Shown here: positions 1 to 64,000 of the stretch, piece after piece
Layout of the letters: the number at the start of each line of letters is the position of its first letter
Position numbering within the stretch: the stretch's first letter is position 1
Origin: Bacilli bacterium
Lineage (GTDB): Bacteria; Bacillota_I; Bacilli_A; RF39; UBA660
NCBI GenBank assembly: GCA_017404385.1
Contig: JAFRCK010000014.1
Coordinates: 18,588 to 82,587, forward strand
Direction: 5' to 3'
Length of the DNA: 64,000 nucleotides
Program-made: the position numbers and the translations under genes
Notes under the pieces: model-generated
What the model saw: only the letters and a program-made list of their open reading frames with translations
Databases searched by the model: none
What the model was told of the DNA's origin: nothing

Positions 1-206
1 ATTATACCAATTGTTTTTAAAATAGAATAAAATAGCTGTTTCTCTAGTATGCCAACTTTTTCCAAATATTTTGGTAACTTTTGTATTTCTATTTCCAAAA
101 ACATAATATTCATTTGTTTCGTCTAAAAGTACTGCTTCATCCCATGTTTTATATAATTTACCATTATGTTTATATCCATGAATATTACATATCTCACCTT
201 TCTTCA
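1..206 (-). CDS. Partial (N-terminal part) DUF402/Ntdp-like nucleoside di/triphosphatase family protein; gene continues beyond window start
   Basis: Minus-strand ATG at 204-206 gives MKKGEICNIHGYKHNGKLYKTWDEAVLLDETNEYYVFGNRNTKV..., resembling the DUF402 family (xHxYKHDGxLHRxWDE...). Not in the ORF track because it runs off the window. Confidence 0.35.
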
Positions 207-249
207 TATTATTACCTCAGTCCTTGTTATATTATACTCCAAAACTATA

Positions 250-276
250 ATAAAAAAAAGAGAAAAAATCTCTTTT
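250..276 (-). terminator. Rho-independent terminator after ctpA
   Basis: Hairpin aagaga-aaaaa-tctctt (258..274) followed by a T-run on the minus strand. Confidence 0.4.
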
Positions 277-1590
277 TTATTCTTTAATAATTTCAATTGC
301 TTTTTGAAGTTGATTATCATTTTCTCTTATTGCATTGTTATTATATTCTTCTGATAATTCTACTTCAACATCTGGCTCAACACCTTCACCATTTATACTT
401 TTTCCTTTACTTGTTAACCATTCTTGTACAGTATATTTAATTAAAGTATTATTTTTTAATACTTCTGTTTCTTGTACACTACCTTTTCCATATGTTTTCT
501 TTCCAACTAAAGTAGCACCATATTGTTCTTGCATACAAGAAGCCATAATTTCTGATGCCGATGCACTCATCTCATTTACAAGTATAACTACTTTAAAATC
601 TTTTGTTTCATCTGTTTTAGAATAGAATTTTTCAATATTATCCTTAGTTTTCATTTGATATAAAACAGTATCTTTATTAACAAATTTACTTAATATTTCA
701 GTTACCGTAGCCAAATATCCACCGCTATTATCTCTTAAATCAATTATTAATGATTTTATACCTTTTTCTTCTAAATCTTTTAATGCTTTTTCAAATTGAG
801 AATTAGTTAATGATCCAAATAAACTAATTGAAATGTATCCTACATTATCATCTAACATTTCTGAACTAACTGATAATAAAGTAACTATATCTTTTTCTAT
901 TTCAAAAGTAAGTTCTTCATCATTTCTTTTAACTACTACAGTTGCTTTATCTTTATCCTTACTCTTTAAAGTAGTAGCGACTTCTAGTACAGTCATTCCT
1001 TTTGCACTCTTACCATCAATTGATACAAATATATCTCCAATTTCTAATCCAACTTTTTTTGCTGGTGAATCATCAAATACTTTTGTAATTTGTACTTCTT
1101 CTTCACTTTTTTGAATAATTTCAGCACCTATTCCATAGTATTGTCCAGCTAATTGTGTTTCAAATTCTTCTTTTGAATTTTCATCAAAGAACATTGTATG
1201 AGGATCTCCTAATGAAGATAGCATTCCTGAAATTGCTCCATTTATTAAAGTATTATCATCTACATCTTTATAATAGTTTTCTTTTATCGTTGAATAAGCT
1301 TGATATAAAGAATCATATTTTGCATCACCAGAATTACCAGTAATTTTATTATTTCTAATGTTTTTTAATAGTATTGATATTAATAAACCTATAGTTATAC
1401 CCGCTAGTAAAAAACAAAGATATTTAACAAATTTTAAATCTTTTGTATTATTAACTTTATTATTAACAACTTCTTCTTTTTTTATTTCAATAGTTTTTTC
1501 TTCTACTAATGGTTCTTCTTTTTTAGTTCTTTTTTTTGTTTTTGTTACTTTTTGTTTAACAACTTCTGTTTCTTTCTTTTTTCTTTCCAT
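277..1590 (-). CDS. ctpA: S41 family C-terminal processing (tail-specific) peptidase, CtpA-like, with Lys-rich N-terminal region and TM anchor
   Basis: Translation has PDZ plus S41 peptidase motifs (IIDLRDNSGGYL, GASASASEI-like region). N-terminal K-rich segment followed by a hydrophobic helix. Confidence 0.75.
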   Translation of the reverse strand: MERKKKETEVVKQKVTKTKKRTKKEEPLVEEKTIEIKKEEVVNNKVNNTKDLKFVKYLCFLLAGITIGLLISILLKNIRNNKITGNSGDAKYDSLYQAYSTIKENYYKDVDDNTLINGAISGMLSSLGDPHTMFFDENSKEEFETQLAGQYYGIGAEIIQKSEEEVQITKVFDDSPAKKVGLEIGDIFVSIDGKSAKGMTVLEVATTLKSKDKDKATVVVKRNDEELTFEIEKDIVTLLSVSSEMLDDNVGYISISLFGSLTNSQFEKALKDLEEKGIKSLIIDLRDNSGGYLATVTEILSKFVNKDTVLYQMKTKDNIEKFYSKTDETKDFKVVILVNEMSASASEIMASCMQEQYGATLVGKKTYGKGSVQETEVLKNNTLIKYTVQEWLTSKGKSINGEGVEPDVEVELSEEYNNNAIRENDNQLQKAIEIIKE

Positions 1591-1647
1591 TGTCTATCAC
1601 CAATTCTATTATAACATAAAAAAACTATTATAAAATAGTTTTTTGTT

Positions 1648-2202
1648 TTATTTAAGTGCCTCTACTATTTGTTCATCGCCTTCTATATAAGCAGATACAC
1701 TTTTATTACTAATTTTTATTAATGTTGGATCTTTTACTTTTAAGTCAGAATAACCAGTTGGATTTTTGTTACTATCATCTTTAGTAATGTATTTTTTATT
1801 TAGTTGATCTGTTGAATTAACAACGTACATTTTTATCCCATCAGTTTTTAAATCATAATGTTGTTTCCAATTTTTAATAATAGAACTATTATCTTTTGGA
1901 TTATATATTAAAACATAATAATCACTTTCTTTTTGATCAAATACTTGTCCCATTAATATAGTAGTATTATCAATTGAAACTTCTGTTTTTTCTTCTTTTA
2001 CTTCTTCTGAACCAAATTTAATTGTTTTTGTAACAAATATACCTATTATTAAATAACTTCCAATTAAAACTATTAATACTAGTCCTAAAGTCATAACAAA
2101 TCTATTTACATAGTTTGTTTCTTCATATGTGTTTTTATTTTTTTTATCCTGTTTCATTCTTTTTAATGTTTGCTTTCTATTCATATTAATCACCAAAACC
2201 AT
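1648..2202 (-). CDS. Hypothetical membrane-anchored protein (single N-terminal TM)
   Basis: ORF with a hydrophobic segment LGLVLIVLIGSYLIIGIFV after a basic N-terminus. No recognisable family. Confidence 0.4.
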   Translation of the reverse strand: MVLVINMNRKQTLKRMKQDKKNKNTYEETNYVNRFVMTLGLVLIVLIGSYLIIGIFVTKTIKFGSEEVKEEKTEVSIDNTTILMGQVFDQKESDYYVLIYNPKDNSSIIKNWKQHYDLKTDGIKMYVVNSTDQLNKKYITKDDSNKNPTGYSDLKVKDPTLIKISNKSVSAYIEGDEQIVEALK

Positions 2203-2241
2203 TATATCATAAATAAAAAGAAAAAAATAGATATTTAATAT

Positions 2242-3237
2242 CTATTTCATAACAGCTACTGGTGATATGCTTTCAGCAACCTGCATCATCTCTTCGGTTG
2301 TCAAATTATCAGATGATAAATAATACTCTACTCCATTTGATATAAATTCTACTGAATTTTTTGATACCGCACCTACAGTGTCAGTAATAAAATTTGGTTC
2401 TCCACTAACTGGAATATCTTCTACATCATCTTTTATACTTACTGTTTCTTGAATTAAAACAAATGGTGATTCTCCTTGGAAAGTAAGTATTACTCTTTCT
2501 CCATCTTCTTTAGATACGCTCTCTTCTGAAGCTAAATAAGTTCCACTAGGTAAATACATAGGATAAATAGGATCATTTATTTCATTCATTGTTTCTTTTG
2601 TTTCATCACTAGTTGTATTTAAATTTTCTTTAACATCAAAATAACTATCGTTGAATGTTGCTCGTTTATCAAATTCATTATATTTCATCTTCATTTGTAA
2701 ATTATTATCTTCATCATAAACTTCTACTCTATTTATATTTAATTTTTTATCTAAAAATACTTTTTCTTTAACTAAGTTTTTATTATTAGAATAAGCTAAT
2801 TTTGTTTCAACAATATAATTATTATCTTTATCAACCAACTTCATATCCTTATCACTATTAATATCACTAACTAAAGATTCATATAAATATATTTGTGAAC
2901 TATTTTCTGGCCACTTACTTTGAAATTTAAAACTCTTATTTAATGAAGGAGTTAAAACATAAACACCATCATCATTTCTAATTATAATTTGTTCATGATT
3001 ATTATTCTTATTTAATAATTTAACTCTATATTTATCTTCATTTCTTGAAACTTCAACATCATATTTATAAGTATTATCTCCATTATATATTTCTAAATTA
3101 CCTAGCATATGATACCCTTTTAAACTATTTACATTTTTTGTTAAATCTTGTTTTATGCTCTTTTCATCATACTTTTGACAACCAGTAAGAATAAATAGAA
3201 AACCAGTAAGAAAAACTGCTAAAAATATTTTTTTCAT
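2242..3237 (-). CDS. Lipoprotein of unknown function (lipobox LTGC)
   Basis: N-terminus MKKIFLAVFLTGFLFILTGC is a type II signal peptide with lipobox. Rest hydrophilic and N/K/D-rich. Confidence 0.5.
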   Translation of the reverse strand: MKKIFLAVFLTGFLFILTGCQKYDEKSIKQDLTKNVNSLKGYHMLGNLEIYNGDNTYKYDVEVSRNEDKYRVKLLNKNNNHEQIIIRNDDGVYVLTPSLNKSFKFQSKWPENSSQIYLYESLVSDINSDKDMKLVDKDNNYIVETKLAYSNNKNLVKEKVFLDKKLNINRVEVYDEDNNLQMKMKYNEFDKRATFNDSYFDVKENLNTTSDETKETMNEINDPIYPMYLPSGTYLASEESVSKEDGERVILTFQGESPFVLIQETVSIKDDVEDIPVSGEPNFITDTVGAVSKNSVEFISNGVEYYLSSDNLTTEEMMQVAESISPVAVMK

Positions 3238-3295
3238 ATAACACCTCTTTTAAATATTTTCACTAAATTATATTTTTATTTTTATAAAAATATTC

Positions 3296-3325
3296 AAAAA
3301 AAAGAATGTATTAAATACATTCTAA
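3296..3325 (-). terminator. Rho-independent terminator overlapping stop of deacetylase gene
   Basis: Hairpin gaatgtatt-aaa-tacattc followed by a T-run on the minus strand. Confidence 0.45.
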
Positions 3326-4740
3326 TTATTAACTCCGTGATGAGCTTTTGGTGAAGCTGGTGTTAGTTTTTCAAAAGTATAACCATTTGCTTGACCATAT
3401 TGTATTATTCTTTCAACTGCATCAACTGAAAAATCTTTAATGTCATGTTGTAATACAATTGAGCTTCCTTCTTTTAATGTTGATATTACATTATTATATA
3501 CACCATCTGATGTATATGTTCCACCGGCATCTCCAGATGATACATTCCAGTCATAATATTGATATCCTCTTTTCTCTACTTCTTCAGTTAGTATACTCAT
3601 TATATGTATACCTCCATCATAATCAGCACTAACTAAATTTGAACTACCACCTGGAAAACGTATCATAGTAGGTTTTTGTCCTGTTATTCTTTCAACTCTA
3701 TTACTAATAGCGTTTAAATCATCAAAATAGTTTTCTACACTTGAATATACATATGAATAAACATGTGAATTAGTATGTAAAGCAACAGAATGACCCTCAT
3801 CGAACTCACGCTTAATTAATTCATCAGGTCCATTTCCTGTAACAAAGAATGTAGCTTTAACATCATATTTCTTAAGAACATCTAATAACCTACCTGTATT
3901 TTCAGCAGAAGGTCCATCATCAAATGTTAAATATACAACTCTATCACCATTATTAACATCATAAACATTTACTATTCTTTCAGCTTTAGATTCATTACCA
4001 CTTGAATCTTTAGCTTTATACGTTAATGTATAACCACCCGCAACTGATGTATTAACATTTCCTTCAACTGATACTTTTACTTCTCCATCACATTTATCTG
4101 TTGCAGTAGCACCTTCATCTTGAAATGAATCATTTAGTCTTAAACTAATTGTTGAATTACCTTTTAATTCAATAACTGGGCCATCCTTATCTTCAATTTT
4201 TGGATCTATACTTTTTTCTGCTGTATTCTTATTCGAATCAGTAACTGTTATAATTATCTTTTTATCTTTATATTCAACCTTAGCTTTATTAGTTATATCA
4301 CCATCAAAATTATCAGTTACAGTAAATTTAACTTCATTTATTTTGTTATTGGGACATACAGTTGCTGAATCAATTTTTATCTCTGGTTTTTCATTATCAA
4401 CTACTTCAATTTCTTGAGTTATTTTTTCTTTTTTTCCATTATATTCTAGTTCATAATTAATTATTTGTTTACCAAGTTTACTTGTATCTATTTTATTTAA
4501 AATTTTAATTTTTACATTTTTACAATCAAATGCATTTCCATAACAAGCAGTAAAATTGGCTTTTTTAAAATCTGTTTTATAATTGATTGTTATTTTTGAA
4601 TTATATCCCTTTAAATTTAGTTTGTTTTTTAACAAAAAGAAATAACCTAATACACCTAAAACTATTAGAATAACTACTAAAGATATTATCAATAAATGTT
4701 TTTTATTAATTATACTTTTTACCCTTTTTCTACTTCTCAT
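3322..4740 (-). CDS. Membrane-anchored polysaccharide deacetylase (NodB/CE4 domain) with tandem Ig-like repeats
   Basis: C-terminal NodB signature VVYLTFDDGPS...ATFFVTGNG...HTNSH. Central repeated ~45-aa modules (DNFDGDIT / DKCDGEV). N-terminal TM. Confidence 0.7.
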   Translation of the reverse strand: MRSRKRVKSIINKKHLLIISLVVILIVLGVLGYFFLLKNKLNLKGYNSKITINYKTDFKKANFTACYGNAFDCKNVKIKILNKIDTSKLGKQIINYELEYNGKKEKITQEIEVVDNEKPEIKIDSATVCPNNKINEVKFTVTDNFDGDITNKAKVEYKDKKIIITVTDSNKNTAEKSIDPKIEDKDGPVIELKGNSTISLRLNDSFQDEGATATDKCDGEVKVSVEGNVNTSVAGGYTLTYKAKDSSGNESKAERIVNVYDVNNGDRVVYLTFDDGPSAENTGRLLDVLKKYDVKATFFVTGNGPDELIKREFDEGHSVALHTNSHVYSYVYSSVENYFDDLNAISNRVERITGQKPTMIRFPGGSSNLVSADYDGGIHIMSILTEEVEKRGYQYYDWNVSSGDAGGTYTSDGVYNNVISTLKEGSSIVLQHDIKDFSVDAVERIIQYGQANGYTFEKLTPASPKAHHGVNN

Positions 4741-4834
4741 AATATTACCTCAAGTTTATTATAACACCTTTTTAAAAAAAAGAAGTATAATTATTTAAAA
4801 TTTGACTATCATAATAATATGTAAGGAGGAATAT

Positions 4835-5035
4835 ATGAAAACTATTGAAGCTATTGCCATTACTCTAGTTATAATAGGTGCCATAAATTGGGGATTAATT
4901 GGTTTATTTGATTTCAATTTAGTTTCTTTTATATTTGGAGGAATGGATAGTATATTAACAAAAGTAATATATATTTTGGTTGGTATTTCTGGTCTTTTAA
5001 GTATAAAAGTACTTATAGATTTATTTGAAGATTAA
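4835..5035 (+). CDS. Small DUF378-family membrane protein
   Basis: MKTIEAIAITLVIIGAINWGLIGLFDFNLVSFIFGG matches the DUF378 fold (two TM, INWGL motif). RBS aaggagg 6 nt upstream of the ATG at 4835. The track ORF begins at an upstream TTG. Confidence 0.6.
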   Translation: MKTIEAIAITLVIIGAINWGLIGLFDFNLVSFIFGGMDSILTKVIYILVGISGLLSIKVLIDLFED

Positions 5036-5037
5036 AA

Positions 5038-5070
5038 AAGAGGCAAGTATTAATACTTGACCTCTTTTAA
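5038..5070. terminator. Bidirectional hairpin terminator between the DUF378 gene and truA
   Basis: Inverted repeat gaggcaagtat/atacttg(a)cctc with U-runs on both strands. Overlaps the truA stop. Confidence 0.45.
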
Positions 5071-5784
5071 ATATAATCCTTCTGCTGGAGCTGTTTTTGT
5101 TGTTACTTTATTTTCTGTATTTTTAAAATAATAATCTATTTTATTACTTTCTTGTTTTCCTAAAGAAACACTTATTAAATACCCACACATAATTCTAACC
5201 ATATATTTTAAAAAACCATTACCTGTAAAACTAAAAATAATATAATTATCTTTTTTTTCTATAGATGCATTATATATTACTCTATTACAATCTTCTTTTT
5301 TATCTTGATTTGAACAAAATGAAGAAAAATTGTGTCTACCTATAAATCTTTTTATTTCTGTTTTTAACAAATCTACATCTAGTTCTTTACATAATTGATA
5401 TATATAATCTTTCTCTATAGGATTATATTCTCCAACATTAACTTTATAAATATAAGTTTTTTCTTTGACCATATATCTAGCATGAAAATCACTATCAACT
5501 TCTTCAACATCATAAACATAAATAGTATCAGGTACTAAGCTATTAATAGCCCTTTTTAGCTTATATGGAGTAATATTAACTTCTATGTCTACGTGTCCAA
5601 CCTGCATATAAGCTGATACTCCTTTATCTGTTCTTCCAGAAGAAGATAACTTTGTAGTTTTTCCATTATTAATATGTTTTAAAGCATTCTCCATAATACC
5701 CTGAATTGTATTTTCTGAATGTTTTTGTTTTTGATATCCATCAAACTTTGAACCATCATAACTAAATGTTATTTTGTATCTCAC
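5050..5784 (-). CDS. truA: tRNA pseudouridine(38-40) synthase TruA
   Basis: MRYKITFSYDGSKFDGYQKQ...SSGRTDKGVSA is the canonical TruA N-terminus and catalytic Asp region. Confidence 0.85.
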   Translation of the reverse strand: MRYKITFSYDGSKFDGYQKQKHSENTIQGIMENALKHINNGKTTKLSSSGRTDKGVSAYMQVGHVDIEVNITPYKLKRAINSLVPDTIYVYDVEEVDSDFHARYMVKEKTYIYKVNVGEYNPIEKDYIYQLCKELDVDLLKTEIKRFIGRHNFSSFCSNQDKKEDCNRVIYNASIEKKDNYIIFSFTGNGFLKYMVRIMCGYLISVSLGKQESNKIDYYFKNTENKVTTKTAPAEGLYLKEVKY

Positions 5785-5788
5785 ACTA

Positions 5789-6469
5789 TCACCTTATTTC
5801 CCTATATATAGTCTTAATTAATTCATTTATTGAATCTACTTCATCCACATTAATTCCTTTATCTTTAATCTTTTTTATAAAAGTAACAATACTAGGAATT
5901 CTTATATTATTCTCTTTTATTTTATCATAATTATTATATACTTTATATTTATCACCATAATATAATATTTTACCATCATCTATTACAATTAATTCATCTA
6001 TAAATTCATATATATCGTCTATATTAGAACTAACTATAATTATAGTTTTATTAAAAAACTTTTTTAACTTTATAAAAAGTTTTAAAATTTTTACTTTATT
6101 AATTGTATCAAAAGAATCAAGCATTTCATCAAATATAATTATATCTGGATTACATAATAACACTGATGCGATTAATACTTTAGACAATTCACTTTCGCTT
6201 ATTTCATATACACTTTTATTTAAAATATTAATATCTATATCAAGCATCTTTATTATTTCTTCTTTTCTTGCTTCTAATTCTTTTAATCTATATTTATATT
6301 TTTTAACATAATATTCAATTTGTTCTTCTACTATATTCTTTTTTATAATATCATAATTAATAATACCAACTTTTCTTCCTTCTCCAAAACCATTTACAAA
6401 TGTTGTTTTACCGCTACCACTATTTCCACATACACCAATTATTTTTTTCTCATTATTATCTATTTGCAT
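5789..6469 (-). CDS. ABC transporter ATP-binding protein, EcfA2-like (short, degenerate)
   Basis: Walker A GNSGSGKTT. Position downstream of a second ABC ATPase and upstream of truA matches the ecfA-ecfA' context. Confidence 0.55.
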   Translation of the reverse strand: MQIDNNEKKIIGVCGNSGSGKTTFVNGFGEGRKVGIINYDIIKKNIVEEQIEYYVKKYKYRLKELEARKEEIIKMLDIDINILNKSVYEISESELSKVLIASVLLCNPDIIIFDEMLDSFDTINKVKILKLFIKLKKFFNKTIIIVSSNIDDIYEFIDELIVIDDGKILYYGDKYKVYNNYDKIKENNIRIPSIVTFIKKIKDKGINVDEVDSINELIKTIYREIR

Positions 6470-7248
6470 AATTCACCTATTATATCATCCATATTATCAT
6501 ATCTTTTATCTAGTAATTCATACATAATTAGTTTATCAGAAACTTCTATTTCCCATGGTAGCTTAATATTAATATCTTCATTAGTAATTAATTCATCATA
6601 GTTTCCATCAAAGAATACTTTTTTATTATTTATATAAATAATTCTATCTGATAAAGCTAATTCTTTAACATCATTGGTAGTAGAAACAATTGTAATATCT
6701 TTTTGTTTAGATATTTTTTTTATATAATTTAACAATTCATATCTTTTATCAAAATCTAATTTTGAAAAAGCATTATCTAAAAATATAATTTTAGATTCTT
6801 TTAATATAGCTTTTATTAAAGCTACAATTTGATTTTCAGCATATGAAAGTTTTTGAGGAGAATAATTTTCTAGATATAATAAATTAAACTCATCTAACAT
6901 TTTTTTTACTTTATTAATATCAAAAGAACTAACACTCTTTCTATCTTGTAGTATTTCACTCAAAACAGTTTTAGAAAAAAACTCATTATAAGAAGTAATA
7001 AAAGCGCTTTTTTTTGTTATTTCATCAACATTAAATTTATTTACCTGTATACCATCTATTTTTATATTGTTATCTGAAATTAAAGAGCCACTTAGTAATC
7101 TTAATAATGTTGTTTTGCCTACACCATTTTCACCTATAATTGAAACATAACTTCCTTTTTCAATATCTATAGTAATATCTTTAAAAAGGACTTTATTAGA
7201 AGTACTATAATTAATGTTGTGTGCTTCAATTATATTCATACTACTCAC
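6460..7248 (-). CDS. ABC transporter ATP-binding protein, EcfA1-like
   Basis: Walker A GENGVGKTT, ABC signature LSYAENQ, Walker B IIFLDNAFSKLD. Confidence 0.6.
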   Translation of the reverse strand: MSSMNIIEAHNINYSTSNKVLFKDITIDIEKGSYVSIIGENGVGKTTLLRLLSGSLISDNNIKIDGIQVNKFNVDEITKKSAFITSYNEFFSKTVLSEILQDRKSVSSFDINKVKKMLDEFNLLYLENYSPQKLSYAENQIVALIKAILKESKIIFLDNAFSKLDFDKRYELLNYIKKISKQKDITIVSTTNDVKELALSDRIIYINNKKVFFDGNYDELITNEDINIKLPWEIEVSDKLIMYELLDKRYDNMDDIIGELCK

Positions 7249-7277
7249 CTCTAAACAAGTTTATATTATACTTTATT

Positions 7278-7314
7278 ATTCAAAAAAAAGAAATTACTTT
7301 TTAGTAATTTCTTA
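7278..7314 (-). terminator. Rho-independent terminator after the DUF1292-like gene
   Basis: 11-bp stem aagaaattact/agtaatttctt with loop tttt, then an 8-U run on the minus strand. Confidence 0.55.
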
Positions 7315-7563
7315 AATTCCTTCTTGCTTAAGTCTAATTCTTTCATCAAATAATGGAGATAGTTTTCTTAATAATTCAGGATCCTCTACATCTGTTAAAA
7401 CTAATTTTCCATTTTTTATTTCTTGAAAAACTATTTTAATATCATTTTCATCTTCAACATTTAATATTAAATCATATGTATCATATTCAAATAATATATC
7501 TTCTAAAACAAAATATTGTTTACCATTTTTTAAAGTAACTAACTCATATTCTAATTTATCCAT
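7312..7563 (-). CDS. Small acidic protein, DUF1292-like
   Basis: 83 aa, acidic, with a pattern (ELVTLKNGKQYFVLEDILFEYDTYDLIL) reminiscent of the YrzB/DUF1292 family. Confidence 0.35.
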   Translation of the reverse strand: MDKLEYELVTLKNGKQYFVLEDILFEYDTYDLILNVEDENDIKIVFQEIKNGKLVLTDVEDPELLRKLSPLFDERIRLKQEGI

Positions 7564-7574
7564 ATTATTACCTC

Positions 7575-8420
7575 CTACATTAATGATTTTAGGTAAGGAA
7601 ATACATGTCCTTCCATAACATCTTCTGATTCATATATAACGCTAATTACATCTTTTCTTGTTTCATGAGATACAACTTCGTTATCATATTCTTCATTAAA
7701 TAAATCTATATTATTAGGTGTAACTTCTGGTTCTATATTAGTATTATAATCAAAATTATTAATTTCAGGTTCTATATTATTTTCAAAAGTTGGTTCGTTT
7801 AACTCAATTTCATCATTATATTCTTCATCAAATTTTGGTAATTCAAAGCTTTGAGTTTCTTCACTTACTTCTTTTGGAGTTTCCTCTTCAACTTTTTCAC
7901 CAATTTCTTTTAGAACACTATTAAGAGATTCTTTTCTTTTATTATATTCTTGTTCAAGTAATTCATTCATTTTTTCTTTTTCTTCTTCTAATGCTTTAGT
8001 TAAAGTTTCATTACCCTCACAAGCTCTAATAGCATCTTCTATAGAAGAAATTTTTGAATTACATTTAGCAGAAATATCTTTTAATGAATCAATATAATTA
8101 ACTTGTTTACCTTGTTCTTCTAATTTAATACTTTCTATTTTTTCTTTTCTATCTAAAATATCTTGTTCTTTCTTTGAAAACTCTTCAAAAGCTTCTTCTT
8201 TTTCTTTTGTTAATTGTTCCTTAAATTCATTTAATCTATCTTCAAAATCTTTTTCAGTTTGTTCTTTTTGATTACTTAATAATTCTAAATCTGAATCTAA
8301 ACCTGATATTACATTCCCAAGTTTATCAATTACTTCATTATCTTTTTCTAAATATACTTTTAATTCTTCAGGAACAGTTGATTCAAGAACTTCTTCTTCG
8401 ATATTTATTTTTTCTTCCAT
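7575..8420 (-). CDS. Highly acidic coiled-coil protein of unknown function
   Basis: 281 aa, E/K-rich heptad-like segments, no TM. Separated by 11 nt from the downstream gene, suggesting an operon. Confidence 0.4.
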   Translation of the reverse strand: MEEKINIEEEVLESTVPEELKVYLEKDNEVIDKLGNVISGLDSDLELLSNQKEQTEKDFEDRLNEFKEQLTKEKEEAFEEFSKKEQDILDRKEKIESIKLEEQGKQVNYIDSLKDISAKCNSKISSIEDAIRACEGNETLTKALEEEKEKMNELLEQEYNKRKESLNSVLKEIGEKVEEETPKEVSEETQSFELPKFDEEYNDEIELNEPTFENNIEPEINNFDYNTNIEPEVTPNNIDLFNEEYDNEVVSHETRKDVISVIYESEDVMEGHVFPYLKSLM

Positions 8421-8507
8421 AATAAAACACCTCTTCTTATTCTATATATAAAGTATATCAATTATAATAATTTATGTCAATAAAAAGAGTGGAATTAATT
8501 TCCACTA

Positions 8508-9515
8508 TTAAATATCCATGTCTTTTCTATTTACTTCAAATACATATACTTCTTCTGCCATTATAATAAATCTGCTTTGATCATTAGAAACCTTATCATA
8601 AATAATTGGTCTATCTAAATTATTTCTAACATCTAATAATTCTTTAAAGCTTGTTGTTTTAATAACATTCTTTTTATCATCTAATTTTGTTGATGAAGAT
8701 TCAGTAATATAAGTGTCATATTCTTTTAATAATTTAGTAATATATCTATCATATTTGCTTTCTTTTTTAATCCTATTTCTAACTAAATATACTAGTATTA
8801 TTACTGAAACTAAAGCTAAAGACATAAATAATACTGATAAAACAAACATTAATTTATTGATAAACGATTCTTTTGTTTCTCCCATATATGATGATGTTTC
8901 ATTTATATCATTACTTTTATTAATAACTATCATTTGTTTTGATAAAGGTATAGTCATAGCCATTACTTTACTTTGACTAATTTCCTTATCTATACTCTTA
9001 TAATCTACTATATAATCAACAACTAAATTACAATCAGCATTTATACCATAATTTGTTTTAAATTCGTTAGTTAATTTATTATATTTTCCATAATCTATTT
9101 TAAGTTCATCACTTAAATTAATATCTTTAGAATCTTTATAATCATTATTTAATAATTCTTCTTGCTTTGTGTATATAACTTTGTTATTATCATCAGAATC
9201 AGTTATTTTTATATTAGCTACTATTTTTCTGTTAATATTATATTTTTTATCTGTTTCATAATTAATGTTATATTTATAGTTCACTGTTATATTATTGATT
9301 ATTGAAGAAATATATTGCATTCCTTCACCCAAGAATTTTTCACTATAATAATTGTTTTGATTTAAATAAACTTTATAATTAGTACTTCCTGATTCTTTAT
9401 AATTAATTTCACTTATTGTTGTTATTGTATTTGATTTATTATAAAAGAACAAACTAACTAAAGTTAAAACCGCTGTTATAGCAACTAAAATTATTTCACT
9501 TCTATTCTTTTTCAT
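8508..9515 (-). CDS. Bitopic/two-TM membrane protein of unknown function (TM, ~190-aa exposed domain, TM, ~100-aa tail)
   Basis: Hydrophobic segments IILVAITAVLTLVSLFF and LMFVLSVLFMSLALVSVIILVYLV. Lies 11 nt downstream of the signal peptidase fusion gene. Confidence 0.4.
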   Translation of the reverse strand: MKKNRSEIILVAITAVLTLVSLFFYNKSNTITTISEINYKESGSTNYKVYLNQNNYYSEKFLGEGMQYISSIINNITVNYKYNINYETDKKYNINRKIVANIKITDSDDNNKVIYTKQEELLNNDYKDSKDINLSDELKIDYGKYNKLTNEFKTNYGINADCNLVVDYIVDYKSIDKEISQSKVMAMTIPLSKQMIVINKSNDINETSSYMGETKESFINKLMFVLSVLFMSLALVSVIILVYLVRNRIKKESKYDRYITKLLKEYDTYITESSSTKLDDKKNVIKTTSFKELLDVRNNLDRPIIYDKVSNDQSRFIIMAEEVYVFEVNRKDMDI

Positions 9516-9526
9516 TTTATCACCCT

Positions 9527-10654
9527 TTACGAAAATAATTCATTTAACCAAATACTTGGTAACCCTATACTCTTTATTTTTATTTTTACAATTCCTAATA
9601 CATTTTTACCATCAATTGCCCCTTCATCTACTCTTTCATTATTGTCACCTTTTGTGATGTAAAAATCTCTTTCATCTCTTTTAACTATCTTATTTATTCT
9701 ATGAGCAATTAATTTCTTTTCATATTTAAATACTATTACGTCTCCCTCTTTTAACTTTTTTCTTTCTTTAGAATCTAATTTTTTTAAAATTACTACATCA
9801 CCTTTACTTAAGTAATTCTTCATAGAATTAGATCCTATTACTAGAGACTGATATTTAAAGAAACCAGAATTCAATCCAACTAATAACAGTAAAATAAAAA
9901 CTACTATTGTAAATATAATATTTCTTTTTCTCTTATTTTTTGGTTTATCTTGTTCTTTATTCTTATAACTAAATACTACTACACTTAATACTGTAGGTAG
10001 CACTATTAATAATACTGAATTAACATATGGTCCTAAATCAGGAATAATTGGAATTATGAATACATATATTTCAGTAAGTATTCTATACGCTATTGAATTA
10101 TAAAAGTCGCTCTTAATATCATATATTGTCATAAGTACATTTTTAATCAAGCTTCCCATTATTATTAATCCAATAAACTCATATAGATCATCTTTAATTG
10201 ATAAATCATAGGTATTAAAAGCTAATACCACATCTAATGTCACAAATATTAAATAACTTAAAATTATAACTATTTTATTATTATTAGATTTTCTAATAAA
10301 CTGATATCTTAATACTTCACATACTATTATTATTGTTATTGCAGGTATTATATTTTTAACTAAATTAGTAAACGACCAACTATATATTGTTTTCGCATAA
10401 CCAATAAATAATCCTAATAAGTATATCAGTATAAAATATAACATTATATAAAAAAGTGTTTTCTTAAAAATAGGTTTCTCATTTGGAGTTTTATCTATAT
10501 CTATACCTGTTAAGAAATAGATAAGAACACCTATTCCTAAAAAGAATACTAAGTATCTATATTTATCAAATAGATAAGGTACGAAAAAATTAGAAATAAT
10601 AACTAGTAAAACTAATATTTCTATTGCTAATATTTTTTTCACACTACTCTTCAT
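9527..10654 (-). CDS. Polytopic membrane domain (~250 aa, 6-7 TM) fused to a C-terminal SipW-type (S26B) signal peptidase I domain
   Basis: C-terminal ~120 aa contain the Ser box VIGSNSMKNYLSKGDVVILK and His box LIAHRINKI plus GDNN, typical of SipW/archaeal-type SPase I. The N-terminal half is multi-pass hydrophobic. Confidence 0.6.
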   Translation of the reverse strand: MKSSVKKILAIEILVLLVIISNFFVPYLFDKYRYLVFFLGIGVLIYFLTGIDIDKTPNEKPIFKKTLFYIMLYFILIYLLGLFIGYAKTIYSWSFTNLVKNIIPAITIIIVCEVLRYQFIRKSNNNKIVIILSYLIFVTLDVVLAFNTYDLSIKDDLYEFIGLIIMGSLIKNVLMTIYDIKSDFYNSIAYRILTEIYVFIIPIIPDLGPYVNSVLLIVLPTVLSVVVFSYKNKEQDKPKNKRKRNIIFTIVVFILLLLVGLNSGFFKYQSLVIGSNSMKNYLSKGDVVILKKLDSKERKKLKEGDVIVFKYEKKLIAHRINKIVKRDERDFYITKGDNNERVDEGAIDGKNVLGIVKIKIKSIGLPSIWLNELFS

Positions 10655-10741
10655 TTTTTCACCTACCTACTCAAGCATAAACAAAAAACTTAAGTTGCCC
10701 TAAGTATTTTGTTTTTTTAAAAACTATTTTGTAATTGATTA

Positions 10742-11359
10742 TTAACTACCGCTTGCTTCGTCTTGAATATAATCAATATAAGAATCTAAACCAGTAATTG
10801 TAACATCATTTGTTGGCACATTTGTTGCACTAGCATTATATGTAATAGTTAACTTTAAACTTTTTGTTGCTCCTGCAGCTAATTTGTCTCCATCAGCAAG
10901 AGCTGTTCCATTAGCATAAGTTAGTGTATAAGTTAAATTATTTTTAACTAAAGTACAATCTGCTTCACTTGGAACTGGTGAACCAGTACAAGTAGCTGAT
11001 GAAACATTTGCTAAATGAACTCCGCTAGTATTAATTTTAGCATTAATAGTACCTTCATTAATTACATCAAATGTATAAGATACTGAGTCCCCTGGTGCAC
11101 TTAAAGTAGCTGTTAAGCCACTTAAAGTAGTAGAACTAGAATCTAATACTAACTCTTCTCCTGTTTTTACTTGTGCATATCCAGTTTTTGTTGGAGCAGA
11201 TAAATTAGTAAAATGGATATTCCATGTTGTATTTTTACTAAGCACCTTTGCATTTGAATTAATATTCAATCTTTGAGTTAATGCTGCATATGCAATTGTC
11301 ATTGATACAATACCAACAATCAATAATGCCATTAAAATATTCTTTGTTTTTTCTCCCAT
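10742..11359 (-). CDS. TasA/camelysin-like (Peptidase_M73-like) secreted protein with SipW-type signal peptide
   Basis: N-terminal charged/hydrophobic signal MGEKTKNILMALLIVGIVSMTIAYAAL. Mature region LSAPGDSVSYTFDVINEGTINAKI parallels the TasA/CalY motif LKPGDxxxKxFxxxNxGSLxIK. S/T/A/G/N-rich and beta-rich. Immediately upstream of the SipW-like gene. Confidence 0.45.
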   Translation of the reverse strand: MGEKTKNILMALLIVGIVSMTIAYAALTQRLNINSNAKVLSKNTTWNIHFTNLSAPTKTGYAQVKTGEELVLDSSSTTLSGLTATLSAPGDSVSYTFDVINEGTINAKINTSGVHLANVSSATCTGSPVPSEADCTLVKNNLTYTLTYANGTALADGDKLAAGATKSLKLTITYNASATNVPTNDVTITGLDSYIDYIQDEASGS

Positions 11360-11524
11360 ATTATATTTTCCTTTCTGTAAGAATTATAAACCTCTATCAT
11401 TATACTTCTTCTATAATAAATTATAGCAAATATTTTTTATTTGTAAATACTATTTTTTTTAATTTACATTTTTTATTAACATTTACTTAATCATTGAATA
11501 ATATATTATAGTTTGAGGTAAAAC

Positions 11525-12304
11525 ATGATTGATTATATATTAAATCTAAATCCTATTATTCAAGCCCTTTTAGCCACATTATTTACATATAGTATTACTG
11601 CATTAGGTGCATCAATAGTCTTCTTTTTTAAAAAAGTAAACAAGACATTCATGGATGGTACATTAGGATTTGCTGCTGGTATTATGATTGCCGCTTCATT
11701 TTTTTCATTATTACTACCCGCTATTAATATGTGTGAACAGTTAAATATTAAAGAATGGATAGTTTTATTATGTGGATTTATTGGTGGTGGTTTATTAATA
11801 TTTATTGGTGATAAAGTATATAACATTTTTAGTAAAAATAATAATAAACGAGTAATATTATTAATAAGTTCTATTACACTTCATAATATTCCTGAAGGAA
11901 TGGCAATTGGAGTTGCATTTGGTTCTGTTATATATGGAATAGATGGAGCTAGTTTAGTTGCAGCCTGGACATTAGCTCTAGGTATTGGTTTACAAAATTT
12001 CCCAGAAGGAACAGCAATTAGTATGCCTCTTAGAAGAGATGGCTACAGTCTAAAAAAGGCATTTTTCTTAGGACAACTAAGTGGTATAGTTGAACCAATT
12101 TCTGGAATTATAGGCGCATTATTAGTTATGAAAGTAAGAATATTGTTACCTATATTATTATCATTTGCTGCAGGTGCTATGATATATGTTGTAGTTCAAG
12201 AATTAATACCTGAAAGTCAAACTAATAAGAATAAATCTTTAATGGCATTATTTACATTAATTGGTTTTTCATTAATGATGGTTTTAGATATTACTTTAGG
12301 ATAA
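11525..12304 (+). CDS. ZIP family metal (zinc) transporter, ZupT/GufA-like
   Basis: 8-TM protein with HNIPEGMAIG and LQNFPEGTAI metal-binding motifs typical of ZIP/ZupT. Confidence 0.7.
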   Translation: MIDYILNLNPIIQALLATLFTYSITALGASIVFFFKKVNKTFMDGTLGFAAGIMIAASFFSLLLPAINMCEQLNIKEWIVLLCGFIGGGLLIFIGDKVYNIFSKNNNKRVILLISSITLHNIPEGMAIGVAFGSVIYGIDGASLVAAWTLALGIGLQNFPEGTAISMPLRRDGYSLKKAFFLGQLSGIVEPISGIIGALLVMKVRILLPILLSFAAGAMIYVVVQELIPESQTNKNKSLMALFTLIGFSLMMVLDITLG

Positions 12305-12306
12305 AA

Positions 12307-12338
12307 ATAACAGAAGATTAATCTTCTGTTATTTTTAT
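12307..12338. terminator. Bidirectional terminator between the ZIP transporter gene and a convergent lipoprotein gene
   Basis: Inverted repeat acagaagat/atcttctgt followed by atttttatt. Overlaps the stop of the minus-strand lipoprotein gene. Confidence 0.5.
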
Positions 12339-12845
12339 TGATTTAAAGAAATTTTGTAATACATCATTCTTAAATACATCAGCAACTGCAAATTTCTTAT
12401 CATATTTGATTGTATTTATAGATATAAACAATTCTAATGTTTCTTTTTCTTTTTTTAAATCTTTTATATCTATTACCAAATATAGATTTTCGTCACTATT
12501 TCCATATGTATAAGCAGCGTAATCACCAAATTTATATTCTTTATAGTTTTTATCGTCTTGCCTATCTTTTTTTACTGCTTCACATGTCTTTGTAGAACTT
12601 TTTGTATAATACATATCAAAATACAAATTTTGTTTTTCATTTGAAAACTCCATTTCTTCATACTTTCCACCTTTAACATTTTTTTCAAATTTAAAATCAT
12701 CATCCTTTGAATATTCAAAAGTAGTTGTTAACTTTAATTTAGAATCAGTATATGTGATTTTTTCATTTTTAGAACTAGATCCACAAGCAGTTAATATTAC
12801 TAAACATAAAACAAATGTTAAACTAACTAATAATTTATTTTTCAT
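12318..12845 (-). CDS. Lipoprotein of unknown function
   Basis: MKNKLLVSLTFVLCLVILTACGSSS has a lipobox. Confidence 0.5.
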   Translation of the reverse strand: MKNKLLVSLTFVLCLVILTACGSSSKNEKITYTDSKLKLTTTFEYSKDDDFKFEKNVKGGKYEEMEFSNEKQNLYFDMYYTKSSTKTCEAVKKDRQDDKNYKEYKFGDYAAYTYGNSDENLYLVIDIKDLKKEKETLELFISINTIKYDKKFAVADVFKNDVLQNFFKSIKITED

Positions 12846-12853
12846 ATTTCCTC

Positions 12854-13975
12854 CTAAATTGATTTCTTTTTCTTTTCTTCAAGTTCAAGTCTTTCTAAGT
12901 TTCCAGCTGAATTACTTATTAAAGAACTACTAGTTATATTTTTAGGCTTTAAATCTCTCATCTTTTCTATAGTCATTATTGTTTTATCTACTGTATAACT
13001 TTCATTTATTTTTGAATTCAATAGCCTTGACATAATCATAAATGCCTCAGATAACATATTATTATCCTGAACTGAATTCATTTTATTATTTATATTAAAA
13101 CTAAATATTTCTAAAATATTATCTGATATAAAAATAGGTGCAGTCAAAATTTTATTAGCCCTTAATAAATTAAAACTTTCATTATTAGATGTCATTAATT
13201 CCCTATCTTTATATTTTGATTCTATTTCTTCGGCTGTTTTTTTAACTAACATATATTCAGATTTTCTTAATTCTAAATAAGATAACACAAAAAATATTAA
13301 TGAAGTAAACTTTTCTTTTATTTCTTCAATAGATTTATTATTTGAAAACTGCTCTATTAAATTAAAAACACTCTTTTTTTGCATTTCAGATACTTTTAAA
13401 TTATCTAACCTAGTACCTTTAACACTCATTTCTGCAATTTCATCTAACACTTCACTTATTTCACTAACTATTCCTGATATTTCAGACATTAATTCATCAC
13501 TAGTCTTATTAATAGAATTCATTAAATAAATATTCTTATTCATTTTAAATTGAATACTAGTTATTTTTTTTTGTAAATTTATTCTTTGTGTATATAAATT
13601 GTAATTTCTATTTAGTAATTCATTTCTTCTATTAGTAGTATCAGTATATGGAAATGCTGCTATTGCTTTTTCATTTTCTATAAATTCTTTTTCTAAATCA
13701 ATTATTCTTTTTAAAAATATCTCTAATTCTCTTTTACTTGTTTCTTCGCTTATACTCTCAATGTTGATGTCTTTATTATTAGATTCCATTTCTCTTACTA
13801 TATCTCTATATCTTCCAATTAAAATTTCTAATCTAACATACTTTTCTTCCAATTTTTCAGGTATAATTTTTCTAATAATCTTAGAAAACTCTTTTACTGA
13901 AGCAACATCTAAGACATCATACCCTGATATAGTCGATGATAAACCACCTAATACTTCTGTACTTAGTAACCCCAT
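12854..13975 (-). CDS. Hypothetical coiled-coil protein
   Basis: 373-aa ORF with no recognisable motif. Tightly coupled (9 nt) to the downstream lipoprotein gene. Confidence 0.35.
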   Translation of the reverse strand: MGLLSTEVLGGLSSTISGYDVLDVASVKEFSKIIRKIIPEKLEEKYVRLEILIGRYRDIVREMESNNKDINIESISEETSKRELEIFLKRIIDLEKEFIENEKAIAAFPYTDTTNRRNELLNRNYNLYTQRINLQKKITSIQFKMNKNIYLMNSINKTSDELMSEISGIVSEISEVLDEIAEMSVKGTRLDNLKVSEMQKKSVFNLIEQFSNNKSIEEIKEKFTSLIFFVLSYLELRKSEYMLVKKTAEEIESKYKDRELMTSNNESFNLLRANKILTAPIFISDNILEIFSFNINNKMNSVQDNNMLSEAFMIMSRLLNSKINESYTVDKTIMTIEKMRDLKPKNITSSSLISNSAGNLERLELEEKKKKSI

Positions 13976-14043
13976 TCTATCACCTCTATTTTAATTATAT
14001 AATACAGGTCTTTTTTTTTCAATAAAAAAGAGATGCTCTTTTG

Positions 14044-14385
14044 TTATACTAATTCTAGTATAACAACTAAAGCATCGTCTCCTCTTCTATTTTCTTTCTT
14101 AAGAATTCTAGTATATCCACCATTTCTTTCTTTATAACGAGGTGCAAGTTCATCAAAAATCTTTTTAACAACTTCACTATCATTATGTAAGAAAGCATAT
14201 GCTTTTCTTCTTGAAACTAAATCACCTTTTTTACCATAAGTAATCATCTTATCTACAAATTTTCTAGTTTCTTTTGCTCTATCTTCTGTAGTTTCGATTT
14301 TTTCATTCATGATAACGGCTTTAGTTAGATTAGCAAGCATACTTCTTCTGTGTTTAGAATCTCTTCCTAATTTTCTATATGCCAT
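14044..14385 (-). CDS. rplQ: 50S ribosomal protein L17
   Basis: [20 protein letters not shown]... is the canonical L17 sequence. Last gene of the alpha operon. Confidence 0.92.
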
Positions 14386-14393
14386 AAATCCTC

Positions 14394-15344
14394 CTAATCA
14401 TCATTCTTGAAAGATAGTCCTAAAGATTTAACTTTATCTAGAACTTCTTTTAATGATTTCTTTCCTAAGTTTCTGATCTTCATCATATCACTTTCTTTTC
14501 TATTAACAAGATCTTGCATAGTATTAATACCTGATCTCTTTAAGCAGTTATATGCTCTTACTGAGAATTCCATGTCATCAATTGAAGTTTCTAAAGCTTT
14601 AACTTTAGGATCTTCTTCTTTTTCAGCCATAATTCCAGAAATATCAGCGATTGAATTTAAATCAGTTAAAATATTTAAATGTTCAATTAAAATTCTACTT
14701 GCTAAAGCAATTGCTTCTTCAGCTTTCATTGATCCATCTGTCCAAATTTCCATAATTAATTTATCATAATTAGTTGATTGACCAACACGTGCTTCTTCAA
14801 CTTCATAATTTACTCTTTCAATTGGAGAATAATTTGAATCAATAGCAATTGTTCCAACTTTAGCTCTCTTTAATAATTTTTTATTGTTTTCTGCTCTAAC
14901 ATATCCTCTTCCATTAGATACAGTTAATTCCATATTTATTTTTCCACCTTTAACAACAGTACAAATAAATTGATCTTTATTAACTATTTCTACGTCACTA
15001 GGACAATCAATATCAGCAGCAGTAACAACACCTTCTTTATCAACGTTTAAAGTTAATACTTGTTCTTCTTCTGAATGATTTTTAATAACGATATTCTTTA
15101 AATTAAGTACTATAGTAGTAACATCTTCATATATTCCATCCATAGTTTGGAATTCATGTTCTACACCTTCAATATAAACTGAACTAATAGCACTTCCTGG
15201 TAAACTAGATAATAATACTCTTCTTAATCCGTTACCTAATGTTAAACCAAAACCTTTTTCTAGTGGTTCTAGTTCAAATTTTCCATAGTTACTTGTTTCA
15301 TCATATTCAGTAACTTTATATTCTGGTTTTTCAAATTTTATCAT
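14394..15344 (-). CDS. rpoA: DNA-directed RNA polymerase subunit alpha
   Basis: [16 protein letters not shown]...[20 protein letters not shown] is the RpoA N-terminal domain. The C-terminal domain carries the KSLKEV-type helix-hairpin-helix region. Confidence 0.92.
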
Positions 15345-15378
15345 TTAACACACTCCCTTTTTGAAATTTATTACAATC

Positions 15379-15762
15379 CTATCCTCTTGGACGTTTTGGT
15401 GGACGACATCCATTATGTGGAATTGGTGTATCATCAGTAATTGATACGATTTCTAATCCTGCAACTTGAAGAGCTCTAATAGCTGTTTCTCTACCTGGTC
15501 CTAAACCTCTAACGAAAACATCTACTTTTCTAACTCCTGAATCATAAGCAGCTTTAGCAGCAGCTTCTGCAGCTACTTGTGCAGCATATGGTGTTGATTT
15601 CTTTGCGCTCTTAAATCCAACTGCCCCTGGAGCAGACCAACTTATAGCGTTTCCATCAACATCTGTAATTGTAATAATTGTGTTATTGAATGATGCTTTA
15701 ATATGTGCACATCCCACAGGTATATTCTTTTTAGTTTTACGTTTTCTTGCTTTATAAGCCAT
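15379..15762 (-). CDS. rpsK: 30S ribosomal protein S11
   Basis: Canonical S11 ([18 protein letters not shown]...). Confidence 0.92.
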
Positions 15763-15784
15763 ACTAATTTAACCTCCTAACCTA

Positions 15785-16150
15785 TTACTTTTTCTTATTA
15801 GCTATTGTCTTTGGTTTACCCTTACGAGTTCTAGCATTAGTTCTAGTTCTTTGTCCTCTTACAGGTAATCCTTTTTTATGACGTAGACCTTGATAAGATC
15901 CAATTTCCATTTTAGTTTTAATATTAATTGATACTTCTCTTCTTAAATCTCCTTCAACTAAATGTTTGTCGATTTCAGTACGAAGAGCAGCTATTTCATC
16001 ATCTGTTAAATCTTTAGCTTTTTTAGTCATATCAACTTTAGCACCAGTACAAATATCTTTAGATAAATTTCTACCAATACCATAGATTGAAGTTAATGCT
16101 ATCCAAATATTCTTTTCATTTGGAAGATCCACACCTTTAATACGTGCCAT
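15785..16150 (-). CDS. rpsM: 30S ribosomal protein S13
   Basis: [13 protein letters not shown]... is canonical S13. Confidence 0.92.
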
Positions 16151-16164
16151 AATATTACCTCCTA

Positions 16165-16278
16165 TTAACCTTGTCTTTGTTTGTGTTTAGGGTTACTACA
16201 AATAACTCTTACAACACCTTTTCTTTTAATTATTCTGCATTTATCACAGATTTTCTTAACTGAAGTTCTAACTTTCAT
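16165..16278 (-). CDS. rpmJ: 50S ribosomal protein L36
   Basis: Unlisted small [40 protein letters not shown] between infA and rpsM (37 aa, CxxC...C..H zinc ribbon). Confidence 0.85.
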
Positions 16279-16290
16279 AATTAACCTCCA

Positions 16291-16509
16291 TTATCTTTTA
16301 TTCCATATTATACGCCCATGTGTTATATCAACTGGTGATAATTCTAAAACGACTGTATCGCCTGTTAAGATGCGAATGTTATTCATTCGTATTTTACCAG
16401 AAACATGAGCTTCTACAGTATATCCATTTTCTAACTCTACCTTGAATTTTCCTCCAGGTAAAACATCAATAACTTTTCCTTCTACTTCAATAGTATCATT
16501 CTTTGCCAT
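16291..16509 (-). CDS. infA: Translation initiation factor IF-1
   Basis: [29 protein letters not shown]... is canonical IF-1. Confidence 0.92.
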
Positions 16510-17269
16510 TTTCCCACTCTCCTGTCAAGATTATTGGACCATCACTTGTAATTGCGATTGTATGTTCATAATGAGCTGCATTACTACCATCGTAAGTATA
16601 AGCAGTTAAACCATTATCATCAATCTCTATTTCTTCACTACCTAAAGTAAGCATTGGTTCTATTGCTATTACCATACCTTCTCTAAGTTTAGGTCCAGTT
16701 CCTTTTTCACCATAGTTTGGTACATTTGGATCTTCATGAACTTCTGTACCTACACCATGACCAACAAATTCTTTTACAACACCAAGTCCATGTTCTTCTG
16801 CATAAGTTTCCACAGCATTTCCAATATCACCTGTTCTATTTCCTATAACTGCCTTCTTAATACCTTCATATAATGCTTTCTCTGTATGTTCCATAAGATA
16901 TTCATTTTCTTTAGATATTTTTCCCACAGCATAAGTCCATCCAGAATCTCCATGATACCCTTTATAACATGCACCTATGTCTAATGTAATTATATCTCCT
17001 TCTTTTAATTTATAGTCACTAGGATATCCATGTACAACACAATCATTAACTGACATGCATACAGCATTTGGAAATCCTTCACAACCTTTAAAAGATGGAG
17101 TACAACCCTTACTTCTTATAAAATCTTCACATAGTTTATCTAATTCCCTAGTACTAACTCCAGGTTTAATAAATGGTTTTATATATTGATGAGTTTGATA
17201 AACTACATTACCTGCTATTCTAAGTAGTTCAATTTCTCTTGGAGACTTTAAAGTAATCATTTTACTCAT
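16496..17269 (-). CDS. map: Methionine aminopeptidase type I
   Basis: M24A motifs ([16 protein letters not shown]) and position after adk. Confidence 0.9.
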
Positions 17270-17897
17270 CTCCTTTTAATAATTCATCAACATTCTTAAA
17301 TATATCTTCTAAAGTACTATTATTATATATAGTAATTACTTTATCACCATAATAATCTAATAATGGTTTAGTTTCTTTTAAGAATGTATCATATCTATCT
17401 AAAAACGTTTCTTTATTATCATCATTTCTAGATATTAAATTATCACCACATTTAGTGCATTTTAAATCTTTAACTAATTTTTTATTAAAAACACTTCCAC
17501 AGTTTTCACAAATTATTCTGTTTTCAATTCTTTCCACAGCAATTTCTTTATCTATATCAATATGTATAACTTTACTAATTTCAACATTATCATTTTCTTC
17601 ATCTAATTCATCAAGCATTTTTGCTTGAGCTAGTGTTCTTGGAATTCCATCTAATATTATATTAGATTTAGTTTTATTAAACTCTTTTCCAAAAACTTCT
17701 TTAATAATGTCATCTCCTACAAGTGATCCTTTATCTAGAATAGATTTAATTTCTTTACCAATTTCAGTATTGTTCTTAATTTCTTTTCTAAGAAGATCAC
17801 CTGTGGAAATATGTTTGTAGTTATACTTATCCTCAATATATTTAGAAATTGTGCCTTTACCTGCAGCTGGAGCTGCAATTAAAATAATGCACTTCAT
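17262..17897 (-). CDS. adk: Adenylate kinase (zinc-lid type)
   Basis: P-loop IAAPAAGKGT and lid CxxC...CxxC (CENCGSV...CTKCG). Confidence 0.9.
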   Translation of the reverse strand: MKCIILIAAPAAGKGTISKYIEDKYNYKHISTGDLLRKEIKNNTEIGKEIKSILDKGSLVGDDIIKEVFGKEFNKTKSNIILDGIPRTLAQAKMLDELDEENDNVEISKVIHIDIDKEIAVERIENRIICENCGSVFNKKLVKDLKCTKCGDNLISRNDDNKETFLDRYDTFLKETKPLLDYYGDKVITIYNNSTLEDIFKNVDELLKGDE

Positions 17898-19153
17898 TAA
17901 AATCTTCCTTTATATTCTTTTTGATCTAGTACACTTTCAATTTGTTTATATGTTTCTAATGCAACACCAACAACTATTAATAATCCTGTACCACCAATTG
18001 AAATATTAGCATTATCTACACCTGAATATTTTTGAAATAATATTGGTAGTGCTGCGATTATTACTAAGAAAATTGTACCAAATGTTGTAATTCTAAGCAA
18101 TACACTTGTTATGTACTTCTTAGTTTCAGTCCCTGGTCTTACTCCTGGGATATAACCACCATTTTGTTGTAAATTCTTACTAATTTCTTCAGGTCTAAAC
18201 TGAAGTAATGTATATAAATAAGAAAATGCAACTATTAGTGCTATATAAATAAGTAAACCAGCAGTAGTATTATAATTCATATATTTATTAACAAATGTTA
18301 CATATCCTTCATTAGTTACAAATCTAGCAATAACTTGTGGAATACTTATAATTGCTGATGCAAATATTACTGGAATAACGTTTGCAGCATTAACCTTAAA
18401 AGGTATATAAGTTTGTTTTCCACCATATGAACTAGTTGTTTTATTTGCATATTGAATAGGTATTCGTCTTTCAGATTCTGAAATAAATACAACACCTACT
18501 ATAATAGCAAGATAAACTAATATATAAATAATGAATGATATAATTCCGATAAATAGATTTCCATTAGGATCAATAAATGTTGTAAATGCTTCTTTCATCA
18601 TATAAGGTATTGATACTACTATACCAGCCATGATTATTAATGATAATCCATTTCCTACTCCCTTTTGTGAAATTTGATCTCCAAGCCATAGTAAGAATGC
18701 TGTTCCTGCAGTTAATATAATTGCTACCTTAATATAATCAAATGTAGCTGCTTCAGAACCAAGTAATCCAAATGCTAATCCAAATCCTTGAATTAAAGCA
18801 ACTAATATACCAATATATCTTGTAATTCTATTTAATTTTCTTCTTCCAGCATATCCTTCTTTTGCCAAATCTGAAAAGTAAGGAATTATGTCCATTTGAA
18901 GTAATTGAATTACAATTGATGCACTAATATACGGCATAACACCAAGTGCAAATATTGAAGAGTTTTTAAGTGCTCCACCACCAATAACATTTAATAATTC
19001 TAAAAATCCTAATTTACTATTTACATCAGGTACCCCTGGTACCTTAACATTTGTACCAATAATGAATATAGCTAAGGCAGCTAGTGTAAATAGGATTCTT
19101 TTTCTAAGATCCTTATTTCTTTTTGCAAATAAGTCTTTAAACTTTGCAAACAT
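17897..19153 (-). CDS. secY: Preprotein translocase subunit SecY
   Basis: 10-TM protein with SecY signatures (GGGALKNSSIFALGVMPYI). Position between rplO and adk. Confidence 0.92.
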   Translation of the reverse strand: MFAKFKDLFAKRNKDLRKRILFTLAALAIFIIGTNVKVPGVPDVNSKLGFLELLNVIGGGALKNSSIFALGVMPYISASIVIQLLQMDIIPYFSDLAKEGYAGRRKLNRITRYIGILVALIQGFGLAFGLLGSEAATFDYIKVAIILTAGTAFLLWLGDQISQKGVGNGLSLIIMAGIVVSIPYMMKEAFTTFIDPNGNLFIGIISFIIYILVYLAIIVGVVFISESERRIPIQYANKTTSSYGGKQTYIPFKVNAANVIPVIFASAIISIPQVIARFVTNEGYVTFVNKYMNYNTTAGLLIYIALIVAFSYLYTLLQFRPEEISKNLQQNGGYIPGVRPGTETKKYITSVLLRITTFGTIFLVIIAALPILFQKYSGVDNANISIGGTGLLIVVGVALETYKQIESVLDQKEYKGRF

Positions 19154-19154
19154 A

Positions 19155-19598
19155 CTAGATCACCTCTACTTTTCCACCGGCACTCTCTATTTTTTCTTTA
19201 GCTGTTTTTGAAAATTTATGTGCTTTTACTGTTACTTTTTTAGTTAATTCACCATTACCTAAAACTTTTAAACCGTCTTCTAATTTTTTTACTATTCCCA
19301 TTTCTTTTAATAACTCTGGAGTTATTTCTGTTCCATTTTCAAATTTATCTAAATCACTAACATTAATTACTGCATATCTTGTAGCGAATTCATAGTTATT
19401 GAATCCTCTTTTAGCTATTCTGAATACTAATGGATTTTGTCCACCTTCAAAACCAACTCTTACTCCGCCACCACTTCTTGCGTTTTGTCCTTTTTGACCT
19501 CTACCTGAAGTTTTACCATGACCAGAACTTGTTCCTCTACCAACTCTTTTATTACTCTTAATAGAACCAGTAGTATATTTTAATTCATTTAATTCCAT
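19155..19598 (-). CDS. rplO: 50S ribosomal protein L15
   Basis: [34 protein letters not shown]... is canonical L15. Confidence 0.92.
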
Positions 19599-20110
19599 TA
19601 TCCTAAAATCTCCTCTACAGTTTTTCCTCTTAATTTAGCTATATGTTCAGCACTTCTTTGTGAAGTTAATGCTTTCATTGTAGCCTTTGCAGTATTAATT
19701 TTAGTATTTGATCCTAATGATTTAGATACAACATCTTTTAATCCAGCAAGTTCAAGTACTGTTCTAACTGGACCACCAGCTATAATACCAGTACCGGCTT
19801 TAGCAGACTTAAGTAAAACTTTAGCTGCTCCAGCTTGTCCTACTGTATCATGAGAAATAGTACGATTATCAACGATATCAATTTTCTTTACATTTTTAAC
19901 AGCTTGCATTCTAGCTTTTTTAATTGCTTCTACAACTTCGCTAGATTTTCCTGATCCTATACCTACTCTTCCTTTTCCGTCACCAACAGCAACGAATGCA
20001 GAAAAGTGAAGTGTACGACCACCTTTTGTTACTTTTGTAACACGACGAAGTGATAATACTTCATCTTTATAATCATCTTGTTTACGTGGGTTATTTACTT
20101 TCTTTTCCAT
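19598..20110 (-). CDS. rpsE: 30S ribosomal protein S5
   Basis: Canonical S5 ([11 protein letters not shown]...). Overlaps the rplO start by 1 nt with no L30 gene between. Confidence 0.92.
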
Positions 20111-20123
20111 TTGACCCTCCTTA

Positions 20124-20486
20124 TTAGAATTCTAATCCATTTTCACGTGCAGCTTCAGCTAAAGCTTCAATTCTACCATGATATTGGTATCCACCTCTAT
20201 CAAATACAACTTTTGTTATTTTAGCTTTCTTTGCTCTTTTAGCAACTTCTGCACCTACTATTTTAGCTGCTTCTATGTTTCCACCATTAGCTATTTTTAA
20301 TTCTTTATCAGTTGATGAACAAGAAACAAGTGTTACACCTTTTTCATCATCAATGATTTGAACACTAATGTTTTTAGCAGATCTAAATACATTTAATCTT
20401 GGAATATCTTTTGTACCAGATACTTTTGCTCTTACTCTAGCATGTCTAGCTTGACGAGCTTCATTACGTGATACTTTTTTAATCAT
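20124..20486 (-). CDS. rplR: 50S ribosomal protein L18
   Basis: Canonical L18 sequence. Confidence 0.9.
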
Positions 20487-20507
20487 ATATAAGACTCTCC
20501 TTTTCTA

Positions 20508-21047
20508 CTATTTAGATGCTTTCTTTCCTTCTTTACGACGAATGAATTCATCTTTATAACGAATACCCTTTCCTTTATATGGTTCAGGTTTTCTTACTTT
20601 TCTAATCTTAGCGGCAAATTCACCAACTAATTGTTTATCTATTCCTTTAACTGTTATTTCAGTATTGCTAACTTGTTCAACAGTTAATCCTTCTGGAATA
20701 GTTAATTCTACGTGATGTGAATAACCAGCTATAATGTCTAATACTTTTCCTTTAACAGTAAAACGATATCCAACACCGATTATTTCTAATCCTTTTTCAT
20801 ATCCTTTACTAACACCAGTCATCATATTAGATATTAAAGCATTAGTTGTACCATACATAGATCTTGATTGTTTATCTACTTTATCACAAGTAACAGTTAA
20901 ACCATTTTCTTCGATTGCAACTTTTAAACCATCTTGAAGAGTTAAATTTAATTCTCCTTTAGGTCCTTTAACAGAAACAACATTTTCATTAACTGTAACA
21001 GTAACTCCAGTAGGTATTTCTAATTTTCTTTTACCTATACGACTCAT
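20508..21047 (-). CDS. rplF: 50S ribosomal protein L6
   Basis: MSRIGKRKLEIPTGVTVTV... is canonical L6. Confidence 0.92.
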   Translation of the reverse strand: MSRIGKRKLEIPTGVTVTVNENVVSVKGPKGELNLTLQDGLKVAIEENGLTVTCDKVDKQSRSMYGTTNALISNMMTGVSKGYEKGLEIIGVGYRFTVKGKVLDIIAGYSHHVELTIPEGLTVEQVSNTEITVKGIDKQLVGEFAAKIRKVRKPEPYKGKGIRYKDEFIRRKEGKKASK

Positions 21048-21066
21048 TTTTAGCTCTCCTTTTTTG

Positions 21067-21453
21067 TTACCAAATATATGCTAAAACTTCTCCACCAACA
21101 TTTTCTTTACGTGCTTGTTTATCTGTCATTATTCCTTTTGATGTTGATAAAATTGCAATTCCTAATCCGTTAAGAACTGTTGGAACTTCTTCAGCTTTGG
21201 CATATACACGTAATCCTGGTTTAGATATACATCTTAATCCAGATATTACTCTTTCTTTATTATCTCCATATTTTAATGATAATGTTAATGTCTTATCATC
21301 AACATTAAATTCACTAATATAACCTTCACTTTTTAATATACTTGCTATTTCTACTTTCATCTTTGAAGTAGGCATACTAACTTCTGTATATTTTAATTGG
21401 TTAGCATTTCTAATTCTAGTAAGCATATCTGCGATTGGACTTGATACTACCAT
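21067..21453 (-). CDS. rpsH: 30S ribosomal protein S8
   Basis: Canonical S8 (DMLTRIRNA...). Confidence 0.92.
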
Positions 21454-21465
21454 AACATATCCTCC

Positions 21466-21651
21466 TTACCAACTTGATTTTTTTACACCTGGAATTTGTC
21501 CTTGATATGCAAGTTCTCTAAAACATATTCTACAAACTCCATATTTTTTAAGTACTGCGTGAGGTCTTCCACATCTTGAGCAACGTGTATATTCTCTTAC
21601 TTTGTACTTTTGTTTTCTTTGTTGTTTAACAACCATACTTTTCTTTGCCAT
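21466..21651 (-). CDS. rpsN: 30S ribosomal protein S14 type Z (zinc-binding)
   Basis: 61-aa [16 protein letters not shown]...[23 protein letters not shown] with a 4-Cys zinc ribbon. Confidence 0.92.
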
Positions 21652-21663
21652 TATTTCCTCCTA

Positions 21664-22203
21664 TTACTTTCTAAAAGGAATTCCGATTTCATTTAATAAA
21701 TCAAATGCTTCCTCATTTGTCTTTGCTGTTGTAACAAAAACAATATCCATTCCACGAGATTTAACAATGTTATCGTATTCTATTTCCGCAAAAATCATTT
21801 GTTCTTTAATTCCTAATGTATAATTTCCTCTTCCATCAAATGACTTAGGTGATACACCTCTAAAGTCTCTTACTCCTGGTAATGCCATTCTAATTAATTT
21901 ATCTAAGAATGTATACATTTTTTCACCACGAAGAGTAACTTTACATCCAATTGCTTGTCCTTCTCTTAATTTAAATCCAGCAATTGATTTTTTAGCTTTT
22001 GTAACAACTGGTTTTTGTCCAGTAATTAATTCTAATTCATTACAAGCAGCTTCTAAAAATTTATCATTAATTGTTGCATCTCCAACACCGATATTAATAA
22101 CTATCTTTTCTAATTTTGGAACTTGCATTACTGAAGTATAATTATACTTTTCCTTTAACTTAGGAATAATTTCATTTTTATATTTTTCACTTAGGCGGTT
22201 CAT
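21664..22203 (-). CDS. rplE: 50S ribosomal protein L5
   Basis: Canonical L5 sequence. Confidence 0.92.
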
Positions 22204-22220
22204 AATTTACCCTCCTTCCA

Positions 22221-22532
22221 CTATTTAAGTATTTCTTTAGATTTTACTGAAATTCTAACTTTGTTTCCTTTTTCATCAACTTTGTGAGCAATTCTAGTTC
22301 TCTTTTTAGTCTTTGGATCTATAATCATAACGTTTGATGCATGTATAGGTGCTTCTTGTTTAACAATTCCACCATTTTCATTTTGTGAATTTGGTTTAAT
22401 ATGTTTAGTAACCATATTACATCCTTCAACAATAACTTTATTTTCTTTCTTTAAAGTCTTAATTATTTTCCCTTCAGAACCTTTAGATTTACCAGAAATA
22501 ACTACAACTTTATCTCCTACTTTTAAGTTCAT
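22221..22532 (-). CDS. rplX: 50S ribosomal protein L24
   Basis: MNLKVGDKVVVISGKSKG... contains the KOW motif. Confidence 0.9.
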   Translation of the reverse strand: MNLKVGDKVVVISGKSKGSEGKIIKTLKKENKVIVEGCNMVTKHIKPNSQNENGGIVKQEAPIHASNVMIIDPKTKKRTRIAHKVDEKGNKVRISVKSKEILK

Positions 22533-22552
22533 AATTGTCCTCCTTAATTATC

Positions 22553-22918
22553 CTATAGCACTTCTTTAGCTAGTGAAACAATTTTCATATAATCATTATC
22601 ACGAAGTTCACGTGCTACTGGACCAAGTACACGTGTACCAACTGGACTCTTATCATCATTAATTATTACGCATGCATTGTCATCAAATCTTATATAAGAA
22701 CCATCATTTCTTCTAACAGGTTTCTTAGTTCTAACAACAACAGCCTTAACAACTTTTCCAGCTTTGATAGTACCGTTTGGGGTAGCTTTTTTAACTGTAG
22801 CAACAACTACATCACCTAAACTACCAAAAGTTTTATTTCCACCAAGAACTCTAATTACTAATACTTCTTTAGCACCAGAGTTATCAGCTACTTTTAAGCG
22901 ACTTTCTTGTTGAATCAT
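22553..22918 (-). CDS. rplN: 50S ribosomal protein L14
   Basis: [18 protein letters not shown]... is canonical L14. Confidence 0.92.
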
Positions 22919-22943
22919 ATTAATCCTCCTTAATATTTTTAGA

Positions 22944-23201
22944 TTATAAGATTATTGCTTCTTCAACAATCTCAACTAAGTTATATCTAACTGTCTTAGA
23001 TACTGGTCTAGTTTCTACTATACGTACTTTATCTCCAACTTTTGCTTTATTTTCTTCATCATGTGCTCTATATTTCTTAGAAGATTTAACACGTTTTCCA
23101 TATAATGGGCTTTTCTTATAAGTTTCAATAGTAACTGTTATTGTTTTATCGTTCTTATCACTTGTAACAATTCCAATTAGTTCTTTTCTCTTCTTTTCCA
23201 T
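22944..23201 (-). CDS. rpsQ: 30S ribosomal protein S17
   Basis: Canonical S17 sequence. Confidence 0.9.
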
Positions 23202-23210
23202 GTAAGCCTC

Positions 23211-23408
23211 CTATTTATTTTCATTTTCGCGTTCAGTTAAAATTTGTTTAATTCTCGCGATTGTCTTTCTATCTTCTTTTATTTTTGAAGGTTTTTCTAA
23301 GTTTCCAGTTGCATTAGCAAATCTTAAATTATAAAGTTCTGCTTTTAATTCTTCAACTTTCTTAACTAACTCTTCAGTGGTTAACTCTCTTAATTCTTTA
23401 GCCTTCAT
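23211..23408 (-). CDS. rpmC: 50S ribosomal protein L29
   Basis: [30 protein letters not shown]... is canonical L29. Confidence 0.9.
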
Positions 23409-23832
23409 TTACTTCACCACTTTCTTCTTTTTTAACGAATTTACATTTTACTGGTAGTTTATGTGAGGCAAGTCTTAAAGCTTCTCTTGCTACTTCTTCA
23501 GTAACATCGTCAACTTCAAACATTATTTTACCTTCCTTAACTACAGCAACCCATAACTCTGGTTCACCTTTACCTTTACCTTGTCTAGCTTCAGCAGCGT
23601 GTCTTGTTAATGATAAGTGTGGGAAAATGTTAGTATAGACTTTTCCTCCTCTTTTCATGTAACGAGTCATGGCTACTCTCGCAGCTTCTATTTGTTGTTG
23701 AGTTACCCAAGCACCAGTTTTAGCTTGTAAACCAAAAGATCCAAAATGTAATTCTGTATTTCCTTTAGCTTTTCCATCATAGTAAACTCTATGATTTTTT
23801 CTATGTTTAGTTCTTTTTGGAATTAACGCCAT
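23398..23832 (-). CDS. rplP: 50S ribosomal protein L16
   Basis: [16 protein letters not shown]... is canonical L16. Confidence 0.92.
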
Positions 23833-24487
23833 GTTCTTTACCTCCTTTTATGTTCTTCTTTGGAAGTACTTCACCTTTGTATATCCAAACTTTAACACCA
23901 ATTTTACCAAAAGTTGTATCAGCTTCTGCAGTAGCATAGTCGATATCAGCTCTTAATGTATGTAAAGGTGTTGTTCCTTCATTATATCCTTCGCTTCTAG
24001 CTATATCAGCCCCGTTTAATCTACCAGAAACGATAGTTTTAATACCTTTAGCACCAGCTTTCATAGTATTACGAATAGCTCTCTTTTGTGCCATTTTATA
24101 AGAACCACGGTTCTCAATTTGTTTAGCAATTCCTTCCGCTACTAATTTAGCAACTAAATCAGGATTCTTTACTTCAAATATTGAAACAACGACATTTTCA
24201 TTTGTTAATTTATTTAATTCGTTCTTAATTTTTTCAATTTCTTCTCCGCCATGACCTATAACAACACCAGGCTTAGCAGTATATATAACAACTTCAGTCT
24301 TCTTATTATTTCTATTAACATCGATTGAAGATACAGATGCATCTTTTAATTTTTTTAATAAATATTTTCTGATTTCATTATCTGCTTTTAAGTTCTTAGC
24401 AAAATCTTTCTTTTCAGCAAACCATTTACTTGACCAATCTTTGTTAATACCAATTCTCATTCCGACTGGATTTACCTTTTGTCCCAT
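23807..24487 (-). CDS. rpsC: 30S ribosomal protein S3
   Basis: [24 protein letters not shown]... is canonical S3. Confidence 0.92.
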
Positions 24488-24503
24488 AAATTAACCTCCT
24501 TTA

Positions 24504-24839
24504 CTAATTTTTCTCAGCTACCACTACTGTGATATGACTTGTTTTTTTGTCGTGTCTATCGATATGTGTTCTAGATCCAAATCTATGTCTTTTTAGTATT
24601 GGACCATCATTTATGTATGCTGATTTAACATATAAGTTGTTTCTGTCTAATTTTAAATTATTTTCAGCATTAGCTGTAGCAGAAACTAAAACTTTCTTTA
24701 TTAAACGAGCAGACTTTTTATTCATATTTTCTAATATTGCACTAGCTTCAGCAATACTCTTTCCTTGAATTAAGCGAGTAACTAATCTTGCTTTTCTAGG
24801 AACAAGTAATACTGTTCTAGCAGTTGCTCTTGCTTCCAT
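24504..24839 (-). CDS. rplV: 50S ribosomal protein L22
   Basis: Canonical L22 sequence. Confidence 0.9.
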   Translation of the reverse strand: MEARATARTVLLVPRKARLVTRLIQGKSIAEASAILENMNKKSARLIKKVLVSATANAENNLKLDRNNLYVKSAYINDGPILKRHRFGSRTHIDRHDKKTSHITVVVAEKN

Positions 24840-24871
24840 TACAAAATCTCCTTCCTAATTATAAAGTTCAA

Positions 24872-25144
24872 CTATTTAGTGTCACTATTTTTTCCGTGTC
24901 CACCGAATTTTCTAGTTGGAGCAAATTCTCCAAGTTTATGACCTACCATATCTTCAGTAACATATACAGGAATAAATTCTTTACCATTGTGAACTGCGAA
25001 TGTATGTCCAATAAATTCAGGAAAAATAGTTGAACGACGTGACCAAGTCTTAACGACTTCTTTTTTTCCACTATTATTCATTTCTTGAACCTTTTTCATT
25101 AATCTATCAAAAACGTAAGGTCCTTTTTTTAAACTTCTAGCCAT
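24872..25144 (-). CDS. rpsS: 30S ribosomal protein S19
   Basis: [19 protein letters not shown]... is canonical S19. Confidence 0.92.
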
Positions 25145-25165
25145 TTAAATTCTTCCTTTCCTTAT

Positions 25166-25993
25166 TTATTTACGACGAGTAACAATTAGTTTTGTTGAAC
25201 TCTTCTTAGATTTACGAGTTTTATAACCAAGTGCAGGTTTACCCCAAGGTGTCATTGGTTTCTTATGTCCAACTGGAGTTCTACCTTCACCACCACCATG
25301 TGGGTGATCGTTAGGGTTCATAACAGATCCTCTTACAGTTGGTCTGATTCCCATATGTCTAGTTCTACCAGCTTTACCAAGTCTTACTAATGAATAATCT
25401 TCATTACCAACTTCACCGATAGTAGCCATACATTCACCAAGCACTTTTCTAGTTTCACCAGAACTTAATCTGATTAAAACATATTTATCTTCTCTACCAA
25501 GAATTTGAGCACTTTGTCCAGCAGATCTAGCAATTTGTCCACCTTTACCAAGTGTTAATTCTATATTATGGATTGTAGTTCCAACTGGAATATTTTTTAA
25601 TTTCATAGCATTACCAACTTTAACGTCAGTACTTTCTCCTGAAATTACCTTCATTCCTACTTTTAATCCTTTTGGTGCGATTATATATCTTTTTTCACCA
25701 TCAGAATAATTAATTAATGCAATATTTGCACTTCTATTTGGATCGTATTCAATTGAAGCAACAGTTCCTTCGATATCGAATTTATTTCTTCTAAAATCAA
25801 TAATACGATATTTTCTCTTTTCTCCTCCACCTTGATGTCTTACTGTAATTTTACCAGTATTATTACGACCACTATTTTTCTTTACTACCTTTAGTAAACT
25901 TTTTTCTGGAGCTGTTTTAGTTAGCTCTTCATTTACTAATGTACTTTTCTTTCTTTGTCCAGGTGTAATTGGACGAAAATGTTTAATAGCCAT
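25166..25993 (-). CDS. rplB: 50S ribosomal protein L2
   Basis: Canonical L2 ([14 protein letters not shown]..., GGGEGR motif). Confidence 0.92.
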
Positions 25994-26004
25994 TCTAAAA
26001 CCTC

Positions 26005-26286
26005 CTATAATTCTAATTGACTACCTTCAGCTAAAGTAATATATGCTTTCTTATATGCTGATGTAGTTCCAGTGTAACGACCTACTCTTTTCTTCTTAGG
26101 TTTTACATTTAATGTATTAACTTTTACTACTTTTACGTTATATATTTTTTCAATAGCTTGCTTAATTTGAGTTTTATTAGCATCTTTTTTAACTTTAAAT
26201 ACTATTCTATCTCCATTAGCAGCTACGTTAGAAGCTTTTTCAGTAATAACTGGAGCTAATATAACGTCTCTATAATTTCCTATCAT
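26005..26286 (-). CDS. rplW: 50S ribosomal protein L23
   Basis: Canonical L23 sequence. Confidence 0.9.
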
Positions 26287-26912
26287 TATTTAAGTACCTC
26301 CTCAAGCATTTTAACGGCTTCTTCAGTAATAACTATTGTTTTATAGTTAAGTACGTCATAAGTGTTGATTTCATGAGATTCGATTACCTTAACATCAGAT
26401 AAATTACGAGATGCAAGAATTAAATTATCAGTTAATTCTTTAACTACTACTAAAACTTTACCTTCAATCTTTAAATCACTTAACATTTTAATAAATGTTT
26501 TAGTTTTGTTATCTTTAACATCAAATTTTTCTAAAACCATAATAGATTTATTACTTGCTTTATAAGATAATGCTGATCTTAAAGCTAATCTACTTTCTTT
26601 TCTATTTTGTTTCTTTTCATAATTTCTTTCAGTTGTTGGTCCGAATACAATTCCACCATGATACCATTGTGGTGATCTAATAGAACCTTGTCTAGCTCTA
26701 CCAGAACCCTTTTGTCTCCATGGTTTTGCTCCTCCACCACTAACTTCACTTCTGTCTTTAACAGCATGTGTTCCTTGTCTTAATGATGCTCCTTTTCTAA
26801 CAACAGCATCATAAATAGTTTGATTATTTGGTTCAATACCAAAAACTTCGTCATTTAGTTTTATATCTTTTACTTTTTCACCTTTTAAATTTAAAAGTGC
26901 TACTTTAGGCAT
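26286..26912 (-). CDS. rplD: 50S ribosomal protein L4
   Basis: Canonical L4 sequence. Confidence 0.92.
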   Translation of the reverse strand: MPKVALLNLKGEKVKDIKLNDEVFGIEPNNQTIYDAVVRKGASLRQGTHAVKDRSEVSGGGAKPWRQKGSGRARQGSIRSPQWYHGGIVFGPTTERNYEKKQNRKESRLALRSALSYKASNKSIMVLEKFDVKDNKTKTFIKMLSDLKIEGKVLVVVKELTDNLILASRNLSDVKVIESHEINTYDVLNYKTIVITEEAVKMLEEVLK

Positions 26913-26967
26913 ATTAAATTCCTCCTTTCATCACAAATCTTGTTAATTATTATTCACATCTCGAAGA

Positions 26968-27774
26968 TTATTCTTGTGATGATTCTTCTGTAGTTTCTTC
27001 AGCTTTAGTTTCTTCTTTAACTTCTTCAGTTGTTTCTACTTCAGCTTCAGTTTCTGGTTCAGTAACTTCTTCAGCTACTTCTGTAGTTTCTTCTACTACT
27101 GGTTCTTCAGTAATATAAGTAACTAGTTCATCTTGAGCATTTACTTTACCATCATGCTTAACTGCAGATTTAATAATAACTAATGACTTCTTTGGACCTG
27201 GAACATTACCCTTAACTAAGATAATATTATTATCTAAATCAATTTCTACTATTTCAAGATTTTGAACAGTAATTAATTTATGACCCATATGTCCTGGTAA
27301 TTTCTTACCTTTTAATACATGCATTGGTAACATAGTACCAAGTGATCCTACACCTCTATGGTATTGTGAACCATGTCCCATAGGACCTCTACTTTGATTA
27401 TGGCGTTTAATAACACCTTGAAAACCTTTACCTTTACTAATACCAGAAACATCTACCATTTCTCCAGCAGTAAAGATGTCGGCTTTTAATTCTTGACCTA
27501 ATGTATAAGCACTAACATCAACATTTCTGATTTCTTTAACGAAGCGCTTAGGTGTTACATTAGCTTTTTTTAGATGACCTTGTTCAGGTTTATTGCTAAG
27601 TTTTTCTCTCTTATCAAAAGCAGCAAGTTGGATAGCGTTATATCCATCAGTTTCTACAGTTTTAATTTGTGAAACAAAGTTTGGTTCAACAGCTATAACT
27701 GTAACTGGAGTTAACTTACCATTTTTAGCAAAAACTTGAGTCATCCCGATCTTACGACCTAAGATTCCTTTCAT
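26968..27774 (-). CDS. rplC: 50S ribosomal protein L3 with unusual ~55-aa acidic E/T/V-rich C-terminal extension
   Basis: [15 protein letters not shown]... canonical L3 core of ~210 aa, then a tail [43 protein letters not shown]. Confidence 0.9.
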
Positions 27775-27786
27775 ATTTTCCTCCTA

Positions 27787-28092
27787 CTATTTAATATTTA
27801 TTTCAACACCACTAGGTAAATCCAAACGAGTTAATGCCTCAATTGTGTCTTTACTAGGGTTATTGATAACAATTAATCTTTTGTGTGTTCTCATTTCGAA
27901 TTGTTCACGAGAATCTTTATATTTGTGAACTGCTCTTAGAATAGTGATTTTTTCAATCTTTGTTGGTAGTGGAATTGGTCCACTTACTTCTCCACCTGTT
28001 CTTTTAACAGTTTCAACAATCTTAGAAGCAGCTTGATCTATTGTTCTATGATCATATGCTTTTAAGTTAATTTGGATCTTGTTTGTCATCAT
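27787..28092 (-). CDS. rpsJ: 30S ribosomal protein S10 (start possibly at second Met, 28089)
   Basis: [34 protein letters not shown]... is canonical S10. RBS gggagg upstream. Confidence 0.92.
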
Positions 28093-28232
28093 TAATCCTC
28101 CCTTCGCCTATATCATTGTATAGACTTGCTCCGCACAAAAACCTGATTTTACCAGTTTTGTATTGATTTTAATTCGCAACTTAACCTGGTGTATCAGCAA
28201 CCTTGCACATCTTTGCCAGTCACACATAATCA
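28093..28232 (-). promoter_or_regulatory. ~140-nt 5' leader of the S10 operon, locally GC-enriched and probably structured
   Basis: Segment between the predicted promoter and the rpsJ RBS is visibly more G+C-rich than its surroundings, with internal complementarity (gcaaggttgc...ccaggttaagttgcg). Confidence 0.35.
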
Positions 28233-28261
28233 ATTTTAACACCCTTTTCCTTTAAAATCAA
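28233..28261 (-). promoter_or_regulatory. Sigma-A type promoter of the S10-spc-alpha ribosomal operon
   Basis: Minus-strand TTGATT, 17 nt spacer, TAAAAT (plus-strand aatcaa at 28256..28261 and atttta at 28233..28238). Confidence 0.5.
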
Positions 28262-28517
28262 CAACTTTTTACCATTTTTTTATTTTTTTTAACATACATA
28301 AAAAAAACAAGTTAAAAAACTTGCTTTAATTATTTAATATTTCTTCTAAATGCTTGTTGATAATACTTTTTTTATTACTTCAAATTCAGTATCAATTGAG
28401 GTTTTTAATATTTCATAATCTTTACATTCATCAGGATATTTTACTATTCTTCAACCATTAAGTATTAGTGTAGGATACTTTTTTAAAAACTCTCCTATTA
28501 TTTCAATTTTTTGAATC

Positions 28518-28548
28518 AAAAAAAAATAGAAGGATTCCCTTCTATTTT
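28518..28548 (-). terminator. Rho-independent terminator of the WG-repeat paralog A gene, overlapping its stop codon
   Basis: Stem atagaagg/ccttctat with loop attc, followed by an 8-U run on the minus strand. Confidence 0.6.
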
Positions 28549-30299
28549 ATTGAATATAATAAATCACCTGAATAATTATAATAACTATTATATATGAACA
28601 AATAATTTTGGGCTATTTTTATATCATTACTCTTAACTTCTATAGGTAATTCTTCTTTAGTAGATAGATTTAATAACACTTTTTTATCATCTTTTATAAC
28701 CAAAATAAATGGATAATCATGTGTTATATATTCTATACTCTTATATTTAGGTTCAATTATTACTTGATTTTTATTATTGATTAAACCTATCTCATCTTTT
28801 TCATTCTTAATTACAAATAACTCTTGCTTTAAATTTTCCTGAATATTTTTGAATAAATCCTTATCAATAAACTCAACTTTATTATATTTCAAAGGTACTA
28901 TTTCTCTTCCATCTTTATCTATAATTCCATAATTATTATCTTTTGCAACTATCGCATACCCATATTCATTAAAGTCTTCTATATAATCATATAACTGATC
29001 ATTTATTAAATTACCTGTTGAATTAATATAATTATATTTTTTATCACTTATTTCTACAGCCAATTTTTCATTTTTAAATTCTTTTGTTACCGGAATATAC
29101 TCTGAAAATGAACCTTTTAAATCGTTGTAGGTATATATATTATATTTATCTTCATTAGTATCAAAACTATGTGTTTTTTCTAGTAATAATCCTGAACCAT
29201 ATGTATATTCATTATTCTCACTTGTATTTATGACAGTTTTATCCTCTATATTAATATAATCTATATTCATGTCATCTTTAACGCATATTGCTATATTAGA
29301 ATTTACATCATCTACTCTTACTCTTTTATATTTATCTGTTTTATACTTAATATCATCATCTTTAATTATAAAATAAGTACTATTATCTTCTTCTTTATCT
29401 GCTTTTATATAAAATACATTATTATTTAAAACATTTATATCATTTAAAGTATATCCATATAATTCTTTACCAGAATATACATTAACTATTGTTGATGATT
29501 TATTAACCTTTACTTTAGCGTATCTATTTTCTTTATTTGTTTCACTTGTTACTTCAGAAACTTCTACATCTATCTTTTTATCATCTACTTCATCTACTTT
29601 AAAAGTATAAATCTCTTTTCCATCTGTATTTAATATTCCCATTGTTTCATCTTTTTTAAATAAAAATAATTTATTATTATATGATATCTCATCATATTCA
29701 AATCTTGTTATTTCAGATAGTTTATTATCTAAAACTGCATATTTTAAACCACTATTAGTTATTTTAGAAGCTATATAGTAATCATCAAATAAAGATATTG
29801 AATAATAGACACCAAAAGGACTATGAAGTGCTCCTTTTCCATCTAATATTCCATATAGATTATTATCATTTTTTACTATAGCTAATCCTTTATGATATTC
29901 AGTTCCATAAGAATATTTTGCTTTAACAACAATTGTACCTTTATCATCTATATAACCTACTTTTTTATTTTCTTCTATCCTTATTAAATTAGATGTATTA
30001 GCTTTACTATTATTTATAAAAATATACATAAACAAAATAGAAACAAATGCAAAAGATATTATTGGAAATATTATAGATGCTTTTTTAAATGAGACTTTAC
30101 TATTTTTAGCTGGTATATCCTTTATTTTATCATCTAATATTACTATATTATTATCAGTAATAATTGGCTCATTTGATTTTGTTAAAGGTGGAATATCCTT
30201 AATTCTATCATCTAAAATAATAATATTATTAGAAGGGTCTTCAAATGGTAAACTAGAAAAAGAAGCATCATTAATTTCTTGATTGTTTAACTCATTCAT
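28542..30299 (-). CDS. Type II membrane protein with cytoplasmic tandem IILDDRIKDIP motif and extracellular WG-like (KWG/PF14903-like) repeats; paralog A
   Basis: About 75-aa N-terminal region with two copies of (I/V)ILDD(R/K)IKDIP, then TM ASIIFPIISFAFVSILFMYIFI, then repeats such as KVGYIDDKGTIVVKAKYSYGTEYHKGLAIVKNDNNLYGILDGKG. Strong paralogy with 40530..42284. Confidence 0.5.
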   Translation of the reverse strand: MNELNNQEINDASFSSLPFEDPSNNIIILDDRIKDIPPLTKSNEPIITDNNIVILDDKIKDIPAKNSKVSFKKASIIFPIISFAFVSILFMYIFINNSKANTSNLIRIEENKKVGYIDDKGTIVVKAKYSYGTEYHKGLAIVKNDNNLYGILDGKGALHSPFGVYYSISLFDDYYIASKITNSGLKYAVLDNKLSEITRFEYDEISYNNKLFLFKKDETMGILNTDGKEIYTFKVDEVDDKKIDVEVSEVTSETNKENRYAKVKVNKSSTIVNVYSGKELYGYTLNDINVLNNNVFYIKADKEEDNSTYFIIKDDDIKYKTDKYKRVRVDDVNSNIAICVKDDMNIDYINIEDKTVINTSENNEYTYGSGLLLEKTHSFDTNEDKYNIYTYNDLKGSFSEYIPVTKEFKNEKLAVEISDKKYNYINSTGNLINDQLYDYIEDFNEYGYAIVAKDNNYGIIDKDGREIVPLKYNKVEFIDKDLFKNIQENLKQELFVIKNEKDEIGLINNKNQVIIEPKYKSIEYITHDYPFILVIKDDKKVLLNLSTKEELPIEVKSNDIKIAQNYLFIYNSYYNYSGDLLYSIK

Positions 30300-30331
30300 T
30301 ATATCCCTCCTATTCTATATAATTTTACCAC

Positions 30332-30380
30332 AAAAAAAAGAGAAAGAAAAGAAGCATAATTATTTATGCTTCTATTTTTT
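30332..30380 (-). terminator. Rho-independent terminator after the 1563-aa adhesin gene
   Basis: 10-bp stem agaagcataa/ttatgcttct (30350..30373) followed by a U-rich tract on the minus strand. Confidence 0.55.
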
Positions 30381-30386
30381 CATAGA

Positions 30387-33300
30387 TTATTTATTTTTAA
30401 AAATCTGTGGTTTATAACGTATAATTATCAATACGCCTAGAATAGCAATTATTCCTATGAATATTAAGCCATATTTAATCTTTTCCATACCAGTTGATAT
30501 AGTTACTATTAACTCAGCACTTGCGCTTGGTTTCTTAACTATTTTTTCAGTTTTTGGTTTATTCGCAATAATTGAATTTCCAACTACTGAACCATCTTCA
30601 CTGACATAGAATACAGCTACATTTAATTCTTTTTTAGGTAATTCCATTCCATTTGGTGCTTTTGTTTCAATTATTATATATTGACCTTCTTCTAAGTAGT
30701 AAACTGTAGCACTACCATTCTTAGTCTTAATTACCTTATTTGTACTATTCTTATCTACCTTATAGAAGATTTTATCTCCACTTACTTCTTCAGTAACTGT
30801 TAAATCTTCATATTTCTTATTTTGATTTAATTTTTGAAGTTTATATTCTCCTCCATCAATTAAATTATTATAATCATCATATTTATAGAAAGTAAATGGT
30901 GTTGGTTTATTAACAAGTTCTTTTAATGTATCAACTATTTCACTTTCTTTTTCTATAGTTACCATTATGAATCTATCTTCTTCTTTTTCAGGTAAACTAT
31001 AACCTTTTGGAGCTTTTACTTCTTCTATAATATAACAATGACCATAATCTAAATATTGAATTAATATTTCACCTGCTTTTATCTCAACCTTTTCATTATT
31101 TTGATTAACACTATTATCAAAATTTGCCCATGTATCAACATATTCTGAATAAGTAAGTGAAGTATCAATATCGCTACATTTATCATTTTCTTTATCAGTA
31201 CATGTAATTACTTTATCCGTGTCCCTTATTTCTCTATTATCATATACTCCATCTCGTATAGTTTTTAATTTTAGAAGTTCTTTTGGTTGAGCCATTGGAG
31301 ATAAATTCTTATCACAAGTTGTACCTTCATAAATTCTAAATTCTGCTCCCTCTAATAAATTTCCAGAATCATCATATTTTCTTATTAATAATGAAGTTGG
31401 TTTATTAGGAACATCTATTTCATCAACTTGTACTGTTTCAGTAGATACAGTAAATGAGCTTTCAGCATTTCTTCCTTTTGGTAATCTATATCCTTTTGGA
31501 GCTACTGTCTCTAGTAAAACATAATTATATCCACCTTGTAGATATCTAAATACTAATTTACCATGATATGGATGTAAATCAGTAACATTATCAGTTTCTT
31601 TTTCTATATTAAGTATTGCTCTATATACTTCAACATTAGGATCTTCTTCATCACCAGTTATAATTCCTCTTTGATTAAATTTAATTAGTGTCATTCCAGC
31701 AGCTTGTCTTTCAGCAGCATTAACATAATCCCCAGGGTGACATTCTTGACCTTCTGGACATCTATATACTTCAAATGTAGTTGTTTCATCATCTATTAAA
31801 TAACCATATTTGCTATCTCTCTTTTCAAAAGTAACTCTAGATGGTTTATCTAATATTTCTACTGTTGTTGATGGTTTTGGTTGATCTTGATCATCACAAC
31901 ATGATAAATCTATTTCTCTAGTTCTTTCTTCTTCAGTTTCTGGTAATATAAATACTGATTTACCAGTAACAGCAACTTCTTCTATATAGTATTTTCTTCC
32001 TCTACATAGATGAGTTAAATGTATATGTCCTCCACAAGTATGTAATTCTTGTGTTATAGTTAAATCACTTATTAATGAACTATCTGTGCCTTCAGGAATA
32101 TATCTATATTCTGAATAACTTTCTTCAGTCTTACAAGTTCCTACATCTCCAACTTTAGCAAAATCAACATATACTTTTTCATTATTTTGTCCTCTATAAT
32201 AAACCTTGAATGTTATTCCATCAAACGCACTTATTTCTTCTTCATTTTCAAATTTTACTTCTTCATTTGGAATTACATTTCCATAGAAATCTTTCTTAGT
32301 AAATTCTACTTCAGTTGGTCTATTATCCAATGTTTGAGTAGCAACAGTTGTTATTTCACATACATTATTACCTAGTTCATCTTTACCTGTAGATTGACTT
32401 GTTGAACATTTATCAATAGTAAATGAATAACTATTTGTGTTGTTACCATACTTAGGTGAATAGAATCCATAACATATATTACTTGATGGACTTGTACATG
32501 TATCTTCACAACAACAATCGTTTTCCTTAATTGTATATTTACCTACTGGTAAATGATATACATATATTTTTCTTGAACTATTTAAGTTCAATGTTGTAGT
32601 TGGAGTTCCAGTTACTCCATCTATATTATTTCCAGCATATTCATATACGCCATCAGATGTTTTGATAACACTTACTGCATTACCATTACTATCATATATT
32701 GTAAATGGTATTTTCTTTAATTCTTCTGTTGACATTGTTTTCCAAATGTCATCTAAACCATTTTCTTCACTAACTGTTTTAGTAAATTCAAATTCTGTTT
32801 TATAGTTTTTATATTTTTCAGCATCATTAAATGATTTTCTTGATTTACTAGAATCATTAACAATAAATGTCTTAGTTGTTTCTTCACCAAATGTATGGTA
32901 ATCAAGTGGTTTAGTTTCTGTTACTTTATAAGTTTCAGCAGGAAGTTTTACTATACATACTTCACCTATATTTACGCCATTAGATTCATCTGTTGTACTC
33001 GAAACTAATTTAGATGCTTCTGATTTATTTGTTGTTTCACCATCATATATATAGCACCCTTTATTACCATTTTCATTTTCTTTTTCTGATTTTACTTTTA
33101 TATATTGAGTAGTATCATTTTCACCAACATAAGAAGCAATAAATTCAGCTCCTCCTTTAGGAGTTTCACCATCTTCTAATACCTTATAAAAATTCATTAC
33201 TAATGGCGTATTAATTAATTTATTACAATCTGATGATGATGTACATGTTTTTCCTTTTATACTAGTTTGTGGTTTAATGCCTGTTATTTGTCCATTTTCA

Positions 33301-35078
33301 AATGCATAACCATCTAACGATCTTAATTCCTTTGCTTTATAAGATGTATCATTATTTATTTTAGGAATTTGTACTATACAAATTCTTCCATTAGAATCAG
33401 TCTTTAATGTTGAACCTGAAGTTGTTTCATCTCTATATATATAGCATCCATCATCATCAGGTGTAGAATATACTCTAACATAATTTGATGATCCAGTTGC
33501 CTGAACTTTAAATTTAATATCAGATAATGGTTCCCCCTTCTCATTTTCTTTATAGAAAGAAATATAATAAGGTGAGTTTGTTACAGTCACTTTTTTACAA
33601 GTAGAAGTACTTCCAGTTACTATCTCTCTACATGTACCATCTATTTTATACTTTGTACTTTCTGCACCAGACCAAGATTCTTTTGCATAATATTTCGTAC
33701 CATTATTTAGTCCAGAGAATTTTGCAATTCCACTAGCATTAGTTTGTTTAGTTTGTAATACAGTTCCACTACAATTGTTTGTAGAATCATCATCACCATC
33801 ATCTTCATACAAGTTAAAAGTTACTCCTTCAAGATTATTACCTTGACCATCAGTTTTTGTAATAGAAATACAGCCATTATTTTCAATATCATTAGTTGCC
33901 GTTACTCTCTTATAGTATACTTCAACAGTACTATCATACTTATAACCTGATTGTGAACCTAGATTAATAACTCCATACACACATTTTCCATTTAAATCTG
34001 GATCTGAAGATGGACAGGCATTAGATTCGTTCTCAGTATCAGTTGTAGTTGTGACATTATACTCGACCGTATAATAAGTATCGGTACCTGTTTTTTTTGC
34101 AGGTTTTTCCCAAATACAATATTTACCTTTTGGATCGAGTAAAGCTTCATATTCTACATTACTACCTGAACCAGTTCTTTTTAGTCCTAAATAATAATGG
34201 CTTCCCGAATGATATCCAGTGTTAGCATTATTTGATGCAGCAACTAAATGAGAAGCATCATGAAGATCCTCACATTTTCCGTTATTTGCTTTATATAATT
34301 TAAATATTCTTTCTTCACCATCATCATCAGCTGAATCCTCATAAGCTTTAACTACATCTATATATACTTTTGGTTCTTCATAAGTCCAAAATATAATATC
34401 TTGATAATTTGTTGATGATGTATCATTGCTTGTATAATATACTTTAAAATTTGCAAATTTCTTTTTGTCTAATACCAATCCGTTTTCAGCATAATGTTCT
34501 GATAATTGATTTTGCATAACTTGTAAACCATCTAATTGAGCAGCAGTTAATCCTCTATCTCCTTGGTATCCTCTACCATGATATGCCAAAGCTATAAGAG
34601 CATGTGAATATGCATATAATTGATTATCACTCTCTGTCTCAGAATCAGTCATTATATTATTGCTTTTAAATAACCCTATTATTGTATCCTTATTTTCTTC
34701 CCAACCAGGACCACCATATAAGAAATATAAAAAATACTTATGTCTAGTTTCATTCCATTTTATTAAATCACCATCATTGTTATATGATTCTGTATGACCT
34801 GTAATAGTTTGATTACCTGGTGCTTTTTCATTAGGGTCTAGACAAAATGCATTATTTGTTCCTAAATCATTTGGAACATTTGTAACGCTAAATACTGGTG
34901 TCCATCCTTTAGGATCTCTATGACCATATTTAATTTGAGAAATTTTAGTATTGTGATATAAATATCCTGTAATAGTTTCATCTTCTGCATTAACACTACC
35001 AATATTTAATGCAAATGCAGTAATTAATAGACCTATTATTGTAATACCTAAAATTATAAATTTTAATTTCTTTTTCAT
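30387..35078 (-). CDS. Giant (1563 aa) cell-surface adhesin: signal peptide, candidate thioester (TED-like) N-terminal domain, ~8 Cna-B/SpaA-like stalk domains, C-terminal TM anchor (no LPXTG)
   Basis: Signal MKKKLKFIILGITIIGLLITAFALNIGSVNA. Motif NNAFCLDPNEKAP (Cys79) and downstream NYQDIIFW, reminiscent of TED CxQ/TQxAIW motifs. Repeated modules with G(A/V)xFxIY(E/K) and Y(x)LxExxAPxGY(x)LP signatures. C-terminal hydrophobic helix plus RYKPQIFKNK. Confidence 0.6.
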   Translation of the reverse strand: MKKKLKFIILGITIIGLLITAFALNIGSVNAEDETITGYLYHNTKISQIKYGHRDPKGWTPVFSVTNVPNDLGTNNAFCLDPNEKAPGNQTITGHTESYNNDGDLIKWNETRHKYFLYFLYGGPGWEENKDTIIGLFKSNNIMTDSETESDNQLYAYSHALIALAYHGRGYQGDRGLTAAQLDGLQVMQNQLSEHYAENGLVLDKKKFANFKVYYTSNDTSSTNYQDIIFWTYEEPKVYIDVVKAYEDSADDDGEERIFKLYKANNGKCEDLHDASHLVAASNNANTGYHSGSHYYLGLKRTGSGSNVEYEALLDPKGKYCIWEKPAKKTGTDTYYTVEYNVTTTTDTENESNACPSSDPDLNGKCVYGVINLGSQSGYKYDSTVEVYYKRVTATNDIENNGCISITKTDGQGNNLEGVTFNLYEDDGDDDSTNNCSGTVLQTKQTNASGIAKFSGLNNGTKYYAKESWSGAESTKYKIDGTCREIVTGSTSTCKKVTVTNSPYYISFYKENEKGEPLSDIKFKVQATGSSNYVRVYSTPDDDGCYIYRDETTSGSTLKTDSNGRICIVQIPKINNDTSYKAKELRSLDGYAFENGQITGIKPQTSIKGKTCTSSSDCNKLINTPLVMNFYKVLEDGETPKGGAEFIASYVGENDTTQYIKVKSEKENENGNKGCYIYDGETTNKSEASKLVSSTTDESNGVNIGEVCIVKLPAETYKVTETKPLDYHTFGEETTKTFIVNDSSKSRKSFNDAEKYKNYKTEFEFTKTVSEENGLDDIWKTMSTEELKKIPFTIYDSNGNAVSVIKTSDGVYEYAGNNIDGVTGTPTTTLNLNSSRKIYVYHLPVGKYTIKENDCCCEDTCTSPSSNICYGFYSPKYGNNTNSYSFTIDKCSTSQSTGKDELGNNVCEITTVATQTLDNRPTEVEFTKKDFYGNVIPNEEVKFENEEEISAFDGITFKVYYRGQNNEKVYVDFAKVGDVGTCKTEESYSEYRYIPEGTDSSLISDLTITQELHTCGGHIHLTHLCRGRKYYIEEVAVTGKSVFILPETEEERTREIDLSCCDDQDQPKPSTTVEILDKPSRVTFEKRDSKYGYLIDDETTTFEVYRCPEGQECHPGDYVNAAERQAAGMTLIKFNQRGIITGDEEDPNVEVYRAILNIEKETDNVTDLHPYHGKLVFRYLQGGYNYVLLETVAPKGYRLPKGRNAESSFTVSTETVQVDEIDVPNKPTSLLIRKYDDSGNLLEGAEFRIYEGTTCDKNLSPMAQPKELLKLKTIRDGVYDNREIRDTDKVITCTDKENDKCSDIDTSLTYSEYVDTWANFDNSVNQNNEKVEIKAGEILIQYLDYGHCYIIEEVKAPKGYSLPEKEEDRFIMVTIEKESEIVDTLKELVNKPTPFTFYKYDDYNNLIDGGEYKLQKLNQNKKYEDLTVTEEVSGDKIFYKVDKNSTNKVIKTKNGSATVYYLEEGQYIIIETKAPNGMELPKKELNVAVFYVSEDGSVVGNSIIANKPKTEKIVKKPSASAELIVTISTGMEKIKYGLIFIGIIAILGVLIIIRYKPQIFKNK

Positions 35079-35104
35079 AATAAACTCCTTTCTTTATTTA
35101 TATA

Positions 35105-35140
35105 TCTAGAAATATACTATTCAAATAGTATATTTCTAGA
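35105..35140. repeat. 36-bp perfect palindrome (17-bp arms, 2-nt centre) between the two giant genes, overlapping the stop of the upstream gene
   Basis: tctagaaatatactatt-ca-aatagtatatttctaga. Seen directly. Not followed by a U-run on the minus strand. Confidence 0.7.
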
Positions 35141-38100
35141 GTTTACTTTAATAACAGGTCTTACTTCTTTAAGTGCAGAAGCAATATCTGATTGAATACC
35201 TGATGTACTAACGTACGAAGCTTTATTGTATACTGAAGTCCCAGCTGTAGGTACTCCATACATATCATAAACTGGTCTTGTATCATCAGAACTTTCTAAC
35301 CAATATGGTTGAGATCCTGTAAGCCATTCTATATTACTTAATGAACTATTTGTTATTCTTGTATATTCTTCTATTGTTAATAACCTAACTCTTGATTTAA
35401 CAAAATCTCCTGATTGACAAGTTCCTGAAATACTACCACCATATGATGCTATATCTAGTCCAGAAGCATCATTACATACATAATTATCTTTTAATATTCC
35501 ATAATCTAATGCTAAACCATAAATATTATTATTTAAATTACTATTTATATTTGAATCAGCCCATTTATAAACATCATTTGTCGAATTGGTATGTCCGCTT
35601 TTCATTGAAATAGATCCAGAATCAGCAAGTAATGTTATATCTTGAGTTCCATCATCCATATTTTCTGTATTGATAACATGCCATCCTAATCCTGCATAAT
35701 CAATACTATCTCCTATGACATAAGTATTTGAATTATTATATTCACTTTCAGTTGGTTTTTCATTTGGTTTATAAGGGGCCATATCAGCAATTGAAACAGT
35801 ATTTATAAAAGTTTTACCATCTTCTCTAGCTGGCATAAATAATACTATTTGTAAATACTTAGTCTCTCCTGGTTTAATTAATTCAGAATCTAATGTTGTA
35901 GCATATGCCTTTCCATTAACCATTGTCCAACCTTTATTTAATTCTTCGTTTGGATCAAATACTAAACCATCTGGAATACTTTCCTCAAGTTCTGTTACAT
36001 AACCTGGTGTTACTGAATTATTTGTAATTGATATTCCATAATATACTTTAGCTGTTGCTAATTGACTATTTCTAATATCTAACAATACTTTAGATAAATT
36101 ATTATAATCCTTAACAGCTACACTTCCTTTATAGAATAATTCTGTTTTAGTAATATACTTCTTTATATCAAATCCAAAACTATACCTTGGAATTAATCCC
36201 ATATCATAGTTTTCTAATTTTGTTATTTCTCTAGTTAATCTTATACCAAATGGATCATCTGGTGTTCTTTTATTACTAATTCTTGCTACAGTATCAGATA
36301 CTTTATAAGCATCTGAATCTATAGTTTCATTATCTGATGCATATCTTAAAGTTAGATCATATTGTTTTCCATCATAGTTTAAGTCTACATAGTATTTGCC
36401 GACATCCAAATTTTTAAATTCATATCTTCCATCTTTATTAGTAGTAGATTCAGCTACTTTAGTATGTTCTTCTCCATCTACTTTATATAAAGTAACGGGT
36501 ACATTTGATACATACTTATCGCCTTCATCTTGTACTCCATTTTCATTTATATCATTAAATACTTTTCCTGAAATACTTCTTCCTACTACATTAATAGCTA
36601 TCTTATTTGATGTATTCTTACTATATTGAGCATTTCCTCCAATAAAATCATTAATATATTTATCTGAATAATTATTGTTAGTCGGTTTAATTATTACCTC
36701 AATTGCCTCAGTACCTGTATGAGGTTGCATTGATATTTCAGCTACTCTTATAGCTCTTACTGATTTATAATTTTCAGTAATATCACTACACTCTATCCAT
36801 TCATTTTTAGAACTATCTATTTCTTTAGATAACTCTTCATATTTTTGAGTCGAACAATATATTTTTGCTCCTCCTAATGAAGCAGGTACATTTAATTTAA
36901 CTTCATATGTTCCATTAATAACAGAACCATTAGTATCACCATTAGATGGTAATATATCTATTATTTCATAGTCATTTACTATTCTTGTTGTATTATTAAA
37001 TACTTTTAATAAGTAACTAAATTCTGTATTCTTTTCAACTTTAGAACCAGCTGCTCCAACTGTTTGTTCAACAAATACATTTTCAGAGCCATTTGCATAT
37101 ATAGTAAATTCTTTAATTGATTCACCAAATAAACTATTATCAACTTCCTTATTTACATTTAAAGCTCTCATTTGGCTTATAACTACTACTGGTGTAGCAG
37201 GTTCAGAAATCATACTGCTTAATTTTGTTTTAAATTGAATACCACTATTTTCAACATTAGGTTTAGTATATGGTAATTGATATTCTAGATATGTATTATT
37301 ACCCATCTTGTATCTATTAACCAAATACTTATCAGTATCTGCATCTGGAATAAATTCTAACTCTCCAGGTAATTCTACAGCAATACCTACATATTTAACA
37401 AACCAAACATCATCTGCTCCTACTTTTTCATTTTCATCTGTAATAATTGGTTTAATATTATATATAATTGTTTCATTTTCACTTGTATTATATGTTGTTT
37501 TCATTTTTCCATCTGATGTTTTATTCAACACAGAAATTTCTTGATCTGAAGTATAATTAGCTATTCTAATTGAATCAGCATAATCAACATGATTTACATT
37601 TATTACTGAATTGCCATATATTTCTGGTAAAGTATAATTGTTAGGATCAACTACACTTGTTCCATTTGGATAATAATAATGTAATACTGTATCATAATCT
37701 GATGATGATATAACTGTTGCTGCTTGATAAACTCTTGTTATATCAGCAACATTTCTAACTCTTAATTTCACTTTAACATCTATTGTTACATTATCAGGCA
37801 AATTAGTACCTTGATTTGTTTGTATAATTATTTTGGTTATAGGTTTTTCTTTTCCTTGCTCATCTTTAGCATCATTAATCTTTGTATATTCTTCTTCATC
37901 CGTACTTATATTTTTAACACATGGGCTACCATATATATTTAATATTTGATCATTAGATAAATTAGAAAGATTTAAATTAGAGCAAGCAGTTGAAATTGCA
38001 TTTTTATCTTCTTCATTTAATCTTGAGTCTACAGCTATTACTGAATAACTTGAATTATTATAATCACCTGTTAAGAATTTAATTTCAAAATCATCGGCGC

Positions 38101-39679
38101 TTATGTTTTCACATTTTTTATCATCACATGTTAATTCTATATCAACTGATTCTTTGTCGCTGTAATCAAACACTCTAAATGCATTAGGATTAATTTTTAT
38201 TACTTCTTTAATTCCTTCATCAGATGCTGATTTTTTATAGTTGAAAGTTGTTTTATAAATAACATCTGATCCTTTTGATAAAGAACCAACTTTGTTTTCT
38301 GAGTTAATCTTCTTGTCACCGGTATAGAATCCTGTTGAGAAAGAATGATCTCCTGATTGATAATATTCATTTATCGCACTACCAGTTGATGTATTAACTT
38401 GATATGCTGTTTGATTTGTACCAGTAGATACTATTGAATTCATTTCATAGCTAACATTTATATTATTTTTTCCATCTTCATTTACTCTAGGTGAGAATAC
38501 AGTAAATGCATATGTTCCAATATAATATTTATTTTCTATTTCTTGATCTGTACTAGTTAGTACTGGAAAATCATATGTTGGATTATAATTAGCAATTGTT
38601 GTTTTATATTTATTATTTTCTATAACAACACTCATATCTCCAGCTGATTTAACTTCTTTTTGTGTTTTATTTGAATCAGCAGTACTATATGGTGCATTAA
38701 CTAATACTGATTCTATTTCTTCAACTTTATTTGCTCCATATAATCTAGCCCACTCATTTTTTAATACTACTTGATCATTTCCATTTTGCGATATTGTCAT
38801 ATCAAATGTTATGTTTCCAGTAGGTATATCTAATCCCTTAATTCCCTTATAAACATCGCCTTCAACATATAATCCAGAAACTACAGTAACATATCTTCCA
38901 GTTTTATTATCATAAGTAGCTTTTTGACTTTCTGATTCTGATAATGTTTCTGATTTTAATACCGCTTGTTTAGATGATACTACTGTAGGCATATAGTTTG
39001 TAAAATCAGATGTTGATCTATATGTTCCATCATCATAAACATAATTATTTGCTGTTTCTGTATTTTTTCCTAAAGTAATTCCAGCTTCTTGATCTGTACT
39101 TTCTTTAATAGTAAATTTAGGATTAATCATTGTTCCATTTGGTGCTCCTAACACATAAAGCGTAATACTCTTTTGTGAGTTACCCATTGAATCAATTCCG
39201 TCAAAAGAGAATTTATGGCTAGTTTCACCAGCTACAGTTTTTTTATCAAATGAAATATATTTAGCTTCATCTTCTGTTAATTCAACTGTTATGTCTACTA
39301 CTCTATTTTGAAAATCAGAATTTCCTTCTTTAGCAGAAATTAAAAAATCAAAATTATAAGTAATACTATCAAATGATCTTACTATTCTATTTAAACCACT
39401 TGAATCATAACCAGGAAGGAAATCTTCTGTAGAACTTGGATCTAATACTGTATTACCGCTTCCATCATATTGATCGTAGTTTGTACTACCAGTAATAATT
39501 GATTCGATTTTAGCCGTCTTTATTTTTATTTTATTGTCATCCTGATCTGCAAACGCAATTTTATATATAAAAACACTGCATATCACTGCTATTATAAAGA
39601 CAGCCCCTCCTATAAATATTTTTTTCTTTTTATTTTCTTTCATACGCTCACCTATTTTCCTACTTTTTATCATATACAA
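35117..39679 (-). CDS. Giant (1520 aa) secreted surface protein with SdrD-B-like (Cna-B) and DUF11-like domains and an uncharacterised ~200-aa C-terminal domain; no recognisable cell-wall/membrane anchor
   Basis: Signal/anchor MKENKKKKIFIGGAVFIIAVICSVFIYKIAFA|DQ. GKVFNDINENGVQDEGDKYVSNVPVTLYKVDGEE...DGRYEFKNLDVGKYYV matches the SdrD B-repeat pattern. No LPXTG or C-terminal TM. Confidence 0.55.
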   Translation of the reverse strand: MYMIKSRKIGERMKENKKKKIFIGGAVFIIAVICSVFIYKIAFADQDDNKIKIKTAKIESIITGSTNYDQYDGSGNTVLDPSSTEDFLPGYDSSGLNRIVRSFDSITYNFDFLISAKEGNSDFQNRVVDITVELTEDEAKYISFDKKTVAGETSHKFSFDGIDSMGNSQKSITLYVLGAPNGTMINPKFTIKESTDQEAGITLGKNTETANNYVYDDGTYRSTSDFTNYMPTVVSSKQAVLKSETLSESESQKATYDNKTGRYVTVVSGLYVEGDVYKGIKGLDIPTGNITFDMTISQNGNDQVVLKNEWARLYGANKVEEIESVLVNAPYSTADSNKTQKEVKSAGDMSVVIENNKYKTTIANYNPTYDFPVLTSTDQEIENKYYIGTYAFTVFSPRVNEDGKNNINVSYEMNSIVSTGTNQTAYQVNTSTGSAINEYYQSGDHSFSTGFYTGDKKINSENKVGSLSKGSDVIYKTTFNYKKSASDEGIKEVIKINPNAFRVFDYSDKESVDIELTCDDKKCENISADDFEIKFLTGDYNNSSYSVIAVDSRLNEEDKNAISTACSNLNLSNLSNDQILNIYGSPCVKNISTDEEEYTKINDAKDEQGKEKPITKIIIQTNQGTNLPDNVTIDVKVKLRVRNVADITRVYQAATVISSSDYDTVLHYYYPNGTSVVDPNNYTLPEIYGNSVINVNHVDYADSIRIANYTSDQEISVLNKTSDGKMKTTYNTSENETIIYNIKPIITDENEKVGADDVWFVKYVGIAVELPGELEFIPDADTDKYLVNRYKMGNNTYLEYQLPYTKPNVENSGIQFKTKLSSMISEPATPVVVISQMRALNVNKEVDNSLFGESIKEFTIYANGSENVFVEQTVGAAGSKVEKNTEFSYLLKVFNNTTRIVNDYEIIDILPSNGDTNGSVINGTYEVKLNVPASLGGAKIYCSTQKYEELSKEIDSSKNEWIECSDITENYKSVRAIRVAEISMQPHTGTEAIEVIIKPTNNNYSDKYINDFIGGNAQYSKNTSNKIAINVVGRSISGKVFNDINENGVQDEGDKYVSNVPVTLYKVDGEEHTKVAESTTNKDGRYEFKNLDVGKYYVDLNYDGKQYDLTLRYASDNETIDSDAYKVSDTVARISNKRTPDDPFGIRLTREITKLENYDMGLIPRYSFGFDIKKYITKTELFYKGSVAVKDYNNLSKVLLDIRNSQLATAKVYYGISITNNSVTPGYVTELEESIPDGLVFDPNEELNKGWTMVNGKAYATTLDSELIKPGETKYLQIVLFMPAREDGKTFINTVSIADMAPYKPNEKPTESEYNNSNTYVIGDSIDYAGLGWHVINTENMDDGTQDITLLADSGSISMKSGHTNSTNDVYKWADSNINSNLNNNIYGLALDYGILKDNYVCNDASGLDIASYGGSISGTCQSGDFVKSRVRLLTIEEYTRITNSSLSNIEWLTGSQPYWLESSDDTRPVYDMYGVPTAGTSVYNKASYVSTSGIQSDIASALKEVRPVIKVNSRNILFE

Positions 39680-39812
39680 TTATAATACTATTTTTTTCAT
39701 TTTTTTTCAAGAAAAATAACAAAAAAAAGGAAAAAAGGAGAACTCCATAATTAAGCATTTACTTTTTTTATTTGTTGTGTTAAAATTTGATTGAATAATA
39801 GGGAGATAGATT

Positions 39813-40502
39813 ATGGAAAAGAAAAAAGAAACTAATGTTAAAAAAAATGATATAAAAACAACACAAACAGATATAAACATAAGAAAAAAAATGACTGTTG
39901 GGCTTGCAATACTAATACTATTTGTATTTGTATTAATACTAAGATCAACTTTCTTTAAAAATTTTGCAGAAATGCATTTGGATACTAATAAAAAGGAAAT
40001 TTTTTCTATTAAAGATTTAACCGTTGGAAATCTAAAATATGGAAATTCTGAAGAAACAGTAAAAAAAGAATTAGGAAATCCTAAATCTGAAAAAGAAAAA
40101 ATAATTGGTCAATATAATTATAAAATTCTTGAATATAATGGATTAAAAGTAACTCTTAAAGAAAATTATGACAATTATATTCTTACAAAAGTTAATATAA
40201 CATCTAATAAATATACAGGCCCTAGAGATTTAAAAGTCGGAAATAAAATAACAAAGGCATTTAGTAATTTTAATGTAGAAAACTCCACAGGAGCATATTT
40301 ATATGGTAATCATGTAAAAGAGGCGTTAAAACAAAAAGAAGTTACAGAAAATGTATACTTCGGAATCAGAACATCAGAAAATATTTTATATGTTAACAGA
40401 GATGAAATAGTTGATGGAATTAAAACTAATATAGCTAAATTAGATATAAAATATAGTGGTGGAAAAATTAATGAAATAATTTGGTCTTATGACATAGAAT
40501 AA
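39813..40502 (+). CDS. Type II membrane protein of unknown function (convergent with the giant gene)
   Basis: K-rich N-terminus, TM MTVGLAILILFVFVLILRSTFF, ~180-aa extracytoplasmic domain. RBS gggag before the ATG. Confidence 0.4.
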   Translation: MEKKKETNVKKNDIKTTQTDINIRKKMTVGLAILILFVFVLILRSTFFKNFAEMHLDTNKKEIFSIKDLTVGNLKYGNSEETVKKELGNPKSEKEKIIGQYNYKILEYNGLKVTLKENYDNYILTKVNITSNKYTGPRDLKVGNKITKAFSNFNVENSTGAYLYGNHVKEALKQKEVTENVYFGIRTSENILYVNRDEIVDGIKTNIAKLDIKYSGGKINEIIWSYDIE

Positions 40503-40503
40503 A

Positions 40504-40538
40504 TAAAGATACATCATTTGATGTATCTTTTATTTTAA
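40504..40538. terminator. Bidirectional terminator between the 229-aa gene and the WG-repeat paralog B gene
   Basis: 11-bp stem aagatacatca/tgatgtatctt with loop tt, followed by ttatttt. Overlaps the stop of the minus-strand gene. Confidence 0.55.
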
Positions 40539-42284
40539 TTCATATAATATTTTTCCCTGATAGCTATAATAACTATTATTACATATAATACTATTTTGAG
40601 TAATAATTACTTTTTCAGTACCTAATTCAATTGGAATTTCTTCCTTTTTAGCTAAATCAATTAACACTCTATTATTATCTTTAATGCCTATTATAAATGC
40701 ATATTCATCAGTTATAAATTCAAATTTATCATATTCATTTTCTAATAATATATTATTTTTACTATCAATAAGTCCATATTTATTATTATCATCTTTAATA
40801 ATAAATAATTCTTTTTTTAATAAATCTTTTAAATTATTAAAGAATATATCATTAATTAGTTCTATATCCATATAATTTGCTTTTACAACATCTTTTCCCT
40901 TTTTATTAATAATTCCATATTTCCCATTCTCTTTAATTTTTGCATAACCTGAATTATTAAAATCTGTTACCTCTTCATACCACTTGTTATTTATTAATTT
41001 ACCTTTTTCATCTAAATAATTCTTTCCATATTCAGTTTCAATAGCTAATCTTTTATTGCTATATATTCCTGAAATTGGTTTATATTCATTAAATAAATCT
41101 AGTTCTTTTTTTGAAGAAATAATTCTATAATTACTATTATCATTTTCTAATAATAAACCAGAACCATATGTATAAATAGCTTCTTTATTCTCATTAATAA
41201 TGCTTTGATCATTTAGATTAATATAACTAACACTACTATCATCTTTAATACAAATTGCTATATCTGAATCAACATCATCAACCTTAATTAGTTTATATTT
41301 ATCAGTTTTAAGTTTTACTTTACCATCTTTAATTACTATGTATGTATTGTTACCAAATTCATTTTCTGTTTTTAAGTAAAAGACATTGTTGTCGGATACA
41401 AATATATCTTCTAAAGTATAACTATAAACATCTTTTCCTGTGGATAGATTAACTATTAAAGAAGATTTATTTATTTTAACTTTTGCATATCTATCTTTTG
41501 ATTCTAAGTTAGATACATTCGATAATTCTATTTCAATTTTTTTGTCATCCACTTCATCTACTTTAAATGTATATATTTCATCACCATTTGAATCTAAAAT
41601 ACCCAACGTTTCACCAGATATAAATGAATAATACCCATCTTTTGAATACGTGATATTATCATACACAAATCTAGTTAACTCTGATAATTTATTATTAAGC
41701 AAAGCGTATTTTAAACCATTATTTGTTATTTTAGAAACAATATAAGTACCTTCTTTATAATCCATTGAATAATATGTTCCAAATGGTACTTTTGATACAC
41801 CTTTACTATTTAGTATTCCTATTAAATTATTATCATTTTTTACTATTGCTAAACCATTATGATATTCAGAACCATATGCATATTTAGGTTTAACAACTAT
41901 GGTTCCATCATTATCTACATAACCTATTTTTTTATTTTCTTCAATTTTTATTAGATTAAATGTATCTGCCTTGCTATTATTAATAAATATATACATAAAT
42001 AGAATTGATACAAATGCAAAAGTAAATACCGGAAAAATAATTGATGTTTTTTTAAATGATATCTTGCTATTTTTAGCAGGTATATCTTTTATTCTATCAT
42101 CCATAATAATTAAATTATTATCAGTTACAATTGGTTCTATTGATTTAGTTAAAGGTGGAATATCTTTAATTCTATCATCTAAAATAATTATATTATTAGA
42201 AGAGTCTTCAAATGGTAAATCCGATAATGAATTAGTATGTTCTAAATGATCATCAGAAAATGGTATATTATCAAATTCATTCAT
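40530..42284 (-). CDS. WG-like-repeat type II membrane protein, paralog B of 28542..30299
   Basis: Same architecture and motifs (IIILDDRIKDIPPLTKS, IIMDDRIKDIPAKNSK, TM SIIFPVFTFAFVSILFMYIFI, KIGYVDNDGTIVVKPKYAYGSEYHNGLAIVKNDNNLIGILNSKG). About 60-65% identical by eye to paralog A. Confidence 0.5.
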   Translation of the reverse strand: MNEFDNIPFSDDHLEHTNSLSDLPFEDSSNNIIILDDRIKDIPPLTKSIEPIVTDNNLIIMDDRIKDIPAKNSKISFKKTSIIFPVFTFAFVSILFMYIFINNSKADTFNLIKIEENKKIGYVDNDGTIVVKPKYAYGSEYHNGLAIVKNDNNLIGILNSKGVSKVPFGTYYSMDYKEGTYIVSKITNNGLKYALLNNKLSELTRFVYDNITYSKDGYYSFISGETLGILDSNGDEIYTFKVDEVDDKKIEIELSNVSNLESKDRYAKVKINKSSLIVNLSTGKDVYSYTLEDIFVSDNNVFYLKTENEFGNNTYIVIKDGKVKLKTDKYKLIKVDDVDSDIAICIKDDSSVSYINLNDQSIINENKEAIYTYGSGLLLENDNSNYRIISSKKELDLFNEYKPISGIYSNKRLAIETEYGKNYLDEKGKLINNKWYEEVTDFNNSGYAKIKENGKYGIINKKGKDVVKANYMDIELINDIFFNNLKDLLKKELFIIKDDNNKYGLIDSKNNILLENEYDKFEFITDEYAFIIGIKDNNRVLIDLAKKEEIPIELGTEKVIITQNSIICNNSYYSYQGKILYELK

Positions 42285-42314
42285 TTTATCCCTCCTATTC
42301 TATAATCTTTATTT

Positions 42315-42353
42315 TAACACAAAAAAGAAATAAGTTATAGTGAACTATAACTT
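42315..42353 (-). terminator. Rho-independent terminator of ftsK, overlapping its stop
   Basis: Stem aagttatag/ctataactt with loop tgaa, then a U-rich tract on the minus strand. Confidence 0.5.
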
Positions 42354-44553
42354 ATTCATTATCTGATTCTAATTCTACTAATACTTCACGTGGTTTAGAT
42401 CCTTGTTGTGGACCAACAATGCCTCTTTCTTCTAGTTCATCAACTAATCTTGCTGCCCTATTATAGCCAACTTTGAATCTTCTTTGTATAAGTGATGCTG
42501 ATGCTTTTCCTGTGGAAACAACAAACTCTACTACTTCATTATAAAGTGGATCATCATTATCAACATCATCTTTATCAATATCTGAATGTGTAGAACTACT
42601 AGTATCTAAATTAAATTTATCATCATAAGAAGCCATATGTTGATCACATACGAAATTAACTAATTTTTGAATTTCTTCTTCTGAAACAAATGCACCTTGA
42701 ATTCTTTGTGGTATAGATTCACCCATTGGTAAGAATAACATGTCACCTTTACCTAATAATTTTTCAGCACCACCCATATCAAGGATAGTTCTACTATCTA
42801 TTTGAGATGAAACTGCAAATGATATTCTTGATGGTATATTTGCTTTTATAACACCAGTAATAACATTTGTAGATGGTCTTTGAGTTGCAACTATCAAATG
42901 TATACCAGCTGCTCTGGCCATTTGTGTTATTCTCATAATTGAATCTTCAACTTCATTTTTAGCTACAACCATCAAGTCAGCTAACTCATCAATAATGACA
43001 ACTATGTATGGTAACAACGGTAATTTTGATTCTTCAGGCAAGCTCTGATTTTTCTTTTCAAGATATGCATTATAACTCTCAATATTTTTAGTATGAGAAT
43101 CTTCAAATTTATCATATCTATCCATCATTTCTGCCACTACCCTTTGTAAAGCTATACTAGCTTTTTTTGGATCTGTAACAACTGGTTGTAATAAATGTGG
43201 TATACCATTATACATACCAAGTTCAACCTTTTTAGGGTCAACCATTATTAATTTTACTTCATCAGGTCTAGCTCTCATAAGAATTGAAGCTAATATACAG
43301 TTAATACAAACTGATTTACCACTACCTGTAGCACCCGCTACTAGTAAATGTGGTGTCTTGTTTATTTCACAATATCTTGGCGTACCCATAATATCTTTAC
43401 CTAAAGCAACCATTAATTTATTACTTTGTTTTTCTTTTGGAAAGCTAGATATTATTTCTCTAAACGCAACCATACTATTAACTTTATTTGGTATTTCTAT
43501 ACCTACAGTGCTCTTACCTGGGATAGGAGCTTGTATTCTAACATCTTTTGCAGCTAAAGCTAATGCAATTTCACTATGAATACTTGTTATTTTACTAGTT
43601 CTAGTTCCTGATTTTATTTCTAATTCATATTGCGTAACAGAAGGCCCAACATGCACTTCAACTACCTTAGCAAACACTTCAAAATCTTTTAATACTTGTT
43701 CTAGAATGCCTATATTCTTTTTAATTTCAACTTCATCATCTTTTCTATTTGTCTTCTTAGCAGCATCTAATAAAGTAATACTAGGAAATTGATAATTAGC
43801 ATATAAATTACTAGCTGGTTTTTGATTGTTAGAGCTTTCTTTTATAGCTGCTTCATATTCCATTTCCTTTTCTTTTGTATTTGTTAATTCACTAAGCGAA
43901 GAAACTTTAACCTTGTTTTCTTCGTGTTCCTCTTCTTCTTCTTCGTCATAGTATTCATCATCATTTTCATCATCATCATCATTACTTTTTCTATTAGCAA
44001 TTTTATCTTTAATAGTTTGAAAAATATCAGAAAATGAAATATTTGAGAATAATATTAAACCAATTAACATTAATACAGAAATAACTATAATACTTCCAAC
44101 TTCACCTAATAAAACATAAAAAGAAGATATAGTTAAAGCTCCGATTACTCCACCACCATTAAATGCTATTTTATCTTTTATGCATTTACTAAATTCATTA
44201 ATTGTTTCTTTTAATGTACCATCTATAGTTGGTTTATCACCTAAATAATTCATGTGAGCTAAAGCTAATAATCCTACTATAAAAATAATTAATCCAATAA
44301 ATCTCGCACTTAAAAATTTTGGTTTCTTTCTTTTAATTAACATATAAGAACCAATTATTATTAATATACTTAAAAATATAAAATCAAAAGTGCCCATTAA
44401 AAACATTGCAAATCCTTTAAATGCAGTTCCTAGTATATTAGCTTTATACCCTAAAAAGCCTATTACGCCTATAATAATTAATAGAATACCCACTAATTCT
44501 ATTGGAAATCTAGATTTAGATGATTCACTACTACGTTTTTTCTTTTTAGCCAC
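42352..44553 (-). CDS. ftsK: DNA translocase FtsK/SpoIIIE
   Basis: 4 N-terminal TM helices, acidic linker, motor domain with Walker A GATGSGKS, C-terminal winged-helix gamma domain (ASASLIQRRFKVGYNRAARLVD). Confidence 0.9.
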   Translation of the reverse strand: MAKKKKRSSESSKSRFPIELVGILLIIIGVIGFLGYKANILGTAFKGFAMFLMGTFDFIFLSILIIIGSYMLIKRKKPKFLSARFIGLIIFIVGLLALAHMNYLGDKPTIDGTLKETINEFSKCIKDKIAFNGGGVIGALTISSFYVLLGEVGSIIVISVLMLIGLILFSNISFSDIFQTIKDKIANRKSNDDDDENDDEYYDEEEEEEHEENKVKVSSLSELTNTKEKEMEYEAAIKESSNNQKPASNLYANYQFPSITLLDAAKKTNRKDDEVEIKKNIGILEQVLKDFEVFAKVVEVHVGPSVTQYELEIKSGTRTSKITSIHSEIALALAAKDVRIQAPIPGKSTVGIEIPNKVNSMVAFREIISSFPKEKQSNKLMVALGKDIMGTPRYCEINKTPHLLVAGATGSGKSVCINCILASILMRARPDEVKLIMVDPKKVELGMYNGIPHLLQPVVTDPKKASIALQRVVAEMMDRYDKFEDSHTKNIESYNAYLEKKNQSLPEESKLPLLPYIVVIIDELADLMVVAKNEVEDSIMRITQMARAAGIHLIVATQRPSTNVITGVIKANIPSRISFAVSSQIDSRTILDMGGAEKLLGKGDMLFLPMGESIPQRIQGAFVSEEEIQKLVNFVCDQHMASYDDKFNLDTSSSTHSDIDKDDVDNDDPLYNEVVEFVVSTGKASASLIQRRFKVGYNRAARLVDELEERGIVGPQQGSKPREVLVELESDNE

Positions 44554-44589
44554 TTATATCACCTCTACTATTAACAATATAATTATATC

Positions 44590-44630
44590 ATTTTTATGAA
44601 AAAATAAAAACACTTTTTAAAAAAGTGTTT
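44590..44630 (-). terminator. Rho-independent terminator of rnj, overlapping its stop
   Basis: Stem aaacactttt/aaaagtgttt followed by a U-run on the minus strand. Confidence 0.5.
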
Positions 44631-46275
44631 AAATTTCGTTAATAATTGTAATAATCATAGGTTTGCATTCAGTTTCATCAAAGAAAAACTTACCTAATTC
44701 TTCTCTTATATCATTTTTAATTTTATTAAAGTCTACATAATTACTTGAAATATTATTATTTATTAATTTAAGAGAAATTTCTTTTATTTGATTAATAAAA
44801 TCACCACTCTCTTTAACATAAATAAAACCTCTAGTAATAATTTCTGGTCCTGATAGTATAGCTTTAGTTTTTTTACTTAAAGTAGCGCATACTATAACAA
44901 TACCATTTTCACTTAATAATTCTCTATCTTTTAAAACTAATTCTCCTATATCTTTAGTTGAATTACCATCAATTAACAATTCATCTATCTTTATTTTTTC
45001 AGTTTCTTCAGTTAAATTACCATTTTCAAATATAGCTACTTCACCATTTTGCTTTAAAATAATATTTTCCTTTTTAATACCAAGATTATACGCTATATCT
45101 GCATTAGCTACTTGGTGACGATATTCTCCATTAACTGGAAAATAATACTTAGGTTGTATTAAATTTAACATAAGCATTAAATCTTCTGAAGAAGCATGAT
45201 TTAATAAATACTTCTTAGGTGATAAATTTATTGTTTTAGCACCTAATTTAGCTATGTCATCACTAAGTTTAATAGCTATTTTTTCATTATTTGTAGTAAC
45301 TGGATCTAAGTAGAACACAGTATCAGTAGGTTTAATAGTTATATATTTATCATATCCATTAACAATTCTTTCTAAGTTAACAAATGGTTTTTCATTTTCA
45401 TTAGAAATCAATATAACTGCATCTTTATCTTCAATATTAGATAAAGAACCTATTCTAGATTTATCAAACTTAACATAGCCATTATCAATTACATAATTAA
45501 TTAACTCTTGTAATTTTTTACCCATTATAACTACTCTTCTTTGTGTAGTCATTAATTCAGATAACAATTCTTGTATTCTACTAATATGAGCTGAAAATAC
45601 AGTAATAATTATTCTATTTTCAGTATGTATTAATATATCACTAATAGTAGATGCTATTCTATTATTTGGAACTGTATAACCTGGTAGTTCTGCATACTCA
45701 CTTTCACTTAATAAACATAGTACTTTTTGTTTACCAATATAAGCTAATTTACCAATATCTGTTCCATATGGACCTTGCATAGATGAATCAAATACAAAGT
45801 GTCCAGTATAAACAATAGAGCCATCTTCTGTATTTAAAACATATCCTACGTTATCAGGAATAGAATGTGTTAAACTAACTGGAAATATACTATTTTTTCC
45901 AAAATTTAATTTTTTATGAGGTTCAATTTCATAAAGATTATTAAATTCAATTCCCTCATCCTTAAAATTTCTTCTTATAACATCACAAGTAAATTTACAA
46001 GAATAAATCTTAATATCTTTTAATTCTTTAACTATATCACACAAAGCCCCCATAGCTTTCATATGACCATGGGTAATAAATATACCTTTTATTCTATCCT
46101 TATTTTTCTTTAAAAATGAAAAGTCAGGAATAATATAATCAATACCTAACATTTGTTCATTTGCGTATTTTAAGCCCGCATCAAAAATAAATATATCGTT
46201 ATCAACATCGACAACATACATATTTTTACCACATTCATTTAGTCCACCAAGACTAAATATCTTAATTTTACTCAT
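44629..46275 (-). CDS. rnj: Ribonuclease J (metallo-beta-lactamase/beta-CASP 5'-3' exo/endoribonuclease)
   Basis: MSKIKIFSLGGLNECGKNMYVV... with the HGHMK/D metallo-beta-lactamase motif. ~550 aa, typical RNase J length. Confidence 0.88.
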   Translation of the reverse strand: MSKIKIFSLGGLNECGKNMYVVDVDNDIFIFDAGLKYANEQMLGIDYIIPDFSFLKKNKDRIKGIFITHGHMKAMGALCDIVKELKDIKIYSCKFTCDVIRRNFKDEGIEFNNLYEIEPHKKLNFGKNSIFPVSLTHSIPDNVGYVLNTEDGSIVYTGHFVFDSSMQGPYGTDIGKLAYIGKQKVLCLLSESEYAELPGYTVPNNRIASTISDILIHTENRIIITVFSAHISRIQELLSELMTTQRRVVIMGKKLQELINYVIDNGYVKFDKSRIGSLSNIEDKDAVILISNENEKPFVNLERIVNGYDKYITIKPTDTVFYLDPVTTNNEKIAIKLSDDIAKLGAKTINLSPKKYLLNHASSEDLMLMLNLIQPKYYFPVNGEYRHQVANADIAYNLGIKKENIILKQNGEVAIFENGNLTEETEKIKIDELLIDGNSTKDIGELVLKDRELLSENGIVIVCATLSKKTKAILSGPEIITRGFIYVKESGDFINQIKEISLKLINNNISSNYVDFNKIKNDIREELGKFFFDETECKPMIITIINEI

Positions 46276-46381
46276 TTTTTCTCTCCTTTCATAAAAATAA
46301 TATAAAGAATTAAGTACTATTGATTATACCAAAAATATTAAAAAAATAAAAGTATTTAAAAAAAGTAAGAAAAAATCTTAC

Positions 46382-46813
46382 TTATTTTTTGACAACTGCT
46401 TTTTCTTCTTCATCCATTTTTTTAGAATATTCATGTAACTCAATTATTTCTTTAATTGATTTTAAAGTTTCTTCTTTTGTATATCCTTGTTTTAATCTAA
46501 CATTAGATATAAGTTTTAATAATTTAGCAAAATCAGGTCTTTTATCACCTATAAATTCAGATGCAACTAATTCTGCTGATTCTAATGAATCATCATTTTT
46601 GTAGTAAGTTGCATAAGAAAAATTAGGCATTTTTTCACCAGAAAAAACTTTTTGATATTCTGATGCTGGTACTAAAAAATACTCATATAATGATAAATTA
46701 TCATATTCCTTTTCTTTAGTTTGATTTTCTTTCTTGCTTACTGATCTAATAATCTTTTCTTTCCCATTTTCATCAACTATTTTTATTTTAAAACATTGAA
46801 TTCTTTTTATCAA
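46382..46813 (-). CDS. Hypothetical cytoplasmic protein
   Basis: 143-aa ORF with no recognisable family. Hairpin plus U-run terminator just downstream (about 46355..46386). Confidence 0.35.
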   Translation of the reverse strand: MIKRIQCFKIKIVDENGKEKIIRSVSKKENQTKEKEYDNLSLYEYFLVPASEYQKVFSGEKMPNFSYATYYKNDDSLESAELVASEFIGDKRPDFAKLLKLISNVRLKQGYTKEETLKSIKEIIELHEYSKKMDEEEKAVVKK

Positions 46814-46834
46814 GAATGTTGATGATTATTTACA

Positions 46835-47671
46835 CTAGTTATTACATTCTTTCTTAGTACTTAATAATTCTTCTAAATGGACTATATTATATCCCTTTGA
46901 TAATATATACTTAATAGAATACTTTAATTCATCACTATTTTTATTATCTATTAAGAATATCTTTCCATTAGTTAATTCTTGTTTTACCGTACTTAATACA
47001 TCATCTTTTATTAATGCTGCCTTTATGGTATTCATACCATAAGCAGTACACAAATCTAGAATACTTTTTTCTTTTTTTGTAACAAGACAATACTTGGATT
47101 CATTACTGAAATTATTATTAATAATAGCGTTATCATAAACCATATACTTTTTATTGTAAGTACCATTTCTTCCATAATTATAAATATTTACATATTTATT
47201 GATATCTATTAATTTAGGTGCATTTATACTTAAGTATTCACCATCTAAAAAATAATCAATTTTTATGTTATTCTTTTTAATAAACATTTCTATAGATTCA
47301 TTGTTTTCTAATAGAATAATTGATACATTTCTTTTTTCCTTGTTACCACCAATAATATATTTATCACTATTTTTATTAATTTCATCCTCTTTCATAACAA
47401 GTAATTCTTCATTATAGTGTCCATTTTTTTTCATTTTATCATAACTATTTTTTTCATCAATAATACATCCATTTAAACCAGTTAGATATTCATCATCAAA
47501 TACAGTTGATTCAATTTTACTAACAACTATATCCTTCTCTTTATTTCTAATTTCACTCATTATTGGATCATTATTTTTTATTATGTCCGATACTTTATAA
47601 GTATAATAAAAACTAAACCCCGCAAATAATAAAGCTAAAATTACTTTTATTTTTTTATTCATATAATTCAC
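46835..47671 (-). CDS. Hypothetical N-terminally anchored/secreted protein
   Basis: N-terminal hydrophobic segment KVILALLFAGFSFYYTY. Otherwise unassigned. Confidence 0.35.
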   Translation of the reverse strand: MNYMNKKIKVILALLFAGFSFYYTYKVSDIIKNNDPIMSEIRNKEKDIVVSKIESTVFDDEYLTGLNGCIIDEKNSYDKMKKNGHYNEELLVMKEDEINKNSDKYIIGGNKEKRNVSIILLENNESIEMFIKKNNIKIDYFLDGEYLSINAPKLIDINKYVNIYNYGRNGTYNKKYMVYDNAIINNNFSNESKYCLVTKKEKSILDLCTAYGMNTIKAALIKDDVLSTVKQELTNGKIFLIDNKNSDELKYSIKYILSKGYNIVHLEELLSTKKECNN

Positions 47672-47700
47672 CTAATAAATTATATGCAAAAAAAAAGGAA

Positions 47701-48579
47701 TTATCTTCCTTTTCTATATAAAGTCCCATTTTGAGATGTTAATTCTTCACCATCTTTAATTTGTGATTCATCAACGACTGGTACAAATACTTCTCCATCT
47801 TTAACAATACTTCCTTTAAAAACAGTATTTTCAAATGGAGTTGTTTCTTCTAATTTGTCATGAGCTGCTATATTACTAACTGCTCTAGCTGATTCTTTTA
47901 AAACATCTAAATCTGGATTCTCTTTAGCTAGTTCTGAATAGAATCTTCTATATGCTTCTTCAAATTTTTCATTACGTAATTCTTTATCCTTGCTACTACC
48001 TTCATAATAGCCTGTAGTAGTTGCAGAAACATATGCATCCATAACAGGTATTGGAGCTTTATCTACGCTTTCAAATATATCTTCTACATTACTTGAAAAT
48101 GAAACTGTTTCTCTTTCAAATTCTCTTTCTTTTATAATAGAAGTAAAAATTGAACTTAAAGCCATAGTCGCTAACACTACATAAGGAGTAAAACTTTTAT
48201 AAATAGGTTTTCTTTTTTTTATTTCTAAATTTTCTTCTTTTTGAACTAAATGCATAAACTTTTTAGCCATTTTAGTTGCAAAAGATGGAGTATCATCTAA
48301 ATATTTTTCTATGCCTTCTTCTAATTGTTTTGTTATTTCATCACTTCTATCTATATCTGCTTCTTCTTTTGACATAGCATAATCCCTATCAATTTCTTTA
48401 CTACTATTCTCAATTTGTTTTTCTCTTGCTTCAATAAAATCAGGTGTTTCTCTACTTGCTAAATCAGCATCAAGAACTTCCAAATCATCAAAACTATTAG
48501 CTCTTTTATTATCATTTTCTTGTATTTCTTTTCTTGCTCTTTCACTTTCTGCAAGAATTAATTTATCTACTCTATCCAT
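47701..48579 (-). CDS. Hypothetical acidic protein with one internal hydrophobic helix
   Basis: 292-aa ORF. Tightly coupled (3 nt) to the upstream ezrA. Confidence 0.35.
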   Translation of the reverse strand: MDRVDKLILAESERARKEIQENDNKRANSFDDLEVLDADLASRETPDFIEAREKQIENSSKEIDRDYAMSKEEADIDRSDEITKQLEEGIEKYLDDTPSFATKMAKKFMHLVQKEENLEIKKRKPIYKSFTPYVVLATMALSSIFTSIIKEREFERETVSFSSNVEDIFESVDKAPIPVMDAYVSATTTGYYEGSSKDKELRNEKFEEAYRRFYSELAKENPDLDVLKESARAVSNIAAHDKLEETTPFENTVFKGSIVKDGEVFVPVVDESQIKDGEELTSQNGTLYRKGR

Positions 48580-48581
48580 AA

Positions 48582-50300
48582 TTAATTATTCCCCTCTTCT
48601 CCAAAAGCTTTAAGTATTTTATTATGTATCCCTGGTTCTACATAATCAATTGCATTCATAGCAACTTCAATTGCCTTTTTATAAGATCCTTCATTAAATA
48701 AAAATTCTGCTTTATTTAATCCAACATTTACTTGTTCTTTTATTGGTCTATACCTATTACCATAAACTATCGTTTCTTCTGCCATCATAACATTTTTAAT
48801 TAATTCATTTGTTGTATTAAAAATCTTAAATGCAAGATCTCTTGCTGTATCAACTCTAATATTTAATGTTTCGATATTAATTGGTTTTTTATTTAATTCT
48901 TTATTTATTTCTTTTATTGCATCTGATGCATCTTTTAATTCTACAAAATAATTTTCAGGAACGACTGGTATATTATATAATCTAATTCTATTTCTAGCCT
49001 TTTTAATTAAATCTTTAATGCTATCTAATTGTTCTCTTGCTCTTGCTTCATCTTCCTTCATATTACCTATAGTTTGTACATCATATTCTAGGCTCTCATC
49101 AATCTTAGATAATTTTATTGTTAAATAATCAAGTTCTTTAGATAATCTACTATAAGGGAAAGAATGATTATTATTGCACTCATTCAAATCGTTAAAACTA
49201 GTTTTAATAGATGTTACTTCTTTATCAATAATATTAAGTCTATCTATATCATTTTTTGATAAATCATAATTAGATTCTAAATCATTAATTTGAGATAACA
49301 ATGATCCTAAAACTTTAACAGTTCTATCCAATTTAAATTTAAATGAATCAACATTCTCTTCAAATTTATTTCTAGCTATTTTTTCACTTTCAAAATCATT
49401 ATATAAAGAATCAAAATAATTAATTATTGTTTTTAATTCAAAAACTACATCTTCTAGATTAAGAACCCTGACTCTATCTAAAATATCACTTATTTTCTTA
49501 TTTGTTTCTTCAATATTATATTCTACATTTAAGTAATCAAGCTGATAATTATCTCTAGTCATATCTATATAGATTTTTGAAATATCAGTTATTTTATTAG
49601 GAATTAATTCATTACACATAATTAAAATAGCTGGTACTTCTTTAATAACATATTTCATATGTTCTACCATTTCATCAATAGATTTAACTATATAATTTAT
49701 ATCATCGTAGTCTTTCTTTTCCATAGCAACTTCAAATTCTTGAAGTCTTTTTTCAATAGTTTCAAATTGAAGATCAATTGCTTCTTTTACATTTCCATAC
49801 GCATCTGTATCTTTTTCAAAATCAGATTTAATAACTCTATATTCAGATTTTAATTTTACTATTCTTTCTCTATTTTTTTCTTCACTTAAAGTAATTTCTT
49901 TTATTTCACCTAATAATTTATCTGTTTTTTCTCTTAATCTATAAATTCTTAGTTCGATATTTGCAAGTAATCTTTTTAAATCTTTATATTTTCTATCCTC
50001 AGCATAATTATCAGCTTCTAATAACATATCTGTTACTTCAGGTATATCTTTATTCCTTATTCCATCAAATCTATTTTGCCAATTATCATATTTAGATTTT
50101 GTTTTATCATCTTTTACAAGGCTTTCAACTTTAGATAATTCATTCAATATAGGCGCACTTAAAACAAGATTCTTTTCTGTTTCTAAATCTCTTATTGCTT
50201 CTTTTAATCGTTTTGCTTCTTTTATATTTTTTATAATAAAAACAACAATTAATAAAACTATAACTACTATATATACAGTTACTATTATTAAGCCCTTCAT
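48582..50300 (-). CDS. ezrA: Septation ring formation regulator EzrA
   Basis: N-terminal TM followed by ~540 aa of coiled coil, ~570 aa total. Adjacent to rpsD as in Bacillus. Confidence 0.7.
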   Translation of the reverse strand: MKGLIIVTVYIVVIVLLIVVFIIKNIKEAKRLKEAIRDLETEKNLVLSAPILNELSKVESLVKDDKTKSKYDNWQNRFDGIRNKDIPEVTDMLLEADNYAEDRKYKDLKRLLANIELRIYRLREKTDKLLGEIKEITLSEEKNRERIVKLKSEYRVIKSDFEKDTDAYGNVKEAIDLQFETIEKRLQEFEVAMEKKDYDDINYIVKSIDEMVEHMKYVIKEVPAILIMCNELIPNKITDISKIYIDMTRDNYQLDYLNVEYNIEETNKKISDILDRVRVLNLEDVVFELKTIINYFDSLYNDFESEKIARNKFEENVDSFKFKLDRTVKVLGSLLSQINDLESNYDLSKNDIDRLNIIDKEVTSIKTSFNDLNECNNNHSFPYSRLSKELDYLTIKLSKIDESLEYDVQTIGNMKEDEARAREQLDSIKDLIKKARNRIRLYNIPVVPENYFVELKDASDAIKEINKELNKKPINIETLNIRVDTARDLAFKIFNTTNELIKNVMMAEETIVYGNRYRPIKEQVNVGLNKAEFLFNEGSYKKAIEVAMNAIDYVEPGIHNKILKAFGEEGNN

Positions 50301-50346
50301 ATAACACCTCTATTGTATTAATATAATACCACATTTTAAAACTTTT

Positions 50347-51378
50347 TTATACATATTTTTTATTATTTCTTTCTAAATCTTCTCTATTAACCGAATTAAA
50401 GTAATCAACTACTATATCTCCATTAAGAAATATTTTAGATAACATATACAAAAAAGAAGAATCGAAATAACTTTCATCTATTGTATCTATATTACAAAGT
50501 ATATTAATTACGTCATCAACATTATGTTTTAAAGTCATATTATCTATTATAAAACCACATATATTTCTAATACTCATTACCTTTAGATTACTTTTAAAAT
50601 TTTGAATTACAGAAGCATATTTAATCATTTGTTTATAATCGAAATCTTCATTCATTGATAACTCTATTAAATTTCTTATTCTATCAGATTCAACTTGAAA
50701 GAAACAAGCATCAGGATACTCTCTATAAACTTTTGTTTTTAAATCATGTAGATATTTTTTAAAACCATCTCTACTAATATTTTCTATATTAATACTCATA
50801 GTATAATTATATAATAAACTTGATAATTCATCATTAACGGAAGTTCTTAATCCATCCATAGAATAACCAATTCCAAGTTCATCATGTGCGAAAAAAGGAT
50901 TACATTCTATAATTGAATTACTTATAGATTTTTCTTTTTTTATGTAATTTCTTATTTTTTCAACATCATTGACATTACTAACTCTAATTACTATATCATC
51001 ACTTGCAGCCCTATTTCTTGCTTTACTATTGGATTCAATTGATTCTTTTCTCATATAGTTTCTTAGCGAATAGTAAACATGTTTTAAATTCTTCGCTGAA
51101 ACAGGTATATACATCTTATATGCAGTTTCTAATTTATCATTACTAATATCACTAGAAAATGGTACAAAATGTATATCATCATCCGTTAAAATTCCTTTTG
51201 TTTTAATTGTTCCCTTAAAATCAAACAAGTTTTTCTTTACTCTTAGTTGTTTATCTTCCTCAGTAAGACCATATGAGTTTAATATATTATAAATATCATC
51301 TGATGTTATATTTCCTTGATTTTTATATTTTTGTTTTATTAATTCAAATACTTGTGCTTGCGCAATTACTTTATTCAT
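50347..51378 (-). CDS. Hypothetical cytoplasmic protein
   Basis: 343-aa ORF with no recognisable motif. Confidence 0.35.
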   Translation of the reverse strand: MNKVIAQAQVFELIKQKYKNQGNITSDDIYNILNSYGLTEEDKQLRVKKNLFDFKGTIKTKGILTDDDIHFVPFSSDISNDKLETAYKMYIPVSAKNLKHVYYSLRNYMRKESIESNSKARNRAASDDIVIRVSNVNDVEKIRNYIKKEKSISNSIIECNPFFAHDELGIGYSMDGLRTSVNDELSSLLYNYTMSINIENISRDGFKKYLHDLKTKVYREYPDACFFQVESDRIRNLIELSMNEDFDYKQMIKYASVIQNFKSNLKVMSIRNICGFIIDNMTLKHNVDDVINILCNIDTIDESYFDSSFLYMLSKIFLNGDIVVDYFNSVNREDLERNNKKYV

Positions 51379-51429
51379 ATTACCACCTATTATAATTATA
51401 CCATGTTTACGTTATTTTTCATCTTTTTG

Positions 51430-51459
51430 TTGACTAATAATTATTTTTTAGTATATAAT
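51430..51459 (+). promoter_or_regulatory. Sigma-A promoter for rpsD
   Basis: TTGACT (51430..51435), 18 nt spacer, TATAAT (51454..51459). Confidence 0.55.
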
Positions 51460-51629
51460 ATAAATCGCAAACATTTTGTAGTGTTTTATTTTATTTTTAA
51501 TGCGTTACTTTGCGTATAGCGTTATAAGTACTGTGCCCTAACTACACACAGGAAAGTATTAAGAGTAACACCCTAAGAATGATTTAAAATTTACTTAATA
51601 GTTTGAAATATAGTAAAGGAGGGAAATGT
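51460..51629 (+). promoter_or_regulatory. ~165-nt rpsD 5' leader, candidate S4 autoregulatory mRNA structure
   Basis: Long untranslated leader with locally higher G+C and internal complementarity before RBS aaaggaggg. Bacillus rpsD is known to be autoregulated through its leader. Confidence 0.35.
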
Positions 51630-52232
51630 ATGTCAAGATACACAGGTCCAGCGTATAAGAAAAGTAGAAGAGTTGGTTTTTCTACATTAGAAAGTGGTAA
51701 GGATTTAGCAAAAAGAGCTTATAAACCAGGTCAACATGGTCAAGCTAGAAAAGCTAAACCATCTAACTATTCTGAACAATTAAACGAAAAACAAAAAGTT
51801 AAATTTACTTATGGAATGACTGAAAAACAATTCCATCAACTATTTAACAAAGCTGGTAAAATGGAAGGTATTCATGGTGAAAACTTCTTAAAACTTCTTG
51901 AAAGTAGATTAGATAATATCGTTTATAGAATGGGATTATCAACTACTAGAAGAGGCGCTAGACAAATAGTTAACCATGGTCATATCTTAGTTAATGGTAG
52001 AAAAGTTAATATTCCATCATTCTTAGTTAAGCCTGGAGATATAATCACTATTAAAGATGCTTCTAAAGAACATAAAGCTATTAAAGCTAGTCTTGAAGCT
52101 ATAAGTAAAACAGTTGATTATGTTAATTTCGATAAGAATAAACTTGAAGGAACTTATGTAAGATATCCTGAAAGAAGCGAACTAAGTGCTGAATTTAACG
52201 AATCATTAATCGTTGAATATTATAGTAGATAA
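51630..52232 (+). CDS. rpsD: 30S ribosomal protein S4
   Basis: MSRYTGPAYKKSRRVGFS... is canonical S4. Start at the ATG at 51630 with a 6-nt spaced RBS. The track ORF starts at an upstream TTG. Confidence 0.9.
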   Translation: MSRYTGPAYKKSRRVGFSTLESGKDLAKRAYKPGQHGQARKAKPSNYSEQLNEKQKVKFTYGMTEKQFHQLFNKAGKMEGIHGENFLKLLESRLDNIVYRMGLSTTRRGARQIVNHGHILVNGRKVNIPSFLVKPGDIITIKDASKEHKAIKASLEAISKTVDYVNFDKNKLEGTYVRYPERSELSAEFNESLIVEYYSR

Positions 52233-52235
52233 TAA

Positions 52236-52268
52236 AAAGTGTTTCATTTTTGAAACACTTTTTTTATT
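52236..52268. terminator. Bidirectional rho-independent terminator after rpsD and the convergent gene
   Basis: 11-bp stem aaagtgtttca/tgaaacacttt with loop tttt, followed by ttttattat. Confidence 0.6.
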
Positions 52269-52755
52269 ATCTTGTTTTAGTACTTCTTACTTCCTTGTAA
52301 TGATATTTACCATCATTACCTTTTTCTAGATTATCTTCTAGTTCATCTAATCTTTCTAAGGCTTCCTCGTATTCAGTTTTATCTCCATGATACATTTCAC
52401 TAAAGGCTATTCTCACCTCTTCAATAGCACTTTCTGGATACTGCAAGGCCATTCTATTAGCAACTCTATCAATAAACAGAGTTTCTTCCTCATCTAACGG
52501 AACTTCACAACCATGTGGTAAATATGGATTAACTTGCTTTCCATCATCAGTAAATTCGTGCCCTGAATGTATAGATAACTCTTTACTAATTTCACTCATA
52601 GAAAAATCATTTTCATCTGCGGCATTTATATTACTCCCTATAAAACCAATTGACGTTATAATTCCTCCAACAATAAAAGCTTTTAAACCTATAACATGTC
52701 TTGCATGTCTTTTTTGCTTTTTATTAATTTCTTCCGTATTAGTATATTCTTTCAT
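52267..52755 (-). CDS. Hypothetical membrane-anchored acidic protein
   Basis: Hydrophobic segment LKAFIVGGIITSIGFIGS. Otherwise unassigned. Confidence 0.35.
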   Translation of the reverse strand: MKEYTNTEEINKKQKRHARHVIGLKAFIVGGIITSIGFIGSNINAADENDFSMSEISKELSIHSGHEFTDDGKQVNPYLPHGCEVPLDEEETLFIDRVANRMALQYPESAIEEVRIAFSEMYHGDKTEYEEALERLDELEDNLEKGNDGKYHYKEVRSTKTR

Positions 52756-52795
52756 TTTTTATCATCCTTCCCTGACTATATATTCATCAATATAA

Positions 52796-53896
52796 TCATA
52801 CTATATCTTTATTTTTTTTCATATATTTTTCTACTATGTACTTTACAAAATCAGAAGCACTATTTTCATTTATTATTTTCTTTTGGTTATCAACTATTTC
52901 TTTTTCTAGATTTTTATCATTTAATATTTTCTTAATATCATTTATTATTTCTTCTTCATTATTTGCGCATAGACTCATTTTATTTTCACTATAGAATTTA
53001 GCATTATAATTTTCTACTCCTGGTATAGGCATCATATGAATAAGTGGTTTATGTAAAGTAGCTACTTCTGTAGTAGTTAATCCACCTGGTTTTGTAATTA
53101 TCACTTTACTTCTTTTCATCAATTCATTCATCTTATCAGTAAAACCAATTACTATTAAATTCTTATTTTTAATCTTTTTTAAACTATTATACAAATTGAC
53201 ATTATTTCCGCAAACAACTAATAAATAAATATTCTTTATTCTTTTAAGAATTAATTTTACTATATCATTCAATTTTCCAAATCCCATACTTCCACTAGTT
53301 ATTAAAACAATTTCTTTATCATCAGGTAAAACTAAAGATTTAGATACTTTTTTAAATGAAGATGATACAGGTATACCAAGAGGTTTAAGTACTTCTTTTT
53401 TTATTCTTTTTTTAGTAAAAGATTCAATTAAAAGATCACTTGGAATTATAAAATCATCAGGTTTTGTTTCATTCCAAAAGGGTATACATTCATAATCTGT
53501 TGCGACATTTATTAATGGAATATCATTTTTCTTCTTTATTTTAGTCATAGATAAAGCAGGAAATAAATGTGTACAAACTACTAAATCATAATTATTATTT
53601 TTAATATATTTTAGTAATCTTTTTTTATTTAGAGAATTAAAAAAATACACAGGGCTTTTTATTCTTGTTTTATTATATAATTCTCCTATTTTATAAACAA
53701 TTTTAAAAATCTTACCATTCCCAGAAACAGATTTTAAATATAGTTTTTCAGCTCTTTTAGCCTGTTTTTCACCGACAAGTGATAAGTAATTAATAAAATT
53801 AGCTTCTATCTTATTTTTTCTAAATTCTTGTTCTATATACCTAGCACAAGAGTTATGTCCTCCACCAGTAGAACACGATAATATTAACACTTTCAT
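52796..53896 (-). CDS. ugtP: Diacylglycerol glycosyltransferase (GT28, UgtP/MGDG-synthase-like)
   Basis: MKVLILSCSTGGGHNSCARYIEQEF... is the N-terminal MGDG synthase motif. C-terminal GT-B domain. Confidence 0.65.
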   Translation of the reverse strand: MKVLILSCSTGGGHNSCARYIEQEFRKNKIEANFINYLSLVGEKQAKRAEKLYLKSVSGNGKIFKIVYKIGELYNKTRIKSPVYFFNSLNKKRLLKYIKNNNYDLVVCTHLFPALSMTKIKKKNDIPLINVATDYECIPFWNETKPDDFIIPSDLLIESFTKKRIKKEVLKPLGIPVSSSFKKVSKSLVLPDDKEIVLITSGSMGFGKLNDIVKLILKRIKNIYLLVVCGNNVNLYNSLKKIKNKNLIVIGFTDKMNELMKRSKVIITKPGGLTTTEVATLHKPLIHMMPIPGVENYNAKFYSENKMSLCANNEEEIINDIKKILNDKNLEKEIVDNQKKIINENSASDFVKYIVEKYMKKNKDIV

Positions 53897-54528
53897 TTTT
53901 TAGCCCACTCCATATTATTATACATGTTCTTTAAATAATCCATATTAAATGTATTATCCAAAAACTCTTCATATTTATTCTTAGGTTCTATTCCTTTTAA
54001 TTTTGCTTTTGCCCTTTCTCTTGCTTGAATGGTAAGCATTACATCAAAAACTAAAAATATAAATAAGATAATTGCAATCTTATTAGCTATTTTATAATTA
54101 AACTTATTAAGTAATTTCATTATAAAAGGATATACTAACTTTACCCATGCTATTCCTAAAATACCCCAAAAAACTGAATATATTAAACATACTCTTCCAT
54201 TAATATTAAGTGGATATGTCGAATAATCCCAAGCAGTAAAACCTAAAAATATTTCCATACCTAAACTCATTATATATTCAAGAATAGTTCCACCTAAAAA
54301 AGATAATAAAAATGCTTTTACAAAACTAATATTAGGTAATTTATAAAAAAGTAAGGTTAATAAAACAAAACATATTCCATATGCCATATCAAAAGGTCCA
54401 ATTACTACAGCCGAATGATTTACTAGTTCATGAAATACAATTAAAGTATATAAACCTTCAACTACCCATCCAACTAAAGATCCAATTATAAAAATATAAA
54501 ATAATTTTACTACATTAATTTTATTCAT
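53893..54528 (-). CDS. Polytopic membrane protein (PF06541-like 'putative ABC-transporter type IV' family?)
   Basis: 6 hydrophobic helices. Overlaps the ugtP start by 4 nt, suggesting an operon. Family assignment is weak. Confidence 0.35.
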   Translation of the reverse strand: MNKINVVKLFYIFIIGSLVGWVVEGLYTLIVFHELVNHSAVVIGPFDMAYGICFVLLTLLFYKLPNISFVKAFLLSFLGGTILEYIMSLGMEIFLGFTAWDYSTYPLNINGRVCLIYSVFWGILGIAWVKLVYPFIMKLLNKFNYKIANKIAIILFIFLVFDVMLTIQARERAKAKLKGIEPKNKYEEFLDNTFNMDYLKNMYNNMEWAKK

Positions 54529-54574
54529 TTTACTACACCTATTCTAAAAAAATTATATCATTATAATAATTCTT

Positions 54575-54608
54575 TATCAATAATAAAAAATAGTAGAAAT
54601 CTACTATT
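54575..54608 (-). terminator. Rho-independent terminator of ddl, overlapping its stop
   Basis: Stem aatagtag/ctactatt with loop aaat, then a U-run on the minus strand. Confidence 0.5.
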
Positions 54609-55635
54609 TTTCTAATGAATACTCAATTAATTTAGTTATTAAATCTTTAAGTTCAATACCTGATTCTTTAAATAACAAAGGATACATACTTATACTTGTA
54701 AAACCTGGAATAGTATTTATTTCATTTAAATATAATTCATTTTTATCATCAACAAAAAAATCTACTCTAGACAATCCTTTACAATTTAAAGCTTTATATG
54801 CTTTTATTGCAGTTGTTCTTATTTTATTTGTTAACTCTTCTGATAAAGGCGCAGGTATTAATAATTTAGATTCATTATTCTTATATTTTGAATCATATGA
54901 ATAAAATTCTTCGTCTGGAATTATTTCTCCTAAACAAGATGCTATTGGTGTTTCATTACCTAGAACAGCACACTCTATTTCCCTAGCTTTTACACCCTCT
55001 TCTAATAAGATTTCATTATCATATTTAACTGAGTCTTCTATTCCATTTTTTAATTCTTCATCAGTATTCGCAACATTTATTCCTATAGAAGACCCTTGCC
55101 TTGATGGTTTTATATAAACAGGATATTTCAAATTAGAATTTACTATTTTTGCAATTTTATTTAAATCTACTTTTTCTTCATTAAATTCTTTATCCACAAA
55201 AATAAATTTATCTTTTTCATACTTAATATAAATAGATTTGGTTTGCTTAATATTAGCTCTATCAAGAATTATTTTTGTATAAACTTTATCCATACATAGT
55301 GCTGATGCTAATACACCTGGAGAAGTATATGGAATATCAAACATTTCAAACATACCTTGAATTGTTCCATCTTCTCCATATTTTCCATGCATAACTGGAA
55401 ATACTGAATCTAATTTTTTTAGAAATGTAATGATTGATTCTATTTCTTTTTTATTAATAATAGCGTAATCCTTATCTATTCCATCACATTCATACCAATG
55501 ATCATCTTGATCTATAAATATTTTTTTAACTTCAAATTTATCAACATCGATATTATCAATAACTGTTTTAGCAGAAATTACAGATATTTTATTTTCTGTA
55601 CTTTTTCCACCAAAAACTATTCCTATTTTCTTCAT
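54604..55635 (-). CDS. ddl: D-alanine--D-alanine ligase
   Basis: MKKIGIVFGGKSTENKISVISAKTV... plus an ATP-grasp C-terminal domain (EINTIPGFT). Confidence 0.88.
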   Translation of the reverse strand: MKKIGIVFGGKSTENKISVISAKTVIDNIDVDKFEVKKIFIDQDDHWYECDGIDKDYAIINKKEIESIITFLKKLDSVFPVMHGKYGEDGTIQGMFEMFDIPYTSPGVLASALCMDKVYTKIILDRANIKQTKSIYIKYEKDKFIFVDKEFNEEKVDLNKIAKIVNSNLKYPVYIKPSRQGSSIGINVANTDEELKNGIEDSVKYDNEILLEEGVKAREIECAVLGNETPIASCLGEIIPDEEFYSYDSKYKNNESKLLIPAPLSEELTNKIRTTAIKAYKALNCKGLSRVDFFVDDKNELYLNEINTIPGFTSISMYPLLFKESGIELKDLITKLIEYSLEK

Positions 55636-55661
55636 TTTATACCTCCAGTTTAATTATATGT

Positions 55662-58600
55662 TTAAAATAAACTAAGTTGATTTGATTCATCCATTCCTTC
55701 AAATATATTCATTCTTTTCATCGTTTCAATAATTGTATCAGATATTTTAGCTCTGACTTGAAGCTCCTCTATAGATAGAAAATCTCTCTTTTTTCTTTCC
55801 TCTACTATATTTTTCGCTACAACATCCCCTAGTCCTTCAATTGAATTAAATGGAGGAATAATTTCTGTATCATTCTTTACTTTAAACGTTGTGGCTTCAG
55901 ATTCATATAAATCTACATTAACAAACTTAATCCCTCTTGCTGTTGCTTCCAAACATACATGAAGTGATTCTTCTACTCCTAATTCCTTATTACTAACATC
56001 TTTTTTCTCTTTATTATTTATTTCAATTAACCTTTCTTTTATCGCATCATACCCTTTTATCATTGTGGTTACTTCTGTATCTGTAGCTTTACAAGAAAGC
56101 CATGATGCATAATAATGAACTGGCATATGAACTTTATACCACGCTATTCTAAATGCACTCGTAACATATGCAGCTGCATGTGCTTTTGGGAACATGTACT
56201 TTATTTTATGACATGAATCTATATACCAATCAGCTATACCATTTTCTTTCAATATAGCTTCAAACTCTGCCCATTTTTCTGGATCTTTACTAGGTTTTCC
56301 TTTTCTTACAAATTCCATTATTTTAAATGCTTGTATAGGTTTTAAACCATGATTCATCAAGTAAACCATTATATCGTCACGACACCCTATAACTTCACTA
56401 AATGGAACTATATTATTTCTAATTAATTCTTGAGCATTTCCAAGCCAAACATCAGTACCATGAGATAAACCTGATATTTTTATTAATTCACCAAATGTTC
56501 TTGGTTTAGAATCTTCGACCATTTGAAGAGTAAACTTAGTACCAAATTCAGGAATACCTAATGTACCAGTGTTACATAGTATTTGTTCCTTTGTTACGCC
56601 AAGTGGCTCAGGTCCCAAGAATATTGCCATTGTTTCTTTATCATCAAGTGGCACTTTAGTAACATCAGTTTTCGATGTATCTTGTATCATACGAAGTTGT
56701 GTAGGATCTGAGTGACCTAATATATCTAACTTTAATACATCTTCTTCTATCTTGTGATAATCAAAGTGTGTTGTTCTCCATGCAGATGTTGGATCCTCTG
56801 CCGGAAACTGATATGGGGTAAAATCATACACATCCATATAATCAGGTATAACAACAATTCCCCCTGGATGTTGACCAGTTGTTCTTTTAACTCCTGTACA
56901 ACCTAAAGATAATCTTTCTATTTCAAGAGATCTTTTAGTTATACCTTTATCTTCATAATATCCCTTAACAAAACCATATGCAGTTTTATCAGCAACAGTA
57001 CCAATTGTACCTGCACGATAAACATTATCAACACCAAATAATACTTTTGTATATTCATGTATTGCAGCTTGATTTAAATCTGAGAAATTAAGATCTATAT
57101 CTGGTACTTTATCAGCATTAAATCCTAAGAATGTCGCAAATGGAATATCTTGACCATCTTTTAACATATCTATATTACAATTTGGACATTTCTTGTTAGG
57201 CAAATCAAATCCGCTAGAATAATTGATACCTAAAGCTACTCCATCTTCTTCAAAAATACTATATTTACATTTAGGGCATCTATAATGTGCTGGTAATGGA
57301 TTTACTTCTGTTATTCCCATCATTGTAGCAACAAATGATGAACCTACAGATCCTCTTGATCCAACTAAGAAACCATCATCATTTGATTTTTTAACTAGTC
57401 TTTGTGCGATCAAATAAATTGGATCAAAGCCTGCACCTATTACTCCACCTAGTGCTTTTTTAACTCGTTTTTCCAATTCTTTATCATCCAATTCCTCTTC
57501 AGTTGTTTCTTTTATATAATTAGTTACTAATTCTAATACTGCATCTTTTCCACTAAAAATAGTATCATGTAAATCTTTATATACCTTATTTTCTAAATCT
57601 TCACCTGTAAATGATTCTTTTTCAAGATTATATTTTATTGAATTATAAACTATATCTCCATATAGTTCAGTACCTAATCTTCCTTCTATATTATGTGGAA
57701 GTGGATTACCATACCAATCTTCTGCTTTTTCATAAACAAGATCTGTAACTACTCTTGGACAATCTAGATATGTTTTTCCATCATCACTTCTAACTCTTGG
57801 TGAAAAAGGTACTCCACCAGTTTGAATTATTACATCAAATATCTCTACCATATCAAGTATCTTATTTGGATTTGTAATAACTAATTCTTTTGCTTTATCT
57901 TTACCTAAAAATTCAAAATTTTCTAGCATTTCATTTGTAGTTCTAAAATGTTGTGATGGCACTTTTCCATTACCATTTTTAGAAAGTGGATGTCTACCGC
58001 GACCTGGGACCTTTTGATGTATTATTATTTCTCTATAGATCTTATCTTCTTTAGTTAAATGATGTACATCACCTGACGCTACTATCATTTTACCTGCATC
58101 TGTTGTTACTCTAACAATTTTTTCTATATTTTGAATAAGTTCCGCTTCATTTGCAAATACCCCCGGTACAAGATGACAATATTCATCAATTGGTTGAACT
58201 TCAACATAATCATAAAAATTTATTATATTTGTTAATTCTTCATCAGATTTAGTAGATGCTTGTGTAAAAACTTCCCCTTCATAACAACCGCTACCGATAA
58301 GAAGACCTTTTCTATATTTTTCAATTTCACTTCTTAATATTCTAGGTGTTTTATAAAGATATTTTGTATTAGCTAGTGATACTAATGTAAATAAATTCTT
58401 TAAACCAGTTTTATTTAACGTAAGTATATTTATATGATGAGCACGACCATACTTATAAATTTCATCTCTTGGAACTAAGTTATTTAAATCACTAATCTTA
58501 GTCATATTATTATCTATTAGTTTTTTAATCATTTTAGCAAGAACAAGTGCTGTTCCTTCAGCATCGTAATTAGCTCTATGATGTGCGTCTTCATCAAATA

Positions 58601-60263
58601 CAACATTATATCTTTTTGTAATAGCAGATAAAGAATGTCTTGCTTCACCTTTATCAAGAGTTCTACTAAGTTCAAGAGTATCTAGAATGCAATTATTAAA
58701 ATCACCTAAATCATACTTTTGATAGGCCATTTTTATAAATGAAGTATCGAATTTAGCATTATGCGCAACTAATGGTAAATCTCCATACCAATCTTTAAAT
58801 TTCTTAACTGCTTCCTCTTCATTCATTTTACCTTCAAGCATTTCATCTGTAATATGCGTAATCTCAGTAATTTTAGGAGATAATTTTTTACCTGGGGATA
58901 CTAACTCATCAAATGTATCAATAATCTTTCCACCTTGTAATTTGACTGCACCTATTTCTATAATAGAATCTGCTCCACCTGCATTAAAACCAGTAGTTTC
59001 TAAGTCAAAAACTACAAATGTTGCTTCATTCAAATCTTCTTCTGTCGGATTTATAACTATATCAACAGAATCATCTATCATTGTTAACTCACAACCATAT
59101 ATAACTTTAAATGGTTCTTCGCCTTCTTTTAAATCACCATTCATTTTTGTAACCATATTAAAAGCATTTGGAAAACTTTGTACCCCATCATGATCAGTAA
59201 CAGCAATACCTCTGTGTCCCCATCTCTTTGCTGTTTTTATTAAACTTTCAACAGATACAACTCCATCCATTTGACTCATTATAGTATGAGCATGTAATTC
59301 AACTCTCTTTTCTTCTGCTTCATCATTAACAACTACATCTTTAGATGGTATTTCCATTATATTATTGGCATTTAATACAAAATCTCTAGCAAAATCATCA
59401 TATTTAACATTACCATTAATTCTATACCAATTTCCTTCTTTTATTTTTGAATTTATTCTTTCATAATCTTCTTGATTTCTAAAGAAAATCTTAACATAAA
59501 AACTATCTGAATAATCAGTTATTTTAAGAGTTATGATTTTAAAAGCAGTTTTTGTCGATTCAAACAAGTCTTTTCCAAACACTTTTGCTTCCACAAATAC
59601 ATCTTCTTGTTCACCTGTTAAGTCTTCTAATTTTGTTAATTCTCCTTCTACTTCTCTTCCAAGAACTGCATTACTACCTTCAATTTCTTTTGTATTTGTT
59701 CTAACTACTTCTTTTTTCTTTTCTGTCGTTGTTATTGGTTTTGGAATATGTACATTAGACATATCTATTTCAACAGGCTCTTCTAGTTCTTTATCATCAT
59801 TAACTATGTTTAACTTTATATCTAATCCTATTTGTCTAAATTTATTTTCTATCTCTTCAATTTTTTTTAAAGCAATATTCTCCATTGCTTTATTGTCCAC
59901 TTCTAAAACTAGACCATCAGTAGTAAATTTTATAATTCTATCTTTAAATAAATTTGTCATTCCTTTACTCAAACCTATTTGACTAATAATATATGGATAA
60001 TAATTATTTACTAACATTTTATCAACTGTCTTTGGAAACAAAGTATATGTAACACTATTTAAATCCTTGAACCCAGCAAAAATATTTGTATCCAAAAAAC
60101 TTATTACTTCAACTGGTAATAAGGAATCAATCTCAATAAAAAAGTTCCAATTTAATTTATCTTTTGAAGACTTGATCTTCAAAATTCTAGCGTTTTCAAA
60201 ATATTTATAATAATCTTGTTTTAAATTTATTTTTTCTAAAAACAATTTTATTTTTTCATCCAT
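55662..60263 (-). CDS. polC: DNA polymerase III PolC-type (Gram-positive replicative polymerase with 3'-5' exonuclease)
   Basis: 1533 aa. Exonuclease motif FVVFDLETTG, PHP domain, palm/fingers. Architecture typical of PolC. Confidence 0.92.
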   Translation of the reverse strand: MDEKIKLFLEKINLKQDYYKYFENARILKIKSSKDKLNWNFFIEIDSLLPVEVISFLDTNIFAGFKDLNSVTYTLFPKTVDKMLVNNYYPYIISQIGLSKGMTNLFKDRIIKFTTDGLVLEVDNKAMENIALKKIEEIENKFRQIGLDIKLNIVNDDKELEEPVEIDMSNVHIPKPITTTEKKKEVVRTNTKEIEGSNAVLGREVEGELTKLEDLTGEQEDVFVEAKVFGKDLFESTKTAFKIITLKITDYSDSFYVKIFFRNQEDYERINSKIKEGNWYRINGNVKYDDFARDFVLNANNIMEIPSKDVVVNDEAEEKRVELHAHTIMSQMDGVVSVESLIKTAKRWGHRGIAVTDHDGVQSFPNAFNMVTKMNGDLKEGEEPFKVIYGCELTMIDDSVDIVINPTEEDLNEATFVVFDLETTGFNAGGADSIIEIGAVKLQGGKIIDTFDELVSPGKKLSPKITEITHITDEMLEGKMNEEEAVKKFKDWYGDLPLVAHNAKFDTSFIKMAYQKYDLGDFNNCILDTLELSRTLDKGEARHSLSAITKRYNVVFDEDAHHRANYDAEGTALVLAKMIKKLIDNNMTKISDLNNLVPRDEIYKYGRAHHINILTLNKTGLKNLFTLVSLANTKYLYKTPRILRSEIEKYRKGLLIGSGCYEGEVFTQASTKSDEELTNIINFYDYVEVQPIDEYCHLVPGVFANEAELIQNIEKIVRVTTDAGKMIVASGDVHHLTKEDKIYREIIIHQKVPGRGRHPLSKNGNGKVPSQHFRTTNEMLENFEFLGKDKAKELVITNPNKILDMVEIFDVIIQTGGVPFSPRVRSDDGKTYLDCPRVVTDLVYEKAEDWYGNPLPHNIEGRLGTELYGDIVYNSIKYNLEKESFTGEDLENKVYKDLHDTIFSGKDAVLELVTNYIKETTEEELDDKELEKRVKKALGGVIGAGFDPIYLIAQRLVKKSNDDGFLVGSRGSVGSSFVATMMGITEVNPLPAHYRCPKCKYSIFEEDGVALGINYSSGFDLPNKKCPNCNIDMLKDGQDIPFATFLGFNADKVPDIDLNFSDLNQAAIHEYTKVLFGVDNVYRAGTIGTVADKTAYGFVKGYYEDKGITKRSLEIERLSLGCTGVKRTTGQHPGGIVVIPDYMDVYDFTPYQFPAEDPTSAWRTTHFDYHKIEEDVLKLDILGHSDPTQLRMIQDTSKTDVTKVPLDDKETMAIFLGPEPLGVTKEQILCNTGTLGIPEFGTKFTLQMVEDSKPRTFGELIKISGLSHGTDVWLGNAQELIRNNIVPFSEVIGCRDDIMVYLMNHGLKPIQAFKIMEFVRKGKPSKDPEKWAEFEAILKENGIADWYIDSCHKIKYMFPKAHAAAYVTSAFRIAWYKVHMPVHYYASWLSCKATDTEVTTMIKGYDAIKERLIEINNKEKKDVSNKELGVEESLHVCLEATARGIKFVNVDLYESEATTFKVKNDTEIIPPFNSIEGLGDVVAKNIVEERKKRDFLSIEELQVRAKISDTIIETMKRMNIFEGMDESNQLSLF

Positions 60264-60350
60264 AATACCACCTGAATCTTCCTAAGTAATATTATAACAA
60301 TAAAGCTAAAACAATGGAAGAATAAACGAAAAAAAGTTACAAAATATTAC

Positions 60351-61631
60351 CTATTCTATAACTTCATATATTATTTTTGGTTCTTCAATTTTTCTTTCAC
60401 CTATTGTAATACAATTTACATATTCAAGTTCATCTATACTATCTTCAGTATATACTTGCATTAATAATTCACCTTGATTTACAAAATCATTAATTATTTT
60501 ATTTAATCTAATTCCAACTTTGTGATTTATTTGATCACCCTTATTTTTTCTACCAGCACCCAAATTATTGCATAATAGGGCTAATTTCATAGTATCAATA
60601 TCAGTTATATAGCCATCCATATTGGAATAAATTTTAATTGAATTATTGGGAACATCTATATTATTAATATTCCCTCCTTGATATGATATTAAGTTTTTAA
60701 ACTTTTTTAAACCTTTCCTATTATAATATGCATCTTCTACCTCTTTTACCGCCTTATCCATTGATTCATTTTTACCTAATGAAACCATATAACTAGCTAA
60801 AGCAAGACATAATTTAGTAAATCTTTCTTCACCTTTATTATCAAGTGTATCTAATGCTTCTATTACTTCAATGGAGTTACCTATTGTATATCCAAGTGGA
60901 TAATCCATATTTGTAAGAATAGCAATAGTTTCTTTGCCAAATTTATTACCAATATCAACCATTGTTTTAGCAAGTTCTCTAGCCTCACCTAAATTCTTCA
61001 TAAAAGCACCTTTACCCACTTTAACATCTAAAACTATCTTATCAGAACCAGAAGCTAGTTTCTTACTCATAATACTTGATGCGATCAAAGGTATAGATTC
61101 AGTAGTATTCGTAACATCTCTAAGTGCATATATTTTTTTATCAGCTGGAACTAAATTATTACTTTGAGAAATCATAACTATATTTATATCATTAACTTGT
61201 TTTATCAAATCAGTATAATCTAGTTCAGTTTTAAAACCTTCAATTGATTCAAGTTTATCAACTGTCCCACCAGTAAAACCTAGGCCCCTTCCACTCATTT
61301 TAACTATTTTTACACCACAAGATGCAGCAAGTGGTAAGACTACAAAACTTGTTTTATCTCCCACTCCACCAGTAGAATGCTTATCTACTAGTATTCCTTC
61401 TATTTCATCAAAAGACATTATATTTCCACTATTTAGCATAGTAATTGTTAAATTGTATGTTTCTTCAAAAGTCATTCCATTATTCAAAACTGACTTTAAA
61501 AATCGAGTCATTTCTTCATCACTTATTCTTCCAGAAACATAATTATTTACTACAAAATCTATTTCTTCACCTGTTATTATTACATTATTATTTTTTTTAT
61601 TTATAATATCTTTTATATTCATATATTTCAC
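60351..61631 (-). CDS. pdp: Pyrimidine-nucleoside (thymidine) phosphorylase
   Basis: 426 aa. DKHSTGGVGD and SGRGLGFTGGTVDKLE motifs of the thymidine/pyrimidine-nucleoside phosphorylase family. Confidence 0.88.
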   Translation of the reverse strand: MKYMNIKDIINKKNNNVIITGEEIDFVVNNYVSGRISDEEMTRFLKSVLNNGMTFEETYNLTITMLNSGNIMSFDEIEGILVDKHSTGGVGDKTSFVVLPLAASCGVKIVKMSGRGLGFTGGTVDKLESIEGFKTELDYTDLIKQVNDINIVMISQSNNLVPADKKIYALRDVTNTTESIPLIASSIMSKKLASGSDKIVLDVKVGKGAFMKNLGEARELAKTMVDIGNKFGKETIAILTNMDYPLGYTIGNSIEVIEALDTLDNKGEERFTKLCLALASYMVSLGKNESMDKAVKEVEDAYYNRKGLKKFKNLISYQGGNINNIDVPNNSIKIYSNMDGYITDIDTMKLALLCNNLGAGRKNKGDQINHKVGIRLNKIINDFVNQGELLMQVYTEDSIDELEYVNCITIGERKIEEPKIIYEVIE

Positions 61632-61655
61632 CTATAAAGAAAAGAAAAAATATTT

Positions 61656-62324
61656 CTATTTTTTCTTACCAATCTTTTCTTCCTTTGAACTTTGAAAACG
61701 TAATATTGTATAAAAAATCATTAATAAATTTAAAGAAATTATTGTTCCTCCAACTATATCGCTTAGCCAATGTACACCTGATAATGTTCTACCTAATACT
61801 ACCAACGTTAGAAGAAGCATAGTTATAAAGTATACAACATTTACCATTTTACTAAAATACTTTCTACAAACAACCATAGAACTTATACAAATTGTAAAAG
61901 CTAATAATGTATGACTAGATGGATATGATGCCTCTAATACTCCATCGATTAAAACAGGTCTATAATTGATAACAAATTTTTCAAAAAATAAATAAACTAT
62001 TATTACCAAAGCATACAGTATACCTAACGATATTATTTCCCTATCTACTTTAAATAAACTCTTTCTCTTTATTAATTGAATTATACCAATCATTGCATAA
62101 ACTCCCGCTATTAATAAAACGGCTATCCCTGCATATTTCGCAACTTTGTATAAAGTCATATTTGTACCTACAAGATTTCTAAACCAATTATTATACTTAC
62201 TAAAGCCAACTGAAGTTTCATTTGGGCCTATAATTGCTACATCATATACTTTAACTAAATATGTATAGCCTACTGTTATTATTGTTAATACAATAGTTAG
62301 AATAATACTTTTTAAATTCTTCAT
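61656..62324 (-). CDS. PAP2 family membrane phosphatase
   Basis: PAP2 motifs YPSSHT and SRTLSGVHWLSD in a 6-TM protein. Confidence 0.65.
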   Translation of the reverse strand: MKNLKSIILTIVLTIITVGYTYLVKVYDVAIIGPNETSVGFSKYNNWFRNLVGTNMTLYKVAKYAGIAVLLIAGVYAMIGIIQLIKRKSLFKVDREIISLGILYALVIIVYLFFEKFVINYRPVLIDGVLEASYPSSHTLLAFTICISSMVVCRKYFSKMVNVVYFITMLLLTLVVLGRTLSGVHWLSDIVGGTIISLNLLMIFYTILRFQSSKEEKIGKKK

Positions 62325-62337
62325 ACTCTACCTCTTT

Positions 62338-62898
62338 CTACTTCTCACACGAAGCACCTAAATTATCGAACATTTTTTTAGCACCATCAGGAGTCAATTT
62401 ATTATTTTTTATGTAATCTGAAATTCCATTATCTTCTGCAAATTCCTTTAACTTCAATTTAGAAATATCAATTTTTGCAGTTACAATCATCTTACCCCTG
62501 TCTTGTTCTGATTTTATAGAATATCCACCATACTTTTTATTTTGTTCCTCATACATCTTTGTTAAATCACTTTTATAAAAATCTAAAATACTGTTTTCAT
62601 CAGAATAAACGATTTCTTTTATTTCAATATAATTTGTATCATTTTTATATGCATATATTTCATAATAAGTTTTTATTTTATAACCACTTGCACTTTGATC
62701 TATTATTCTACTACATTTATACAAAGTTTTTTTATTACCAAAATATACTAATAGTACTACTGTAGTTATTACCATTAAAATGACAATGATTACTTCTATT
62801 TTTTTTCTGAATTTTTTATCTTCTTTTGTACTTACCCTTGCTTTGTTTTTCACTATTTTTTTCTTACTTTTTTCCTTTATTGCATCATTCTGAGACAT
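62338..62898 (-). CDS. Hypothetical membrane-anchored protein
   Basis: Basic N-terminus, TM IEVIIVILMVITTVVLLVYF, then a ~130-aa exposed domain. Confidence 0.35.
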   Translation of the reverse strand: MSQNDAIKEKSKKKIVKNKARVSTKEDKKFRKKIEVIIVILMVITTVVLLVYFGNKKTLYKCSRIIDQSASGYKIKTYYEIYAYKNDTNYIEIKEIVYSDENSILDFYKSDLTKMYEEQNKKYGGYSIKSEQDRGKMIVTAKIDISKLKLKEFAEDNGISDYIKNNKLTPDGAKKMFDNLGASCEK

Positions 62899-62976
62899 AC
62901 TATCACCTATTATGAATTATACCCTATTAATAAATTAATTTCAAGAAAAAAGAAAGCATAATGCCTTCTTTAATTA

Positions 62977-63402
62977 TCAATGATAAGTTTCATATGCAAT
63001 AACATAAATAAAGAACCATAGAATATATGCAATAATTGAAAATGCACTGATACAAATACCAGCTATCGCTAATCCTTTTCCATTATTATTATATTTTGGG
63101 GCTTGTGTCAATCCTATAATTGAAAAAATTAATCCTAAAATACTAGTACAACCTAGTAAAGAAAGAACAAAACCTGCAATTGCCATTCCATTTGTTGGTG
63201 CTGGCTGATAGTTATATCCACCATTGTTATAATTATTATAGTTATTATTATAATTATTATTGGCATTATTGTTATTAGTATTAATGTTATTATTACCTGT
63301 AGATGTTTTTGTTGAACCATTAACAGTTCCACAATTGTGACAAGTATTGTTTCCTTTTAATTCTGTACCACAATTTTTACAAAATTTAGCCATTTTATTC
63401 AA
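62977..63402 (-). CDS. Zinc-ribbon, N/Y-rich low-complexity linker, DUF4190-like two-TM membrane protein
   Basis: CKNCG...CHNCG zinc ribbon, an Asn/Tyr-rich tract, then GLAIAGFVLSLLG / GLAIAGICISAFSIIAYILWF helices. Confidence 0.4.
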   Translation of the reverse strand: MNKMAKFCKNCGTELKGNNTCHNCGTVNGSTKTSTGNNNINTNNNNANNNYNNNYNNYNNGGYNYQPAPTNGMAIAGFVLSLLGCTSILGLIFSIIGLTQAPKYNNNGKGLAIAGICISAFSIIAYILWFFIYVIAYETYH

Positions 63403-63453
63403 CTCCTTATTAGTTATATTCTAACAAAAACTGAGTATTAAATCAATAAAAAG

Positions 63454-64000
63454 CTAACAAAATCTATAATCATATTTATCTACTATTATTGGTTTTTTCT
63501 TCAATAATTCTTTTTGATTTTTATTTAAGTACTCTTTATTAATAACTGCACTTATAATATAATTTTCTAAAAACTTACTTTCAGCAATAAAGTAACCATT
63601 CAACCCTTCTTTTTCACCCCAACTATTCTCTATCTTCCAAAAAACTACTTTATCATTTTTTAAAGAAGCGCCAGTTATTAACATACTATGTTCCCCTTGA
63701 GTTCCATAGGTTCTTTTTATTTCATTATTACTCATTTTTAAATCTATATCTAATAATGATGAATATCTATCTAATAAGTCAATCCATAGACCATTAGAAT
63801 ACTTAGTTGTAGTCGACGAACTAAAATATACTGGTTCATTTTTTTTTAATTGTTTTAATATAAGTTTTTCAAGTTCTTTGTATTCTAAATTTAAAATTAA
63901 AGATTCATTTTTTAAGTCAATTTGTGTATTTTCTTTTTGATCATACATATTGTTATATTTATACTTTTCATCTTGAAACGTATATATTTCAATATAATTA
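63454..64000 (-). CDS. pepC: Partial (C-terminal part) aminopeptidase C / bleomycin hydrolase (C1 peptidase); gene continues past the window end
   Basis: HSMLITGASLKNDKVVFWKIENSWGEKEGLNGYFIAESKFLENYIISAVINKEYL matches the conserved PepC C-terminus. The listed Met at 63948 is probably internal. Confidence 0.55.
   Translation of the reverse strand, partial: NYIEIYTFQDEKYKYNNMYDQKENTQIDLKNESLILNLEYKELEKLILKQLKKNEPVYFSSSTTTKYSNGLWIDLLDRYSSLLDIDLKMSNNEIKRTYGTQGEHSMLITGASLKNDKVVFWKIENSWGEKEGLNGYFIAESKFLENYIISAVINKEYLNKNQKELLKKKPIIVDKYDYRFC

Follow-up and report, generated by a model that had tools for sequence, protein, structure and literature searches.

What do three neighbouring genes make together when the middle one encodes a signal peptidase welded to a polytopic membrane domain? 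This question is raised by a locus in the window (the whole stretch of 64,000 nucleotides of Bacilli bacterium DNA analysed here), for which a preliminary description had proposed a variant matrix-fibre or pilus-like assembly operon with a novel fused processing enzyme. The three open reading frames lie on the minus strand where that description placed them, and the proposed assembly operon is supported by the recurring cassette of an A-like gene, B and C. We consider it probable that A-B-C is an operon whose product is a TasA-superfamily fibre outside the cell, most similar to the archaeal/bacterial AbpX type and working by the mechanism proposed below. The genes and candidate transcription signals are as follows.

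10742..11359, minus strand: gene A, fibre-subunit candidate (205 aa; NCBI MBQ3474765.1, 'hypothetical')
9527..10654, minus strand: gene B, fused polytopic signal peptidase I (375 aa; NCBI MBQ3474764.1, 'signal peptidase I')
8508..9515, minus strand: gene C, DUF5305 protein (335 aa; NCBI MBQ3474763.1, 'hypothetical')
11420..11447, minus strand: promoter-like site 5' of gene A (TTTACA, 16-nt spacer, TG-TATAAT; 11/12 matches, extended -10)
10679..10714, minus strand: AU-rich hairpin, then U-rich sequence, in the A-B intergenic region
8488..8506, minus strand: intrinsic-terminator-like hairpin and T-run, directly 3' of the gene C stop codon

The promoter-like site at 11420..11447, about 60 nt upstream of the gene A ATG, obtained the top score in a promoter scan of 7200..11600, as a match to the consensus only. 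At the other end, the hairpin at 8488..8506 probably marks the end of an A-B-C transcription unit; two terminator-like sites were found in the scanned region versus 0.5 expected, and a separate promoter-like site (8480..8452) lies 5' of the gene after C. Since a single promoter-like and a single terminator-like site bracket the three genes, and the B-C gap measures 11 nt, A, B and C are likely to form one operon. The A-B gap is 87 nt, and its hairpin (10679..10714) might possibly act as a partial terminator or attenuator; the fold of this intergenic stretch (91 nt) has an energy of -15.5 kcal/mol, and its z-score of -1.75 falls short of significance. Genes D (7575..8420) and E (7312..7563) were rejected as members of the system because terminator-like and promoter-like sites separate them from C and no D or E homologues stand beside the cassette in other loci. 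No tip, anchor or regulator gene was found within the window.

Gene B, the source of the question, divides into two parts.

9959..10654, minus strand: N-terminal 8-TM domain of B (aa 1-232), predicted CPBP/Rce1-like fold
9530..9943, minus strand: anchor TM helix (aa 238-263) and signal peptidase I (SPase I) catalytic domain (aa 264-375) of B, ER/archaeal type

Domain analysis revealed that residues 242-362 of B match TIGR02228 with 80.8 bits (cut-off 51.85; E 9.7e-23), and the catalytic residues Ser277 (GSNSM), His318 (AHRI) and Asp337/Asp343 (GDNN...D) are each 100% conserved. The histidine of the H-R box occurs where bacterial SPase I has lysine, and the peptidase half of B is, as judged from its sequence, an ER/archaeal-type signal peptidase I (S26B). 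Against the SipW equivalog NF046067, B reached 60.7 bits, below the cut-off of 190. The charged linker KNKEQDKPKNKRKRN before the anchor helix suggests that the catalytic domain faces outwards.

A sequencing frameshift, raised beforehand as a possible origin of the fusion, was ruled out, since the full-length architecture is ubiquitous among homologues: 184 close relatives of B share it at 373-393 aa, as do most of at least 1,234 clusters at 50% identity, almost all of 365-393 aa. The two apparent 'stand-alone' N-domains that were checked are explained by a gap in the scaffold (L015) and by a fragmented contig of low coverage (L016). The fusion is thus genuine, and a secreted beta-sandwich protein does adjoin an ER/archaeal (SipW-type) signal peptidase truly fused to a polytopic domain, as the preliminary description had it. 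The enzyme is not novel, since the fusion occurs widely and AbpX loci have already been reported to contain a polytopic SPase I (bioRxiv 10.64898/2026.01.04.697558). The sequence motifs named earlier were all found (LSAPGDSVSYTFDVINEGTINAKI in A; GSNSM, AHRI, GDNN and IVCEVLRYQF in B).

The arrangement of B with its neighbours is likewise conserved. The order A-like gene(s)-B-C is present in 12/12 related loci having flanks, and the pattern of one to three A-like genes followed by B and C is kept in L001, L003, L005-L009 and L012-L015, among them relatives with high GC and from the candidate phyla radiation. Two or three tandem A paralogues are frequent in related loci. Larger downstream proteins (410-1050 aa) with Laminin_G_3 or Fib_succ_major domains also occur there; they share A's signal peptide, strand and first domain, as would be expected for tip or minor subunits.

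Gene A begins with the two elements on which a fibre would depend.

11285..11359, minus strand: predicted signal peptide of A (aa 1-25; Lys-rich n-region, 17-residue h-region, T-I-A-Y-A before the predicted cleavage)
11225..11284, minus strand: candidate N-terminal donor strand of mature A (aa 26-45, ALTQRLNINSNAKVLSKNTT), a conserved alternating strand

The signal peptide is supported by hydropathy and by a helix at residues 3-26 in the predicted monomer model; cleavage would fall after AYA (Ala25), a residue kept in 41/43 A-family members. The strand that follows has the pattern L31-x-I33-x-G35-x-A37-x-V39 and is the family's most conserved segment (I33 in 43/43, L31 in 41/43, A37 and V39 each in 35/43); in the monomer model residues 26-45 have low confidence (pLDDT 56-58). 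At mature position 2 the family has Leu in 30/43, Phe in 12/43 and Tyr in 1/43 members, and at position 4 Gln in 25/43, Thr in 10/43 and Glu in 4/43; the window A has Leu and Gln, respectively. Residues 46-200 are predicted to form the beta-sandwich core, and the C-terminus (...YIQDEASGS) carries neither a TM helix nor a sorting motif. The mature protein has a pI of 4.80 and 8.3% Asp+Glu (family medians, pI 4.5 and 9.2%).

Profile comparison (hhalign) linked the A family to AbpX with 92.4% probability (E 5e-7, 141 columns). This alignment places the A signal segment on the AbpX cleavage site ...GLTYA/QWSE (the slash marks the cut) and the A strand on the AbpX donor strand QWSETLSLSATIS (preprint supplement sequence), such that AYA/ALTQRLNINS of A lies on TYA/QWSETLSLS, the donor strand defined by cryo-EM. 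Much of the similarity appears to come from this signal and strand region and to be detectable at the profile level only: after removal of the signal peptide the probability is about 21% (P about 1e-3, 77 columns), and pairwise BLASTP of A versus AbpX gave nothing useful. Shuffled-sequence controls (n=20) gave at most 1.3%, except one at 12.4%, and the TasA family itself reached 13% against AbpX.

The earlier label 'TasA/camelysin-like' holds for A insofar as A is probably a remote beta-sandwich of the TasA superfamily; membership in Peptidase_M73/TasA proper was rejected. A gave no match to Peptidase_M73 (PF12389) at E <= 1, although sub-threshold matches occur in 17/43 family members (best E 3.9e-4). 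Against a 36-sequence TasA alignment, the A family reached 43.6% over 26 columns covering the PGD motif only, and TIGR04088 (the SipW-cognate signal model) matched 2/43 members weakly. Neither A nor its family profile had a significant match among PDB sequences, and Foldseek returned nothing for A at E <= 1e-3; the best full-length matches in both fold searches are donor-strand pilins. A is better described as AbpX-like: probably a remote beta-sandwich member of the TasA superfamily, with archaeal AbpX as its nearest counterpart.

AbpX was reported from P. abyssi (Nat Commun 2025, PMC12518558), and loci combining an AbpX-like subunit, a polytopic 'ten-TM' SPase I and DUF5305 were described in January 2026 (bioRxiv 10.64898/2026.01.04.697558). 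The window locus shares with them a subunit that measures about 160-180 aa when mature and has a long Sec signal, a ...YA/ cleavage site (predicted in the case of A) and an amphipathic N-terminal strand; the motif PG-x-x-V-x-[FY]-T-[FL]-x-x-x-N-x-G-T-I, carried by both A and AbpX; and a dedicated many-TM SPase I of the TIGR02228 type with a DUF5305 accessory gene. Related loci often encode further subunits, either AbpX-like or larger. The locus type is therefore already known from the 2026 preprint, and the window locus is a further member. It differs in several respects. AbpX has aromatic and acidic residues at mature positions 2 and 4 in place of the Leu and Gln of A, and with a pI of about 4.0 and about 15% acidic residues (bioRxiv 10.64898/2026.01.04.697558), compared with 4.8 and 8.3%, it is much more acidic, which makes calcium-bridged strand exchange doubtful for A. 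The reported peptidase has 10 TM helices versus 9 in B, which would belong to the preprint's 'ten-TM' class as matched by description; a metagenome scan for AbpX relatives, aimed at the 'ten-TM' peptidases beside them, gave nothing useful. Finally, AbpX loci are known from archaea and Bacillota/Chloroflexota, whereas the window host belongs to an uncultured low-GC gut Bacilli lineage, and its locus is without the anchor, regulator or tip gene.

Gene C had been likened to the anchoring and assembly factor TapA, an analogy that fails because C is a two-TM DUF5305 protein with a cytoplasmic domain, whereas TapA is secreted by means of a SipW-type signal, has a TasA-like fold and is encoded upstream of sipW. 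The gene order in B. subtilis is tapA-sipW-tasA, so that C, lying downstream of the peptidase, is not even in TapA's 'same relative position'; a search with the A-family profile found no TapA-like gene in the window. Besides this absence and the different gene order, the window locus departs from tapA-sipW-tasA in that A fails Peptidase_M73 and B carries an extra 8-TM domain and scores below the SipW equivalog cut-off. The two systems have in common an ER/archaeal-type Ser-His signal peptidase and a beta-sandwich matrix-fibre subunit, a candidate one in the case of A, and A resembles TasA in its PGD...N.G.L/I motif and in a mature start of Ala-[Phe/Leu]-x-[Asp/Gln].

The assignment of C is to PF17231 (DUF5305; E 5.2e-14, 52.7 bits, cut-off 29). 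Its layout (TM 6-24, about 200 extracytoplasmic aa, TM 224-242 and then about 90 aa of tail in the cytoplasm) agrees with the DUF5305 description in the AbpX preprint, and a C homologue lies directly downstream of every B homologue examined. DUF5305 proteins have been proposed as SPase I accessories and are sometimes fused to SPase I (PMC11821415, PMC12337348, bioRxiv 10.64898/2026.01.04.697558). In the Tafi loci of haloarchaea (TafA/TafE pilins, TafD, TafG), TafG/DUF5305 pairs with the signal peptidase TafD, which is genetically required for pilin processing (PMC11821415, PMC12337348). By analogy, we propose that C is an accessory subunit of SPase I. Tafi differs from the window system in that its pilins mostly have Tat signals (PMC11821415, PMC12337348) and in that TafD spans the membrane four times and carries an additional C-terminal domain outside the cell, with no N-terminal 8-TM bundle like that of B.

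The membrane half of B, previously counted as six or seven TM helices, has eight, which with the peptidase anchor make nine (hydropathy; AlphaFold2 model, pLDDT 84). The predicted structure points to a CPBP/Rce1-like fold with its eight TM helices; the next membrane matches in the fold comparison were APH-1B and TMEM147, both of which Pei and colleagues are said to have placed in the CPBP superfamily in 2011. Glu113 and Arg116 are conserved at 99% among 127 representatives with a median of 32% identity to B; Pro202 and Pro205 follow at 98%, Tyr210 at 94% and Asn172 at 91%. The pair E113-x-x-R116 lies on TM4, its spacing one residue shorter than that of canonical CPBP motif 1 (EExxxR), and F137-x-x-x-[D/E]141 occupies a motif-2-like position, acidic in 88%.

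Compared with CPBP-family members such as Rce1 (PDB 4cad) and SpdC/LyrA (PDB 6u0o), B is nevertheless unusual. Residues 1-235 contain no conserved His, so those of motif 2 (FxxxH) and motif 3 (HxxxN/D) are absent; PF02517 matched neither B nor any of 18 N-domains at E <= 10, and the N-domain profile found nothing among PDB sequences. Silent sequence models and missing His motifs rule out a canonical CPBP protease, while the fold is kept; the CPBP relationship considered earlier thus stands at the level of fold and not of sequence models. In the searchable literature nothing was found on a CPBP domain joined covalently to a signal peptidase, and relative to the preprint only the assignment of the CPBP fold is new.

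Collectively, these features suggest the following mechanism, which builds on the observed gene order, domain identities, catalytic residues, folds and joint occurrence of the three genes and adds the cleavage site, donor-strand polymerisation and the scaffold role as proposals. A would be exported through Sec by its long signal peptide and cut after Ala-Tyr-Ala25 by the Ser-His peptidase domain of B outside the membrane. The cut would expose the N-terminal amphipathic strand Leu31-x-Ile33-x-Gly35-x-Ala37-x-Val39, which may then slot into the adjoining subunit's beta-sandwich by donor-strand complementation. Because each strand would insert into a neighbour, the subunits could, under this proposal, polymerise without a chaperone. 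C would serve as a two-TM accessory subunit of the B peptidase. The 8-TM domain, without both catalytic His, is most likely a non-proteolytic membrane scaffold like the His-less CPBP protein SpdC; it may bind the hydrophobic signal peptide, perhaps at the buried Glu113/Arg116 site, and keep the peptidase and C together in an assembly reminiscent of the eukaryotic signal peptidase complex. The conservation seen at Glu113/Arg116, at Asn172 and at the acidic position 141 could also belong to a catalytic site, and a purely scaffolding role is no more than probable.

That conservation is the core of an alternative in which the 8-TM domain is an active, non-canonical glutamate-type intramembrane protease and B a two-protease processing enzyme, its second cut degrading the signal peptide (signal-peptide-peptidase-like) or trimming the precursor within the membrane. 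The CPBP/Rce1 fold, the placement of Glu113-x-x-Arg116 on TM4, where the catalytic Glu of CPBP motif 1 lies, and the retention of buried polar residues, Asn172 and the acid at 141 among them, over about 30% identity suggest chemistry beyond packing. We regard this reading as unlikely all the same. CPBP catalysis, as in Rce1, needs the His of motifs 2 and 3; the domain has no conserved His and PF02517 is silent, the spacing is ExxR versus ExxxR, and the CPBP relatives that lack His, SpdC among them, do not act as proteases. The same doubt extends to a new His-free catalytic CPBP variant (Glu113, Arg116, Asp/Glu141, Asn172) acting in tandem with the signal peptidase. If true, such a variant might remove the signal peptide within the membrane or cut it a second time there, or it might control donor-strand release so that polymerisation occurs at the cell surface only, and B would be a two-active-site 'pilin maturase' found in more than 1,000 clusters across Bacillota and at least one Nomurabacteria MAG (candidate-phyla-radiation).

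Enzymatic activity of another kind, with the polytopic domain as a sortase- or transferase-like enzyme modifying or anchoring the substrate's new N- or C-terminus (exosortase/archaeosortase, or LnsB-like N-acylation), is highly improbable. CPBP-fold proteins do act in sorting and lipidation, as in the case of myxosortase (PMC11980579) and LnsB (PMC7387801, PMC13559823), and the domain has a conserved polar site within the membrane. The exosortase-like function once suggested by IVCEVLRYQF falls, however, with its Cys112, which is not conserved (the commonest residue is Ser, 23%), with the lack of any match to the exosortase/archaeosortase models of Pfam and NCBIfam, and with the C-terminus of A, which bears no sorting signal; N-terminal acylation would be incompatible with donor-strand use of the N-terminus. 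Among the PDB hits of the fold comparison no exosortase came up. A might instead be a monomeric secreted or wall-associated beta-sandwich (an adhesin or binding module) and B a specialised or housekeeping signal peptidase of a reduced genome. The links of A to TasA, AbpX and AbpA in fold and sequence are weak, its PGD...N.G motif is typical of DUF11/DUF7507 Ig-like repeats too, and the window is without a tip or anchor gene. This explanation is unlikely in view of the strictly kept cassette with its frequent tandem A paralogues, of an invariant alternating strand that the monomer model nevertheless leaves unstructured, of large multi-domain proteins in related loci that reuse A's N-terminal module, and of the donor-strand pilins that head both fold searches.

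With a donor-strand fibre as the preferred reading, the finding gains its meaning from the emergence of TasA-superfamily fibres as a matrix and biofilm scaffold common to bacteria and archaea. The locus would represent the AbpX type of these fibres in uncultured gut Bacilli with reduced genomes, known from ruminant, rabbit and human-associated metagenomes. NCBI still lists two of its three genes as hypothetical, and the practical gain is one of annotation: A-like genes, a fused peptidase and DUF5305 together make a recognisable cassette from which surface fibres, with their candidate adhesin subunits, can be predicted across many MAGs. The locus also raises the question of why fibres of this class require a signal peptidase with a CPBP-fold membrane domain attached, and the near-invariant Glu-x-x-Arg offers a direct mutational handle on the role of that domain in B.

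Three co-directional ORFs occupy exactly the positions given for A, B and C in the preliminary description, within a strongly AT-rich window (~22-31% G+C). The window genes are contained in the GenBank MAG 'Bacilli bacterium' (proteins MBQ3474763-65, locus tags IJH20_01130-40). The features of the region are as follows:

10742..11359, minus strand: gene A, 205-aa ORF (fibre-subunit candidate)
9527..10654, minus strand: gene B, 375-aa ORF (signal peptidase fused to an eight-TM domain)
8508..9515, minus strand: gene C, 335-aa ORF (DUF5305 protein)
11447..11420, minus strand: best promoter-like site of the region (TTTACA, 16-nt spacer, TG-TATAAT), ~60 nt upstream of A
10679..10714, minus strand: AU-rich hairpin and, after it, a U-rich stretch, between A and B
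8506..8488, minus strand: terminator-like hairpin directly after C
8480..8452, minus strand: second promoter-like site, before the gene downstream of C
14394..15344 and 14044..14385: rpoA and rplQ, one flank of the A-B-C region
6460..7248, 5789..6469 and 5050..5784: two ECF-type ABC ATPase genes and truA, the other flank
11525..12304, strand opposite to A-B-C: ZIP transporter

The intergenic gaps measure 87 nt (A-B) and 11 nt (B-C). Because a promoter-like site precedes A, a terminator-like hairpin follows C and a new promoter-like site lies beyond, A-B-C looks like a single transcription unit. The hairpin between A and B could reduce read-through, so that more subunit than peptidase is made; its folding energy shows no significant gain over shuffled sequence (z = -1.75).

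The three genes sit within a usually tight ribosomal-protein/ECF cluster (window 7312..14385), where ~6.7 kb between rplQ and the ECF genes appears to consist of inserted genes. Besides A-B-C and the ZIP transporter, this stretch encodes a 373-aa protein of unknown function, a 175-aa lipoprotein and two acidic proteins. On sequence grounds, the genes for the latter pair (7575..8420 and 7312..7563) are separate from A-B-C; no homologues of either were found beside the cassette in the other loci examined. They have their own promoter-like site and encode a coiled-coil-like protein without a signal peptide (281 aa, pI 4.3, 29% D+E) and an acidic 83-aa protein, neither with a family match. What looks like a distinct adhesin locus lies elsewhere in the window (28542..42284): two giant surface proteins adjoin there, one containing four SpaA prealbumin-like domains (1563 aa), the other an SdrD_B domain (1520 aa). 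They are flanked on both sides by WG-repeat proteins of ~585 aa, two paralogues whose N-termini are almost identical (...LPFED.SNNIIILDDRIKDIPPL).

All related loci whose flanks could be used (L001/L002, L003/L004, L005-L009, L012/L013, L014 and L015) share the gene order of one to three A-like genes, a B homologue and a DUF5305 gene. They derive from metagenomes of rumen, deer, sheep, rabbit and other sources, and high-GC relatives are among them. In several of these loci, C is followed by larger proteins (410-1050 aa) in which Laminin_G_3 or Fib_succ_major domains occur (L005 9361..12513; L003 10204..11436; L012 9273..11147; L013 3840..6398 and 6508..8001). These proteins start like A, with a signal peptide, a strand and a first beta-sandwich (A-profile E 6e-10 to 1e-6), making them candidate tip, minor or adhesin subunits of a donor-strand fibre. 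The window has one A gene, and no such large partner was found within it. In L001, a 3,459-aa Flg_new protein lies downstream of C. A divergent cassette (B 29% identical, an A-like 171-aa gene and a C-like gene) occurs in L009 (CAZQAO010000009.1), binned as 'uncultured Muribaculaceae' (Bacteroidota), reflecting either a mis-binned contig or horizontal transfer.

Residues 242-362 of B match the archaeal/ER-type signal peptidase I model NCBIfam TIGR02228 (80.8 bits, cut-off 51.85) as well as Pfam Peptidase_S26, and the Bacillus SipW equivalog model reaches 60.7 bits, far under its 190-bit cut-off. In an alignment of 127 diverse B-family representatives (median identity to B 32%), Ser277-Met278, His318-Arg319, Gly336-Asp337 and Asp343 are 100% conserved, so an active enzyme of Ser-His type is expected. 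In related Bacilli MAGs (L010 and L011) there are in addition ordinary ER-type signal peptidases of 167-213 aa that lack the fusion and share 33-34% identity with the catalytic half of B. The lineage therefore has more than one signal peptidase type, the fused form being a specialised paralogue.

Searches with B as query recovered 184 homologues, nearly all of 373-379 aa. An N-domain-only profile scored against 1.84 billion cluster representatives matched 1,234 clusters at E <= 1e-3 (723 at E <= 1e-10), and almost all of the best 150 matches are 365-393 aa long, corresponding to the fused architecture. Two short 'N-domain only' proteins that were checked proved to be one scaffold gap and one fragmented low-coverage contig. 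Judged by these sequence comparisons, the fusion is genuine and widespread. High-GC sequences belong to the B family, as does one from a MAG of Candidatus Nomurabacteria (candidate phyla radiation). Both in this MAG and in high-GC metagenome contigs (P0300, L014), the fused B has an A-like gene upstream and a DUF5305 gene downstream, and the cassette therefore extends well beyond Bacillota. Another family member, P0203 (812 aa), has a truncated peptidase domain followed by what appears by eye to be a metallophosphatase or 5'-nucleotidase-like domain; it may reflect an assembly or gene-calling chimera and not a true fusion.

The N-terminal domain of B, previously described as having six to seven TM helices, contains eight according to both hydropathy and the structural model (3-24, 26-49, 59-84, 95-122, 127-146, 154-181, 184-200 and 208-228). 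They are followed by a cytoplasmic linker rich in Lys and Arg and by the peptidase anchor helix (238-263), which brings B to nine. No Pfam, NCBIfam or PDB sequence model matches the membrane half, which superposes at fold level on two proteins of the CPBP family (CAAX-type intramembrane proteases). Across the 127 representatives, Glu113 and Arg116 are each 99% conserved, Pro202 and Pro205 98%, Tyr210 94%, Asn172 91% and Tyr190 88%, and position 141 is acidic in 88%. Glu113-x-x-Arg116 lies on TM4, the location of CPBP motif 1 (EExxxR). The same alignment contains no conserved His anywhere in the N-domain, so the motif-2 and motif-3 histidines are missing. We conclude that the domain has a CPBP fold without the canonical active site. 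The earlier suggestion of an exosortase-like function finds no support, given the lack of a matching sequence model and the lack of conservation of the Cys on which it drew (Ser is commonest at that position, at 23%).

C matches Pfam DUF5305 (52.7 bits, cut-off 29). It spans the membrane twice (TM helices 6-24 and 224-242), leaving ~200 residues on the outer side and ~90 on the inner side. The same topology has been reported for DUF5305, termed a putative SPase I accessory subunit (bioRxiv 10.64898/2026.01.04.697558). In haloarchaeal Tafi pilin loci, TafG is the DUF5305 protein and accompanies the signal peptidase TafD, which pilin processing genetically requires, and signal peptidase-DUF5305 fusions sometimes occur (PMC11821415, PMC12337348). 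Given the domain match, the topology and this TafG and AbpX-locus context, the proposed analogy of C with TapA is rejected.

In the signal of A, the n-region is rich in Lys and leads into a hydrophobic helix of 17 residues ending in T-I-A-Y-A25. Directly after A25 follows the most conserved segment of the family, A-[L/F]-[T/S]-[Q/T/E]-x-L-x-I-x-G-x-A-x-V, with Ile33 invariant and Leu31 present in 41 of 43 members. In the monomer model this strand is uncertain (pLDDT 56-58) and the beta-sandwich of residues 47-199 is confident (overall pLDDT 84.8). Foldseek gave no match at E <= 1e-3, listing FimG, AbpA, TasA, CfaB and Tafi at the top. In the fold comparison, chaperone-usher pilins and generic Ig-like domains were interspersed with the following entries:

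Fold comparison of A (entry, structure, score, rank)
7pnb, Saci_0406 thread, 6.8, 1
7ueg, AbpA bundling pilin, 6.5, 2
8aur, TasA fibre, 5.8, 11
9p0a, Natrinema Tafi pilin, 5.6, 15

A had been described as TasA/camelysin-like. Its PGD...N.G motif, noted in the preliminary description, does align with a 36-sequence TasA/CalY alignment (hhalign, 43.6% probability), but over 26 columns and that motif alone; Peptidase_M73 does not match A and is sub-threshold in 17 of the 43 family members. The sequence evidence for A in the TasA family is thus poor. The best link is to Pyrodictium abyssi AbpX (sequence from Fig. S1 of the supplement to bioRxiv 10.64898/2026.01.04.697558, January 2026), which the A family matched with 92.4% probability (E 5e-7) over 141 columns, signal peptide included. 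The alignment places ...TIAYA|ALTQRLNINSNAKV of A over ...GLTYA|QWSETLSLSATIST, where AbpX is cleaved and where its donor strand, defined by cryo-EM, lies, and pairs PGDSVSYTFDVINEGTINA with PGAENVNFTLENVGTIPA of AbpX. Controls temper this link: without the signal peptide, probability was ~21% (P ~1e-3, 77 columns); the reversed sequence gave 0.1%, 20 shuffles gave at most 1.3% except one at 12.4%, and the TasA family itself scored 13% against AbpX. Moreover, A has Leu at mature position 2 and Gln at position 4, where AbpX has aromatic and acidic residues, and is less acidic (pI 4.8, 8.3% acidic, versus ~4 and ~15%). Given the weak TasA evidence, the tempered AbpX link and these missing AbpX hallmarks, we place A outside TasA/CalY, as a distant member of the TasA superfamily that comes closest to the AbpX type.

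AbpX has been established as a TasA-superfamily filament assembled by donor-strand complementation, and a signal peptidase is encoded beside it (Nat Commun 2025, PMC12518558). Its homologues occur in Bacillota and Chloroflexota, accompanied by DUF5305 accessory genes, and the dedicated SPase I of AbpX loci is 'structurally distinct, possessing ten TM helices' (bioRxiv 10.64898/2026.01.04.697558). A-B-C fits this triad of subunit, polytopic SPase I and DUF5305 protein. We infer that B, in which nine TM helices are joined by a short amphipathic helix at the C-terminus, corresponds to the 'ten-TM' class.

A would probably be exported, whereupon the outward-facing domain of B with Ser277 and His318 would cut it behind Ala25, with C as accessory subunit of the peptidase; the freed N-terminal strand would insert into the next subunit, driving polymerisation. 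For the eight-TM domain we favour a non-proteolytic docking or scaffold role, as in the His-less CPBP protein SpdC, in which it would position the signal peptide and assemble B with C. The near-invariance of the buried Glu113 and Arg116 is also compatible with an active, non-canonical intramembrane protease, an alternative we consider unlikely.

The preprint text mentions neither CPBP, CAAX nor Rce1, and the literature searches turned up no paper that connects a domain of CPBP fold with a signal peptidase; the fold assignment of the polytopic half of B therefore appears to be the sole new element. The finding is real and was mostly well read in the preliminary description, and the locus belongs to a recently described kind rather than constituting a new system.

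Follow-up and report, generated by a model that had tools for sequence, protein, structure and literature searches.

A species-variable, probable fibrillar adhesin cassette beside a resident WG-repeat gene in a bacterium of the order RF39

The TIE proteins, exemplified by SfbI, Cpa, BaTIE and SaTIE (PMC4450167, PMC6194298), are adhesins of Gram-positive bacteria built from thioester, isopeptide and ester domains, and they are among the nearest known systems to G1, one of two giant proteins encoded in the locus analysed here. Like them, G1 combines a signal peptide, an N-terminal thioester domain with conserved Cys and Gln, a CnaB/SpaA-type stalk and a C-terminal tripartite anchor signal. It differs in being 1.5 to 3 times longer than those TIE proteins that have been characterised, in a TED match that is marginal with the middle TQXX(phi)W motif not evident, in an anchor motif that reads ISTG and not LPXTG, and in a genetic coupling to a second giant and small membrane proteins that is not described for TIE proteins. 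The second giant, G2, resembles staphylococcal Sdr/MSCRAMM proteins such as SdrD in having one SdrD_B-type calcium-binding B domain and an Ig-like stalk, but it lacks a Ser-Asp repeat region, an LPXTG signal and a recognisable N2-N3 ligand-binding A region, and its putative head is C-terminal, not N-terminal. For residues 46-1035 of G2, Foldseek gives as best matches the stalks of PrgB and antigen I/II (8beg at 2.6e-21; 3qe5, 6e3f), in which, as in G2, tandem Ig-like domains form a rigid surface stalk. This likeness is at the fold level only, with 7-9% identity and low whole-model TM-scores, and G2 differs in its anchoring and in having no polymer-adhesin or variable-region head. Finally, type IV pilin-like proteins with DUF6273 (PF19789) carry this domain at the distal filament end, as G2 appears to do, although in G2 it rides on a Sec-exported giant and not on a pilin, and falls below the Pfam threshold.

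The window, that is the whole stretch of 64,000 nucleotides that was analysed, contains, at the positions given by a sequence-only reading, all five ORFs of the ftsK-rpsJ interval: a pair of WG-repeat membrane paralogs (WG_A and WG_B), the two giant genes and a gene for a 229-aa membrane protein, small229 (Table 1). FtsK next to the locus is full-length and of the chromosomal type (4TM, alpha, motor and gamma domains). The ftsK terminator claimed at ~42.3 kb was recovered as an AT-rich hairpin with a T-run at about 42321-42353, seen by direct reading of the sequence where a simple scan had missed it. At the other end, a second terminator and then the S10 leader lie between the WG_A terminator and rpsJ; rpsJ is 100% identical to that of the related species L007 and L010, and rplC, rplD, rplW and rplB stand in this order behind it. 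The host is an uncultured gut bacterium with peptidoglycan that belongs to the class Bacilli, most likely to the order RF39; Ddl is encoded in the window.

Table 1. Features of the locus and its flanks, in positions of the window.
Feature	Position	Strand	Remarks
rpsJ	27787..28092	-	S10 operon gene 1, downstream housekeeping flank
Terminator after WG_A	28523..28548	-	
WG_A	28542..30299	-	585 aa; PF14903 (WG_beta_rep) at 2.9e-22
Terminator-like hairpin after G1	30350..30373	-	
G1	30387..35078	-	1563 aa; giant with SpaA and TED_2 matches
G1 C-terminal sorting-like signal	nt 30390-30515		ISTG, membrane helix, basic tail
G1 TED_2 thioester domain	about nt 34374-34985		Cys79 codon 34842-34844, Gln226 codon 34401-34403
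G1 signal peptide	aa 1-31		
Perfect 16-bp hairpin	35105..35140	-	spans G2 stop codon, just upstream of G1 ribosome-binding site
G2	35117..39643	-	1508 aa from Met13; longest ORF to 39679 = 1520 aa
G2 DUF6273-like C-terminal head	35120-35794		distant relation
G2 SdrD_B domain	36278-36574		Pfam 1.4e-18; PDB SdrD at 5e-15
G2 stalk	nt 36575-39544		Ig-like beta-sandwich domains
Divergent intergenic region small229/G2	39644..39812	.	promoter-like site for G2
small229	39813..40502	+	229 aa, single-pass membrane protein
Terminator hairpin small229/WG_B	40505..40530	.	bidirectional; 11-bp stem, called on both strands
WG_B	40530..42284	-	584 aa; PF14903 (WG_beta_rep) at 2.6e-13
ftsK	42352..44553	-	upstream housekeeping flank; Pfam FtsK_4TM, FtsK_alpha, FtsK_SpoIIIE, FtsK_gamma; NF007615 at 1.5e-127

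The earlier assignment of the giants to surface-protein genes was borne out by HMM matches to SpaA, TED_2 and SdrD_B together with signal peptides. The stalk of G1 is long and of the SpaA/CnaB type (Pfam SpaA at 2.4e-37), and SpaA was matched in every fragment. TED_2 gave no match in a Pfam scan of the full-length protein and a marginal one (28.9 bits vs a cut-off of 27) when the N-terminal fragment was scanned alone. The N-terminus was aligned by hhalign at 99.3% to a TED_2-annotated homologue with Cys and Gln in register, Cys79 and Gln226 are invariant across the five homologues, and FCLD and YQDII of G1 agree with the motifs that PMC6194298 gives for bond formation. Modelling of the G1 head with AF2 gave an unusable result (pLDDT 52), so the TED fold is putative. 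The C-terminal tail of G1 is common to distant giants, two of which pass TIGR01167; its own LPXTG_anchor score is 13.3 vs a cut-off of 15.9, and it has no proline. By comparison with the tails of these giants, it is a degenerate LPXTG-type sorting signal.

Met13 is the most likely start of G2, since it is used by the gene call on an identical contig and by all homologues. G2 has 73 full-length homologues, and also carries a DUF11-like domain and an N-terminal signal peptide or signal anchor. Its AF2 model is all beta (pLDDT 80.6), with a stalk of ~1,000 aa, and Foldseek matched it to the Ig-like domains of PrgB, to C123 of AgI/II and to the legs of integrins. A profile of the C-terminal 225 aa retrieves N_methyl pilin-like proteins ending in DUF6273, as identified in a Pfam scan of the distant matches, and the link between G2 and this domain is in this sense transitive.

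No family in Pfam, NCBIfam or PDB was matched by small229, whose extracellular domain is about 170 aa. A homologue adjoins G2 or a G1-like giant in L041, L044, L045, L048, L051 and L052, and small229 is a conserved companion of the giants. Its description as a convergent gene holds for WG_B only; with respect to the G2-G1 unit it is divergent, head to head, with about 170 bp to the likely start, and the promoter-like site for G2 in this interval (TTGAAA-17-TATTAT at 39710-39682, - strand) is a consensus match only.

The ftsK site was compared in seven congeners, namely the window species and L044, L007, L008, L009, L010 and L022. A WG gene adjoins ftsK in all congeners sampled, and the five-gene set was found only in the window and in L044, whose proteins are 67-76% identical. 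In L007, L008, L009, L010 and L022, ftsK is accompanied by one WG gene and by variable, unrelated cargo, with no homologues of G1 or G2 at the site. In L007, L010 and L022 rpsJ comes after the cargo, in L008 the site continues into dus and lysS, not rpsJ, and at the contig end of L009 lies a different ORF, which is SdrD_B-like and at least 782 aa long. Since the giants are missing in five related species and the same five genes occur in one other, the locus is species-variable and not core.

Elsewhere in the lineage, at least six further chromosomal sites have the giants and the small gene but no WG gene; the serS...holA site in L041-L046 carries the cassette in this form, as do further copies in L047, L048, L051 and L052. 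Used as bait in a scan of metagenomes, the small gene gave 19 loci, in which a G1-like giant lies directly upstream of the small gene wherever upstream DNA is available (17/17) and G2 is also present in 13 of the 15 with enough flank. No WG gene was found in these 19 loci or at any other site examined. In the usual order, a gene for a ChW-like membrane protein of ~180 aa comes first, followed by a G1-like giant, a small229-like gene and G2. The working unit is small229 with G2 and G1, not five genes, and the window cassette is a rearranged copy of a cluster conserved across the lineage; for this reason it is not a new kind of system. What had been taken for an unrecognised gene combination is undescribed only in being unnamed, its parts being standard Gram-positive adhesin modules.

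We consider it likely that the locus is a species-variable, lineage-specific chromosomal fibrillar adhesin cassette beside a resident WG gene. G1 would be exported by Sec and held at its C-terminus by the degenerate LPXTG-type signal, either linked by a sortase whose gene lies elsewhere or simply anchored in the membrane. Pfam and NCBIfam scans agree with the sequence-only reading that the locus encodes no sortase, transposase or integrase, and no sortase was seen in the window. This does not amount to sortase independence, since the G1 tail is of the LPXTG type and relatives encode sortases elsewhere in their genomes. The long SpaA/CnaB-type stalk would be tipped by the N-terminal TED_2 domain, in which a thioester may form; in characterised TIE adhesins the thioester domain attacks a ligand nucleophile, which results in covalent binding. 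G2 would constitute a second fibre of ~1,500 aa, with its Ig-like stalk and SdrD_B followed by a DUF6273-like head at the end. Because no anchor or sorting signal was found at its C-terminus, G2 may be retained on the cell by an uncleaved N-terminal helix or by binding to a partner, and small229 is proposed as that partner. Such a tether would not be obligatory, since G2 occurs alone in L049 and L050, and small229-like genes occur without nearby G2 in L018, L039, L062 and L068. By means of the cassette the cell would adhere to surfaces of the host, of food particles or of neighbouring cells.

One may also speculate that the cassette serves contact between bacteria, be it in aggregation, in the stabilising of mating pairs or in attaching to a partner microbe, and not host adhesion, but we regard this as rather unlikely. 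RF39 genomes are reduced and probably dependent on other microbes, which would suit such a role, and the G2 stalk finds its best structural match in PrgB, the aggregation substance of Enterococcus. The title of PMC8092201 further links a Class II TED adhesin to efficient conjugation in Bacillus subtilis, for which it is stated to be required. However, the window holds no conjugation genes, the adjacent FtsK is of the chromosomal type with a gamma domain, and the evidence from the locus separates host from microbial ligands in neither direction.

The origin of the locus bears on the WG paralogs, both of which pass the Pfam WG_beta_rep model, as had been anticipated. In WG_B a cytoplasmic N-terminus, which contains an internal repeat, is joined by one membrane helix to an extracellular WG_beta_rep domain. 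The two paralogs align end to end with 56% identity (E = 0). Their architecture is similar, but the near-identity once attributed to it does not extend to the DNA, which is just 71-81% identical. The WG copy of L007 is 61% identical to WG_A vs 51% to WG_B, and in an NJ tree WG_A groups with L007 (bootstrap 95.5%) while WG_B and the upstream copy of L044 form a clade that is sister to the A copies and L007. By this relationship WG_A is orthologous to the one resident WG gene that related species have; WG_B is an older, more diverged paralog, and the pair is a duplication of a resident gene. A horizontally acquired island or mobile element could instead have brought the cassette with a foreign WG copy, for example as a circular molecule entering the resident WG gene by a single crossover. 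The expected scar is a pair of direct-repeat paralogs around the insert, and WG_A and WG_B are direct repeats 11,967 bp apart; the branching of the WG_B clade outside the A copies and L007, and the cassette's presence, within the lineage, at several chromosomal sites that are unrelated to one another, point the same way. We nevertheless find this origin improbable, as neither an integrase or transposase nor a tRNA gene or terminal inverted repeats were found, the GC content of 0.27-0.30 lies within the range across the window, no phage or plasmid relatives were found, and the chimera predicted by a single crossover did not appear; throughout its length, third codon positions at the 5' end included, the L007 gene resembles WG_A more closely than it does WG_B.

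To the sequence-only reading the locus, bracketed by the paralogs, looked like one self-contained module of five genes; in such a model the paralogs would work with the giants as functional partners or bracket them structurally, e.g. as anchors or recombination handles. Besides the direct repeats, the retention of the arrangement in both the window species and L044, and the membrane or surface nature of all five products speak for such a module. It is contradicted and largely refuted by the comparative data, and we hold it to be very improbable: a single WG gene stands beside ftsK in five giant-free species, and the giants and small gene occur without WG at all other sites examined, including all 19 metagenome loci, which places WG_A and WG_B outside the working module, and each WG gene has its own terminator.

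Also very improbable is a pilus operon assembled by a sortase, in which G1 would be the polymerised shaft or the base pilin and G2 the tip adhesin, since the SpaA domains of G1, its weak match to NF033902, a model of the major pilin SpaH/EbpB, its LPXTG-like tail and the adjacency of G1 and G2 on the same strand are set against an NF033902 score well under the cut-off (56 bits vs 95), no class C sortase in or near any cassette copy, a G2 without any sorting signal, and proteins of ~1,500 aa that fit single-molecule fibrils far better than pilin subunits.

The 16-bp hairpin at the junction of G2 and G1 has no T-run after it and is sequence-identical in L044 and L041; L063 and L051 lack it and have ordinary terminators.

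The five open reading frames between ftsK and rpsJ lie exactly where the sequence-only reading had placed them (see the table). They comprise two genes for giant surface proteins, G1 and G2, a small membrane-protein gene (small229) and, at the two ends, paralogous genes for WG-repeat membrane proteins, WG_A next to rpsJ and WG_B next to ftsK. The start of G2 is almost certainly Met13 (39643), giving a protein of 1508 aa, since the gene call on an identical public contig and all homologues begin there. The small gene had been described as convergent; this is correct towards WG_B, but towards G2 it is divergent. The window has ~25% G+C with nearly all genes on the minus strand, and the neighbouring FtsK is by its domains the complete chromosomal type. 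The proposed ftsK terminator is real and was overlooked by the hairpin scan because it is AT-rich. Further terminator-like hairpins divide the locus by their positions into the units WG_B, small229, G2-G1 and WG_A.

Coordinates of the locus, its flanks and features in related loci (L numbers denote related genomes and metagenome loci)
Feature	Source	Position	Strand	Remark
ORF, 472 aa	window	3322-4740		polysaccharide deacetylase and Bact_surface_Ig-like domains
ORF, 375 aa	window	9527-10654		S26 signal-peptidase domain in C-terminal half only
rpsJ	window	27787-28092	-	housekeeping flank; S10 operon behind it in usual order
Second terminator and promoter-like site	window	28093-28330		upstream of S10 operon
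Terminator-like hairpin	window	28523-28548		after WG_A
WG_A	window	28542-30299	-	ORF
Terminator-like hairpin	window	30350-30373		after G1
G1	window	30387-35078	-	ORF
Proline-less sorting-like tail	window	30390-30515		G1 C-terminus
Proline-less sorting-like tail	L016	about 16700-16843
Proline-less sorting-like tail	L048	about 9020-9140
Proline-less sorting-like tail	L041, L045			Flg_new-repeat genes
16-bp hairpin	window	35105-35140		spans G2 stop codon
16-bp hairpin	L044	8003-8037
16-bp hairpin	L041	9930-9964
G2	window	35117-39679	-	longest ORF
small229	window	39813-40502	+	ORF, 229 aa
Terminator-like hairpin, bidirectional	window	40505-40530		small gene / WG_B
WG_B	window	40530-42284	-	ORF
ftsK	window	42352-44553	-	housekeeping flank; 4TM, alpha, motor and gamma domains
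ORFs of 143, 278, 292 and 343 aa	window	46382-51378		upstream of rnjA, around ezrA
Sigma-70 region 4/RNA polymerase alpha C-terminal domain fusion	L007	14089-15531		480 aa
SdrD_B-type giant	L016	12203-16843		1546 aa, directly after ftsK
~180-aa ChW-like gene	L063	2003-2542
~180-aa ChW-like gene	L055	2205-2765
~180-aa ChW-like gene	L048	3742-4326
~180-aa ChW-like gene	L047	14656-15210
~180-aa ChW-like gene	L045	9450-9986

The ftsK neighbourhoods of 34 species were fetched and the window proteins mapped onto them. The five closest species (L007, L008, L009, L010 and L022, with FtsK identities of 76-89%) have one WG gene after ftsK and then differing cargo: a sigma-r4/RpoA-CTD fusion protein and a 196-aa ORF (L007), four small genes including one for an SH3_3 protein (L010), a single 263-aa gene (L022), dus and lysS (L008), or a 261-aa gene with a different SdrD_B-like ORF behind it, at least 782 aa long and cut off by the end of the contig (L009). 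The cargo is followed by rpsJ in L007, L010 and L022, and neither G1 nor G2 is found at the ftsK site of any of the five. More distant relatives (FtsK 64-69%) have neither a WG gene nor rpsJ downstream of ftsK. All five genes recur in unchanged order in L044, a further species reached through its G1 homologue; the C-terminus of its FtsK is 97% identical to that of the window, the five locus proteins only 67-76%. The arrangement is thus present in two of seven sampled congeners, the giants being absent from the other five, and is variable between species, not an ordinary core locus, in keeping with the variability suspected beforehand. Surface-protein genes may have landed repeatedly at the junction downstream of ftsK. 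The domain fusion between the WG gene and rpsJ of L007, the closest cassette-free species, is itself unusual.

The paralogous WG genes had been taken as brackets of a self-contained module. This is not borne out, as the pair reads as a resident gene and its older duplicate. WG_A and WG_B share 56% identity from end to end, and both pass the WG_beta_rep model PF14903 (78.8 and 50.2 bits, cut-off 25.6). In a neighbour-joining tree the single WG protein of L007 joins the rpsJ-proximal copies (WG_A and its L044 orthologue) with a bootstrap of 95.5%, and the ftsK-proximal copies form the sister clade (81.5%). This grouping argues that WG_A is the resident orthologue and WG_B an older paralog predating the split from L007. 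At the DNA level the two are 71-81% identical, and long identical tracts are absent. Either a deletion between the copies or a single-crossover integration would be expected to leave a chimeric junction, and none is seen: in sliding windows of protein and codon identity the L007 gene is A-like throughout, which rules out a B/A chimera left by deletion, and WG_A and WG_B are not reciprocal chimeras. Recent gene conversion and mobile-element repeats were sought and not found. The first ~150 codons are closer between the paralogs (80-82% DNA identity versus about 60-70% for the rest), which may reflect slight homogenisation by old gene conversion, or constraint. The cytoplasmic N-termini (first ~75 codons of each) carry an internal tandem motif, NNIIILDDRIKDIPPLTKS / DNNIVILDDKIKDIPAKNSK. 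The locus corrects a tempting misreading, in that paralogs beside a conserved operon mimic module brackets.

The giants and the small gene also occur together elsewhere. A full-length G1 query found only four relatives among 5.8 billion proteins; G2 has relatives in 73 full-length clusters of 35-97% identity, all unnamed and of ~1,500 aa. Other chromosomal sites carry the trio of small gene, G2 and G1-like giant without WG genes: the serS...holA site (L041-L046), in two arrangements, and further sites in L048, L047, L051 and L052, in the last two of which G2 is directly followed by the small gene. G2 stands by itself in L049, L050 and the P0067 contig. A metagenome scan with the small-protein alignment as bait gave 19 loci, some of them from human gut; many are near-duplicates, so that they represent roughly five lineages. 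A G1-like giant lies immediately upstream of the small gene in all 17 loci with upstream DNA, and G2 is also present in 13 of the 15 with enough flank. In canonical order the cluster runs from a ~180-aa membrane protein, which matches ChW weakly, through the G1-like giant and the small gene to G2. The window departs from this order in missing the ~180-aa gene, in the inverted small gene and in having G2 ahead of G1, and these differences mark its locus, by gene order, as a rearranged copy of a lineage-wide cluster. Every copy of the cluster is placed between housekeeping genes. In the canonical cluster every G1-like giant is directly preceded by the ChW-like gene, whose stop codon often overlaps the start codon of the giant; the ChW-like gene is absent from L044 and L041 as from the window. 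For small229, a PDB sequence search gave no match and a fragment-wise Pfam scan only sub-threshold noise. The three- or four-gene cluster appears undescribed, as the sequence-only reading had supposed of the gene combination, although its parts are familiar adhesin modules.

A perfect 16-bp hairpin without a T-run lies over the end of G2, directly before the G1 ribosome-binding site, and may be an attenuator or RNA-stability element. It is sequence-identical in three species (window, L044 and L041) whose loci are otherwise ~77% identical or less, and it occurs only where G1 comes after G2; ordinary terminators are found where G2 is last.

G1 begins with a signal peptide (residues 1-31), and its head is a probable covalent-binding thioester domain. 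Its N-terminal fragment, scanned alone, matches PF20610 TED_2 marginally (28.9 bits versus a cut-off of 27, E = 1.2e-6); the match is not reported in the full-length Pfam scan, and three of five homologues also match. A five-homologue profile aligns with the TED_2-annotated N-terminus of a 1604-aa protein of L048 (hhalign, 99.3%), Cys to Cys and Gln to Gln. The bond-forming motifs of thioester domains (TED) have been described as Cys in [YFL]C(phi)(zeta) and Gln in (phi)Q(zeta)(phi)(phi) (PMC6194298). Both are fitted by F-C79-L-D and Y-Q226-D-I-I of G1, and Cys79 and Gln226 are invariant across the five homologues. The AF2 model of the head, from a 5-sequence alignment, has a pLDDT of 52, too low to confirm the TED fold. 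PF17802 SpaA matches in five stretches (2.4e-37) and in all five consecutive fragments, by which the stalk reads as SpaA/CnaB-type domains along its whole length; a PDB sequence search returned nothing for G1.

The C-terminus of G1 is ELIVTISTGMEKIKYG followed by a membrane helix and a basic tail, that is ISTG, 7 residues, helix and basic end, with no Pro in the motif. We read it as a putative degenerate LPXTG-type signal. Against TIGR01167 LPXTG_anchor (cut-off 15.9) it scores 13.3 bits, and the homologous tails of the L048 1604-aa and L016 1546-aa proteins score 16.5 and 25.9. Distant giants share the pattern with G1 (I[SQ]TG, about 9 residues, helix, basic end), and Flg_new-repeat proteins of relatives have a W[IV]xKTG variant. 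Unrelated surface proteins of the lineage likewise end in [IV]x[SQK]TG, about 9 residues (xxxI[KR][YW]G), a helix and a basic end, and this proline-less tail may be a lineage-specific sortase motif. The different SdrD_B-type giant directly after ftsK in L016, a more distant relative, has the tail type of G1. As had been noted, the locus encodes no sortase, transposase or integrase. No sortase was found in the window, where no ORF has a TLxTC signature, and all cassette copies and the genes directly beside them lack a Sortase domain; relatives encode sortases elsewhere.

The hydrophobic segment at the N-terminus of G2 closes with an AxA-like site in which Ala44 is nearly invariant. Residues 46-1035 give a confident all-beta AF2 model (pLDDT 80.6) with tandem Ig-like stalks as best structural matches (PrgB, antigen I/II C123, integrin legs and macroglobulin domains); in Pfam scans the N-terminal 1,000 aa, taken fragment by fragment, yielded sub-threshold noise only. 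Residues 1036-1134 are an SdrD_B domain, the only part matched in a PDB sequence search with a 46-sequence G2 profile, and a sub-threshold DUF11-like segment follows. For the last 225 residues there is no direct Pfam match, and DUF6273 (PF19789) gave nothing at E <= 1 on residues 1131-1520. An exhaustive profile search with these 225 residues collected 123 proteins, whose distant members are type IV pilin-like proteins with C-termini that pass DUF6273 (PF19789), and we infer transitively that the G2 C-terminus is related to it. The G2 sequence has no C-terminal anchor, sorting signal or SD repeats.

Among known systems, G1 fits the pattern of the thioester/isopeptide/ester-domain (TIE) adhesins but is unlike them in size, marginal TED score and proline-less anchor motif. 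With Sdr/MSCRAMM proteins G2 shares the B domain only and not the Ser-Asp repeat region or LPXTG anchor. The locus is not a sortase-dependent pilus operon, as a class C sortase is missing from the cassette copies and their near flanks, G2 lacks a sorting signal and the major-pilin model NF033902 reaches 56 bits on the locus, far below its cut-off of 95. Nor is a mobile island recognisable: the locus has no integrase or transposase domains, tRNA gene or boundary repeats, its only long repeats being the diverged WG genes; its GC is within the range of the window, without a composition shift, and in collections of phages and plasmids there were no relatives, only trivial matches at domain level. 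A wall-less, Mollicutes-like host as the cause of membrane anchoring is ruled out by the D-Ala-D-Ala ligase of the window and the sortases of relatives; since this ligase and PolC are encoded in the window, we take the host for a Firmicutes bacterium with a cell wall.

These features suggest two long fibres displayed on the cell. G1 would be fixed by its C-terminus, with the probable thioester head for covalent capture about 1,300 residues from the anchor, and G2 would present a DUF6273-like head at its free C-terminus. Having no C-terminal anchor, G2 would depend for its retention on a partner or on an N-terminal helix that stays uncleaved. Because its linkage with the giants is tight and co-diverging, small229 is the leading candidate for a tethering or assembly role. 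Possible ligands are host mucosa, food particles and other microbes. Cell-to-cell contact mediated by the cassette is kept in play by the PrgB-like stalk of G2 and by the role in conjugation reported for a Class II TED adhesin (PMC8092201). A bolder reading, which we think improbable, is that the conserved cluster is an unrecognised two-fibre surface organelle of RF39-type Bacilli, in which small membrane proteins tether or assemble the giants, small229 holds G2 and the proline-less [SQK]TG is a new class of sorting motif for this lineage.

RF39-type Bacilli, uncultured and with reduced genomes, are widespread in the guts of humans and ruminants. The main candidate for their attachment device, to judge from the locus and its relatives, is a conserved pair of 1,500-residue fibres that diverge rapidly. 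Handles for annotation, strain typing and expression of binding domains are offered by the G2 and small229 families and by the I[SQ]TG tail. An identical FtsK is carried by 16 metagenome contigs, and the nearest genomes by FtsK are ruminant-gut "Bacilli bacterium" MAGs. More distant FtsK relatives include "uncultured Tenericutes" and Clostridium sp. CAG:433; CAG-433 is a family within the order RF39 in GTDB (PMC8035907).

At gathering thresholds Rfam gave zero matches over the whole 64 kb: it recovered no tRNA, nor any ribosomal-protein leader, not even before the S10 operon, where a second terminator and a promoter-like site are present. Around ezrA the window has four ORFs without a Pfam match, which are kept in the identical contigs L001 and L002, and elsewhere it encodes a signal-peptidase-like and a polysaccharide deacetylase protein (see the table).

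Follow-up and report, generated by a model that had tools for sequence, protein, structure and literature searches.

A gene for a predicted surface protein of 1563 aa lies on the reverse strand of the window, the 64-kb stretch of DNA that was analysed, between a terminator-like site and a second large surface-protein gene (Table 1). The open reading frame proposed in the initial annotation was borne out, as it begins with ATG, is preceded by a ribosome-binding site and has the residues named for it in place. The signal peptide consists of a KKK n-region, a hydrophobic core and an inferred cleavage site between VNA and ED. Hydropathy gave only two hydrophobic segments in the protein, residues 3-31 and 1531-1560. 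The ORF and its domains are not due to chance since the frame runs for 4.7 kb in DNA of ~27% GC, has orthologues at 58% identity and, at full length, matches Pfam SpaA with an E value of 2.4e-37.

The adhesin gene probably shares an operon with the upstream gene for a 1520-aa SdrD_B protein. The two genes are adjacent in a homologous locus (L001), are linked on the contig of another homologue (P0002) and form a conserved cassette. A promoter-like site was seen ahead of the 1520-aa gene at 39710..39682 by consensus scan only.

Table 1. Features of the adhesin locus, listed in the direction of transcription of the adhesin gene.
Feature	Position	Strand	Basis or remark
Divergent membrane-anchored protein, 229 aa, conserved with the gene pair	39813..40502	+	54% identical to its divergent counterpart in L001
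Upstream partner gene, 1520 aa, SdrD_B domain, co-oriented	35117..39679	-	38-nt gap to adhesin gene
Ribosome-binding site AAGGAG, 7 nt 5' of ATG	35085..35090	-	Direct sequence reading
Whole gene, predicted secreted surface adhesin, 1563 aa	30387..35078 (stop codon included)	-	ORF call; L001 orthologue 58% identical
Sec signal peptide, residues 1-31	34986..35078	-	Hydropathy and sequence
Thioester domain, Pfam TED_2, class-I-like topology, residues 32-237	34368..34985	-	Profile score and fold match
Cys79, predicted thioester cysteine; F-C-L-D fits [YFL]C-Phi-zeta	34842..34844	-	Conservation, AF2 model, motif (PMC4450167)
Gln226, predicted thioester glutamine; Y-Q-D-I-I fits Phi-Q-zeta-Phi-Phi	34401..34403	-	Conservation, AF2 model
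D0, Ig-like, residues 238-399, candidate triad K244/E324/N396, 4 conserved Cys	33882..34367	-	Unrecognised by Pfam
D1, SpaA-type, residues 400-503, K408/E467/N501	33570..33881	-	PF17802 42.3 bits; triad conserved
D2, SpaA-type, residues 504-625, K510/E584/N623	33204..33569	-	PF17802 28.5 bits; triad conserved
D3, SpaA-type, residues 626-760, K632/E721/N758	32799..33203	-	hhalign to D2; K and E conserved
D4, probable SpaA-type, residues 761-921, K767/E852/N919	32316..32798	-	PF17802 20.2 bits (below cut-off); triad and Cys conserved
D5, probable module, residues 922-1079, K928/E1034/D1077	31842..32315	-	hhalign to D7; triad conserved
D6, SpaA-type, residues 1080-1227, K1086/E1190/N1225	31398..31841	-	PF17802 26.3 bits; triad conserved
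D7, SpaA-type, residues 1228-1392, K1234/E1353/N1390	30903..31397	-	PF17802 42.2 bits; triad conserved
D8, SpaA-type, residues 1393-1510, K1399/E1471/N1506, no Cys	30549..30902	-	PF17802 37.7 bits; triad conserved
T-I-S-T-G pentapeptide, residues 1526-1530, candidate variant sortase motif	30489..30503	-	Conservation and TIGR01167 alignment
Hydrophobic segment (residues 1536-1553) and basic tail RYKPQIFKNK	30390..30473	-	Hydropathy, sequence
Terminator-like hairpin then T-run, directly 3' of stop codon	30350..30373	-	Consensus scan only

A thioester domain (TED) had been proposed for the N-terminal region, to be checked against the Pfam TED models and by structure prediction. TED_2 (PF20610) scored 32.3 bits on isolated residues 31-238 and 29.3 bits on residues 1-400, which is a thin margin of 2-5 bits over the curated gathering cut-off of 27 bits. 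This match appears only on such excised pieces and is unreported in a Pfam scan of the full 1563-aa protein, and the TED_2 model stops short of Gln226. The classical TED model, PF08341, did not match the adhesin. Clostridial relatives retrieved with the adhesin's own domain profile scored 52-79 bits with TED_2, and PF20610 was present in 4/4 database matches to that profile. The AF2 model of the domain (pLDDT 75.3, pTM 0.71) runs from strands to a helical bundle to two strands and, as modelled, has the beta-barrel and three-helix bundle of TEDs. It matches the fold of all solved TEDs, though at just 7-15% identity, and the non-TED fold that would have spoken against the proposal was not what structure prediction returned. 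The best Foldseek matches were to the pilus tip adhesin Cpa. No solved structures were retrieved by sequence profiles of the domain.

Cys79, in the context NAFCLDPNEKAP, is the only cysteine of the thioester domain and lies inside beta strand 46-48 of the AF2 model. Gln226, in the context NYQDIIFW, stands at, or directly ahead of, the beginning of the final strand in the domain. The two residues had been placed about 150 residues apart and are in fact separated by 147; both are invariant in seven family sequences from Bacilli and Clostridia at 26-67% identity. In TEDs, the bonded Gln sits in a weak PhiQzetaPhiPhi beta-strand motif, whereas the TQxA(I/V)W motif lies on a helix between the Cys and the Gln and its own Gln is unbonded (PMC4450167, PMC6194298). 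Gln226 had been taken for the Gln of a TQxA(I/V)W motif shifted by one residue. The choice of residue holds as a prediction, being invariant and fitting the motif, but that rationale was rejected since the Gln of TQxA(I/V)W is helical and not bond-forming, and Y-Q226-D-I-I matches the bond-forming motif with no offset at all. The adhesin's central helix lacks the TQxxPhiW motif, as judged from the family alignment and the AF2 model; by place, S158-H-A-L-I-A occupies its position, where the family consensus is [ST/C]H. From conservation and motif fit, an internal thioester is predicted between Cys79 and Gln226.

The stalk that follows is made of nine Ig-like modules, D0-D8. When the modules were scanned one by one, D1, D2, D6, D7, and D8 scored above the PF17802 cut-off of 23.1 bits, and D0, D3, and D5 gave no PF17802 match. 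D3 was recognised by hhalign to D2 (98% probability, E 1e-13); the hhalign match of D5 to D7 was weak (E 4.7e-4), as was the evidence for D0. By sequence comparison, at least six modules are of the SpaA/CnaB type, and D0, D4, and D5 are not confidently so. The initial annotation had counted at least eight Cna-B/SpaA modules. Eight (D1-D8) do carry a first-strand Lys, a YxxxE and a last-strand Asn or Asp, but the literal signatures it quoted occur in just four modules each, and it overlooked the ninth, D0 (residues 238-399).

Only the K, E, and N columns are invariant in a 10-sequence alignment of the modules, and a search with the module profile finds solved structures of pilin and CnaB2 isopeptide domains, in which the FxKxD and YxxxE motifs line up with those of the modules. 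D1, D2, and D4-D8 have a Lys/Glu/Asn(Asp) triad that is retained in the orthologues. Conservation in D0 and D3 extends to the Lys and Glu; the initial picks for the last-strand Asn did not hold up, and N396 and N758 were assigned in their place by eye. N758 was chosen from a conserved x-N-x-x-TEF motif in homologues, the first candidate, N741, not being conserved. At the sequence level, the repeats have the triads whose lack would have counted against an isopeptide-type stalk, and these triads would be expected to form stabilising intramolecular isopeptide bonds. The protein is also rich in cysteines, with 31/33 kept in orthologues and a conserved cluster, CCCxxxCxSPSxxxCYG, in D4. Conserved cysteine pairs probably add disulfides.

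With TED_2 above its cut-off, a TED fold, invariant Cys79 and Gln226, SpaA matches and K/E/N triads, the core of the proposal, a thioester-domain adhesin on a SpaA/CnaB isopeptide-type stalk, is upheld. We consider it likely that the protein is a Sec-exported fibrillar adhesin of the TIE type (thioester/isopeptide domains), made by an uncultured member of the Bacilli that has a low GC content and lives in the ruminant gut. After removal of the signal peptide, residues 32-237 would adopt a class-I-like TED fold. The predicted Cys79-Gln226 thioester would then be open to attack by a nucleophile of the target, usually the amine of a lysine, and the adhesin would become covalently joined to its presumed ligand via Gln226. 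The roughly nine Ig-like modules, each stabilised by a putative isopeptide bond within its Lys-Glu-Asn(Asp) triad, would hold the thioester domain off the cell. The C-terminal (T/N)ISTG, hydrophobic segment and basic tail would keep the protein at the surface, as either a membrane anchor or a non-canonical sortase signal.

An unlikely alternative to covalent attachment is that the N-terminal domain is TED-like in fold and has no thioester, leaving a non-covalent adhesin in which Cys79 is a free thiol or has some other role. Cys79 and Gln226 stay invariant across wide divergence, which argues against this. The great distance in sequence from the solved TEDs would favor a domain without the bond, as would the missing TQxxPhiW motif, which contacts the thioester in solved TEDs and is replaced here, by position, by S-H-A-L-I-A. 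However, this motif is found in most TEDs and is neither universal nor required, mutagenesis has shown its Gln and Trp to be dispensable for bond formation, and 12/12 TEDs tested carried the bond (PMC4450167). A predicted thioester remains our reading of the domain. It is much less probable that the protein is a Cpa-like pilus tip or shaft subunit, polymerised with the 1520-aa neighbour by a pilus-specific sortase. The Foldseek matches to Cpa, the two large surface-protein genes in tandem and a partial match to the NCBIfam SpaH/EbpB pilin model are in keeping with a pilus, but the score with the pilin model, 56, falls short of its cut-off of 95, a YPKN-type pilin motif and LPXTG are both absent, there is no sortase gene in the window or homologous loci, and 1563 aa with nine stalk modules make a fibril without polymerisation.

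The anchoring of this fibrillar adhesin was described as a transmembrane anchor instead of LPXTG. This is literally true, as a regex search of the 1563-aa protein found no LPXTG-like motif and a hydrophobic helix and basic tail are present, but it may overstate the difference, and the C-terminus would act as a variant sorting signal or, alternatively, simply hold the protein in the membrane. The sole xxxTG near the C-terminus, TISTG, stands 33 residues from the end, in the very place expected of a sortase motif and ahead of the hydrophobic segment and basic tail, giving the tripartite layout of pentapeptide, hydrophobic segment and tail. Against the TIGR01167 LPXTG_anchor cut-off of 15.9 bits, the adhesin scores a borderline 13.8 bits, with the alignment beginning at S-T-G, and two homologues differ, P0002 passing at 16.6 bits and P0001 giving no match. 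A sortase may cut between the T and G of (T/N)ISTG and link the adhesin to peptidoglycan as an ordinary wall-anchored TIE protein, a reading that concerns only the membrane anchor and that we hold tentatively, at somewhat under an even chance. Three homologues share the stretch SAELIV(T/N)ISTG unchanged, and no other part of the C-terminal region is as well conserved. The distance of the TG from the end falls within the 17-45-residue rule for sortase substrates (PMC4155245), and the C-termini of the clostridial TED_2 relatives L006 and L007 carry AKTG- and SPRTG-type sorting signals, then a TM segment and a basic tail. A cell wall in this lineage is suggested by a Ddl-like gene in the window, recognised by eye from its translation, and by choline-binding proteins adjoining one homologue. 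On the other hand, the Pro at position 2 is missing, and the similar NVQTG of C. difficile CbpA is uncut by SrtB in vitro (PMC4155245). Also, no sortase (TLxTC) was found in the 64-kb window or among the called genes of the homologous loci L001 and L013, and no other protein with the same C-terminal signal in the window or in a metagenome scan.

The adhesin is a divergent member of the known TIE class, and is unusual only in its large number of conserved cysteines and in an anchoring signal that departs from the standard one. It shares with the class I TIE proteins CpTIE of Clostridium perfringens (5a0g), SfbI-TED (5a0l) and PnTIE (5a0n) the order of signal peptide, TED and isopeptide-type stalk, the Cys in [YFL]C-Phi-zeta, the Gln in Phi-Q-zeta-Phi-Phi and the ~150-residue spacing, uninterrupted by a beta-sandwich ahead of the Gln. 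However, it is only 11-13% identical to them, lacks TQxxPhiW, a PF08341 match and LPXTG, and has a much longer, cysteine-rich stalk. Cpa/Spy0125 of Streptococcus pyogenes (2xi9/2xic), the top Foldseek match, likewise combines thioester and isopeptide Ig-like domains, but the adhesin is devoid of pilin features and of a sortase context. The Mobiluncus mulieris adhesin (5u6f), cross-linked by disulfide, isopeptide and ester bonds, differs in being actinobacterial and LPXTG-anchored and in that ester rather than thioester cross-links are described for it. The stalk modules have the FxKxD first-strand Lys, YxxxE..AP.GY Glu and last-strand Asn/Asp of FbaB CnaB2 (the SpyCatcher parent) and SpaA-type pilin domains, although several contain 30-70-residue insertions and conserved cysteine pairs, and their bonds are putative. 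PF20610 proteins of gut Clostridia (e.g. L002, L004, L005; P0007) have in common with the adhesin the motifs A[FY]CL.P and YYLYGGPGW, an [ST]H on the central helix, a domain-end Q....W and SpaA modules that follow directly. They are 26-29% identical to it and score 52-79 bits compared to its ~30, and the adhesin's subfamily, which is limited to a few Bacilli sequences, differs by a longer loop region and by having D0 as an additional module.

The 1563-aa protein adds a divergent member to the thioester/isopeptide (TIE) adhesin class. The initial annotation, which proposed a thioester adhesin, was right in substance: the excised N-terminal thioester domain (TED, residues 32-237) passes the Pfam TED_2 model, Cys79 and Gln226 are invariant, and the stalk contains SpaA modules. 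Among bacterial adhesins, covalent binding of the target is known only for the thioester class, which also yields protein-ligation tools. The family now reaches an uncultured, ruminant-gut lineage of Bacilli. The coordinates of all features are collected in the table.

Coordinates of the adhesin gene, its surroundings and features at related loci
Feature	Locus	Position	Strand	Description
Adhesin ORF	window	30387..35078	-	1563 aa
Cys79	window	34842..34844	-	within NAFCLDPNEKAP
SdrD_B partner gene	window	35117..39679	-	1520 aa, secreted; 38-nt gap, then adhesin gene
Hairpin	window	35105..35140		perfect 16-bp stem
Divergent protein gene	window	39813..40502	+	229 aa, N-terminal membrane anchor; beyond partner gene
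WG_beta_rep protein	window	28542..30299	-	~585 aa; internal membrane segment
WG_beta_rep protein	window	40530..42284	-	~585 aa
Signal-peptidase-I-like protein and adjoining 205-aa secreted protein	window	9527..10654 and 10742..11359	- and -	peptidase-like domain fused to polytopic N-terminal region
Clostridial TED_2 adhesin ORF	L002	4857..10607		ends in sortase-like ...TLSTC... motif
Surface-protein genes	L013	5305..9318 and 16316..20029		adjoin P0002 adhesin

The gene is real, and a chance open reading frame is excluded, because it extends over 4.7 kb in DNA with a GC content near 27% and has an orthologue at 58% identity. The orthologue is in 'Bacilli bacterium RGIG5784', a MAG from sheep ileum, and its public-database entry is labelled merely 'hypothetical protein'; the exact protein had no record in the assembly collection. 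A ribosome-binding site, AAGGAG, lies 7 nt 5' of the ATG, and a hairpin with a T-run directly follows the stop codon. Only two hydrophobic segments were found by hydropathy, at residues 3-31 and 1531-1560. Cys79, Gln226 (in NYQDIIFW, 147 residues past the Cys) and the lack of LPXTG were all as initially described.

The whole-protein Pfam scan reported SpaA (PF17802) as the sole family, and NCBIfam gave only a sub-threshold pilin match and no model covering the N-terminal domain. With the N-terminal 370 residues, a word-indexed homology search found no match and just four relatives came out of a full HMMER scan across 1.84 billion representatives. A single-sequence search of the PDB with the N-terminal domain returned no TED structure, just one chance antibody match (E 0.79); two profile searches with the domain gave no match, nor did the whole adhesin at E <= 0.01. 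A metagenome scan with the TED was also negative. When excised, the domain passed TED_2 (PF20610; cut-off 27 bits) at 32.3 bits with residues 31-238 and at 29.3 bits with residues 1-400. The Clostridial relatives scored 52-79 bits, with the exception of the more distant L007 (30.7), and PF20610 was present in 4/4 matches to the query family profile. The adhesin, its relatives and the distant ones from Clostridia MAGs have in common A[FY]CL.P, Y..Y..PGW, a helix motif with [ST]H and a domain-end Q....W. Among seven sequences at 26-67% identity, 14 positions are invariant, including Cys79, the sole Cys of the TED, and Gln226.

Three TED motifs have been defined: the Cys-bearing [YFL]C-Phi-zeta, the bond-forming Phi-Q-zeta-Phi-Phi and, between them, a helical TQxxPhiW (formerly TQxA(I/V)W), whose Gln is dispensable and is not the bonded one (PMC4450167; PMC6194298). 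The initial annotation had read Gln226 as part of an offset TQxA(I/V)W. The offset was seen because Gln226 was compared with the wrong motif; Y-Q-D-I-I fits Phi-Q-zeta-Phi-Phi exactly, and F-C-L-D at Cys79 agrees with [YFL]C-Phi-zeta. TQxxPhiW is missing from the domain, and S158-H-A-L-I-A may, judging by its position in the model, stand in for it. This divergent sequence marks the TQxxPhiW helix motif as a dispensable feature of TEDs, in contrast to the indispensable Cys and Gln.

The AlphaFold2 model of the domain had a pLDDT of 32 from the single sequence, and 75.3 (pTM 0.71) with a 10-row alignment. The top Foldseek match of the model was Cpa (E 3.4e-5). Strands are followed by a helical bundle and two further strands, with Cys79 inside a strand, Gln226 at the start of the last strand and no beta-sandwich insertion before it. 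This matches the class I TED layout (PMC6194298). The structure prediction gave independent support for a TED, and a Cys79-Gln226 thioester bond is predicted. In two Lachnospiraceae relatives (L006 and L007), the conserved Gln of the TED_2 domain is set apart from the helical bundle by an insertion some 100 residues long. Since this layout resembles class II, Pfam TED_2 seems to span both TED classes. A 666-aa ENA metagenome relative (P0003) has a TED of the same subfamily in an internal position, between DUF285 repeats and Flg_new/choline-binding-like repeats; hence the domain can move from one architecture to another.

Motifs and the orthologue alignment delimited eight Ig-like stalk modules, D1-D8, and an extra module, D0 (residues 238-399). 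D1, D2, D6, D7 and D8 pass Pfam SpaA (cut-off 23.1 bits), of which D4 falls short at 20.2. By hhalign, D3 matches D2 (E 1e-13) and D5 matches D7 weakly (E 4.7e-4). Each module has a first-strand Lys, the Glu of YxxxE and a last-strand Asn (Asp in D5), all kept in the orthologues. In D0 and D3, the last-strand Asn (N396 and N758, respectively) was reassigned by eye, as the initial picks were not conserved; for D3, N741 was rejected as the candidate isopeptide Asn in favour of N758, which agrees with the motif conserved in that strand. When 10 sequences representing four module types were aligned, the only invariant columns were K, E and N. A profile of the module alignment matches solved pilin domains and CnaB2, the parent of SpyCatcher, with FxKxD and YxxxE aligned. 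The number of modules differs among homologues. No DNA tandem repeats were found in the stalk region, so the modules are old; a recent tandem-repeat origin was rejected on this ground and on their relatedness at the profile level only. We also rejected a pilus subunit, since the adhesin has no pilin motif and the NCBIfam match is below threshold.

The C-terminus reads ...SAELIV-TISTG-MEKIK-YGLIFIGIIAILGVLIII-RYKPQIFKNK, and can be read as a variant sorting signal or as a simple membrane anchor. SAELIV(T/N)ISTG is the best-conserved C-terminal part in three homologues, with TG 33 residues before the end of the adhesin. The alignment to TIGR01167 (LPXTG_anchor) begins at S-T-G; the adhesin scores 13.8 bits, the homologue P0002 exceeds the cut-off of 15.9 with 16.6, and the homologue P0001 has no match. 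SPRTG or AKTG signals are found at the C-termini of two Clostridial relatives. No sortase was found in the 64-kb window or in two homologous loci, and a metagenome scan with the C-terminal signal gave no match. We regard a variant sorting signal as possible, though somewhat short of probable. Another explanation, that the anchor reflects a wall-less, Mollicutes-like host, is countered by a Ddl-like gene recognised by eye and EzrA (by Pfam), both in the window, and by the choline-binding proteins adjoining P0002. The Ddl-like gene and these neighbours suggest that the lineage is walled. At L002, the sortase-like motif ending the Clostridial adhesin ORF could come from an adhesin-sortase fusion or from read-through.

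Cysteine makes up 2.1% of the adhesin (33 residues), compared to 0.73% of the remaining window proteins (binomial P about 1e-7), and 31 of the 33 are kept in orthologues. D4 carries a candidate disulfide knot or metal site, the CCCxxxCxSPSxxxCYG cluster (residues 855-871), conserved in P0001, P0002 and a further homologue, P0004. Disulfides are a reasonable, if putative, reading of these residues. It is conceivable, but rather unlikely, that TIE adhesins of this little-known lineage have left the LPXTG/sortase A route, with a permanent C-terminal membrane anchor or a new (T/N)ISTG sortase motif, and have stalks that join isopeptide bonds with many conserved disulfides and the CCCxxxC cluster. 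If so, thioester, isopeptide and disulfide would be three kinds of intramolecular covalent cross-link in one Firmicute protein. The conserved (T/N)ISTG and the 31 conserved Cys are leads on fibril anchoring and stabilisation; they vary a known theme and are not a new mechanism.

The window is chromosomal; upstream it carries PolC, EzrA, RNase J and FtsK, and downstream the S10 ribosomal operon. The partner's sole recognised domain is SdrD_B (aa 1036-1134), leaving roughly 1000 residues on its N-terminal side and 250 on its C-terminal side unassigned. The partner also lies beside the TED gene in the orthologue locus (60% identity), and linkage recurs on the P0002 contig. The divergent 229-aa protein has no Pfam match, and its counterpart holds the same position in the orthologue locus (54% identity). 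All three genes are together there in a different neighbourhood and, with the 229-aa gene conserved in place, thus appear to form a three-gene cassette. The hairpin overlapping the partner's stop, just before the adhesin ribosome-binding site, has no T-run after it and may act in mRNA processing or stability. The two WG_beta_rep proteins flank the cassette. On the P0002 contig, the surface proteins include a prepilin-type one (GFTLVE) with Flg_new, a choline-binding-repeat one and a further cysteine-rich one of >1238 aa (31 Cys). Elsewhere in the window, the signal-peptidase-I-like protein and its secreted neighbour recall, by eye only, SipW/TasA.
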